From positions 1 to 41,601 of the forward strand of contig JBDRPD010000088.1 in NCBI GenBank assembly GCA_043827405.1: a stretch of DNA of 41,601 bases, given 5' to 3'. The stretch comes from Elusimicrobiota bacterium. Lineage in GTDB: Bacteria; Elusimicrobiota; Elusimicrobia; UBA1565. Below the pieces are notes generated by a model, which was not told the DNA's origin, made no database searches, and was given only the letters and a program-made list of their open reading frames with translations. Positions 1 through 41,601 of this stretch are shown here, in pieces; the stretch's first letter is position 1; each line of letters opens with the position of its first letter. Both the position numbers and the translations under genes were made by a program.

Positions 1-1682
1 CGTCCCATGCCCTCGTTGCGTGAGGGCTGGACGTAAATATCCAGCGCCCCCAGCCAGGGCCAGATATTCTCTTGGTGTCCGGCGAGAATGAATGACTTCT
101 CCATCCCTAGTTCCGCGATTCTGCGGCGCAACGCGGCGCGCAGCGGCCCGTCGCCGATGGCGACGAAGCGCAGGCGGGCATTGTCTTTTAGCAGCCCCGC
201 CGCTTCCAAAAATACGTCCGGGCCTTTGACGTGCTCAAGGCGCAGCAGGCTGCCGGCCCATACGGCGTCCCGTTCCAGGCCGAGCTTGCCGCGCAGCGCG
301 GCCTTGTCAGGCGCCTTGTCCTCATCAAGCGAGGTTCCGCTCGGCACGATGCGCCAGCGTCCGGCCTCGCCGAGCCCATAGCCGATCGACTCGTTTTTCT
401 CCCCTTCGGTCAGCGCCACGAAGCGTTCCGTTATGGGAGCGCACAGCTTCTCCAGCAATAAATAGAAGCTGGACTTAAGCGTTCCGAAGTAGCCGTAGAA
501 TACATGGCCGTGCGGGGTATGCGCGACGGGAATTCCCGCCAGCCAAGCGGCCCAGCGGCCGAGAACCCCGGCCTTCGAAGAATGGGTATGCAGGACCGCC
601 GGCCGCAGGCGGCGCAGCAGGCGGTAGATCTCCCACAGCGCCAACGGGTCGCGCCAGGAGGGGTTGCGCACCAGGTGGCGCAGCCAGAATACCGGCCGCG
701 CGTCGCCCTCGGGGCGGCCGCCCGCGGCCAGCGCGACTTTCAGCTCGCGGTCGTCCCAGTCGCGGGCCAGCGCCCAGGTGCTCTCGGCCGAGCCGCCCGG
801 GTCGAGGCGGGTGATCAGGTGCAGGATCAGCGGCCGGTCGTCCGGCTTGCGCGCGAGACACAATAGAGAACTTCCCAGATGCAGTCCTCCAAAGCTCAGC
901 GCCGTCGCCGTTCGCGCCGCGACGGACAGGGAGAACTTGAGCGCTTGCAGCGCGGCAGTTCCCAGACCGCGGGCGGTATGGTAGGGGTCTCCGAATGTGA
1001 GCGGAGAGTTCCAAATCTCTACAGGTTCGAACTCCGCCCGGTCAAATAAGATGCGCAGGCTTTTCGCGCCCAGGCCGAAGCGGTGGATAGTGGCCAACCG
1101 CAGCAGCATCGGCACCCCCCAGAACGCCAGAAATCTATAGATGAAGAAGTGCAGCGGTCCATTGCGTATTCGCGCGATAACGACCCCGCCGGGGCGCAGG
1201 AGGGTGCGGATTTTAGACAGGCCTTCGAGCGGGTCGCGGATTACATCCAGCGAGTCCCAAAGCGTTACAGCGTCGAAGCGTTCGGTCGCAGCGAATTCCT
1301 CGAGACTTCCGATATGGATGCGGCATCCCCGGTCGAGCCCGCGCCGGGCATGTTCCTCGTCCGGTTCAATTCCTCGCGGGTCCCAGCCATGGGCGGCGGC
1401 CAGTTCCAAAAAAGTCCCGGACCCGGCGCCGATGTCCAGCAGCTTGCGCCCGGTGGTCTGTCGTGCGAGAACGGACAGGCCCTGGGTGTAGGCGGAAAGT
1501 TTGGCGTTTTCGGCGCCGAGATGAGCCCCTCCGCCGTCGGGCTCATCCGGCCCCGCGCTTTCCTTGCGCCAGACGACCGCCCGGCAATTCCGGCATCGAA
1601 TAAGAGCCCCGGAGATGTGGAAAGTCCTCTCTGCGCTTCCGCATACGGCGCAGCGCTCGGAGGTCTCAGCCTTGGAGGGCAT
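1..1682 (-). CDS. Class I SAM methyltransferase (N-terminal CxxC...CxxC) fused to a GT4 glycosyltransferase; 3' end outside the window
   Basis: Translated by hand; absent from the ORF track because there is no stop in the window. ATG at 1682 overlaps the asnB stop: MPSKAETSERCAVC...CRNC...LLDIGAGSG...FDAVTLWDSL...LRPGG, then in the same frame LILHLITRLDPGGSAES...HTHSSKAG...HTPHGH...IGDGPLR...YVQPSRNEGMG. Confidence 0.88.
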   Translation of the reverse strand, partial: MPSKAETSERCAVCGSAERTFHISGALIRCRNCRAVVWRKESAGPDEPDGGGAHLGAENAKLSAYTQGLSVLARQTTGRKLLDIGAGSGTFLELAAAHGWDPRGIEPDEEHARRGLDRGCRIHIGSLEEFAATERFDAVTLWDSLDVIRDPLEGLSKIRTLLRPGGVVIARIRNGPLHFFIYRFLAFWGVPMLLRLATIHRFGLGAKSLRILFDRAEFEPVEIWNSPLTFGDPYHTARGLGTAALQALKFSLSVAARTATALSFGGLHLGSSLLCLARKPDDRPLILHLITRLDPGGSAESTWALARDWDDRELKVALAAGGRPEGDARPVFWLRHLVRNPSWRDPLALWEIYRLLRRLRPAVLHTHSSKAGVLGRWAAWLAGIPVAHTPHGHVFYGYFGTLKSSFYLLLEKLCAPITERFVALTEGEKNESIGYGLGEAGRWRIVPSGTSLDEDKAPDKAALRGKLGLERDAVWAGSLLRLEHVKGPDVFLEAAGLLKDNARLRFVAIGDGPLRAALRRRIAELGMEKSFILAGHQENIWPWLGALDIYVQPSRNEGMG

Positions 1683-4671
1683 AGAGCGCTTCCTCCAGAG
1701 CATCACTCGTCTTCGCCCATGAAAATCCTTCCGCATACGACCGGCAGTCTGCTCGCACCTGCGCGTCCTTCGCCGCAGGCACGGCGCGAGCGAGTGCCTC
1801 CGCGATGTCCTGCGCGGAGGTGCCGGCGGCCAGCCAGGACGGCTCAATGCCTTCGATCACTTCGGGAATGCCGCCGACCGGCGTGCCCACGACGGGCATT
1901 CCGCAAGCCAATGCTTCCAGCAGGACCAGCCCCAGCCCTTCATAGGCCGCAGTGGGCAGTACGAAAAGGTCATTGTTCCGATATAGTTCCGGCAGTGCTG
2001 CGTCTTCGACCCAGCCGGTAAAATCGATATTATTCCCGATTCCCAAGGCGGCGGCCCGCTTTTCGAGCGGCTTGCGCAGCGGTCCGAAGCCGGCTACGGT
2101 CAGTCGCAGGTTCGGGAACTGGCCGCTCAGACGTGCGGCGGCGTCAAACAGCGCCTCCAGTCCCATGCGCGGGCGCAGGTTGCGCACCGTCAGCAGGCGC
2201 AGCGCGTCATCGTGCCGCACCGGTCCCGGCGTAAAACGGTCGAGATCGACTCCCGGTGCGACCAGGCGGATGCGTGCCGGGTCAACCCCGTGAGAGGATA
2301 CCTCCTTCTGCATGAAGCGGCTGAGGACGGCGACTCGTCCGGCCGCACGCAAGGAGGAGCGCTCCAGCAGCTCCCGGGTCCAGGCGCCGAGCATGCTGAG
2401 CGGAGTCGGTGAGCGGTCCAGCTGATACTCCCGCGCCCAGCAGGAGTGGAAGAAGTACAGGCGCGGTACGGCTGCAAGCTCCGGTACTCCCCCCGCGATC
2501 CAGGCGGCTTTAGGGTGGTGTATTATCAGCGCATCCGGACGCGCTTCGGCTGCTGCTTTGGCGAGATGCTCCCTTGCCCGACGGACGAAAGACGGGATGC
2601 CCCATGCCCTTTCGGGATTAAAGCCCAGCGGCGCGCGCCGCAGCCGCAGGCTGCCGCGCGTTTCCTGTTCGGGGCGGTCCTGCGGGCCCGTTCCCCAGCA
2701 GGTCATCTCATGCCCCTTATCCGCCAAAGCCTTCGCCGTTTCGACGGCGACACGGGCCGAGCCGCCTTCCGAGTCGGCAAAGTGGAAATCCGATATGACC
2801 AGGAGTCGCAGCGGCCGCGGGCCGGCGGTCGTTGGCGGGGCTTGCAGGTGCCGGCGCTGCCATAGTTCTAGCAGGATAAGGGCCCATAGCAGATCGGTAT
2901 GGAAACGCTTGCCCGAACGGTGCTCATCGATGATGCGCCGCACCGCAGCGGGGCGGAATATGCCGCGCGCGCGTAAAGCCGACGGGGACAGGCAGTCGTC
3001 AATTAGGTCGCCGCGCTCATCGCGCAGCCACTGCGCCATCGGCACCATGAAGCCCTGCTTTTTCTGGGAGATAATATCCGGCGGCAGGAAGCGGCGCAGC
3101 AGTCGCTTCTGCAGATACTTCAGGGTCCGGCCGCGGACCCGCAGCCGGGAAGGCAGGCGGCAGGCGAACTCCACAAGACGCTCATCGAGCAGCGGCACCC
3201 GCAGTTCCAGGCTCGCCGCCATGCTGGCGCGGTCAGCCAGAGCCAGCAGATTCTCCGGCACATAGGTGCATAAATCCGCGTGCAAAGTGCGCCGCAGCGG
3301 GTCCAGGCCGCGGCCGGCGCTCGCGGCGAAAGCCTGCAGAATTGGATCGCGTCGCTCGCCGGAAGGCGGCTCGACAAACAGGCCGTCTGCATCATGCCCC
3401 ATCCAATGCCGATAGGCTTCCGGCAGTTCGCGGCGTCCGCCGTCGAGAAAGCGGCGAACCCAGCCGCCGACGTTGCGGCTCGAAAGCAGGTCCGGCGACC
3501 AGCCTCCGGCGCTGGCCAAGACCTCACGCAGAGCACGGGGCAGATGTCCATATGCCGCATGCAGCTCAGCGCCAAGGTAGCGCGGATATCCGCCGAAAAG
3601 CTCGTCGCCGCCGATTCCCGTCAAGGCGACTTTCATGCGGCCGCGGACGGCGTCCGCCATCCAATAGGTCGCGATGGAAGATGAGTCCGCAAGCGGTTCG
3701 TCGACGGTTTCCGCGAAGGCCTCCAGGTCCGGACGCGGCTCAACCGGGACCTCTTGGAACCGCAGGCCAAGGTGTTCAGCGACGCGGCGGGCTTTGGCGG
3801 TTTCGTCGAATGCGGGGTTTCCGGTCCGCAGGCTGAACGCTTCCGGCGGGGCTCCGGAGGCCGCGAGATATGCCGCCAGCTGGCTTGAGTCGAGGCCGCC
3901 GCTGAGAAATAATCCGACCGGTACATCCGCTTCTTTCTGCTCCTGGACGGCAGCGGTAGAGAGTTGATCGAGTTCGGCCAAAGCGTCTTCCTCGTCCATG
4001 GCGGCGGTTTCCAGCGGCGGCGACCAATAACGGCCCGTCGAGACTTTATCGTCCTTCCACTTGAGCCACGAGCCGGGCTCCAGCTTGTTGACCGAGCGCA
4101 GGATGGAGTGGGGCGAAGGGACGTAGAGCAAATCCGCATACTGGCGGATGGAGTCGGGATCGAGCTCGTGTGAAATTTCCGGCACAAGCATCAGCGCACG
4201 AAGCTCGGAGGCGAAATACATCCGCGGCCCGCGTACCGAGTAGTAGAGCGGCTTTATGCCCAACCGGTCGCGGGCGATGAAGAGCGACCGCTCCTTGCGG
4301 TCCCAGACGGCTAAGGCGAACATCCCCCGCAGCTCCCTTACGCAGCCGGCGCCCAGGTCTTCGTAGAGGTGGACAATGGCTTCGGTATCGGCGGCGGTGC
4401 GGAAGCGGTGGCCCTTCTTTTCCAGCTCCGCGCGCAGCGCCTTGTGGTTGTATATCTCTCCGTTGAAGACGACCGTATACCGTCCGTCTTCGTTGGCGAT
4501 CGGCTGGCTGCCGGTGCTCAAGTCGATGATCGACAGCCGCCGCATGCCGAGGCCGACGGGACCGTCTTCGAAGAACCCATCATCGTCCGGTCCCCGGTGA
4601 GCGAGCGCTGCGGTCAGCGACCGGAGCAGCTCGGGGTTGTTCAAGCCCGCGAATCCCGCTATGCCGCACAT
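1666..4671 (-). CDS. asnB: Asparagine synthase (glutamine-hydrolysing)-type amidotransferase fused to a C-terminal GT4 domain
   Basis: N-terminal MCGIAG, HRGPDD, RRLSIIDL, NGEIYN, DRLGIKPLYY, LSGGLDSS, GGDELFGGY, KKQGF. From about aa 620 a GT4 fold: LLVISD...GG...DLFVLPT..EGLGLVLLEALACG.PVV. Confidence 0.93.
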   Translation of the reverse strand: MCGIAGFAGLNNPELLRSLTAALAHRGPDDDGFFEDGPVGLGMRRLSIIDLSTGSQPIANEDGRYTVVFNGEIYNHKALRAELEKKGHRFRTAADTEAIVHLYEDLGAGCVRELRGMFALAVWDRKERSLFIARDRLGIKPLYYSVRGPRMYFASELRALMLVPEISHELDPDSIRQYADLLYVPSPHSILRSVNKLEPGSWLKWKDDKVSTGRYWSPPLETAAMDEEDALAELDQLSTAAVQEQKEADVPVGLFLSGGLDSSQLAAYLAASGAPPEAFSLRTGNPAFDETAKARRVAEHLGLRFQEVPVEPRPDLEAFAETVDEPLADSSSIATYWMADAVRGRMKVALTGIGGDELFGGYPRYLGAELHAAYGHLPRALREVLASAGGWSPDLLSSRNVGGWVRRFLDGGRRELPEAYRHWMGHDADGLFVEPPSGERRDPILQAFAASAGRGLDPLRRTLHADLCTYVPENLLALADRASMAASLELRVPLLDERLVEFACRLPSRLRVRGRTLKYLQKRLLRRFLPPDIISQKKQGFMVPMAQWLRDERGDLIDDCLSPSALRARGIFRPAAVRRIIDEHRSGKRFHTDLLWALILLELWQRRHLQAPPTTAGPRPLRLLVISDFHFADSEGGSARVAVETAKALADKGHEMTCWGTGPQDRPEQETRGSLRLRRAPLGFNPERAWGIPSFVRRAREHLAKAAAEARPDALIIHHPKAAWIAGGVPELAAVPRLYFFHSCWAREYQLDRSPTPLSMLGAWTRELLERSSLRAAGRVAVLSRFMQKEVSSHGVDPARIRLVAPGVDLDRFTPGPVRHDDALRLLTVRNLRPRMGLEALFDAAARLSGQFPNLRLTVAGFGPLRKPLEKRAAALGIGNNIDFTGWVEDAALPELYRNNDLFVLPTAAYEGLGLVLLEALACGMPVVGTPVGGIPEVIEGIEPSWLAAGTSAQDIAEALARAVPAAKDAQVRADCRSYAEGFSWAKTSDALEEALYALQG

Positions 4672-5825
4672 GGGTCCGGGACCTCCTCGGGAAGAAGCTC
4701 ATCGTACAGCTTCTCATGCTTCTCGATCATCATTCGCAAAGAGAACTTCTCGCTCACGATCCTTCTCCCCGCTTGTCCCATCATTTCGGCCGCATCTCCG
4801 TCGCTCAATAAAGCGGAGATCGCATCGGCTAATGCTTTGGGATTCTTAGGCGGTACAAGCTTTCCGTTGACGCCGTCGACTACGCTCTCGTTCACGCCGG
4901 CGATATTTGTCGCAATGATCGGTTTGCTCGCGGCCATCGCCTCCAGGACGACCATGGGAAACCCTTCCCGCAGCGACGGCAGCGTCAGGATGTCGATTGC
5001 TCCGAGGACACCTCTCACATCCTTCCTGAATCCCGTAAAGACAACCTTATCCTTTAGCCCTAGAAGTCTGACTTGAGCCTTAAGGGACTCTTCTTCCCCC
5101 CCCTCTCCCACGATTAAGAATCTCGCCTCCTTCGCAGACGTCATAATCTTGGCGGCCTCGATGAGATATGTCAGGCCTTTCTCTTTAGCCAAACGTCCGA
5201 CGGCGCCGATCACTAGGCTTTCCGACGTCACTCCCATCTCTTCCCGTACCGCAGATGCCGTCCGTGAATCGCAAGAGTATGCCTCGGCATCCACGCCGTT
5301 ATGAATCATGACCATTTTATCCGGCGGGATGCCGCGGGTCGCGTCCAGCTTCATGCGCAAGTGCTCGGCGACAACAATGAACTTGTCGACATATCTTTCG
5401 CCCAGACGATCCAGAGCGACGTAGGCCGCTTTTTTCAGCGGACAGACATCATACTCCTCAAGCGGAACGGCACGCGTGCAGATTAGGGCAGGCGACTTCG
5501 CCGACCGCACCGCGAGTCGAGAACAGAAATCCGCGCGCGCCCCTTGGCTGTGCACGATATCGATATTTTTGTTGCGGATGATCCTCGCCAGGCGCGGGAC
5601 ATTTCCGATATCGAACCGGCTGCGCATGTCGAACGGTACGATCTCTGCGGCGCTGTTGATCTCGTCCGCAAAAGGTTCGGAGCACCGCCCCGCGCTGGGC
5701 GGCAGACATGCGGCATAGCATTTGAATCTATCCTTGTTCAGACCGTTGATGACCTGCGCGAACGCTCTCTCTCCGCCGCCGAAGAACTCGTTTTCGATGA
5801 CATAGAGGATATTGCGAAGCCTCAT
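4659..5825 (-). CDS. GT4 family glycosyltransferase
   Basis: FGGGER, IHNGVD, VGRLAKEKG, PSLREGFPMVVLEAMAASKPII. Start moved to ATG 5825 (ATGA overlap with the upstream stop). Confidence 0.92.
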   Translation of the reverse strand: MRLRNILYVIENEFFGGGERAFAQVINGLNKDRFKCYAACLPPSAGRCSEPFADEINSAAEIVPFDMRSRFDIGNVPRLARIIRNKNIDIVHSQGARADFCSRLAVRSAKSPALICTRAVPLEEYDVCPLKKAAYVALDRLGERYVDKFIVVAEHLRMKLDATRGIPPDKMVMIHNGVDAEAYSCDSRTASAVREEMGVTSESLVIGAVGRLAKEKGLTYLIEAAKIMTSAKEARFLIVGEGGEEESLKAQVRLLGLKDKVVFTGFRKDVRGVLGAIDILTLPSLREGFPMVVLEAMAASKPIIATNIAGVNESVVDGVNGKLVPPKNPKALADAISALLSDGDAAEMMGQAGRRIVSEKFSLRMMIEKHEKLYDELLPEEVPDPCAA

Positions 5826-6541
5826 AGGCAGGTATCCCCAATCGTGGTGATCCGCCAGGTGCTCGCCTCGGGATCGTGGGCTTTCTTTCGCAGCAGATAG
5901 AACGTATAAGCTGCCAGGCTCGGCATAATCCATGCCCCGAACTTGACCGCGGGGTAGGGAAGAGGGTAGAGAGACGCTCCCGTTACGGATTCAAGTTCGA
6001 AGTTAGGGTTGGACTTGATGAACTCAGTAAAAGCCTTATGCGTATAACAGCGGATATGGGGGCCGCAGATATGATTGCAGACAGGCTGATATCCGAGCAT
6101 GAGAAGGAACCGGTTGTGCAGGGCGGCCAGATTGGGGATGCCGATCGCCAGATGACCGCCGGTTTTCAGCACGCGCTCCATCTCCGACAAGGGGAGGAAG
6201 ATGTTCTTAAGATGCTCGAGAATCTGATTGCAGGTTACGACGTCGAAAGCTTCATCCTTGAAAGAGAATCGTTCGCTCTCAAGATTCTTGACCTGCACTT
6301 TGATTTTTTTCTTGGCGGATTTGACATACTTCTCTTGGGCTTCAATTCCCCAGACCTCTCCTTGCGGAACCGACAAGGTTTCACGATATAAAAGCGCCTC
6401 GGTGCCGTCCCCGCACCCTACATCCAAAAGCGTAGAGGAGGCGGGGGCCTGTCTTAAAAGTCGGTTAAAGCTTTCGCTCACCCGCCGTCCTTCCAGATCA
6501 GTTCTTAGGGCGGCAGCCAGCATGCGCTTGAGAAGTGACAT
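5822..6541 (-). CDS. Class I SAM-dependent methyltransferase
   Basis: LLDVGCGDG, FDVVTCNQILEHL, RVLKTGG, IGIPN. Confidence 0.9.
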   Translation of the reverse strand: MSLLKRMLAAALRTDLEGRRVSESFNRLLRQAPASSTLLDVGCGDGTEALLYRETLSVPQGEVWGIEAQEKYVKSAKKKIKVQVKNLESERFSFKDEAFDVVTCNQILEHLKNIFLPLSEMERVLKTGGHLAIGIPNLAALHNRFLLMLGYQPVCNHICGPHIRCYTHKAFTEFIKSNPNFELESVTGASLYPLPYPAVKFGAWIMPSLAAYTFYLLRKKAHDPEASTWRITTIGDTCL

Positions 6542-6557
6542 TTTGTACAGAGGCCCC

Positions 6558-7682
6558 CTACTCCGCCAGGCTAAAAAAGAGTTTATTGTATTTCATCGCC
6601 ATGATTTCGGGCGTGAAGTGGGTTAGCACTCTCTCGCGTGCGGCGGCGGCGAACCTCTGCCCCTCTTTCGGATGCCCGAGCAGCCAGGCAATCGCGTCCT
6701 TGAGGGCTTGCGGGTCATCTGCCGGGACAGCGAGTCCTGTAACCTTGTCTTCAAGAATATCCGCATGGCCTGGGATACTCGTCCCGACGCAAGCCCTGCG
6801 GGAGGCCATAGCCTCTCCCAATGCGATGTTGAAGCTCTCCCACCGTGACGGCGCGGCGTAGATATCTAGGCTTGCCAGAATCCGGGCGACGTCTGTCCTT
6901 CGCCCCAAGAACAGCACGTGCTTTTCGATCCCTTTGTCCCGAGCGTGCGCCTTAAGCTCAGGCTGCAGCTCGCCGTCTCCCGCGAAGAGCAGAACGACCG
7001 GGACGTTCTCTTTGCGCAGCTCAGCCGCGGCGGCTATCAGCACATCATGTCCTTTCTGGGGGGTCAGCCGGCCCACGCAGCCGATGAGATTCTCCCCATC
7101 TGTCAGGCCCAGTTCCCGCCGCAGCGCGGCTCCGTCTCCCGCCGGGACATCCGCTAATGTAACGGAGTTCTGGATCACGATCGTGCGGTCCTTGATTCCC
7201 GGCCGTTGCGCGACGACTCCATCCACATTCCCTCGCGAAGTGAAGACTACCGCGTCGCACAGCCAGAGAGTCATCTTGTTGAGATAAGCCCAGAACGGCG
7301 GCTCGCTGGAGAGCGGGTTCTGAAAGACTTGCACGACGGCCATGCGAGGGAGCAGCAGGGATGCGACGCGCGCAGGGACGCCCAGTTCCGGCAAAGTGGT
7401 CACGATGACGCGCGGATATTCGCGCAGCAGCAGAAAGAGCAGCTTCAGCCAGGCGAGCGGGTCGAAAAAACGTTTCGCGCGCAGGCAGACGACCTCGACG
7501 TCATGGCTGGCGAGCTCCGCGGCGAGGCTTTCTTCGCCCCAGAAACTGCAGACGGTAACCCGCAGGCGCTCCTTGTCGCGGCGCCTCACCGTGTGGAGGA
7601 TCGTGTGCTGAGCGCCGAAGGGAGCGAGATCGTGGATGAAGTAAAAGACGTGGAGCCGCTCGTTGCGAGTGCGCTTGCTCAC
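6558..7682 (-). CDS. GT4 family glycosyltransferase
   Basis: IHDLAPFGAQ, VGRLTPQKGH, GDGEL, PSRWESFNIALGEAM. Probable GTG start at 7682 (GTGA overlap). Confidence 0.9.
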   Translation of the reverse strand: MSKRTRNERLHVFYFIHDLAPFGAQHTILHTVRRRDKERLRVTVCSFWGEESLAAELASHDVEVVCLRAKRFFDPLAWLKLLFLLLREYPRVIVTTLPELGVPARVASLLLPRMAVVQVFQNPLSSEPPFWAYLNKMTLWLCDAVVFTSRGNVDGVVAQRPGIKDRTIVIQNSVTLADVPAGDGAALRRELGLTDGENLIGCVGRLTPQKGHDVLIAAAAELRKENVPVVLLFAGDGELQPELKAHARDKGIEKHVLFLGRRTDVARILASLDIYAAPSRWESFNIALGEAMASRRACVGTSIPGHADILEDKVTGLAVPADDPQALKDAIAWLLGHPKEGQRFAAAARERVLTHFTPEIMAMKYNKLFFSLAE

Positions 7683-8491
7683 GATCTCCGCAGGTCGCGG
7701 ATCCTCCCGCCCCGCCTGCAGTAGGTGACGACTATCAGCAATAGGTAGAGAACGTAGTAGCAGAGAAAGAACGTCAGCAGCACGTCGACGCATCTCAGCA
7801 CGTAGGCCGGAATCAGCAGCAGGTAGTGCGTCTCGCGTACTCTGAGGTTGTGGCTGATCCGGCTCGCGTTAAGTTTGATCAAAGCCAGAGGGTCGCCTTT
7901 CTGCGGCACATGGCCGGAGATATCGGGCTTCGGAGTGCCGGGCAGCTTGTTCCATTCTTCCCTCAGCAGGGAATCGAAGATCTGTTCTGTATAGGCGATA
8001 TAGCTGCAAAGGAGCGCGGTCAAAGTGCCCAGCGCGACCCAATAAATCGCCCCTCGGCCGAACGGTTCGGGCCAATGCGCCAAATGGGGGTGGCGGTACA
8101 GCATGATGCCGAGTACGGCCCAGAAGCCCATGTCCACCCATGCCATGAGCGAATCGAGGAACCGTCCGTAAGGGTTCTGTGTCTGCATTACGCGCGCGAT
8201 GCTTCCGTCGACGCAGTCCAGGAGATTGAATAGGCAGAGGAGGGCGATGCCCAGAGGAAGCAGGCAATTCTGCGCGCCCAGCAGGAAGAAATAACCAAGC
8301 GCGGCCGCCAGCCCGGACAACCAGGATACTGCCTCGGAGGTCAGGCCCAACCGGATACCTAGCCAGGTCGCGAGGAAGCCGACGGGACGGAAGACAAACC
8401 GGCTCGCGGGAAGAAAGCGCTCATAGTCGTTCTTCCAGGCATGAGCGTCCCGGATATCGCGCAGCGTCGGAAGCGTCGTTTTGTCTGCCAC
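7679..8491 (-). CDS. CDP-alcohol phosphatidyl/phosphotransferase family membrane protein
   Basis: LDCVDGSIAR(x8)GRFLD signature; multiple hydrophobic segments. Confidence 0.85.
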   Translation of the reverse strand: MADKTTLPTLRDIRDAHAWKNDYERFLPASRFVFRPVGFLATWLGIRLGLTSEAVSWLSGLAAALGYFFLLGAQNCLLPLGIALLCLFNLLDCVDGSIARVMQTQNPYGRFLDSLMAWVDMGFWAVLGIMLYRHPHLAHWPEPFGRGAIYWVALGTLTALLCSYIAYTEQIFDSLLREEWNKLPGTPKPDISGHVPQKGDPLALIKLNASRISHNLRVRETHYLLLIPAYVLRCVDVLLTFFLCYYVLYLLLIVVTYCRRGGRIRDLRRS

Positions 8492-8520
8492 TAGAGACTC
8501 TTTTTGCTGAATTTTACTGA

Positions 8521-9123
8521 TTATAACAGATTATCTGAATGACAGGATTTTACCGCCTCACAGTATTTCGAATGCCGTGTCCGCATATCGCCGAAGCGAG
8601 TTGTCAATGCGTCAGCGTCCGCTGCCGTGTCTGTTTTGACCTCCAGGATGCATGATTTCTCATGCGACTTATTGCGCGCCCTGAGTTCGCTGTCGATCGC
8701 TGAGTATTCAATATGATAGTCGAGGGTGAACCGGCTGCCGCTTCTGTCGGTAAAATATTCTCTCCTGTAGGCGACAAGCACTGTCGGGGCCACCGGGAAC
8801 CCGGCGATATCGCGACAGAGCGCCTGGATTTTCTTAAAATTCGCTCCCGCGATCTTAATCTGTTCCTTTTCCCTGAACGTCGCCAGCGTTTTCTTGAGTT
8901 CGATGGCGCCGGCATCCGAAAACCGTCCTTCGCCGTACCAGCGGTATCTGATTTTCATGCGGGGGACGGTTCCTTCCTCGCTGTCAGTGAAGAAGTCAAA
9001 GCCGCTGGTGTCAAGATAAATGGAGTTGATCCGGCGCATCGGGAAGCAGTGGTAGGCGCCGATTTTTGCCAAATGGGCGCGGTGCTCGCTGTAAAAGCCT
9101 CTGAATTTAATTTCATTACGCAT
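8521..9123 (-). CDS. VTC/CYTH-like (polyphosphate polymerase domain) protein
   Basis: MRNEIKF, INSIYLDT, RMKIRYRWYG, YRREYF, RFTLD, ILEVK, SKY. ATG 9123 lies 1 nt after the upstream stop. Confidence 0.82.
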   Translation of the reverse strand: MRNEIKFRGFYSEHRAHLAKIGAYHCFPMRRINSIYLDTSGFDFFTDSEEGTVPRMKIRYRWYGEGRFSDAGAIELKKTLATFREKEQIKIAGANFKKIQALCRDIAGFPVAPTVLVAYRREYFTDRSGSRFTLDYHIEYSAIDSELRARNKSHEKSCILEVKTDTAADADALTTRFGDMRTRHSKYCEAVKSCHSDNLL

Positions 9124-9124
9124 G

Positions 9125-11488
9125 CTAAAAAGTCCCCGCAGGGAAATCCGTGTTAAATCTAAGGCGGCCATAGGTCCCGATGTTTTCGCTCGCGTCGAGC
9201 TCGCTGATGGATATCGCCGTGATATCGTCCATCCGCAATGGCAGTTTAATTTCAAAACCGCAGCGGTCGCGCTCGTCCTTGTCCGGAACTTCGCGTTCTA
9301 TTTCGACATAACCCCGCTCACGGTGGGCTGCCGGCAGCGCCGTTTTATCCGCGATAAAACGGGCGGACACTCTCGATCCCGCAGGGCGCGCGCAGCTTTG
9401 CGGATCGATCTTGATTGCGTGGGAAGTCAGGCAGAATTCCAAGCCGTGGACTTCGCTGCGGTATAGGCAGACATCCTTCACGGCGACCGACACCGAAGAG
9501 AATTGATCGACCGTATTCTTCCCCGCACAGCGGATGCGGGCGCCGTAAAACACCCCGCCGTCAAATTCAGCTTTTTTTCGAAACGCCGCGATACATGCGC
9601 CGCTCGTGCCGCGGAACGCCACGTCCGCGGCGTCGGCGATTGAGGAATCCTTAACCGCGATGCCCGTCGGCGCGTCACCGATTAACCCGGAGTTTATCAC
9701 GACTCGCGCCCGCTCTCCGATGCTCACCCCTTTGTCGCCGCAGTTCGTCGCGCTGAGCTTGCGGAAGTTGTAGTGGCCAGCCGACAGGTCGACGCAGTCG
9801 TTTACCGCATTCCTAACTTCAATAGTGCGGACCTCCAATTTTGAGAAGTCGATATCCACGGCATCCGCCGCGGCGTCCCGGACCTTGATGGAGTCGATAA
9901 CTCCATGCGAACGAATAAAGTTGAGGGAGTCCTCGCAGTCGCCGCCCTCGACCTCAATCGTCCCGCCGTCGAAGCTGCTGTCGATGAAGGTCACGCAGGA
10001 TGTCAGGAGCCTGTCATTATAGCGGGGCTCCAACTGCGGCGTGCCGTCCACGGGGACAGGCGCCCGGACTCTCAGGCGGAAAGAATCACTCCCCTCGCCT
10101 GACAGGACGAGGCGTGAGGTATGGGCATCCTCCAGACTGACATTCAGGTCCTTCGTCTCGCCGCCGATTCGTAAAAATAAAGATGTGTTTTTTTGCACAA
10201 GGAAGCTCGCGGAGCCCGTCTGTGGAGGGATCTTCGCAAAATCAGTATATTTGCTGTCTGTCTTAACCCCGGATGACTTAACGTTTAAGGGGAATACATC
10301 ATGCCCCCCGCGACGATACGCGAGGGCATCTCCGGCGATAAATTCCCGCGCCTCCCCGAAGGACGCCATCGTGCATTTCTTATATCGATTATCGCCTCCG
10401 GGGTCGCAGAATTCGAAACGAAGCGAATCATGTTTAAGGCGAAAAACAACCGGCAGTCCGCCGGATTTATTATCCAGAGCAAAACCTTGCGCCTTGCCGG
10501 GCAGGAACTCATCGAGCTCCGTGATCACCCGGTCAGTAATATGCCCGATGCCCAGCCCGGTCATATCCGTGACCCGCTGCAAGGCCGCCTGCGGCCGGGA
10601 ATCCGGGTTTGCGAGTATGCTCCGGGCGATGCAGGAGCGTTTTTCGCCAAGCGCCTCGCCGGTCCTGCTCTGAAAATCGCTGACAAAGCGCTTGTATGTG
10701 CGCTGGACGCGGTGAGAGGCATCAGACCAACCCCGTTTGACGCTGGAGCAATCGATACCGCTTGTTGTCAGCTGCACATTTCCGTTGGAATATACCGGGA
10801 TTTTTACTCCGTAAATAGGTTCGAAAATAAACCTTCGGTTGGCGATGTACATGCCGTGCTGCGCATACTTCGCGTTCAGCTTGTCATATGCCTTCAGCCC
10901 GTAGTATTGCTGTGAAAAAAGAGCGCGATAGGCGATTCCAAGCGCTGCGGGGTTCTTAAGAAATGGCTTATTGTCGACGATCATGCCGATATAATTAGGA
11001 TACTGCCGATAGAGCCCGAAAGTGCTTCTGGTTTGCCTCTCGTCCCCGACGACTATGGGGCTTTCTCGAAATGCCCAGCGTTCCAGGAACTCCTTATCCG
11101 GCGATTCCTCAAATATAGCGGTGTATGGCTTGCCGAGAAAGTTCACCGTTACCATCCGGCGATAAGGGACGGGGTATCCGAGCTCTTCCATTAATACCGA
11201 CCAGAAGATTTCCGCGCTGCCGCCGCGCGTCTCCGGCAGCAGCAGGCGGAACCGTCTGATGTTCCCGATATGACCGTTTTTGATCTTGACCTTCAGCGAT
11301 GATCGCACGTTCGCGAGGTCAAGGTGGTCTCGGAAATCGCCGGAAATACGGACCTTCGCATTCAGGAAATTCGCCTTGCCGTTTGATCGAATTCTTATAT
11401 TGGCGTCAACTGGCTTTTTGTATTTATCGCGAATTGTTTGGGCCCGATCAAGCGCCGCTTTATACAGTCGTAAGTGATACTTCTTCAT
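9125..11488 (-). CDS. CotH-kinase-like N-terminal domain plus C-terminal right-handed beta-helix; the true start may be upstream near 11632
   Basis: KVRISGDFRDHL...SLKVKI...FRLLLPETR...FEE (CotH-like). EDSLNFIRS, DAVDIDFS, NDCVDLS, DKGVSIGE, GIAVKDSS (beta-helix repeats). Confidence 0.75.
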   Translation of the reverse strand: MKKYHLRLYKAALDRAQTIRDKYKKPVDANIRIRSNGKANFLNAKVRISGDFRDHLDLANVRSSLKVKIKNGHIGNIRRFRLLLPETRGGSAEIFWSVLMEELGYPVPYRRMVTVNFLGKPYTAIFEESPDKEFLERWAFRESPIVVGDERQTRSTFGLYRQYPNYIGMIVDNKPFLKNPAALGIAYRALFSQQYYGLKAYDKLNAKYAQHGMYIANRRFIFEPIYGVKIPVYSNGNVQLTTSGIDCSSVKRGWSDASHRVQRTYKRFVSDFQSRTGEALGEKRSCIARSILANPDSRPQAALQRVTDMTGLGIGHITDRVITELDEFLPGKAQGFALDNKSGGLPVVFRLKHDSLRFEFCDPGGDNRYKKCTMASFGEAREFIAGDALAYRRGGHDVFPLNVKSSGVKTDSKYTDFAKIPPQTGSASFLVQKNTSLFLRIGGETKDLNVSLEDAHTSRLVLSGEGSDSFRLRVRAPVPVDGTPQLEPRYNDRLLTSCVTFIDSSFDGGTIEVEGGDCEDSLNFIRSHGVIDSIKVRDAAADAVDIDFSKLEVRTIEVRNAVNDCVDLSAGHYNFRKLSATNCGDKGVSIGERARVVINSGLIGDAPTGIAVKDSSIADAADVAFRGTSGACIAAFRKKAEFDGGVFYGARIRCAGKNTVDQFSSVSVAVKDVCLYRSEVHGLEFCLTSHAIKIDPQSCARPAGSRVSARFIADKTALPAAHRERGYVEIEREVPDKDERDRCGFEIKLPLRMDDITAISISELDASENIGTYGRLRFNTDFPAGTF

Positions 11489-11628
11489 ATCACCCTTCTT
11501 GATCAGGATCTCAATAGTCTCGGGAACGTCCGGCCGGTACAGCGGTTTCCAGGCGGCGCCTGCCGCACCGGCGGTGAGCAGGACCGTGATGACGCTTGGG
11601 ATAAAGGCGAAGTTGATAGAATTAATAA

Positions 11629-12291
11629 CTATACTGAGGAGAAGCCGAGATTGATTTCGATGACATCAGGAAGTGCGCCGCAGCGATTTTTGAATTCCAA
11701 AGCCTGCTCCATGTCCTCAAGGACAAAAACCAGGGTCGTCTGGACATCCTTCCCTGCTTTGCTTTCGTCATAACTGCGAAGGTACTTAAAATAGTCCTTG
11801 AGCTGCTGCGGTTTCTCGAATGAGCCGCGCAGGCGCAAGATGGCTTCCGCGTGATTTTGCGTCTGGCCCACCTCGGGCCTGATCAGGCGTGGGAACGCCG
11901 CCGACAGATACTTCAGCAGCGGCCCGACGGATGCCAGAAATAACGTCAGGTAGACCGCATGTCTAAGGTGGACTCCCGCGACGATCCCGATGGTAATAAG
12001 CCCGAAAAGCAGAGAGAGCTCGTACCCGCTCTTCACCGGGGTCCGGTAGCGGATAATTGACAGCGCGCCGATCATTCCGAGCGAGAGAAAGAAATTGGTG
12101 GCGATGGTCTTGGTAATAACCAACGCTATCACCGGCAGCATTAACGACATCGCGACCATATTCCTGTTGCGGAGGAACGCGTTTAGGCTGAAGCTATGGG
12201 CGAAGAAGACGAACGCGCCCATGAGAGCGACGCCGATGCCGCATACAGCAAGGCTGTTTTGCGCGAACATATACAGCTCATTTATTGTCAT
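11629..12291 (-). CDS. DUF4956-family membrane protein
   Basis: LSLGMIGALSIIRYRTPVK signature; several TM helices; adjacent to CotH-like and VTC genes. Confidence 0.85.
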   Translation of the reverse strand: MTINELYMFAQNSLAVCGIGVALMGAFVFFAHSFSLNAFLRNRNMVAMSLMLPVIALVITKTIATNFFLSLGMIGALSIIRYRTPVKSGYELSLLFGLITIGIVAGVHLRHAVYLTLFLASVGPLLKYLSAAFPRLIRPEVGQTQNHAEAILRLRGSFEKPQQLKDYFKYLRSYDESKAGKDVQTTLVFVLEDMEQALEFKNRCGALPDVIEINLGFSSV

Positions 12292-12298
12292 AGTGAAG

Positions 12299-13051
12299 TT
12301 ATCTCACGTTTGGAGTGTTCCCATCCTGCCACTGCACGAGCCCCGTGCCGGACCAGTGGCCGAATGAGGTCATGTCCAGCTTCGGCATTGGGATCAGCCG
12401 CCAAAATCGAAGCATGTTCCATAGACGAATATCGTCAAACACTACCCAGGGACTAGCCAATCCCACAGTCCTCAGATTGTCAAAGAAACTTTGTTCTTGC
12501 TGGCCGTCCTTTGCCGCATCGATGAAGAAAAACTCTCCGGTTTTGAGAATCCCTGACTGCATCCTGGCCTCACTCGCAACGCTGAGATCGCACACCCGCT
12601 GCTCCAAGCGTCCGTCCTCGAAGTCATCGTCCGTCAATACAACGCCCGGGAATTGTTTCCAGGGGACGATGTCATAGGTTACGATTTTCCCATCAGCGGG
12701 AAGGGTTTCTTTTATGGCGAGCGAAGAGAAGCCTGAGGCCGTTCCAATTTCCACGACGACTTTGGGCTGCAGCACCTGCACGAATCCCGCCAATAATCGG
12801 TAGTGTTCGCCCGGCCATACGTCGGGATAATAGGGCGGGCCCGACATCCGGGAGGAGAGCTCAGAAAACTGGATCTTCGATGCCGCCCGAATGACCTCCA
12901 GCGACAGTTCCACTTGTTCAGGTGTCGGCTGTGAGTGATCATCATCGGCACTCAACAGCATGGAATATTCAGAGTGTCTCACCGACACTGGCGGCGGTAG
13001 ACAGCGGTGAACGATCCGCCGCTTAACGCCATGAAACCAATCCTCAATCAT
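12299..13051 (-). CDS. Class I SAM methyltransferase (Methyltransf_24-like)
   Basis: PKVVVEIGTASGFS, FFFIDAAKD, VVFDDI. Confidence 0.85.
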   Translation of the reverse strand: MIEDWFHGVKRRIVHRCLPPPVSVRHSEYSMLLSADDDHSQPTPEQVELSLEVIRAASKIQFSELSSRMSGPPYYPDVWPGEHYRLLAGFVQVLQPKVVVEIGTASGFSSLAIKETLPADGKIVTYDIVPWKQFPGVVLTDDDFEDGRLEQRVCDLSVASEARMQSGILKTGEFFFIDAAKDGQQEQSFFDNLRTVGLASPWVVFDDIRLWNMLRFWRLIPMPKLDMTSFGHWSGTGLVQWQDGNTPNVR

Positions 13052-13069
13052 GCATGCCTCGCTGCCTCA

Positions 13070-13075
13070 ATTATA
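13070..13075 (-). promoter_or_regulatory. Possible internal -10 box (TATAAT) upstream of the 12299-13051 gene
   Basis: Perfect TATAAT on the minus strand in a 70-bp intergenic gap; no convincing -35. Confidence 0.3.
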
Positions 13076-13121
13076 GCGAATCCTCGACTTCCACGCATGG
13101 GACGGCGGCCGACAGCAGTCC

Positions 13122-13910
13122 TTAGATCTTCCGCGCAATGGCGAAGTTTTCTTCGCGGTCAGCGAATACGTCTTTTGTTTCGAATCCGTGTGTCTTTAGC
13201 AGCGCGCTGAGCTGCTCGCGGCTAAGGATCCTTAAGTGGAACGCATTATCCTCATAATGACGTGCTGAGTAAGGACAAGAGATGAAGAGGTAGGTCCCGG
13301 GATGAGATATCCCGGCGCAGTTGGCCAGGAAGCCGTCCGGGTCGCTAAAATGTTCGAAAGTTCCCTTGCAGAACACTATGTCGTAGCTGCCGGTCGGGAA
13401 TTCTTTGTTAAGGTCCATGCCTATAGCCTTGATAGGCCAAGGGATAGTAGCAACCACCTTCGGGAAGTCTATGCCTGTCGCCTCGATGCCTAATTCCGTC
13501 ATCTGATGCGTGACCTCTCCGGAGTTGCAGCCGATATCGATAAAAGTCCGGATCGCTTTATCGGCCTTGACCGTCGCCAACAGCTTCTGGAATACCTCCT
13601 GTGAAGGATCGAACAACCCTTCGGCGTCAGCGCGGAGAAACTGCCATTCCTGCAGCTTCGAGTTGTGGTCGGGATTATCTCGCAGAAACGAGCTTATTTC
13701 CTCCTTGACCGCCTTACTCCTGAACTCAGCCAGTCGGTGGAGAGATTCGAAGGGCAGCGCGCGGAGAAATCCGGTCTTGTCGGCGCTGAGTCGATATCTC
13801 ATGTATATAAACAGTGCGCTTCTCGCTTGGATTGTCCGCTTGAAGCGCAGGAACGCCCGATGGAGTCCATGGTAGACGGCTCTTGGCAAGTTCATAATTC
13901 CATCCAGCAA
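13122..13910 (-). CDS. Class I SAM-dependent methyltransferase
   Basis: FIDIGCNSG, YDIVFCKGTFEHFSDP, FISCP. Start uncertain (TTG 13910 or ATG 13895). Confidence 0.85.
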   Translation of the reverse strand: MLDGIMNLPRAVYHGLHRAFLRFKRTIQARSALFIYMRYRLSADKTGFLRALPFESLHRLAEFRSKAVKEEISSFLRDNPDHNSKLQEWQFLRADAEGLFDPSQEVFQKLLATVKADKAIRTFIDIGCNSGEVTHQMTELGIEATGIDFPKVVATIPWPIKAIGMDLNKEFPTGSYDIVFCKGTFEHFSDPDGFLANCAGISHPGTYLFISCPYSARHYEDNAFHLRILSREQLSALLKTHGFETKDVFADREENFAIARKI

Positions 13911-13911
13911 T

Positions 13912-14793
13912 CTATTTATGGTAGCTGCCGCTCAATAACGCGCGCACGATCCCGGAGGCAAAACCAAAGGAATACACCGCCGAATAAAGCGCCATTCTCG
14001 GCTCTCTCTTTACGATGCCGATATGCAGGCCGCGCAGGATCGCAAAGAGAGGATTGTTGTATAGAAGCACCGCGGCGAGACATCTGAGCAGCCTCCGCCC
14101 CTCGGGAACCGCGACTCCGCGGCCATGCCATGCGGACTCCGCGAACAATTCGCTTAGGTTTCGGATATTCCGATGCGAGCAGGCCGCGTCAGGGACAATC
14201 TTGGCGTAGACGTTGGTGCGCCATGAAATTGTTATGTCGGCTGAGTAGCCTTGAATCTCGGAAAACCCCCCGCTGTCGAGCAGGAAATCCTTTCTTGCGG
14301 CCCGGTACTGTCCGGAATTCTCCGCCACAGCTACTGGGTGTCGGCGGCGGTCGGGAAGTCCGCTGAACCAGGTTTGGCACCTGGCCCATGGATTATCCCA
14401 GTTGGCGACCGCCTCGTTCCAATGGCAGGTGGCGACGACCTCCCCCCTGATGATCGGAGCCGTCAACTTCGACACGTAGCCGGGGCCGAACTGCATGTCG
14501 GCGTCCGCAAAAACCAGGATATTGCCCCGCGCGCTATGGATCCCCAGATTGCGCGCCGCGCCCATGCCTTTATGGGCCCCGCGGACGACTCGTACTCCCA
14601 GCTTTTCGCAGATTTTCGCCGTATCATCGGTGGAACCGTCATCCACAACTAGGATCTCAAGCGGCTTGAAATCCTGCTGCTGCAGGGACCGGAGACAGTC
14701 CCCTATGCACTCCTCTTCATTGTAGGCGGCAAGCGCTATCGTGACATACGGCTGTCCGATCGCTTCGTATTTCTCTAAATCCACACTGGGCAT
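13912..14793 (-). CDS. GT2 family glycosyltransferase
   Basis: AAYNEEE, VVDDGSTDDT, GAARNLG, FADAD. ATG 14793 lies just after the upstream stop. Confidence 0.92.
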   Translation of the reverse strand: MPSVDLEKYEAIGQPYVTIALAAYNEEECIGDCLRSLQQQDFKPLEILVVDDGSTDDTAKICEKLGVRVVRGAHKGMGAARNLGIHSARGNILVFADADMQFGPGYVSKLTAPIIRGEVVATCHWNEAVANWDNPWARCQTWFSGLPDRRRHPVAVAENSGQYRAARKDFLLDSGGFSEIQGYSADITISWRTNVYAKIVPDAACSHRNIRNLSELFAESAWHGRGVAVPEGRRLLRCLAAVLLYNNPLFAILRGLHIGIVKREPRMALYSAVYSFGFASGIVRALLSGSYHK

Positions 14794-14794
14794 A

Positions 14795-15496
14795 TTATGT
14801 ATGCGTATCGAGGCGCTTGAAGACGATGTCGGTAAAGTTTGCTCCCGGCGTTCCCCTCCCATAGGAGATGTTCAGAAAATCAAATACCGCAAAATCATTA
14901 TCCCGCATAAAAAGAATGAGCTCTGCAAACGTGTAGCTATCTGTAAACCGTTTAGAAATAGATGCTTCCAATATCACGGTATCTGTCAATGTTAACAGCC
15001 GCTTAGCGTCCTTCAGCGCCTCGAGTTCGTGCCCCTCGGTATCGATTTTAAGAAGTATCGGCGGCTGAATGTCTCTATTTTCAGCGAGGATCTTATCCAG
15101 CGTGGTTACTTCTATTTCCCTGCTTTCAGAGGAGTCGGCCTCCTGCGCCGCCGAGGGCCGTCGTTTTAGAGTGGAGAGCTGGGGGTCCGCGGGATAAACG
15201 GTGATCCTTCTCTTGGATTCTTCGTCACCGACGGCCTGGCGAAATACCTCACAGTCATACTCACTGGAGATCCGATTGAGCGCGTCCTCGAACTCTCTGA
15301 GGGGTTCGATCAGGAAAAACTTAGCCTTTGGATAAGCCTGGTAGAGCTCATAGGTCCCATCGGCGCCCCCCACGTCAAAAACAGTTTTTGCTGCGCAGAT
15401 CTGGGACAGATAGGATGCGCAGAATCCTCTTTCACCCCGTTTTCTGATCTCATATCCAAAGACGTTCAGGGTCGATCTGATTAAATCCTTGATCAT
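14795..15496 (-). CDS. FkbM family methyltransferase
   Basis: VFDVGG, LIEP, VTTLD, LLKIDTEGHELEAL. Confidence 0.9.
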   Translation of the reverse strand: MIKDLIRSTLNVFGYEIRKRGERGFCASYLSQICAAKTVFDVGGADGTYELYQAYPKAKFFLIEPLREFEDALNRISSEYDCEVFRQAVGDEESKRRITVYPADPQLSTLKRRPSAAQEADSSESREIEVTTLDKILAENRDIQPPILLKIDTEGHELEALKDAKRLLTLTDTVILEASISKRFTDSYTFAELILFMRDNDFAVFDFLNISYGRGTPGANFTDIVFKRLDTHT

Positions 15497-15520
15497 GATG
15501 GCAGCCTCAGCGGCATATTC

Positions 15521-16894
15521 CTAGCCCCCCCAGAGTTTCGCTTTAATCCGCGCTAATTCTGGCGGAAGTTTCTTGTAGTTCTTGAATACCTGCAAATAAG
15601 AGACCTCGCCGTTAAATGGGAGCCAGCCAAGATATCTTTGCTGCATCAATAATTGAAGATTCCACAGGACCAACAGGGCGCAGACCAGCAAGGCATATTT
15701 TCGTCTTGCCGGCGGCTGCCACGACCTCCGCAGAACCTCCGCCCAGCCCATTGCGACGAAAACCGTCAAGCCATTGAATCCCCGATTGCCGAAGGAGTTC
15801 GCCATAGTGTAGTCCCAGAATGCGACGATGAACCATGTCAGCAAAAAACAAGCGGACAGGCTCAGCATCAGGAACCGGGATGTCTTTACCCGGGCCATCA
15901 GCAACACACTCCCCACGCAGGAGAACAATATGACGGGATGCCAAAGGAGCAGGCCATGATTGGTTGAGAATAATGTCTTGACGAGATTGAGCGGCGAAAA
16001 AGAAAAGCTCCATCCGGTATCGGCGTAGGTGTTGATCAGGTAATGACCGAAAACCGTCCGCATATACAGCGACTGCGGGACATAGCATATGGCCGCGAAC
16101 AACACGGCCAATGACGTTTTCTTCAGCAGGTCCCGCTCGACGCCGCGAGCGAGGATGTGCCGCGCTACCGGCGCCGCGGCGATAAGGCCGAAGACCACGT
16201 TTTGGAATCGCACCATTACGGCCAGCGAGAAGACGCAGCCGATACCGATAAATCGATAGACGCCTATCGTGTGGATGTCTTCGCTGTAGAGCGGCAGTGC
16301 GAGAAAGATCATGAGCGTTACAACGGCGAAGCTGTGCGCATGAGTCATGGTCAGATGCCCGGTGATGTACCATAGCAGGCTGCTTGATAATACAAGGCTG
16401 TTAATGGCGAGGGCTGCGATATCCGGGACAAAAAAGATGCGCAATATCCTATATCCGAAGAACAAACCAAGCAGCGCGAAAAGTATCGAAGATAACGGCA
16501 CGATAAGACCATAAAGGCCTCGATAGCCGTCGTCGGGCAGGGGTTCGTTTCTGCATAGATTAAGTGTCCGGGTGAGCATGTCGGCCGTAAAAAAGAACGG
16601 CTGTGCCAATAGGCTGTATCCTATCGGCGTTTGGTTGTAAATCCTTCCGGTCTTCGTCCGTTGGGGACGCTCCGCGAGATTCGGGGACGGGGTCATGGCC
16701 CATTCGTTTTCAAAGTCGAGATCATGATCGAAATAGAGCGAGCGGCCGATCATATAGTTGTATTGGGCGTCGGTGCCGAAGATCCAGCCATTATGCAAGT
16801 GCCCGAAGAAGGCGCTTAGCGTAAATATGAAAAGAATGGTGACGGCAAACGGGATGAGGACGTATTTGGAGTGAGAGCGCAGGCTAGGCGTCAT
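15521..16894 (-). CDS. Polytopic membrane protein, probable GT-C fold (lipid-linked donor) glycosyltransferase
   Basis: About 10 or more hydrophobic segments; D..Y..IGRSLYFDHDLDFENE loop after TM1; late HGLLLWHP and SFGNR motifs. Confidence 0.65.
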   Translation of the reverse strand: MTPSLRSHSKYVLIPFAVTILFIFTLSAFFGHLHNGWIFGTDAQYNYMIGRSLYFDHDLDFENEWAMTPSPNLAERPQRTKTGRIYNQTPIGYSLLAQPFFFTADMLTRTLNLCRNEPLPDDGYRGLYGLIVPLSSILFALLGLFFGYRILRIFFVPDIAALAINSLVLSSSLLWYITGHLTMTHAHSFAVVTLMIFLALPLYSEDIHTIGVYRFIGIGCVFSLAVMVRFQNVVFGLIAAAPVARHILARGVERDLLKKTSLAVLFAAICYVPQSLYMRTVFGHYLINTYADTGWSFSFSPLNLVKTLFSTNHGLLLWHPVILFSCVGSVLLMARVKTSRFLMLSLSACFLLTWFIVAFWDYTMANSFGNRGFNGLTVFVAMGWAEVLRRSWQPPARRKYALLVCALLVLWNLQLLMQQRYLGWLPFNGEVSYLQVFKNYKKLPPELARIKAKLWGG

Positions 16895-17813
16895 CAGTCC
16901 ATAACCAGCGGGGCCCCTCGCCGGTTCTGCCTAGATAGTGGTCGATCATCGCGGCGAGATAGGCCCGGGCTTTTTTCCCCCGGCCGGGGCCGGAAGATTT
17001 GACCAGGAGCCAGGCGATGTCGCGTGCGAAACCTGCAAGCACCTGCCGCTTCGCGCGAGGCGCGTGCGTCCCCGCCAATAGGAGGTGACTCCGGGTCTTG
17101 TGATAAGACCGGAGCGCGGAATCCTGGCCTCCCGTCGATCTGGACACCTTGTGCAGTATCTTCGCGGCGGGAACTACGATGCATTTATATCCGGATTCTT
17201 TCGCGCGCAGCCCCCAGTCGACGTCTTCCCAGTACAAGAAGTACCTTTCATCCAAAAGACCGACGCGCTCAATGAGCGCCCGTTTGACGAGCAGGGCGCA
17301 GCCGGTGATAAAGTCCGACTCTTCCGGTTTCGCATCGCTCTTTCCGTCATCGACCTCATCGGCACGCGCGAATGAGAGGCGGGCTGTGCTTTCGTCGAAT
17401 GCGGCCCCGGCGAACCATATTCTCTGCGGCTCGTCGAAATAGCAGATCATCGGGCCCAGCATGCCGGCGTCGGGATCGCTCTCTCCGGCATCCACCAGGA
17501 GGTCCAGGAAGTCGGGTCGCACCACGGTGTCGTCGTTCAAGAGCAGGACATAGTCGGCTCGATCCTGCAATGCCGCCATAATCCCCGAGTTATTTCCGCG
17601 GGCGAAGCCGACGTTGGAAAGGCTTCTAAGGATCCGCACCTCACGCTCTTCGACCGCCGTTAATTCATCGGGACCGTTGTTAACGACTATCACTTCATGG
17701 TTGGTGTAGGTGATCTTCTCCAGCGATTCCAGGCACGCGCGAAGGCACGGCACGTCCTTGAAATGCAGGATGATGATAGAAACCTTGGGCCGCGGCTGCG
17801 CTGCGTCAGTCAC
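16884..17813 (-). CDS. GT2 family glycosyltransferase (rhamnosyltransferase-like)
   Basis: NVGFARGNN, LLLNDD, ITGCALLV, GLLDERYFLYWEDVDW. GTG start at 17813 (GTGA overlap). Confidence 0.92.
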   Translation of the reverse strand: MTDAAQPRPKVSIIILHFKDVPCLRACLESLEKITYTNHEVIVVNNGPDELTAVEEREVRILRSLSNVGFARGNNSGIMAALQDRADYVLLLNDDTVVRPDFLDLLVDAGESDPDAGMLGPMICYFDEPQRIWFAGAAFDESTARLSFARADEVDDGKSDAKPEESDFITGCALLVKRALIERVGLLDERYFLYWEDVDWGLRAKESGYKCIVVPAAKILHKVSRSTGGQDSALRSYHKTRSHLLLAGTHAPRAKRQVLAGFARDIAWLLVKSSGPGRGKKARAYLAAMIDHYLGRTGEGPRWLWTDDA

Positions 17814-19120
17814 GCGTCGTGGTGCTCCGTCGGGTGATAAGCGGCGAGCAGATCGTCGAAAACCCCGATGAACCAGCGCGCCACGTGCGGCCAATCGTAG
17901 GTCTCTCTAGCCGTTTGCATATCCAGAGGCTTGGGCATCCTTCCGTCGAGAACCTCCAAGAAGGCCCGCGCCCACTCGTTATAGTCGTTGACGGGGACGA
18001 GCCTCCCGACCGCATGTTTTTTCATGGTGTCGGCGGTATGGCCCACCGGGGTGGTGATCACGGGAAGGCCGCAGGCCATGGCCTTCATGACCGTCACCGG
18101 CCCGCCCTCGATCGAGGACACCGAGACGAAAAGATCAGATGCCCAATAGATGTCCCGCAAATCTTCCCCGAGCACATAGGGATGCATGATGGCTTTCCCC
18201 TCCTTCGCCAGCGGCGCGGCGAGAGCTGTCAGTCGTTTCGTGTATTCCTCATCGCCCTGACCCGCGATGATGAGGCAGAAATCATCCCGGTTCTTGAGCG
18301 TGGTGAACACTTCCAGCAGCTTGTCCAATTGTTTGCGCGCGAGAAAGATCGCCGAGGCGAAAAAGACGGTCTTCCCAGCGGAGATGTTGAGTTTGCGGCG
18401 GGCCGCCTGCTTCGCTTTCTTCACGGGAGGCGGTATCCAAAATTTAAAATCACAGCCGAAGGTCATCGCCTCTATGCGGCCCCCATAGATGGTTCCAACC
18501 TTTTTTAAGTCGGCCAGGGACAGCTCGGATATCACATCGGCATACCCCAACGCCTTCTTCACTTGAAAATGCTCAATGATGAGGGACAGATAGGTCAGGG
18601 GCCAATGCAGCCCCGGTAATTCGCCTAGAGGAGTCCTGAACGTGCCTCCGCCGAGCATGAAGATCGGGATCCTCTTCGCGGGCCCGAAAGCGTTGAGGAA
18701 GGAGAGATAAAACGGCAGCCTAAAGCCGTATAAGCCGAATATCAGGAGAATGATCGGGCGATCCTCGATTTCTTTCAGCCGCGATATCATCGCCTCCGAG
18801 ACGATCGCGCTCTGGGTGCGGATTCCCGTTTTGCGAGGCTGGTCCTCGGCCGGGAACAGCCGGTGGATCACTCCCGTATCCAAAGTCTGCGAATAGACCT
18901 TGTCCGCCCGGTAGTCCGGCTGCCAGACCTCCCACTCATAGCGGCCGGTTTCCTTCAATATCTCTTCGCCGATATAATCGAGCCACTCCCGGGCCCAAAA
19001 GCCCACCATGCTCCCGTCGCTCTTTTTCCAGGAGAATTCCGGCGTCGCATCGGGATCAAAATGATAAGGGGGACCGTGTGCCATGACGGCGATTACTCGG
19101 GGCTTCTCCGTGGCGCTCAT
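17810..19120 (-). CDS. GT4 family glycosyltransferase
   Basis: RKQLD, SDLFVSVSSIEGGPVTVMKAMACGLPVITTPVG. Confidence 0.88.
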   Translation of the reverse strand: MSATEKPRVIAVMAHGPPYHFDPDATPEFSWKKSDGSMVGFWAREWLDYIGEEILKETGRYEWEVWQPDYRADKVYSQTLDTGVIHRLFPAEDQPRKTGIRTQSAIVSEAMISRLKEIEDRPIILLIFGLYGFRLPFYLSFLNAFGPAKRIPIFMLGGGTFRTPLGELPGLHWPLTYLSLIIEHFQVKKALGYADVISELSLADLKKVGTIYGGRIEAMTFGCDFKFWIPPPVKKAKQAARRKLNISAGKTVFFASAIFLARKQLDKLLEVFTTLKNRDDFCLIIAGQGDEEYTKRLTALAAPLAKEGKAIMHPYVLGEDLRDIYWASDLFVSVSSIEGGPVTVMKAMACGLPVITTPVGHTADTMKKHAVGRLVPVNDYNEWARAFLEVLDGRMPKPLDMQTARETYDWPHVARWFIGVFDDLLAAYHPTEHHDA

Positions 19121-19132
19121 CGGATGATCCTT

Positions 19133-19876
19133 TTAGATCTGAATCACTAAAGTCCCGTGATACGACATGATCCTGGACACTTTATGCTCGGCCAGGCGTT
19201 CATCGATCGCTTCGATCACTCCCTTGGCATGAGGTCTGAAATCATCAAAAACGACGATGGAACCCTTTGATAATTTCGGAAAAAACAGCTCGATATCTTT
19301 GGCCACCCCCTCTTTGCTGTGGTCTCCGTCGATGAACAAGAATCTGATTTGAGCATCCGACAGTCTGGCGACTGCTTTTTCGTTCGACATATTCAGCAAG
19401 GTCACGCAGTCTGAAAGTCCCACCCGTTTCATGTTGGAGTGGAAATTGTTTTCCAGATCGCTTAAATCGTCGCGCGTTACTCTGAAACTACTCTTCGCCT
19501 CTCCCGGAGTCCCCGCAAAATGGTCGATCGCATAAAATCTTCCATTTCGCGAGTTCGACACCGCTCTTGCCAAAAAGCTGGTGGAACGGCCTTGCCAGGA
19601 GCCGATTTCTACGACATCCCCCTTCTTTCGCTGCATGTAGCACAGGGAATACAGGAACTGCCCCGATTGGGGGGTGATCATGCCGGGAAGGGTACGTGAA
19701 ATCTCGGCCAATGACTCGAGGTCCACAATGTCCTTAACGGACATCAACTTGATTTTCGAGTAAGGATCGATCGGGGTGTCGGGTGCCAGTGAAGGGCGGA
19801 ATTCGTAGTCGGTTTCCTTGCGCCGGCTGATCTCAAGCCCGAAGATGTTAAAAAATCTCTGGATGGCTGCTTTCAT
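19133..19876 (-). CDS. Class I SAM methyltransferase (Methyltransf_24-like)
   Basis: VVEIGSWQGRST, AIDHFAG, FLFIDGDHS, IVVFDDF. ATG 19876 lies 4 nt after the wzt stop. Confidence 0.88.
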   Translation of the reverse strand: MKAAIQRFFNIFGLEISRRKETDYEFRPSLAPDTPIDPYSKIKLMSVKDIVDLESLAEISRTLPGMITPQSGQFLYSLCYMQRKKGDVVEIGSWQGRSTSFLARAVSNSRNGRFYAIDHFAGTPGEAKSSFRVTRDDLSDLENNFHSNMKRVGLSDCVTLLNMSNEKAVARLSDAQIRFLFIDGDHSKEGVAKDIELFFPKLSKGSIVVFDDFRPHAKGVIEAIDERLAEHKVSRIMSYHGTLVIQI

Positions 19877-19880
19877 GGAG

Positions 19881-21152
19881 CTATTCGATTCCCTCGATGG
19901 AAACAGAGCCATCAACCAGGAATTGACTCTCCTTTTCGAAGACTTGGTAGCCGGATCGATAGAAATCTCCGTCGACGACATCTATCTGCGAAGCCCATGT
20001 CATAAAATCCGCGGGTATCCCTCCTGCGACAAGATACGCGTCCAGCCGGTAGCGTTCGGTAACGAGCGGGAATCGTTTAATCTCGCATATGATCCGCCCC
20101 CTCGATGGAGCATTCGCGAAGCGCTGTCCGGTGAATCGGGTGCCGAATTGAAATATAGCCTCCCCCGACTGCTTCAAGGCGACGAACTGAAAGAGGAGGT
20201 TTTCGACATTCGCGTCTGACTTCGCGGCATACTCGAACACAAGTCGAATCGTTTGACCATTTGCGGCGACCTCGACCTTCTCGCCGGCCTCGTTTTCAAG
20301 ATAAAACCGGGTCAGCTTCACTTCTCCGCTGCCGGTACGATCCTTCCTAAGGCTTAACTTCTCGCTGCTGCGGGCTGTTTCGCTGTGCTGGTCCAGGTAA
20401 TGAGAAACACATTCATGTGCGGGCCCGGAAAATTTAATCTTGCCCTCGTCAAACAATATCCCTTTTTGACAAATGCTCGAAATCGCCGCCATATTGTGGC
20501 TGACGAGCAGAACCGTGCGCCCCCCCTCCGCCGCCTTCCCCATCTTGGCGATGCACTTTCTTTGAAAATTCGCGTCGCCCACTGCTAAAACCTCATCGAC
20601 GATCAGTATGTCCGGCTCCATATGCGCGGCCACGGAAAAAGCCAGCCGCATATACATGCCGCTGGAATATCTCTTGACTGGCGTGTCGATGAATCTCTCG
20701 ACTTCGGCGAAAGATACGATCTCGTCGAACTTCCTCGATATCTCATCGCGATGCATCCCCAAAATGGCGCCATACATGTAGATATTCTCGTGCCCCGATA
20801 ATTCGGGATGGAATCCGGTGCCCACTTCCAGAAGCGAGCCCACTCTGCCATTTAAAATAACCCGGCCTTTGGTCGGTTCGGTGATCCTGGAGAGTACCCG
20901 CAGGATGGTCGATTTTCCCGCGCCGTTTCTGCCGATAATCCCTATCGCCTCCCCCTTCTTGACCTTGAATGAGACATCGTCCAGAGCCCAGATGGTCTCC
21001 GCTTCCGGGACGGGTTTCCCCAAATCGGCTATTCGTTGAAAGGGCGCCTTAATGGAATCCATCAAGGTCTCCTGGAAGGTGCGATAGCCTTCATGGGCGC
21101 CGATACGATAGCGCTTCGAGAGATTCTCAACTTCTATGGCGTAGGCGGACAT
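19881..21152 (-). CDS. wzt: Polysaccharide ABC transporter ATP-binding protein with Wzt C-terminal carbohydrate-binding domain
   Basis: WALDDVSF, GRNGAGKST, LLEVGTGFHPELSG.EN, YSSGMYMRLAFS, DEVLAVGD, VSHN, plus a long C-terminal extension. Confidence 0.94.
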   Translation of the reverse strand: MSAYAIEVENLSKRYRIGAHEGYRTFQETLMDSIKAPFQRIADLGKPVPEAETIWALDDVSFKVKKGEAIGIIGRNGAGKSTILRVLSRITEPTKGRVILNGRVGSLLEVGTGFHPELSGHENIYMYGAILGMHRDEISRKFDEIVSFAEVERFIDTPVKRYSSGMYMRLAFSVAAHMEPDILIVDEVLAVGDANFQRKCIAKMGKAAEGGRTVLLVSHNMAAISSICQKGILFDEGKIKFSGPAHECVSHYLDQHSETARSSEKLSLRKDRTGSGEVKLTRFYLENEAGEKVEVAANGQTIRLVFEYAAKSDANVENLLFQFVALKQSGEAIFQFGTRFTGQRFANAPSRGRIICEIKRFPLVTERYRLDAYLVAGGIPADFMTWASQIDVVDGDFYRSGYQVFEKESQFLVDGSVSIEGIE

Positions 21153-21154
21153 GG

Positions 21155-21988
21155 CTAGATTACATCCGCGAACGTTTTCTCCATATTTTGGAAAAAACGC
21201 AGGCCCGACAGCAGGATAGCGGCGATAACCAAGGTGGAGATTCCGAGTAGACCCCAATCGACCGGCTGATGTCCCAATAGAGACGCACGAAAGGCCTTTA
21301 TCACGCCGCCCATAGGATTTAAGGCAAGAAACCAGCGGTATTTTTCCGGCACCATGCTTACGGGATAGATTACCGGCGAGACAAACATCCAGAGCTGCAC
21401 CAGAAATGGGATTACGTATCTAATATCCCTGAATTGAACGTTAAGCGCAGACAGCCATAGCCCTGTGCCGACCGCGCACAAAAACGTCAACCCGACAAGG
21501 CAAGGGAACAGCAGAATCTCGAAGCCGGGAGCAAGCCGGTAATAAAACATCATTGCGCCAAGGACCAGCATCGCTATGAAAAAATCCAGCAGTCCGGCGA
21601 GAGCCGCCGCGGCGGGCATGATTACGCGAGGGAAGTAAACCTTGGTGATGAGATTTGAGTTTCCTACCAGGCTGTCTCCCGAGGCCGATAGAGCGCCGGC
21701 GAAGTAGGTCCATGGCAGAAGTCCGGCATAGACGAAAACGGGATACGGAATCCCATCGGACGGCATCTTCGCCAAACGTCCGAAGAAAAGGGTGAACACA
21801 ATCATCGTAAATACCGGTTGGATTATGGCCCATAATCCTCCCAGGATTGTCTGCTTGTAGCGGACCTTTATGTCGCGCTTGGTTAAGAAATAGAGCAGTT
21901 CCCTGTAGCGCCAATACTCCTTCAGGTCGAGCGCCAGCATGCCCGTGCGAGGCGTGATTGTAATCGTGCTTGCAGCCGAGTTCAGCAT
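21155..21988 (-). CDS. wzm: Polysaccharide ABC transporter permease
   Basis: RDIKVRYKQTILGGLWAIIQP, LITKVYFPR, FRDIRY, LNPM, FADVI. Confidence 0.94.
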   Translation of the reverse strand: MLNSAASTITITPRTGMLALDLKEYWRYRELLYFLTKRDIKVRYKQTILGGLWAIIQPVFTMIVFTLFFGRLAKMPSDGIPYPVFVYAGLLPWTYFAGALSASGDSLVGNSNLITKVYFPRVIMPAAAALAGLLDFFIAMLVLGAMMFYYRLAPGFEILLFPCLVGLTFLCAVGTGLWLSALNVQFRDIRYVIPFLVQLWMFVSPVIYPVSMVPEKYRWFLALNPMGGVIKAFRASLLGHQPVDWGLLGISTLVIAAILLSGLRFFQNMEKTFADVI

Positions 21989-22062
21989 AGTTTCTTCTAA
22001 GTGCCTTCAAACGTCACGCATAATGCGCCATGTCCCAGTTCCGCCGCATGATTCATATGATA

Positions 22063-22090
22063 AATATAACAGAAGCGGAAAAAAGCGCAA
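22063..22090 (-). promoter_or_regulatory. Putative sigma70 promoter for the wzm-led sub-operon
   Basis: Minus strand TTGCGC-N16-TATATT with an extended -10 TG, in the 129-bp gap upstream of wzm. Confidence 0.4.
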
Positions 22091-22117
22091 TAGCCGGCGC
22101 GAAGTGCTCGATCACGC

Positions 22118-23533
22118 TTAGGCCCTCGAGATGTGAGCTGCGGAAGTGCCAGCCGACTTCCCTTGGCCCTCCTCTACGCCACCCGAATAGATACGCATTG
22201 CGATAGCGGTCAAAAACCAGAACGGCTCCATCATTCGAATGATGATGAATGTATTGACGCCGATGGATTGCACCAGGAGTGCGATATAGACGCATAGCAG
22301 GCCGAAGACCAATCCCTTTTGCAGGGGGGCCTCCGTCGTGCGCCAAACGCGCCATAGCCGGATCAAGAGCCCCGACATAATGGCGACCCAGCAGGCAAAG
22401 CCGAGCAAGCCCGTCTCACCGATTACCAGCGGGATCTGGGTGTCGCACAATCCGACTCCCGTGACCCCATAACCGAAGAAGGGATGCCGCGGGATCCAAT
22501 CCTTGCGCAGCTGACGCCATTTACGCAGTCGTACCGCCGCGGAGGATTCGATGGTGACGTCCTTCCCCCCCAGGCGCAGCACCTCCTGGCCGCCCGCCGC
22601 CACAAAAGTAAAGGCAACTCTGGCGCGGGCCAACTTAATGTAGTCCTTGTAGAATATCGGCGCGATATAGAGGGCGATCAGAGCGCCCATCAGCAAGAGC
22701 AGGACTCGGCGCCCCTTTCCTAATGCGATCATCGCCGCGATCATTACTACTGCCGCGAAGTATGTGGACCGGGAGGTCGTCGCGAGCATCGGAGGAATGC
22801 AGAAAATGAGGACCGCCAACAATGTTAGGCGGGTTCTGGCATGGTTATGGTACAACGCGATGCCGCCCATTATGCCGCAGGCAATCAGGAGGTAGCCTCC
22901 TAATGTCGCGGTCTCAGTAACGCCTTGGTCTATATCGAAAGGACAGTAAGGCGCTTGGCCCTGAGCCATCATGTAGTACGCAAATACCAGCACCGCACCG
23001 AGGGTAATGAGTCCGGCCCACAGGAATATGCGGCTCCGGTCAAAGTCCTCGATCAAGTGATACGCCATGTAGTAGAGCATGTAGTATTGCGCATACTTCA
23101 ATAGATACATGGTCACGGGCAGAATGCCCAGCCTCCCCTCGATCAAGCCGATTAGGCTCGACACCACCGCGACCGCGATATATGCCAGCATGGGCTTGAT
23201 GAGCGGGACTTTGAAGCCGACGAGCGGCATCTTCTTGAGGGCCGCGATCGTGAACCACGATGTAAAGATCAAGAGCAGCATAATATCGTCGAATCGGATC
23301 TCGATTGAACGCAGACCTAGTCGGCCAAGAGAAAACGCCGGGGAAAGCAGCATCGTAAAAACTAAGATAATGAGACCCGCCCGCGGACGGACCAGAGTGA
23401 CCAGCCCCGCTAGCAGGCCCGTTACGGCCATGGGGGCGCCCCAGCCGGGGACGGTGAAGCCCAGCCACACGAAAACGAAGCTCAGCACCAGGCCGAGGCC
23501 CAGCAGCCCGAGGTTTAGCGCGGTAATATGCAT
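22118..23533 (-). CDS. O-antigen ligase/polymerase (Wzy/WaaL-like) membrane protein
   Basis: About 12 hydrophobic segments, TTSRST, S...R...W...HPFFGYG, ETGLLG; directly downstream of wzc. Confidence 0.8.
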   Translation of the reverse strand: MHITALNLGLLGLGLVLSFVFVWLGFTVPGWGAPMAVTGLLAGLVTLVRPRAGLIILVFTMLLSPAFSLGRLGLRSIEIRFDDIMLLLIFTSWFTIAALKKMPLVGFKVPLIKPMLAYIAVAVVSSLIGLIEGRLGILPVTMYLLKYAQYYMLYYMAYHLIEDFDRSRIFLWAGLITLGAVLVFAYYMMAQGQAPYCPFDIDQGVTETATLGGYLLIACGIMGGIALYHNHARTRLTLLAVLIFCIPPMLATTSRSTYFAAVVMIAAMIALGKGRRVLLLLMGALIALYIAPIFYKDYIKLARARVAFTFVAAGGQEVLRLGGKDVTIESSAAVRLRKWRQLRKDWIPRHPFFGYGVTGVGLCDTQIPLVIGETGLLGFACWVAIMSGLLIRLWRVWRTTEAPLQKGLVFGLLCVYIALLVQSIGVNTFIIIRMMEPFWFLTAIAMRIYSGGVEEGQGKSAGTSAAHISRA

Positions 23534-23560
23534 TGTCTGCGCGAGGCTGCGTGAGGTCCG

Positions 23561-25471
23561 TTAAGTTTTCTTATCGTCTTCTTCTCGCGTGTAGTAGTCG
23601 TAATATTCGGCGGACCGGTAATAGCCGTAGCGCGGCTCGAGTTCCTTGGGGCGCACATCGTTGAGTACGATGCCGAGAGGGCGCGCCTTGACGGTGAGCA
23701 GTTCATCGCGGGCGCGCTTGAGCGCGGAGCGCGCCATGCGCCCCGCCTGGTAGAACATGACCACGCCATGCGCCAAGGGTCCGATCAGCAGGCCGTCGGC
23801 GAACAGCAGCAGCGGCGGGCAGTCGAATATCACCCAATCGAATTGCTTTTTGGCGTTGGCGAACAGATCGATGAATTCGCGCCGCTTAAAGAACTCGGTG
23901 GGGCTGACCTTGGCGCTCCCGGCGGTCAGCAGCGAGAGATTCTCTATGCCCCGGGCCGACAGCGGGTCCGCCATCTGCGCCGAGCCGACCATGAAATCGG
24001 TGACGCCCTTCAGCGCGCTTTCCATCGGCTTGCCGCCGATGACCACATCGGTCAATCCCATATCATTGGGCACTCCCAGCATGCGGTGCAGGGCGGGCCG
24101 CCGCAGGTCGCCGTCGATCAGGAGCACGCGCACGCCGCTCTGTACGGCGGCGAGCGCGAAGTTCATCGATGAGATGGATTTCCCTTCGCCGATTCCCGAA
24201 GAAGTGAACAGCAGCGAGCGCCCCGTCTGTACCTGCAGGTGGCTTTCGATGTTGGCGCGCAAAGAGTGGTAAGCCTCGACCGCGGGCGACTGCGGCTTGA
24301 GATGGATGATGAGCCGGCGTCGGATAACCTCGGTCGCCTCATGCCGGCCTACTTTAAGCCAGGCGAACAGATCGAATTCGCTCTCGCCGTCCGCCAGCGG
24401 GATATGGGGGATCAGGCCGAGCACCGGCATTTCCAGCGCCTTTTCCACGTCCTCGACGGTCTGCAGGGACGTATCCAGATTTTCCGCCAGGAAGGAGAGA
24501 ATAAGGCCCAGGATAAGACCCAGGATGGCGCCGAACATCATATTGCCCATGCGGTCGGGACGGATCGGTTTGGAATTGGGCGTCGCCGTCGCGACCATAT
24601 TGCCCATGGACACAATTAACGCGGATGCCACCTTCTGCTCTTCGAACTGTTTCGCCAAGGAAGTATAGATCGTTTCCTGGATGCGCAGGTCGCGCTCAAT
24701 GCGGGCCGCTTCCATCCCCTCCGCGGGCAGGGTCTTCATCTGTCTTTGCAGCACCTCGATCTGCTTGGTCAGCTGGAGCACGTCGGGATGTGCCTCCATG
24801 TAGCGGTCCAGCAATACCTTCCTCCTGCCTTCCATGTCGAGCAGCTTGTTCGCGAGGCTGCCGGCCGCCAGCGACCCCGTAGGAGAATCCTCTGCCAGGC
24901 GCCTTTTATCCTCTTCGAGCTGGAACATGATCGCTTCGATCTGCGCTTTGCGCCGCGTGATATTCTTGAGCGCTTGCTCATTGGACTGTCGGCGCGTTTT
25001 GCGGTCCAGGTCGATATAGCTTTGGGCTATCGCATTGGCCAGCGCGGCCGCTTTTTCCGGGCCATCCGCCTCGGCGTTGATATGGACCAAGGTCGTTTCC
25101 TGCAGCTGCACCGCCTTCGTATTGCGCATGGACTGCGCGATCAATGTGCCCTTTTGTGACGGCGGAGTCTTATCGTTAAGCGTCCCCATCGCTTCCAGGG
25201 CCGCCTCGGCGACAGCCGCCGATTCAATAACCTGCAATTGGGTGGTAATTCCGGTATACGGATCCCAGGCTCCGAAAGAGCCGAACTTCCCGGTTTCTCC
25301 CGGCGGCGGTTCGATGCGCAGCGTCGCGAAGGCGCCGTAAACAGGTTTCTGATAGATGCTGTAGATGCCGGTGATCGTGACGGTGACGATGAAAGCGAAG
25401 AAGATGAGCCAGCTTCGCCGGCGCAGGATGCGCCAGTAATCTTCCAGACTGAGCTCGACCGGTAAAGCCAT
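23561..25471 (-). CDS. wzc: Polysaccharide co-polymerase / BY tyrosine autokinase (Wzc/GumC type)
   Basis: Two TMs flanking a coiled-coil region with HPDV; EAYHSLR, Walker A GIGEGKS, IDGDLRRP, IFDCPP; C-terminal Tyr cluster YGYYRSAEYYDYY. Confidence 0.92.
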   Translation of the reverse strand: MALPVELSLEDYWRILRRRSWLIFFAFIVTVTITGIYSIYQKPVYGAFATLRIEPPPGETGKFGSFGAWDPYTGITTQLQVIESAAVAEAALEAMGTLNDKTPPSQKGTLIAQSMRNTKAVQLQETTLVHINAEADGPEKAAALANAIAQSYIDLDRKTRRQSNEQALKNITRRKAQIEAIMFQLEEDKRRLAEDSPTGSLAAGSLANKLLDMEGRRKVLLDRYMEAHPDVLQLTKQIEVLQRQMKTLPAEGMEAARIERDLRIQETIYTSLAKQFEEQKVASALIVSMGNMVATATPNSKPIRPDRMGNMMFGAILGLILGLILSFLAENLDTSLQTVEDVEKALEMPVLGLIPHIPLADGESEFDLFAWLKVGRHEATEVIRRRLIIHLKPQSPAVEAYHSLRANIESHLQVQTGRSLLFTSSGIGEGKSISSMNFALAAVQSGVRVLLIDGDLRRPALHRMLGVPNDMGLTDVVIGGKPMESALKGVTDFMVGSAQMADPLSARGIENLSLLTAGSAKVSPTEFFKRREFIDLFANAKKQFDWVIFDCPPLLLFADGLLIGPLAHGVVMFYQAGRMARSALKRARDELLTVKARPLGIVLNDVRPKELEPRYGYYRSAEYYDYYTREEDDKKT

Positions 25472-25481
25472 TAGGTCTCCA

Positions 25482-26414
25482 TCAAAGCAGGAGTATGACC
25501 GCCGCCACGGTGGTGATTAAGTTCAGCAATGTTGTCCATGGCGTAATAAGCGCTATTTTCTGGTTCGCCTTCGCCAGCGCGATATCCGGCACATAGATAA
25601 TGTCGCCGGGACGCAGCGGTACGTCACGCGCCAGGTTGCCGTCCAGGACGCTTGCGAAGTCCACGTCGAAGACCTCGCCGCCCTCGCGGAAAATGCGAAT
25701 AGCATCGATCTTGGCGTAGGAGCCGAGTCCATTGGCGCGGGTGACGACATCGAGCATCTTCATGCCCGCGACATAATCATAGGAGCCGGCGTTCTTGATC
25801 GCTCCCCAGATGAAAACCATATTGACGCGGAGCGGCACCTCGACGCGGTCGCCCGGCATGAGCGCATAATCCTGGGACAGGTCGCCGCGCGCCAGGATGG
25901 CGTCCACGTCTACAATTTTGATTTCCTGATCATCCGCGGGGCCCCGGTAGACGCGAACGTTCTTGCGGTCCGAGTTGTTGGTGAATCCGCCCGCATTCAC
26001 AATGACCTCCGAAAGCGACATCCCTTCCACGTGGCGAATAAGTCCGGGCGCACGAATCTCGCCGGTGAGAATTACATGCCGGCGCGAGAACTGCACCACG
26101 CTCAGGCTTACCTTGGGCTTGCGGAAATAGAGTCCGAGCTGCTTTTCAAGCAGGCGGATCGTTTCCGTCACGCTCTTGCCGCGCACATCAACGCGGCCGA
26201 GCGTCGGCAAGACGACGCTGCCGTCTTGGCCGACTACGCGCTTGCCGCTCAGCTCCGCCTGGGGATAAACCGAGATGTCGAGCATGTCGCCCGAGCGGAT
26301 GTGATAGTTGGCATCTGAATTGATATCGCTGGTCTTGTCGGCGGCCGCATTGAGGTCCGCCGGTTGGACCGCCGCCGCGATTAGCGCGGAAATAATTAAG
26401 GGCAGTATCTTCAC
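25482..26414 (-). CDS. wza: Polysaccharide export protein (Poly_export + SLBB domains)
   Basis: YHIRSGDMLDISVY, DGSVVLPTLG, GEIRAPG, LMPGDRVEVP, LRPGDIIYVP. GTG 26414 with GGAGG 5 nt upstream. Confidence 0.85.
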   Translation of the reverse strand: MKILPLIISALIAAAVQPADLNAAADKTSDINSDANYHIRSGDMLDISVYPQAELSGKRVVGQDGSVVLPTLGRVDVRGKSVTETIRLLEKQLGLYFRKPKVSLSVVQFSRRHVILTGEIRAPGLIRHVEGMSLSEVIVNAGGFTNNSDRKNVRVYRGPADDQEIKIVDVDAILARGDLSQDYALMPGDRVEVPLRVNMVFIWGAIKNAGSYDYVAGMKMLDVVTRANGLGSYAKIDAIRIFREGGEVFDVDFASVLDGNLARDVPLRPGDIIYVPDIALAKANQKIALITPWTTLLNLITTVAAVILLL

Positions 26415-26535
26415 ATATGCCTCCAATGGATAACGCTACATTAACAGTCCTTTGCGGTTTTTTCAATACCCCGTATACATTTTTGTTACACCCCTTGGAT
26501 CTTCCCGGCTCGTGTTCCTTAATACACATAACTCC

Positions 26536-26553
26536 AATAAGTTGAATAAGTTG
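26536..26553. promoter_or_regulatory. Tandem 9-bp direct repeat (AATAAGTTG x2) in the AT-rich divergent promoter region
   Basis: aataagttg-aataagttg read directly between the wza-like gene (-) and the ABC ATPase (+); function inferred only. Confidence 0.35.
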
Positions 26554-26598
26554 AAGGCCGGTACCAACTTTGTGCGAATAAGGTACATTGTCCTGCGA

Positions 26599-27315
26599 AT
26601 GGTTACCATTGAGACCCGCGGGCTGGCGAAAGCGCTGGGCGGACGCAAGGTATTGCGTGATGTCAATTTTTCGCTCGAGGCGGGCAAGGCCGCCTGTCTG
26701 GTCGGAGCCAACGGCAGCGGCAAGACCACCTTCCTCAAGATTCTGGCCGCGGTGCTGCTTCCCGATGCGGGAACGGTGCGGATATTGGATCATGAGCTCC
26801 AATACGCGCCCGCCTGGATCAGGGGAAACGTCGGCTGGCATGGCGGCGAGGAGCGCAGCATGTATGCCCGGCTCACCTGCCGGCAAAACTACCAATTCTT
26901 CGGCGCCCTCTATGGGCTGTTCGGCGAAAGGCTCGCCGCAAGCGTCGAGTCCGCCGCCGGCCTGCTGGGCCTCTCCGATCTGGACCGGCCCTACCAGGAG
27001 CTTTCCGCCGGCATGAAGCAGCGCGCCCTGATGGCGCGAGCCATGCTGCATGATCCGCCGGTGCTGCTGCTCGACGAGCCGACCAAAAGCCTGGATCCGT
27101 TGGCCGCCGAGCGCTTCCTGCAGGATACCGTTCTGCCCGCGGCCCGCCAGGCGAATAAGACGGTGCTTATGGCAACGCACCGGCTGGAGGAAGCGGAGCT
27201 CATCGCCGATGAGATTTGGCTGCTCGCGGACGGGAAGCTGGCGCGTGCTTCCAGCCGCAGCCGCCGGGATGTGCTCAAGCTGCTTAAAATGAGCGGCCGG
27301 GAGCAGGCATCGTGA
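26599..27315 (+). CDS. ABC exporter ATP-binding protein
   Basis: GANGSGKTT, LSAGMKQR, LLLDEPTKSLDP, ATH. ATG 26599. Confidence 0.92.
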   Translation: MVTIETRGLAKALGGRKVLRDVNFSLEAGKAACLVGANGSGKTTFLKILAAVLLPDAGTVRILDHELQYAPAWIRGNVGWHGGEERSMYARLTCRQNYQFFGALYGLFGERLAASVESAAGLLGLSDLDRPYQELSAGMKQRALMARAMLHDPPVLLLDEPTKSLDPLAAERFLQDTVLPAARQANKTVLMATHRLEEAELIADEIWLLADGKLARASSRSRRDVLKLLKMSGREQAS

Positions 27316-28124
27316 TTTTAGCGCGCCAGCTCTTGGCTTTTATGCGCAGAGACATTCAGCTGGAGCTGAGCTATCGCTTTGCCGTCGGGCTGCATGTATT
27401 CGGCATGCTGGCGCATCTGCTGACCTTCTACTATATCGGGCGCCTATTGCCGGAACAGGGCAGCTCCTGGCTTAGCGAGTACGGCGTATCCTATTTCCCC
27501 TTCGTCCTGGTCGGCATCGCCTTCACCGGCTTTCTCGGCTTCGGTTTGGTCGGCTTTTCCGTCGCGCTGAGAAATGAGCAGCAATACGGCACCCTGGAAG
27601 TCCTGCTGGCCAGCCCGACCCCCGCCTGGCATATCGCGGTGCTGGCGACTTTCGCCGGCTATGGGGTGACGCTGTTGGAGAGCGTCGTATATCTTGGGGC
27701 TGGATCGATATTCCTGGGAGTGGATTTCTCCCATGCCGCGTGGCTGACTGCCGCGGTGACCTTGCTGCTCGTGGTCGCCTCGTTCTCGGCCCTGGGCGTC
27801 CTCGCCGGCAGCTTTATTCTGTACTTCAAGCGCGGCGACCCGGTCAACTGGATTATGGGTACCTTGTCGCAGTTTCTCGGCGGCGTCTATTTCCCGGTGG
27901 CGGTTCTGCCGTCCTGGCTCGGCGGCTTGGCGCTGCTCCTGCCCGTCACGCATGGCCTGCATGCCATGCGGCTGGCGCTGTTTGAAGGAGCGGGCTTGGG
28001 CGAGGTGGCGCGGCCGCTGCTGATCCTGCTCGGCTTCAGCGTATTCGGCTGGCCGCTGGCGCTGGCGGCTCTGCGCGCGGCGCTCGATTCCGCTCGTCGC
28101 AGATCCAATCTGAACCATTACTGA
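27312..28124 (+). CDS. ABC-2 type exporter permease
   Basis: Six TM-like segments, EQQYGTLE.LLASP, LGGVYFPVAVLPSWL, LPVTHGL; GTGA overlap with the ATPase. Confidence 0.9.
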   Translation: MILARQLLAFMRRDIQLELSYRFAVGLHVFGMLAHLLTFYYIGRLLPEQGSSWLSEYGVSYFPFVLVGIAFTGFLGFGLVGFSVALRNEQQYGTLEVLLASPTPAWHIAVLATFAGYGVTLLESVVYLGAGSIFLGVDFSHAAWLTAAVTLLLVVASFSALGVLAGSFILYFKRGDPVNWIMGTLSQFLGGVYFPVAVLPSWLGGLALLLPVTHGLHAMRLALFEGAGLGEVARPLLILLGFSVFGWPLALAALRAALDSARRRSNLNHY

Positions 28125-28971
28125 GCAGCGCGCGCAGCGCTCTGTAGAGCAGATGCGGCGGGCGAAAAAAAAGATATAGAAGCGGATATTCGGTCATATA
28201 CCGGCGGCGCAGAAAATCCCGCTCCGGAAACAGCCAGCGGCCGACGGCATGCAGGCGGTTGGGCGCGGTCCACAGCCGGAGCAGGTGGCCCAGCCCGGTA
28301 TTCGCCCCATGAGAGAGGGCGGAAAGGAAAAGCCGCTCTTCGATTCCCCCCGCCGCCGGCAGCGCGCTCGCCAGTTCCGGCGGCGTCTTGAGTTTCAGCG
28401 CTCTTAGACTGGCGGTGAAGGCCGCGCCCAGGCGGGCACGGCGCAGACGGCGGGCGACCGCCGCATAGTCCAGCGGCAAATCCAACAGCCGGCGCAGGTC
28501 TTCCTTGTCCGACGCATCCCAGGCGGCATGATGCACCGCGCAATGTGCCACCACATGGATTAGGTGGTCCTCCCAACTGGGGCTGCGGAAGCTCGACCCA
28601 TCCTCTTCGACGGTCAAGGCGCGGCGCCAGAGTGCTTCCACCCCCGATTTATCCAAGTACCAGATTCCCGACTCAACATCCAGCTCGGTCCGCCCGCGGC
28701 GCATAGCATGCGGATCGTCCGGCTTGGGCGCATAGCCGAGTTCCGCCAACAGCCGGCGGGCCTTGTACGCGTCGGGAGGACGGATCAATAGGTCAATATC
28801 TTCCATCGCCCGCATATCGGGACGCGGGTAGAGCTCGCGGGCGAAGACAATGCCCTTGAGGGCTAGAAATGGAATAGCTGCGGCATCAAACGCATGCGCC
28901 GCCTCTTCGAAGTCTTTGAACAAGAGCAGGTTGGCGGAGAGAACAGGCTTATTCAGCGGTGGAAGAGTCAT
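28036..28971 (-). CDS. Nucleotidyltransferase family protein (NTP_transf_5 type)
   Basis: LALKG....ELYP....R.MEDIDLLI signature; last gene of the kinase/PqqD/rSAM operon. Confidence 0.85.
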   Translation of the reverse strand: MTLPPLNKPVLSANLLLFKDFEEAAHAFDAAAIPFLALKGIVFARELYPRPDMRAMEDIDLLIRPPDAYKARRLLAELGYAPKPDDPHAMRRGRTELDVESGIWYLDKSGVEALWRRALTVEEDGSSFRSPSWEDHLIHVVAHCAVHHAAWDASDKEDLRRLLDLPLDYAAVARRLRRARLGAAFTASLRALKLKTPPELASALPAAGGIEERLFLSALSHGANTGLGHLLRLWTAPNRLHAVGRWLFPERDFLRRRYMTEYPLLYLFFRPPHLLYRALRALLSNGSDWICDERNRAPRAEPPAPAASRIR

Positions 28972-29314
28972 GGCTTCGGTTTCCAAACAGCGGCCGCAGG
29001 CAGGCGAAGATCGTGCTGGCCGTCAGACCGTAGAGCAGGCCGGAGAGGCCGCAGGAGAGCGGACATCCGGACTTAAGCCGTCCGACTACGCATGCAGGCT
29101 CAATCTTGTGCCAGCCGATAGTCGCCGCATCGTCGAAGACCCATAGCCCGCCGCGGCCGGCACGGGCGAAGCGATGCAGCAGCAGCTTCCCGCCGACGCG
29201 GTACGCGACGATATCTCCGGGATGCAGGGCGGACGCCGGGATCTCATGGACCTCGGCGGTATCCCCCGCCTGCAGATATGGGCGCATGCTGCCGCCGGTC
29301 AAGGTCACTCTCAT
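28949..29314 (-). CDS. S24/S26-family (signal-peptidase-like) peptidase, putative leader peptidase
   Basis: GGSMRPYLQAGD (catalytic Ser box), PGDIVAY, LLHR (His-type general base), VVGRL. Confidence 0.75.
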   Translation of the reverse strand: MRVTLTGGSMRPYLQAGDTAEVHEIPASALHPGDIVAYRVGGKLLLHRFARAGRGGLWVFDDAATIGWHKIEPACVVGRLKSGCPLSCGLSGLLYGLTASTIFACLRPLFGNRSHDSSTAE

Positions 29315-29330
29315 GGGCGCGTCCGGACTT

Positions 29331-29489
29331 CTAGGATTTCTTGCGCAGACTGCGGCAGCTGGGTGAGCCCACACCCGTAGGAGAATTGGTTAGGCACTTG
29401 CCGCAGGCGAGCGCCGCGCTTTCCAGAATTTTCTCCGACTTGATGGAGGGTTTCTTATAGGGTTTCTTTTTCTTCTTGTCAGCCATCAT
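29331..29489 (-). CDS. Putative RiPP precursor peptide (52 aa)
   Basis: MMADKKKKKPYKKPSIKSEKILESAALACGKCLTNSPTGVGSPSCRSLRKKS. GGAG upstream, start overlaps the rSAM stop, YxxPxI leader motif, Cys/Ser/Thr-rich core. Confidence 0.78.
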   Translation of the reverse strand: MMADKKKKKPYKKPSIKSEKILESAALACGKCLTNSPTGVGSPSCRSLRKKS

Positions 29490-30567
29490 CGCTCTCCGCT
29501 GCGCCCAGTGCGGCGCGGACGCTGTCCTGCACGCGCATATCATAGTCGGCCGGCTGCAGGGCGTCGCCGCTTTCCAAGTATGCCAGGCCGGGGCAGTTAT
29601 TGCAATAGGCCGCTGAGCCTGTGGTCTGCTTCCTATGCTTGAGTTCGCGAATCTCCCGCAGGACAGAAGAGCCGTGCCAGATATCCTTGAACGCTTCGCC
29701 GCGTATATTACCGCACTTTACCGGCCACTGCAGGCAGGGGTTCACTTCCCCATAAGGATCGATGGCGCCCGAGTTTCGGCCCGCGCTGCATAGGTAGTCT
29801 TCGTACTCGCCGCTTTGGAACTCTTCGACCGCCGCCAGGTTGTCCCGCGTCGTGATGCGCGGATCGGCGAAGATCTCGTCGAGCTCGGCCGCGGGAAGCC
29901 GGTGCTCCAGGTTGTTCTTTTTGCCGCTGTTGCGCGGCGTCAAAGTGGGATCGAACAGGCACCGCGCTCCGAGCTCCTGCGCGAAATCCTGCAGCCAATG
30001 CCGGTCGACGGCGTTGAGCGTCATCAGCGGCACCTTGATCGCTACCCGCGTTCCAGCGGCCCGCAAAACTTTGATGCCGCGTACCGACCGGTCAAAGGCT
30101 CGCGCACAGCGGGTTACCGCGGCATGCGTCTGCTTCCTGCCGTAGAGGCTGACATCGACGCGATCGATTCCCATCGCCGCCAGCTCGCCGGCAATTTCCT
30201 CATTGACATGCATCGCGGTGGTGAATATCCGCACATTGAAGGCGAGCTCGCGGGCATAATGCGCGATCTCCAGAGTGTCCGGCCGCAGAAAGACTTCCCC
30301 CCCGGTCAGGGCCAGGTACATGCAGCCCGCGTCGGCGAGCTGTTTGAGGACGCCCTTCCACTCCTTGGCGGTGAGCTCTTCTTTCCGCATCCGGCGCAGC
30401 TCGTCCGCATCGCCGGGCTCCTGGGTTTCGTCGAGATAGCAGTGAACGCAGCGCAGGTGACAGCGCCGCGTCAGCTCCAATATCATGGCCAGCGGCACGA
30501 AGTTCTCGTCGGAGAGCTTGAACAGCTGCCAGGCGGGCGAGAGCTTATCGATGTTCTTAGCCATCAT
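29479..30567 (-). CDS. Radical SAM enzyme with SPASM/Twitch domain (peptide-modifying type)
   Basis: ELTRRCHLRCVHCY (CxxxCxxC), LTGGEVFLRPD, VSLYG, CSAG...IDPYGEVNPC...GNI...F.DIW, CNNCPG. Confidence 0.92.
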   Translation of the reverse strand: MMAKNIDKLSPAWQLFKLSDENFVPLAMILELTRRCHLRCVHCYLDETQEPGDADELRRMRKEELTAKEWKGVLKQLADAGCMYLALTGGEVFLRPDTLEIAHYARELAFNVRIFTTAMHVNEEIAGELAAMGIDRVDVSLYGRKQTHAAVTRCARAFDRSVRGIKVLRAAGTRVAIKVPLMTLNAVDRHWLQDFAQELGARCLFDPTLTPRNSGKKNNLEHRLPAAELDEIFADPRITTRDNLAAVEEFQSGEYEDYLCSAGRNSGAIDPYGEVNPCLQWPVKCGNIRGEAFKDIWHGSSVLREIRELKHRKQTTGSAAYCNNCPGLAYLESGDALQPADYDMRVQDSVRAALGAAESDDG

Positions 30568-30814
30568 CCGCCAGCAGGTTTTTGCCGCGCAGTTCCTTAA
30601 TAAAGGCGCGCATGTCCCGCTCCGCCTGTGCCGGCGCGACGTCGAATTCCGCCGCCAGGGCATGCGCGATCTCGGCGTCGTCCGCGCCGGCGCACAGCTT
30701 CTTCCAGATGAAGGTCCCCGTCTCGCTGAGGCTGTGCAAGGTGCTGCTGCGGGGGTCCATCACGAAAACTCTTCCTTCTATGAGTCGATGCGCTAATTTG
30801 GGATCAGGTTTCAT
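30557..30814 (-). CDS. PqqD family / RiPP recognition element (RRE) protein
   Basis: 85 aa; LHSLSETGTFIW...EIAHALAAEFDVAPAQAERDMRAFIKEL...LL. Confidence 0.9.
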   Translation of the reverse strand: MKPDPKLAHRLIEGRVFVMDPRSSTLHSLSETGTFIWKKLCAGADDAEIAHALAAEFDVAPAQAERDMRAFIKELRGKNLLADDG

Positions 30815-31629
30815 TTGCCGAGCACCTCCCGCAGTCGCGGCCAAAGTGAGGTTTTCTTGTTAAACGAGAAGCGGTACGCCGGAGCTTTCTTGACCAAATC
30901 CAGGATGACCGTCCAGGCCCGGGCGAGATCGCGGTCACTCTGGCCGGGAAACCAAAGCAGGCACTTGAGCGCCTCGCGCTGGGCATCGGCGGCCGACAGC
31001 GGCCGCATCGCGTCGGTTCCCTTGCGTCCCAGAAAGCATAGCCCCATGATACGTCCGCTGACGCGCCGCGACGGCTTGCGGCCATTGCCCCAGAAGGGTG
31101 TGGAGAAGGCATCAAACCCGTTGCGGCGGCGACGGATGCCGATGAGCTCGTCGCCCAGCGTCCGCCGTCCGAGCCGGCGGCCCAAGGTCGTCTTGCCGGC
31201 GCCCGATTTGCCGGGAAATACCAGCGCCTTGCCGCTGTTCGCGACCGCGGCCGCGTGCAGAAACAGGCAGCTCGGCCGACGCGCCGCCAGCAGGCCGGCA
31301 TAGATTACGCGCAGGGCGGCATCAAAGGAGTAGACATTGGGCCAGATGCGCAGTATGCCGAGGCGCGATTTACGCATGAGCAGCAGCTGCGCGTCGCCGC
31401 GATGGAAACGGAAGGATTTATTATTGGATTTTATCGTCGGCCGAAACGGTTGTACCTGGCGGTCTGCCGCCGGCCTTGTCGTCTCCACTTTGATCATATA
31501 ATGCGGCTTGCGCTTTGCCAAAAAAAGCCGATAACGTGTCCGCAGCGTTTCCCGCAGCTGTTTGCCGTCGACCTGGAAGCCCAGCCGAAGGCCGCATAAT
31601 TCCGTCGTAAATATATGGGTTTTATTCAT
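30811..31629 (-). CDS. HprK-related P-loop kinase (similar to ScmC-type and lasso-cluster kinases)
   Basis: FLHAAAV....ALVFPGKSGAGKTTL...LGDE...STPFWG. Confidence 0.82.
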   Translation of the reverse strand: MNKTHIFTTELCGLRLGFQVDGKQLRETLRTRYRLFLAKRKPHYMIKVETTRPAADRQVQPFRPTIKSNNKSFRFHRGDAQLLLMRKSRLGILRIWPNVYSFDAALRVIYAGLLAARRPSCLFLHAAAVANSGKALVFPGKSGAGKTTLGRRLGRRTLGDELIGIRRRRNGFDAFSTPFWGNGRKPSRRVSGRIMGLCFLGRKGTDAMRPLSAADAQREALKCLLWFPGQSDRDLARAWTVILDLVKKAPAYRFSFNKKTSLWPRLREVLGK

Positions 31630-31690
31630 CCTTCCGCGCGCCGTTACTTTAGTTTATCAAGTTGCGGTATCTCTTTGTATAATGCTGGAG

Positions 31691-34402
31691 ATGCCGCGAC
31701 CGCGTTTTTTCGCTCTTTCCTCTATAAGTGGTGCCGCCTGCCTGATTATTACCTTGGCTCTGAGCGCCGGGGCTCAGATCAATAACCTCACCCGCTTGAG
31801 CGCTCTGTCCATCCAGTCGGAGGCGAACTCCCGTGCCGTGGTGATAGACCCCGTCGCCGGCTTCGCTTATGTGGGAACTTATATGTCGCCGGCCCAGGTG
31901 GTAAAGGTCAAGCTCAGCGACTTCTCGCGCGTCGGCGTCATTACTCTGGAGGCGGGCGAGGACTCCATCTACTCGGCCGTTATCGACACCGCCAATGCCT
32001 GCGCCTATTTCGGTACCGACACCGCGCCGGGCAAGATCATCAAAATCAATCTGACTGATTTTACCCGCGCCGGCGCCTTGACCTTAATCGGCGGCGAAAA
32101 TCAGCTGCGCACGGCGGCTGTCGACGCCGGCGCCGGCTTCGCCTATTTCGGCACCGCCACCTCGCCGGGCAAGGCGGTGAAGATAAACCTGAGCAACTTT
32201 ACCCGCGTCGGTGCCGTGACCTTCGCGGCCGGCGAGAATCAGCCGCTTACGGTCAGCATCGACTCCAGCACCGCCTATGCCTACTTCGGCACCAATACCT
32301 CGCCGGGCCGGGTGGTCAAGGTCGATCTCGGCACCTTTACGCGCGACGACGCCCTCACCCTCAACTCCGGCGAGAATACGGTCGAGTCGCTGCTCATCGA
32401 TCCGACCACCGACTTCCTCTATGCCGGCGCCAATATGGACTCCTCCACCGGCGTCGTCGTCAAGATCGACCGCGGCGACTTCTCCCGCGTCAGCACTTTG
32501 ACCTTCAATGCCGGCGAGGGACCGATCGCCTCGGCGCTGATGGATCACTCCGGCGGCTTCGCCTACTTCGCCACCGACGAGTCGCCCGGCGGCGTGACCA
32601 AGGTCCAGCTCAGCGACTTTACCCGCGTCAGCAGCGTCACCTTCGCCGCCGGAGAGAACGACCTCCAGGCGGCGGCGCTCGACGCCGCCGGCGGCTTCGC
32701 CTATTTCGTGACCAATACCATGCCGAGCCGCGTGGTCAAGGTCCAGCTCAGCGACTTTACGCGCAGCGGCGCGCTGGCGCTGCATGGCGGCGGTCTGCCC
32801 AAGACGGCGGTGATCGATCCCTCCGGAGGCTTCCTGTACTACGGCACCGAGACATCTCCCGGCAGCGTGGTCAAGGTACGCCTGAGCGACTTCAGCCGCA
32901 TCACGACCTTGACCCTGGGAGACGATGAGGTCGAGCTCAAGGCATCGGTGATCGACCCCGAAAACGGCTTCGCCTACTTTACCGCCAATACCGCGCCCGG
33001 CGAAGTGGTCAAGGTCCAGCTCAGCGACATGACGCGGATCAGCTCGGTGACCTTCAATGCCGGGGAAGACGAGCCGCAGGTCGGGGTGATCGACACGGCC
33101 AACGGCTTCGCTTATTTCGCCGCCGATACCTCGCCGGCGCAGATCGTCAAGGTGCAGCTCAGCAACTTTACCCGCGTCGGCGTCCTGACTTTGAACGCGG
33201 GCGAGAACGAGCCGCGCTCGGCGCTGATTGACGCCGCCGCCGGCTTCGCCTATTTCGGTATGAATACCACGCCGGGCATTGTGGTCAAGGTCAAGCTCAG
33301 CGATTTTACCCGCAGCTCGGCGCTGACCTTGAACGCCGGCGAAAATGAGCTCACTTCCGCCGTTCTGGATACGGCCAACGGCTTCGCCTACTTCGGCGCC
33401 AATACCTCGCCGGGCAAGGTGGTCAAGGTCAAGCTCAGCGACTTTACCCGCGTCGGCGCCGAGACCTTGCTTGCCGGCGAGGACTACCTCGTCACCGCCG
33501 TTCCCGTCCCCGCCAACGGCTCCGCTTACTTCGGAACCAATACCTCGCCGGGGAAGGTGGTCAAGGTCGACCTGAGCGATTTTACCCGCGACGGGGTCCT
33601 CGCCATGAACACCGGCGAGAACCAGCCGGCCTCGGTCCTCTACGATGCGGTTCTCGGCAACGCCTTCTTCGGCGTCAGCCCCAACGACGTGGTCAAGGTC
33701 AATCTGTTCGACGCCGCGCAGTCCGTGAGCGCGGCAGGCGGGACCTTGGCTTTCGATCAGCCGGCTGGACGGGTGCAGCTGGTCCTGCCGACGGGCGCTT
33801 TCAGCGGCAGCGTCGCCATTACTTTGGGCACGCCCACATCTTTCCCCGGCGGCGGCACGGCGGCGGGCGCGGCGCTGACCGGCACCGGCGTCGGCGTCCA
33901 GGTCACCGTGGCGGGCGGCGCCCAGCCGCAGAAAGCCGCCAGCATCAGCGTCGCCTACCGGGACGCCGATGTGGCCGGCCTCGACGAGAGCAAGCTGGTG
34001 CTGGCCCGCTACCATCCCGGCCGCGGCGTCTGGGTGCCTTTGGTCTCGCTGCCCAATCCGGCGGGCAATACCGTAACCGGCTTTACCGATCACTTCTCAA
34101 TATTTCAAGTCATGCAGGCGGGCGCCTCCGACTCGCTGGAGAAGGTGAAGGTCTTCCCCAACCCCATGCGGCCGGTGCGCGGCCACCGGACCATGACCTT
34201 CGCCAATTTGCCGTCCAATGCCCGGCTGCGGATCTACAGCAAGCTCGGCGAGCTGATCAAGGACCTCGCGGCCAATGCCGCCGGCATGGCGCTGTGGGAC
34301 GGCACCAATCAGGCCGGCGCCGAGGTCGCCTCCGGCGTCTACTTCGTGCTGGCCCAGAGCGGCGGCGACAGCCATACCTTCAAGGTCGCGGTGCAGCGGT
34401 GA
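31691..34402 (+). CDS. Secreted repeat protein (14 x 46-aa beta-propeller-like repeats) with a C-terminal FlgD/T9SS-like sorting domain
   Basis: Signal peptide ending LALSAGA-Q; repeats like GFAYFGTNTSPGKVVKVxLSDFTR; C-terminus VKVFPNP...IYSKLGELIK...WDGTN..G..VASGVYF. Start is ATG 31682 or 31691. Confidence 0.85.
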   Translation: MPRPRFFALSSISGAACLIITLALSAGAQINNLTRLSALSIQSEANSRAVVIDPVAGFAYVGTYMSPAQVVKVKLSDFSRVGVITLEAGEDSIYSAVIDTANACAYFGTDTAPGKIIKINLTDFTRAGALTLIGGENQLRTAAVDAGAGFAYFGTATSPGKAVKINLSNFTRVGAVTFAAGENQPLTVSIDSSTAYAYFGTNTSPGRVVKVDLGTFTRDDALTLNSGENTVESLLIDPTTDFLYAGANMDSSTGVVVKIDRGDFSRVSTLTFNAGEGPIASALMDHSGGFAYFATDESPGGVTKVQLSDFTRVSSVTFAAGENDLQAAALDAAGGFAYFVTNTMPSRVVKVQLSDFTRSGALALHGGGLPKTAVIDPSGGFLYYGTETSPGSVVKVRLSDFSRITTLTLGDDEVELKASVIDPENGFAYFTANTAPGEVVKVQLSDMTRISSVTFNAGEDEPQVGVIDTANGFAYFAADTSPAQIVKVQLSNFTRVGVLTLNAGENEPRSALIDAAAGFAYFGMNTTPGIVVKVKLSDFTRSSALTLNAGENELTSAVLDTANGFAYFGANTSPGKVVKVKLSDFTRVGAETLLAGEDYLVTAVPVPANGSAYFGTNTSPGKVVKVDLSDFTRDGVLAMNTGENQPASVLYDAVLGNAFFGVSPNDVVKVNLFDAAQSVSAAGGTLAFDQPAGRVQLVLPTGAFSGSVAITLGTPTSFPGGGTAAGAALTGTGVGVQVTVAGGAQPQKAASISVAYRDADVAGLDESKLVLARYHPGRGVWVPLVSLPNPAGNTVTGFTDHFSIFQVMQAGASDSLEKVKVFPNPMRPVRGHRTMTFANLPSNARLRIYSKLGELIKDLAANAAGMALWDGTNQAGAEVASGVYFVLAQSGGDSHTFKVAVQR
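31829..33709 (+). repeat. Intragenic tandem repeats, about 138 bp (46 aa) x 14
   Basis: Recurring ggcttcgcctatttcgg / gtggtcaaggtc...ctcagcgactttacccgc at about 138-bp spacing, in frame. Confidence 0.9.
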
Positions 34403-35352
34403 GCCGTCCCGCGCTCGCGCTTGCCGTCATGCTGCTGGCCGCCGGGACGGCACGCGCCGTCGGCTTCGGCTCGTCGGCCAAGGGAACCGCGGCCGCCGAC
34501 TTCCTGCAGCTCGGCGCCGGCGCCCGCGCCGCGGCCATGGGCGAGGCCTATACCGCGGTCGCCGACGAGACCACCGCGCTCTACTGGAACCCCGCGGCCA
34601 TGACCCGGCTGGAAGGGCGCTCCGCCGTCTTCATGCATGCGCCGTATGTGGATTCGAGCCACTTCGACTACCTGGCCTATGCCCAGCGGCTCGGCGAGCG
34701 CGACGCCTGGGGCGCGAGCCTGCAGTACTTCTCCGCCGGCGGCATCGCCGAGACCGACGAAACGGGAACCGAGATCGGCACCTTCAGCCCGCGCGATTTC
34801 GCCTTCAGCGCCGGCTATGCCTACCGCGTCGAAGAGGGGCTGCTGCCGGCTTTTCTCAACGGCTATTCCTTCGGCTTGTCCTTGAAATACGTGCGCGCCG
34901 CCGTCCGCACCGCGGCCAATACCGCCGCCGCCGACCTGGGACTGCTCTCGCCCGCCTACCTGGACGGACGCCTGCGCGCGGCGTTTACGATCACCAATAT
35001 GGGCGGCGACCTGAAGTTCGAGGAGAAGTATGAAGATCTCCCCCTGGCCTTCAGGTTCGGCGGCGCCTTGCAGATAAGCGAGCGTTGGAATGCGGGGCTC
35101 GATTTCGGCCTGCCGAAGAACAATGGACCATATGCCGCCTTGGGAACGGAGTATATTCTGCCCGTCGCTAAATCCATAAATCTCGCCGGACGCGCCGGCA
35201 TCAACAGCCGCACTATCGGCGATGTCGACGGATTTACCGGTTTTTCCATGGGCTTCGGCCTGCTGCATGACAGGTACGGTTTCGACTACGCTTTTGTCCC
35301 TTTCGGCTCGCTAAGCCTGACCCATCGCATCTCGATTTCCTGCCGTTTCTAA
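34399..35352 (+). CDS. PorV/PorQ-like (UPF0164) outer-membrane beta-barrel protein
   Basis: Signal peptide, FLQLGAGARAAAMGEAYTAVADE.TALYWNPA motif, amphipathic beta strands, DYAFVPFG.L..THRIS and terminal Phe. GTGA overlap with the upstream gene. Confidence 0.85.
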   Translation: MSRPALALAVMLLAAGTARAVGFGSSAKGTAAADFLQLGAGARAAAMGEAYTAVADETTALYWNPAAMTRLEGRSAVFMHAPYVDSSHFDYLAYAQRLGERDAWGASLQYFSAGGIAETDETGTEIGTFSPRDFAFSAGYAYRVEEGLLPAFLNGYSFGLSLKYVRAAVRTAANTAAADLGLLSPAYLDGRLRAAFTITNMGGDLKFEEKYEDLPLAFRFGGALQISERWNAGLDFGLPKNNGPYAALGTEYILPVAKSINLAGRAGINSRTIGDVDGFTGFSMGFGLLHDRYGFDYAFVPFGSLSLTHRISISCRF

Positions 35353-35412
35353 TTTAAGCAAAAGTACGACTTAATGCTTTAAAATACAGCATAAGTTTTA
35401 GTTGATTAGGCC

Positions 35413-35440
35413 TTGACATCAGCGATACCAATGCTATACT
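35413..35440 (+). promoter_or_regulatory. Sigma70-type promoter
   Basis: TTGACA (35413-18), 16-bp spacer ending TGC, TATACT (35435-40); extended -10. Confidence 0.7.
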
Positions 35441-35507
35441 AACTTTGTCATATGTTTGATACCGATTTCCGCCGAGAAGTCGTTTTTTTTGACTTTCCAA
35501 TAGACAT

Positions 35508-35535
35508 AAGAGGTCCATTGCGGACCTCTTTTTTT
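35508..35535 (+). terminator. Intrinsic terminator hairpin in the leader of the Rrf2 gene
   Basis: AAGAGGTCC-ATTGC-GGACCTCTT followed by a further T run (T7 after the GC-rich stem). Confidence 0.75.
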
Positions 35536-35557
35536 ATTGGCCGCCGAGGATAACGCT

Positions 35558-35953
35558 ATGAAAATGAACCGGACTCTGGCCTACGGCATGGCCGCGCTCG
35601 AAAGTCTCTCACAGATGGGACGCGGACGGGACTGGGTGCGCGTTAAGGAATTGGCGCGCGCCGAGAACCTGCCGGTCGCCTACCTCAACAAGGTGCTCAA
35701 AGCCCTGGAGAAGGCGGGCATGGTCGAGTCCGCGCGGGGGCGGGGCTTCCGTCTGGCGCGGCCTCTCGACCGCATCAATGTCTGGGAGATGATGGAGGCC
35801 TTCACCTTCAACGGCGCTCCGGTCAAGCCCGGCCCCGACGCCTCGCAGATGCTTTACACCACGCTGAGAAAGCAGGTCAGTACCTGGCTGGAAGGCCTGA
35901 CGCTGGAGGATATCGTGCAGTCGGTGAAGAAAAAACAGGAGAAGGATGGATAG
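35558..35953 (+). CDS. Rrf2 family transcriptional regulator (no cysteines)
   Basis: VKELARAENLPVAYLNKVLKALEKAGMVESARG.GFRLARP..IN; C-terminal LTLEDIV; GAGGA RBS before ATG 35558. Confidence 0.88.
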   Translation: MKMNRTLAYGMAALESLSQMGRGRDWVRVKELARAENLPVAYLNKVLKALEKAGMVESARGRGFRLARPLDRINVWEMMEAFTFNGAPVKPGPDASQMLYTTLRKQVSTWLEGLTLEDIVQSVKKKQEKDG

Positions 35954-35985
35954 CTTCAGCCGGTTTTTGTCGTAGGGAATAACAA

Positions 35986-38900
35986 GTGGAGACACGCCGA
36001 ACCATCAGGACGCTCACCGCGGGCATGACGGCCGCGGCGCTCCTGCTGTGCGCCGTTTCTCCCCTCCGTTCGCAGTCCGTGGTCTCCTCGGCGGGCACCG
36101 GCAGCGCCACTCAGGCCGAAGGGCAGGTCAAGGTGTTCAAGAACCCGCGCGGCCAGGGCTACTACTACGCCGTGGTGCAAAACGGCAGCGCCTCGAATAC
36201 CGGAGTCCGCATCCTCAGCTCACCTAACGGCACCGTCTGGACCGATCAAGGGCAGGTCTACAGCGGCACCGCCTATTACCCTTCCGTTTTCTTCGCCGAG
36301 GACGGCGCCAACAGCCGCCTCAACGTCTATATCGGCCAAATCGAGATCACCGATCGCAACTACCGCTACGTGCGCGTCCAGATTCCCGACGCGACGCATG
36401 TCCCCACCATATTCGCCTCCTCCAGCTTCGACATCGGCAACCGGCGCGAGCCCGGCGACACGGCGGTGATCGTCAAGGACCGCAACGGCAACCTCGTCAC
36501 CCTCTACGGCGCCGACGAGGACGACCTGCGGCCCACTTTCCGGCGCACCACCGCCAATCCGGAGACCGCCGCGCCCACCTGGTCCGGCGACATCCAGATT
36601 GAGAACTCGGCGGACTGGAACGACCCATCCTTTCGCCCCTCGATCCAACCCTTCGGCGGTACCGGGAACCTCGCCGGCGCCGTCTATCAGTTCGGCACCG
36701 GCTCGGGGGCCATGGTGATCCGGGGAGTGAACCTTACCGCCGCCTACGCAGCCGCCAACCTGACGACGATCGAGACCGGCATGCCCTACACCTCGCTGAG
36801 CTCGGCACTCGACGCCGACGACCGCATGCATATCCTTTACGAGAACTCGGCGACCTCGCTGGTCAGCCGGCGGGCCACCAATATCCGGGACGCCAGCGCC
36901 TGGAGCGCCGCCAGTTCCGTCTCCAACGGCAGCACCATAGTCACTGCGGTGCTCACGGTCGACAAAAGCGTGACGCCGAGCAAGCTGCATGCCTTCTACG
37001 TCACCTCCGCCGACGACAAGGTCATCCGCCACCGCTCCAGCCCGGTCAACACCATCGCCTGGAACCAGGAGGAGGCGCTTTCCACAGAAAGCGAGGGCAT
37101 CGACTACCTCTCGGCCGCCAAGGCGGACCAGTCCGGCTATCTCAGCCTTATCTATACGGCGCAGAGCGCGCAGCAGGTGCTGTTCCGCCGCCATCCCGTC
37201 GGCTATCCCGACAAGATCGCGAACTTCGCCGCCTCCAGCGGGACGACCGCCGGCGCCGTTAAGCTTTCCTGGTCCGCGCCCAGCGCCCATCCGGTGAGCA
37301 CCGCGCATACGCGCTCGACGTTCACCATCCACTACACCTCGGTGCAGGCCAGCGCCGAGAATCCCCTCTTCTGGAGCACCGCCTCGGCCCAGGTCCATAT
37401 CGCGACCTCGAGCGTGAGCCCCGGCGCCCTGCAGCAGAAGAGTCTGACCTTGGACGCCAATACCACCTGGTTCTTCCGCATCTGGACCAAGAATGAGGAC
37501 GAGGACTACAGCCAGGGCCTCTCCAACGGCGCCACCGTCGTGACCTTGGCCAACCCTCTAACCGATGCCGCGGTCAGCGCCGTGCATCAGACCAGCGTCA
37601 CCCTTAACTGGACGGCCCTGCCGGCGGCGCCGCAAAAGGACACCTCCGAAGGCTATGTGCTCCAGGCCTGCGAGCAGGCCGATTTCAGCGGGACGATATT
37701 GTCATCGAGCACCGCCAACCGGGCGGTGAGCGCGCTGACGGTAACGGGGCTGGACAAGAACACCACTTACTACTTCCGTGCGGGGTCCCTGAACTGGATT
37801 CAGGTTGCAAACTACGCCGCCGCCGTTTCGACTGCGACACGGGCGACGCCGGTGAGCGGCGGCCAATATACCGGCGTCTTCGAATCGAGCGCCGCCGTAA
37901 GCTGGACCGCCCTGCCGCCGGCGCCGCAGAACGCCAGCGCCGCGGCCTATGTCCTGCAGGCCTCGCCGAACGCGGACTTCTCCAGCGGAGTGCTGTATTC
38001 CTCAACCACGGATGTCGCCGAGAACGCGCATGTCGTAACGGGCTTAAGCTTCGACACTACCTACTACTTCCGCATCGCGGCCCTCAATATCGGCGGCGCG
38101 GCGAGCTATGCCAACCTGAGCGCGACTTCCACCTTGGCCGCGCAGCCCGGCGCGCCTGCGGTCGCGGCGGTATACCAGACCAGCGCCGCGGTGAGCTGGA
38201 CCGATATCGTCGGCCAGGGCTATCGATTGGAGGCCTCTGAGAACGCCGATTTCTCCGGCACGATCTATCCCGTGGCCACGACCAACGGCGACGCCGTTGC
38301 GCTCACGGTAACCGGGCTCACCGCCAATACGACCTATTTCTATCGCGCCGCTTCCATTAACTGGGGCGGCTCGCCCAACTATATCGCTGTGGATGCCGCA
38401 TCCACCCTGGCGCTGCAGCCGGCGGCGCCGTCCTACTCCTGGGTGTTCGTGTCAAGCGCGGCGGCGAGCTGGACGGCGGTGAACGCCGACGGCTACCGGC
38501 TGGAAGCCTCCTCTACCAATTACAACGGCACGGGGACCGTCTACTTCTCCTCCACCACCGACGGCGGCGCAACCCAGCTGACTTTGCTCGATCCGGAGCT
38601 GGAGCCCAATACTACCTACTACCTGCGGGCGGGCGCCTACAACCACAACAGCGCTTTGAGCTATGCCCTGCTCGGCGCCACCGTGACGCGGACTAATCTG
38701 CCGACGGAGCCGACCGCCTTCACTTCCTTTGTCACCAGCATGACCGTCAGCTGGGGCGAGCCGGCGGGCGGCGCGGCGGGCTACCGCCTGGAGCTGGCGC
38801 TCAATTCGAGCTTCAGCCCGCTCGCGACCTCCTCTTCGACCGACAACGGCGCGCTCACCTCTCTGGGGGTGACGGGCCTAAGCGCCAACACCACCTACTA

Positions 38901-41601
38901 TTTCCGCGCCGCCTCCCGCAGCTGGAACGGCACCCACAGCTATGCGGTGCCGGGCGCCACCTCGACCTTGACCAATCCGCCGCAATCGCCGAACCTCGAT
39001 GAAGTCGGCTTATCGAGCTTGACCATGAGCTGGACCGCGCCGGCCGGCGGCGCCCGGGGCTTCCGGCTGGAGGCGTCCGTAAGCCAGGACTTCTCCGACC
39101 TGATTTTATTCTCCTCGACCACCGACGGCGGCGCCACCTCGCTCGACCTGACCGGCCTGTACTCCAACACCACCTACTACCTGCGCGTCGCCGCCCTCAA
39201 CTGGACCTCCCGGGCGCAGTACGTCAACGCGGGCTCGACCTTGACCGATACCGCCGAGGACTTCATCGGCCCCGATCCGATCGCCAACCTGGCGGCGCAG
39301 ACCGACACCCCGGGCACCATGCTCCTGACCTGGCTGGCGCCTTTCGACGCCACCGACGATCCGCTCGACGGCAACTATGCCATCCAGGCCTCGTCCTGGA
39401 CCGGGGTGGTATGGGCGACCGCCAATGCCCAGGTCGCCTTCTCCACCTCCGGCGTCTACTACGACGTGCCGCAGGGCAGGACGGTGGGAGGGCTGGACCC
39501 CAACACCACCTATTACTTTCACCTGTGGACTTCGGACCTCATCCCCAACTGGTCGCCGCTGAGCAATCGCGCCACCGCGGCGACCTTGGCGCCGGATATC
39601 GAGAACGTTGCGGTGGGTCAGGATTATGAAAACGGCTTGCTGATAAACTGGACGCCGCTGCCGGCCAGCCCCTCGAGCCACAGTGCCCAGGGTTATCGCC
39701 TGGAAGCCTCCTCGACCAACTTCGCCGGCGGCACGGTTTTCTCATCAGCCACCGCTCTGGTGTCTTTGAGCACGCTGACGGTTTCGGGACTTTTGTCCAA
39801 TACCACCTATTTTTACCGCGCCGGCGCGCTCAATCATGCCGGCGTCCCCAACTACGCGGCGGTCAACGCCGACGCGACCCTGGCCGTGGCGCCGAGTCTT
39901 CTGAGCAGCAATTACGTCGGGATATTCTTTACCAGCGCGACTTTGCATTGGGCGGCGCGGCCGCCGTCGCCCCCGGCCGCCACGGCGGAGGGCTACCGCC
40001 TGGAGGCCTCGTCGACCAATTTCGACGGCAGCGGCATCGTCTACGCCTCGGCCACGAATAACGTCGCGCTGAGCACGCTCACGGTGGCGGGGCTGGAGAC
40101 CAACCGGCTCTATTATTTCCGGACCGGCGCCCTTAATTGGGAGGACCGCGGCAGCTATACCTCGCTGGGCTCCACGCCGACTTTGGCCAATCCGCCTACG
40201 GGAGCGGCCTTCACGGGAGTCCATCCCTCCAGCGTCAGCCTGTCCTGGGAACTGCCCGCGGGCGGCGCCTCGGGCTTCCGCATTCAGGCTTCTTCCACTG
40301 ATTTCGACGGCAGCGGGGCGGTGCTGTCCTCGGCCACTTTCAACGGCGCGCAGAACTCGCTGACGGTGCTGGGCTTGCTGTCCAATACCACCTACTATTT
40401 CCGGACGGGTTCGCTGACCAAAAACGACGCCTTCACCACCTATGCCGCGGCCATCGCCACCGCGACCCTGGCTCCGCCGCCGGCGAAGCTGGGCGCGAAC
40501 TTCATCGGGGTGTTCAAGACTTCGGTCACGGCGCACTGGGCGGCTCTGCCGGCCGCGCCGCAGGACGGGACCTCCGAAGGCTATAGGCTGGAAGCCTCGG
40601 CCGATGCCGGCTTCATGGGCCTGATCCTCGCTTCGTCGACCTGGGCCGCCGGGCAGTCGACTTTGACGGTCGCGGGCCTCGACGCCAATACGACCTATTA
40701 TTTCCGCGTCGGCTCGCGCAACTGGAACGGCGCCGTCAACAGCGTCGTGCTCTCCGCCACCAGCACTTTGGCCCAGGCGCCGACAGCGCTGGCGCAGACC
40801 TACCTGGAAGCGTCGTCGGTCGCGATCCGCGCCGCCTGGGCGGCGCTTCAGGTCTGGCCGCTGGCCGACACCGCCGAGGGCTATATGCTCGAGGCCTGGA
40901 CCAGCCCGGACTTTACGGGGACGCGGGTATCGTCGCAAACGGCCGAGATCAGCGAAAGCACCTTAACCGCGCTCTCTCCCGCGCTGTCGCCGCAGTCCAC
41001 CTACTACTTCCGCGTCGGCAGCCTCAACCATAACGGGGTGCCCAACTTCACGACGTTGGGATCGACCGCGACTTGGACCGCGGATATCTCCCCCTCCACC
41101 GCCGCCGTTTACCTGACCAGCGTGACCGTAGGCTGGAACGCGGTAAATGCCAACGGCTATGTGCTGGAAGCCTGGACCAATGCCGACTATTCCGGCTCGG
41201 CGGTCTCCTCACGCACCACCATGGGCGCGGTCGAGGCGTTGACGGCGCTGAGCCCGGCGCTGGCCAACAATACCACCTATTACTTCCGGGCCGGGGCGCT
41301 CAACCACTTCGGGGCCGTCAACTTCGCCGCTCTCGGGCCGGTTTCGACTTTGGCCGATCCGATCACCAATGTGCAGATCAGCATGACCGGACGCTCGTCG
41401 GCTACCGTCAGCTGGACGGCGCTGCCCGGCTCGCCGTTGGCGGACACATCGGAAGGCTACCGGCTGGAAGCCTGCGTCGAGCCGGACTTAATCGATACGA
41501 GCCTCGGCTCCGAGACCGGCAGCGCCGCCTCCTCCGAGCTCACGGTGACCGGGTTGGCGTCCTACACCGAGTACTTCTTCCGCGCCGGAGCGCTCAACCA
41601 C
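35986..41601 (+). CDS. Giant secreted/surface protein with at least 15 fibronectin type III-like repeats; 3' end outside the window
   Basis: Translated by hand; absent from the ORF track because there is no stop in the window. GTG 35986 after AGGGA; signal peptide (RRTIRTLTAGMTAAALLLCAVSPLRS-Q); frame open for 1872 codons; repeats SW..P...GYRLEAS..NF.G......LTV.GL..NTTYYFR.GALN. Confidence 0.88.
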   Translation, partial: METRRTIRTLTAGMTAAALLLCAVSPLRSQSVVSSAGTGSATQAEGQVKVFKNPRGQGYYYAVVQNGSASNTGVRILSSPNGTVWTDQGQVYSGTAYYPSVFFAEDGANSRLNVYIGQIEITDRNYRYVRVQIPDATHVPTIFASSSFDIGNRREPGDTAVIVKDRNGNLVTLYGADEDDLRPTFRRTTANPETAAPTWSGDIQIENSADWNDPSFRPSIQPFGGTGNLAGAVYQFGTGSGAMVIRGVNLTAAYAAANLTTIETGMPYTSLSSALDADDRMHILYENSATSLVSRRATNIRDASAWSAASSVSNGSTIVTAVLTVDKSVTPSKLHAFYVTSADDKVIRHRSSPVNTIAWNQEEALSTESEGIDYLSAAKADQSGYLSLIYTAQSAQQVLFRRHPVGYPDKIANFAASSGTTAGAVKLSWSAPSAHPVSTAHTRSTFTIHYTSVQASAENPLFWSTASAQVHIATSSVSPGALQQKSLTLDANTTWFFRIWTKNEDEDYSQGLSNGATVVTLANPLTDAAVSAVHQTSVTLNWTALPAAPQKDTSEGYVLQACEQADFSGTILSSSTANRAVSALTVTGLDKNTTYYFRAGSLNWIQVANYAAAVSTATRATPVSGGQYTGVFESSAAVSWTALPPAPQNASAAAYVLQASPNADFSSGVLYSSTTDVAENAHVVTGLSFDTTYYFRIAALNIGGAASYANLSATSTLAAQPGAPAVAAVYQTSAAVSWTDIVGQGYRLEASENADFSGTIYPVATTNGDAVALTVTGLTANTTYFYRAASINWGGSPNYIAVDAASTLALQPAAPSYSWVFVSSAAASWTAVNADGYRLEASSTNYNGTGTVYFSSTTDGGATQLTLLDPELEPNTTYYLRAGAYNHNSALSYALLGATVTRTNLPTEPTAFTSFVTSMTVSWGEPAGGAAGYRLELALNSSFSPLATSSSTDNGALTSLGVTGLSANTTYYFRAASRSWNGTHSYAVPGATSTLTNPPQSPNLDEVGLSSLTMSWTAPAGGARGFRLEASVSQDFSDLILFSSTTDGGATSLDLTGLYSNTTYYLRVAALNWTSRAQYVNAGSTLTDTAEDFIGPDPIANLAAQTDTPGTMLLTWLAPFDATDDPLDGNYAIQASSWTGVVWATANAQVAFSTSGVYYDVPQGRTVGGLDPNTTYYFHLWTSDLIPNWSPLSNRATAATLAPDIENVAVGQDYENGLLINWTPLPASPSSHSAQGYRLEASSTNFAGGTVFSSATALVSLSTLTVSGLLSNTTYFYRAGALNHAGVPNYAAVNADATLAVAPSLLSSNYVGIFFTSATLHWAARPPSPPAATAEGYRLEASSTNFDGSGIVYASATNNVALSTLTVAGLETNRLYYFRTGALNWEDRGSYTSLGSTPTLANPPTGAAFTGVHPSSVSLSWELPAGGASGFRIQASSTDFDGSGAVLSSATFNGAQNSLTVLGLLSNTTYYFRTGSLTKNDAFTTYAAAIATATLAPPPAKLGANFIGVFKTSVTAHWAALPAAPQDGTSEGYRLEASADAGFMGLILASSTWAAGQSTLTVAGLDANTTYYFRVGSRNWNGAVNSVVLSATSTLAQAPTALAQTYLEASSVAIRAAWAALQVWPLADTAEGYMLEAWTSPDFTGTRVSSQTAEISESTLTALSPALSPQSTYYFRVGSLNHNGVPNFTTLGSTATWTADISPSTAAVYLTSVTVGWNAVNANGYVLEAWTNADYSGSAVSSRTTMGAVEALTALSPALANNTTYYFRAGALNHFGAVNFAALGPVSTLADPITNVQISMTGRSSATVSWTALPGSPLADTSEGYRLEACVEPDLIDTSLGSETGSAASSELTVTGLASYTEYFFRAGALNH
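37210..41601 (+). repeat. Tandem FN3-like domain repeats, about 270-310 bp each, at least 15
   Basis: Recurring ggcta(c/t)cg.ctgga.gcctc and aa(c/t)accaccta(c/t)ta(c/t)ttccg motifs in frame. Confidence 0.85.

Follow-up and report, generated by a model that had tools for sequence, protein, structure and literature searches.

The window analyzed here, a 41,601-nucleotide contig of an Elusimicrobiota bacterium, appears on balance to encode an undescribed RRE-dependent RiPP pathway in which tailoring by a kinase and a transferase of the lasso peptide type is joined to a radical SAM core; we infer all of its chemistry from the genes. Six minus-strand genes form the cassette, encoding an HprK-like kinase (31629-30811, 272 aa; open reading frame call and fold match), a stand-alone RRE of the PqqD family (30814-30557, 85 aa; PF05402, 65 bits against a cutoff of 23.4), a radical SAM/SPASM enzyme (30564-29479, 361 aa; PF04055, Radical_SAM, 69.8 bits, and PF13186, SPASM, 43.1 bits), the precursor peptide (29489-29331, 52 aa, or 51 from the second ATG; open reading frame and the grammar of its homologs), an S26-clan peptidase (29314-28949, 121 aa; PF00717, Peptidase_S24, 25.6 bits against a cutoff of 23.3), and a PsmN-like NTP_transf_5 protein, hereafter the transferase (28971-28036, 311 aa; PF14907, 114.3 bits). 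From kinase to transferase, the first three junctions overlap by 4, 8, and 11 nt, the fourth is a gap of 16 nt, and the last is an overlap of 23 nt, bearing out the preliminary description of a run of genes that overlap or lie at most 16 nt apart. The run converges, as described there, on a plus-strand exporter composed of an ABC transporter ATPase (26599-27315, 238 aa; PF00005, ABC_tran, 98.4 bits) and an ABC-2 permease (27312-28124, 270 aa; PF01061, ABC2_membrane, 51 bits), whose gene overlaps the 3' end of the transferase gene by 89 nt. The Pfam search that had been suggested as a check therefore recovered the PqqD, Radical_SAM, SPASM, Peptidase_S24, NTP_transf_5, and ABC families. A promoter and terminator scan gave counts at the level of shuffled sequence.

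The precursor gene is genuinely coding, and its product follows a fixed grammar. The peptide has a basic N terminus, a leader with a YxxP motif, and a core containing CxxC, a third cysteine, and C-x6-Ser at the C terminus. Among 322 unique homologs, YxxP lies exactly 18 residues ahead of an invariant cysteine in 316, the last cysteine lies 7 (263) or 8 (30) residues from the end in 293, whatever the loop length, and the final residue is serine in 309, against a background of 6.7%. The invariant residues are written in synonymous codons, with all three stop codons in use (53 homologs), and of the 14,422 short open reading frames in the genome, only that of the window peptide fits the full grammar. 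The conserved traits are two cysteines, one lysine, and the terminal serine; the Cys/Ser precursor originally proposed therefore stands for its cysteines and terminal serine, whereas serine richness is not a conserved trait. The residue preceding the cysteine is A, S, T, or G in 88% of homologs and so is not always small. The Tyr-to-Cys distance of 18 would make this residue core position 1 in the lasso leader register of Tyr(-17)/Pro(-14) (PMC10368454). A few homologs, such as that at L297, lack the distal cysteine spacing. The window thus has what marks an RRE-dependent RiPP gene, a conserved adjacent short precursor with leader and core beside an RRE and modifying enzymes. The peptide profile matched 597 clusters at 50% identity; no fitting family was found in Pfam or NCBIfam, no precursor model was among the matches of 34 peptides, and matches in the ESM Atlas were to unnamed clusters only. 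A three-chain complex prediction (peptide, RRE, and S26 as partner; score 0.00) was set aside.

Homologous radical SAM enzymes have the conserved peptide beside them at 53 of 60 Elusimicrobiota loci and at 63 of the 80 mostly acidobacterial loci listed. The five-gene core of kinase, RRE, radical SAM/SPASM enzyme, peptide, and S26 is present at 47/60 and 60/80 of these, respectively, and all eight genes are present at 12 of the 80. The 80-locus set was obtained with a 9-sequence radical SAM alignment as the query, a 42-sequence alignment being too diverse for the locus scan, and since its yield was mostly Acidobacteriota, other phyla are undersampled. Among 37 metagenome loci of at least 8 kb, the kinase was found in 36, the RRE in 36, S26 in 32, and the peptide in 28; that scan yielded no contigs of the closest radical SAM relatives, P0019-P0022. 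The peptide profile matched at least 25 of 301 acidobacterial genomes, for which at most 23 candidates were scored per genome, and 1 of 201 Omnitrophota genomes, the seed genome only. Co-conservation of the gene set holds across phyla, and the hybrid pathway suggested by the preliminary description is supported, not as a one-off but as a large family. The family is common in groundwater and soil bacteria and is apparently undescribed, as the open-access literature yielded no description of the gene cluster and no account of its product or pathway, which had not been recognized at the outset either. With its readable precursor, it represents a large group of RiPPs from largely uncultured phyla that abound in soil and groundwater.

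In the pathway that we favor, the YxxP leader would very likely be bound by the RRE, which presents the core to the enzymes. The best NCBIfam model for the RRE is lasso_PqqD_Strm, at 43.8 bits against a cutoff of 70. A second PqqD protein of the genome sits in a separate locus with a polyprenyl synthase and a radical SAM enzyme. The C-terminal serine is then likely to be phosphorylated by the kinase. The structural model of the kinase (pLDDT 92.7) matches PEPCK (Z 14.0, rmsd 4.6, 241 residues aligned) and HPr kinase (Z 9.7, rmsd 2.8, 118 aligned), and His125, Lys146, and Asp160 are present in 126 of 126 homologs, with Glu161 in 124 and Asp at that position in the other 2. Judged by its modeled fold, histidine, P-loop lysine, and acidic pair, the protein belongs to the HPr kinase/PEPCK fold; the HprK-like label holds by predicted fold, although no HMM cutoff was reached (TIGR04352, 32.8 against 200). 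Sequence searches of the kinase gave weak P-loop and PEPCK matches only in the PDB and no matches among plasmids. In a small local set, its profile matches a kinase from a cluster of the paeninodin family (E 4.6e-12), and its His-Lys-Asp-Glu agrees with the His-Lys-Asp-Asp motif of lasso kinases, among which PadeK and PsmK target the terminal serine (PMC6993621, PMC9266682). Lasso kinases can use other sites, as BsfK acts on Ser3 (PMC10368454).

The transferase may well cap the phosphate with a sugar, by analogy with PsmN, which adds a hexose to the phosphate of the terminal serine although its authors did not settle whether it acts directly (PMC6993621, PMC9266682). Its DxD motif (Asp58/Asp60) has both residues in 84 of 84 homologs, and its profile matches a protein of the paeninodin-family cluster (E 1e-62). 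Profiles thus match both proteins of that cluster, which upholds the proposed kinship of kinase and nucleotidyltransferase with the paeninodin-type tailoring set. At E < 1e-13, a threshold set after data inspection and applied to related genomes that are not independent, the transferase was found in 61 of 66 rSAM-positive and 31 of 334 rSAM-negative Elusimicrobiota genomes. It is adjacent to the cassette at only 2 of 60 Elusimicrobiota loci (within 8 kb) and at 44 of the 80 other loci listed; the transferase and ABC pair of Elusimicrobiota most often sit together at a separate locus, and the permease converges on the transferase in 13 of 16 permease-bearing transferase loci of this phylum. The ABC-2 pair would probably export the product. 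If this scheme is correct, serine phosphorylation and phospho-glycosylation extend beyond lasso peptides, and the peptide offers a small substrate for settling the function of NTP_transf_5 proteins.

The window shares with the paeninodin and pseudomycoidin systems (PadeK, PsmK, and PsmN) a discrete RRE, the YxxP register, an HPr-kinase-like enzyme with His-Lys-acid-acid, an NTP_transf_5 protein with DxD, an ABC exporter, and a C-terminal serine. Unlike them, it has no cyclase, B2 protease, or ring Asp/Glu and instead contains a radical SAM/SPASM enzyme, an S26 peptidase, a cysteine-based core, and a two-gene ABC-2 exporter. Any Asp or Glu occurs in 76 of 322 cores; the window core has none, at positions 7 to 9 or elsewhere, and so offers no partner for a macrolactam ring. 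A cyclase-like open reading frame lies within range at only 1 of 60 and 2 of the 80 loci listed. An AsnB-glycosyltransferase fusion in the window was rejected as a lasso cyclase, being 22 kb away and scoring 191.9 against 525 for NF033535. The B2 protease (PF13471) has no match in the window's genome and none over the cutoff in 66 cassette-bearing genomes (2 weak matches), consistent with the suggestion that a radical SAM enzyme and an S26 peptidase replace the lasso cyclase and B2 protease. The SynChlorMet cassette (TIGR04248-04251) likewise groups an HprK-like ScmC, a PqqD-like ScmD, and radical SAM/SPASM enzymes, and weak cross-matches connect the two. It carries two radical SAM enzymes, whereas the window locus has one, together with a clear precursor, S26, and a transferase. 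The resemblance noted earlier is real in the types of protein but distant, as the ScmC, ScmD, ScmE, and ScmF models reached 23.3/125, 29.1/100, 77.8/400, and 64/400, all under the cutoff. Candidate membership in the ACGX system (TIGR04340; radical SAM model at 74 against 400, with its precursor model missing from the matches of the 34 peptides) and in the GeoRSP system (TIGR04302, 28.5/100; TIGR04303, 75.8/400) was also rejected. That the cassette is a member or decayed copy of one of these four named systems, to which the lasso-like leader, RRE, kinase, and transferase and the weak matches to ScmC, ScmD, and ScmE might point, is therefore highly improbable and largely refuted: no model cutoff was reached, the B2 protease is absent, and cyclase-like genes are rare at the loci. 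On these tests, the cassette corresponds to none of the four.

The radical SAM enzyme retains an intact CxxxCxxC motif and three putative AuxI cysteines (259, 277, and 324) and lacks three of the four putative AuxII cysteines of its family; it may therefore be either atypical of the family or impaired. In a quick tree of 349 sequences, 283 carried the full cysteine set and 28 a reduced one, with 38 unparsed, mostly truncated sequences left out, and the putative AuxI triplet is retained even where AuxII is lost. The second auxiliary cluster thus appears to have been naturally lost in several branches, which would provide a natural test of its purpose. No NCBIfam model reached its cutoff; the top-scoring named families, AhbD (130 against 500 bits), NirJ2 (112), and MftC (104 against 265), all fell far below. 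In the PDB, by contrast, the family profile matches SkfB best (E 2.3e-41) and PqqE next. The seven-Cys SPASM pattern of the family fits by analogy that of CrpC, a thioether maker (PMC13692751), and the core holds cysteines, although no ranthipeptide or sactipeptide model reached its cutoff. With the maturases CteB, PapB, SkfB, and CrpC, the family shares the seven-Cys SPASM pattern, a putative three-Cys AuxI, presumed RRE dependence, and a cysteine-containing substrate; unlike in those systems, the RRE is a separate gene and the core cysteines number only 2 or 3. To our knowledge, kinase, transferase, and S26 are not parts of ranthipeptide or sactipeptide systems. A search against plasmids gave 3 distant records, one of which, when examined, was a YcaO/TfuA cluster.

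On this evidence, the open site of the three-Cys AuxI may, by a modest preference, serve to bond a core cysteine through its sulfur to carbon in a residue close by, with the invariant lysine two places past the first cysteine as the first candidate partner. Against a thioether, a simple disulfide accounts just as well for two cysteines separated by a loop of 6 to more than 50 residues, and the named families with the highest scores, though far below cutoff, catalyze decarboxylation or C-C bond formation. It is possible, but unlikely, that the same pathway uses such a chemistry, either MftC/AhbD-like oxidative decarboxylation of the C-terminal (phospho)serine or formation of a C-C bond, with the invariant lysine as one conceivable site. 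The last cysteine might then add to the new terminus, or else the cysteines would form a disulfide after export; the former would explain the fixed C-x6-Ser spacing, which is independent of loop length. The ranking of AhbD, NirJ, and MftC is in keeping with this reading, whereas their low scores, the SkfB match, the retention of AuxI where AuxII is lost, and the few homologs without the distal spacing argue against it. MftC (mycofactocin) and AhbD (heme) differ also in gene set and precursor, and the lack of any named member in the clade leaves room for a new chemistry.

The S26 protein is of the Sec11/SipW type, with Ser9, His47, and Asp62, and has a C-terminal helix (89-110). Its profile's top PDB match is SEC11A (E 7e-12), and its model (pLDDT 93.2) has a LexA/S26 fold. 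On these residues, Ser-His(-Asp), and the modeled fold, it is assigned to clan SF (S24/S26) as an ER-type peptidase. The nucleophile is Ser in 116, Cys in 11, and Ala in 1 of 128 homologs, a swap confined to Ser/Cys in 127. Unlike Sec11/SipW signal peptidases, which it resembles in motifs and fold, the protein has no N-terminal membrane anchor, belongs to a family whose nucleophile is sometimes cysteine, is tied to a peptide gene, and presumably faces the cytoplasm. Its gene directly follows the peptide gene at 51 of 52 Elusimicrobiota loci and 57 of 62 of the mostly acidobacterial loci listed; at some loci it is fused to, or next followed by, genes for giant secreted proteins, and in 8 fusions S26 is N-terminal to the signal segment, which would place it on the cytoplasmic side. 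S26 is a candidate leader peptidase and quite plausibly cleaves the leader beside the A-L-[A/S/T]-C motif at the cytoplasmic face of the inner membrane, which would give such peptidases a role as RRE-linked leader peptidases. Its likeness to Sec11/SipW and its frequent place abutting secreted proteins could instead mean that it serves, SipW-like, a neighboring secreted protein, while the transferase and ABC pair act for the polysaccharide genes, wza/wzc, with which they share a separate locus in most Elusimicrobiota, and only kinase, RRE, and radical SAM enzyme act on the peptide. We consider two such unrelated modules improbable, given that S26 follows the peptide, not cargo, at 108 of 114 loci, that the fusions suggest a cytoplasmic position, and that in a second phylum the cassette is accompanied by the transferase and ABC pair but not by wza/wzc.

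The single pathway that we prefer would yield a small, cyclic, phospho-glycosylated, basic peptide acting at or beyond the cell surface. The cassette is flanked on the minus strand by wza, wzc, and Wzy_C-domain genes (22118..26426), the head of a polysaccharide locus of ~26 kb, and on the plus strand by genes for a secreted repeat protein, whose C-terminal domain is T9SS-like, and for a PorV/PorQ-family protein (31679..35352), a pair that also adjoins the cassette at L045, L059, L285, L287, and L288. Matches of the secreted neighbor in the ESM Atlas were to unnamed clusters only. Across 40 transferase loci, wza or wzc lies within 6 kb in 14 and a PorV-like gene nearby in 23, and in 3 of 4 other genomes of the same order wza or wzc adjoins the cassette. 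The repeated wza/wzc and large secreted protein neighbors hint at a surface role. A rather doubtful extension, which deals with function and does not conflict with the chemistry proposed above, is that the modified peptide is a cell-surface building block and not a diffusible signal or antibiotic, its phospho-sugar tail being an acceptor or anchor for polysaccharide or the peptide a matrix linker of large secreted proteins. Besides these neighbors and the S26 fusions, the extension draws on a secreted Cys-rich protein family at 39 of the 80 loci listed, often immediately upstream of the peptide; on HD-GYP-like or GGDEF neighbors at 23 of 61 and 21 of the 80 loci listed; and on a Halopiger plasmid where kinase and transferase of these kinds occur in a lasso-type cluster surrounded by glycosylation genes. 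Against it, wza lies within 8 kb at only 3 of the 80 mostly acidobacterial loci listed, transferase loci in the largest Elusimicrobiota family show no wza/wzc, and surface genes have many reasons to share islands. Equally speculative is the more specific form in which the thioether-closed peptide is an envelope part that carries a sugar or polysaccharide on its C-terminal phosphoserine and, once exported, becomes tied to the Wza/Wzc polymer and to giant secreted proteins, some of which are produced together with the peptidase as a single polyprotein. Such a peptide-primed surface glycan system, common to Elusimicrobiota and soil Acidobacteriota, would explain the presence of kinase and NTP_transf_5 modules in glycan loci.

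Judged from sequence, the cassette belongs to a real, widespread and unnamed RiPP family with a testable proposed pathway. Its eight genes (kinase, PqqD-type RRE, radical SAM/SPASM enzyme [rSAM], peptide, S26 peptidase, NTP_transf_5 transferase, ABC ATPase and ABC-2 permease; window positions 26599 to 31629) lie where the preliminary description placed them. Six minus-strand genes overlap or nearly touch from the kinase (31629) to the transferase gene (ending at 28036) and, as described, converge on the ABC ATPase and permease. The family search called for at that stage gave Pfam matches for PqqD, Radical_SAM, SPASM, Peptidase_S24, NTP_transf_5 and both ABC parts; in the NCBIfam search no cut-off was reached by the kinase, RRE, rSAM, peptide, peptidase or transferase, and no Pfam or NCBIfam model matches the peptide. 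To the left lies a polysaccharide locus of about 26 kb (wza, wzc, a Wzy_C protein, wzm/wzt and glycosyltransferases). The right-hand neighbours are a PorV-family gene and the gene of a secreted protein whose tail is T9SS-like. The polysaccharide locus (GC, 0.56 versus 0.63 for the genome) includes a 1,001-aa asparagine-synthetase-type amidotransferase-GT4 glycosyltransferase fusion (1666 to 4671, minus strand) and genes for a CDP-alcohol phosphotransferase, a VTC-domain protein, a 787-aa unknown protein and DUF4956 (7679 to 12291, minus strand). Elsewhere in the genome (contig C3, locus L002, 299 to 2688), a polyprenyl synthase gene and a short rSAM gene enclose a second PqqD-like gene, which may be preceded by a small ORF; this locus is separate from the cassette and uncharacterised.

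The host is probably Elusimicrobiota, as two peptides annotated as Elusimicrobia have the very sequences of peptides from genomes that share its class. Of 401 genomes in the phylum, 67, the source genome counted, have matches to the rSAM (E ≤ 1e-40), and none of 9 in its own family does; within the order, the peptide profile matches 7 of 101 genomes. The window rSAM clusters, in a quick tree, with three metagenome proteins (SH-aLRT, 100), and this group adjoins enzymes of its own order (SH-aLRT, 90), a position from which the gene looks inherited, though patchily, rather than freshly imported. Gene content was compared in 60 of the 67 non-self Elusimicrobiota rSAM places (up to 8 kb on each side; the seven omitted are mostly near contig ends) and around the best 80 of 561 rSAM relatives from a scan of species genomes (77 Acidobacteriota, 1 Methylomirabilota, 1 Omnitrophota and 1 labelled Thermomonas). 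The Elusimicrobiota loci contained the RRE in 59 cases, S26 in 53, the peptide in 53, the kinase in 50, the permease in 6 and the transferase in 2; the corresponding counts for the best 80 of 561 were 78, 77, 63, 77, 22 and 44. The gene set assumed in the preliminary description is thus co-conserved, with the five core genes (kinase, RRE, rSAM, peptide and S26) together in 47 of 60 and 60 of 80 loci, respectively, and all eight in 12 of the latter; the conserved peptide near the rSAM is likewise borne out by the counts of 53 and 63. Metagenome loci agree in gene content.

The Elusimicrobiota transferase is usually encoded away from the rSAM. PF14907 (E < 1e-13, a cut picked after the data were seen, with related genomes not independent in the count) matches 61 of 66 rSAM-positive versus 31 of 334 rSAM-negative genomes of the phylum. 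Transferase loci in 40 of those 61 genomes carry a PorV-like gene (23), an ABC pair (16) or wza or wzc (14), and the permease converges on the transferase in 13 of the 16 with the pair. Among individual comparison loci (L-numbers, with positions inside the locus), one cassette copy stands head to head with a lasso-type cluster of cyclase-like, RRE and kinase genes (L208, 1105 to 4712). A single 787-aa ORF joins a partial PqqD match to the rSAM, apparently with kinase sequence ahead (L190, 6714 to 9077; a fusion or an assembly artefact), and an Omnitrophota genome has the peptide gene apart from the enzymes, behind a gene read from sequence as secretin-like (L247, 1 to 1653).

The peptide profile search returned 597 clusters at 50% identity, and 322 unique peptides were pooled from all sets. 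In 316 of 322, the Tyr of the leader motif YxxP is followed 18 residues later by an invariant Cys, and the leader/core sequence there is E-T-x-A-L-x-C-G-K (Leu in 97%, Lys in 95%). The core has two Cys in 196 peptides and three in 123, with first-to-last Cys loops mostly of 6 to 20 residues and some of more than 50. A C-terminal Ser ends 309 of the 322 (background, 6.7%), and the distance between the last Cys and the end is 7 residues in 263 peptides and 8 residues in 30, counts biased towards this pattern by profiles spanning the C terminus; short and long outlying precursors recovered through the leader keep it. In all 54 Elusimicrobiota peptides, the terminal Ser lies exactly seven residues past the last Cys. 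Codons of the invariant residues vary synonymously among homologues, and the grammar matches one of 14,422 short ORFs, the window peptide itself. Three Acidobacteriota genomes have 6 to 12 leader-matching ORFs each (L292, 8667 to 9880; L275; L257; L259); those read are Gly/Ser-rich and about 88 aa long, share the leader and finish in C-x7-Ser, and three stand in tandem beside a cassette. Another subfamily (L260, L262 to L272, L293, L295 and L296) has 37- to 40-aa precursors with A-R-A ahead of the core, and its rSAMs, where read, lack most AuxII cysteines.

Gene content, co-conservation, intact catalytic motifs and precursor grammar are established here. In the proposed pathway, the RRE would bind the precursor leader; lasso leaders contact their RRE via Tyr(-17), Pro(-14) as well as Leu(-12), according to excerpts of PMC10368454. 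The C-terminal Ser would be phosphorylated and then glycosylated. The kinase's predicted structure matches PEPCK and HPr kinase, and its catalytic residues are kept (His125, Lys146 and Asp160 in 126 of 126 homologues, Glu161 in 124), in keeping with the HprK-like label it had been given; the transferase DxD is kept in 84 of 84. Both profiles match counterpart genes of one Paenibacillus cluster; the precursor encoded there is recognised by the paeninodin model and has a C-terminal Ser. The lasso kinases PadeK and PsmK phosphorylate such a Ser, and a hexose on that phosphate requires PsmN, an NTP_transf_5 protein (excerpts of PMC6993621 and PMC9266682). In Archaea, a lasso cluster on a Halopiger xanaduensis plasmid (L384, 7932 to 15705) has both a kinase and an NTP_transf_5 gene; its neighbours are glycosyltransferase, sulfatase and flippase genes, and its precursor has Thr as the last residue.

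The rSAM may form a radical thioether from core Cys. Its family has a seven-Cys SPASM pattern, as in the thioether-forming CrpC (PMC13692751, in part); the window enzyme keeps three putative ligands of auxiliary cluster AuxI and lacks three of four for AuxII, and of the 311 homologues parsed, 28 on several branches show reduced AuxII patterns, a few of these being truncated sequences. Decarboxylation or C-C coupling like that of MftC or AhbD is the main chemical rival to thioether formation, because these are the top-scoring named rSAMs in NCBIfam.

The S26 protein, Sec11-like in profile and structure comparison, would remove the leader beside A-L-x-C. Its Ser or Cys nucleophile is present in 127 of 128 homologues, and of the 114 loci with both genes, 108 have it immediately after the peptide. 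Eight loci encode S26 as the leading part of an in-frame fusion with a signal-like segment and a large secreted protein, the latter belonging to one of two unrelated kinds (L039, 9327 to 16964; L043, 9445 to 10173; L053, 9458 to 12325; L054, 3587 to 5017; L055, 1 to 3369; L057, 1 to 3540; L077, 9357 to 16939; L065, 9199 to 11913); since S26 is N-terminal to that segment, it probably acts on the cytoplasmic side. Seven of the fusions have an Ig-repeat giant (up to >2,500 aa) as the partner, and the eighth has a BNR/FlgD_ig protein; in L040, L050, L079, L082 and L084, the giant is encoded by a separate downstream gene. Eleven Elusimicrobiota homologues have Cys as the nucleophile, a natural Cys-His version of the signal-peptidase fold (L045, L052, L059, L061, L075, L078, L079, L083, L084, L087 and L091).

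A lasso system was rejected because the B2 leader protease, a conserved cyclase and a ring acid in the window core are absent. No B2 scored over the cut-off in 67 genomes (the source and 66 cassette-bearing ones), and no conserved cyclase was found at cassette loci, upholding the earlier view that both are missing. SynChlorMet, ACGX and GeoRSP were each rejected on model scores; the cassette matches none of these named systems. By analogy, it would work like a tailoring module of the paeninodin/pseudomycoidin kind (kinase and transferase) grafted on a putative ranthipeptide-type core. No paper describing the gene set was found in the open-access literature searched, and in that sense the family appears new; subscription papers, supplements and large rSAM-RiPP atlases could list it. 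RRE-Finder treated about 300 lasso-type discrete RREs co-occurring with rSAMs as false positives, and its text supplements held no matching terms (PMC7470986); an uncharacterised rSAM cluster from Parabacteroides, figured in a review, differs from this one and has two nucleotidyltransferases (PMC9389541, in part).

The ABC-2 pair would export the product. As the main functional rival, a surface anchor is suggested by wza/wzc, PorV genes and T9SS-like cargo recurring alongside, by HD-GYP-like or GGDEF genes nearby and by a secreted protein rich in Cys that accompanies 39 loci among the best 80 of 561 relatives, although wza is close to only 3 of those 80 mostly Acidobacteriota loci. The Cys-rich protein (600 to 1,100 aa; L218, 444 to 2318, and 38 further loci of L163 to L242) is encoded next to the cassette in Acidobacteriota, in many cases immediately upstream of the peptide gene; its C-terminal motif is conserved, and neither Pfam nor NCBIfam gave a match. 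In L248 (1 to 1623), such a gene is followed by a second, orphan copy of the peptide. A link of the cassette to c-di-GMP is possible. In Elusimicrobiota, neighbours of the HD-GYP-like kind occur beside 23 of 61 cassette loci and 15 of 40 transferase loci, and among the loci of the best 80 of 561 relatives, 21 have a flanking GGDEF-HD-PilZ protein (examples of the two kinds: L087, 1169 to 2290; L156, 8276 to 9499; L171, 6476 to 9256).
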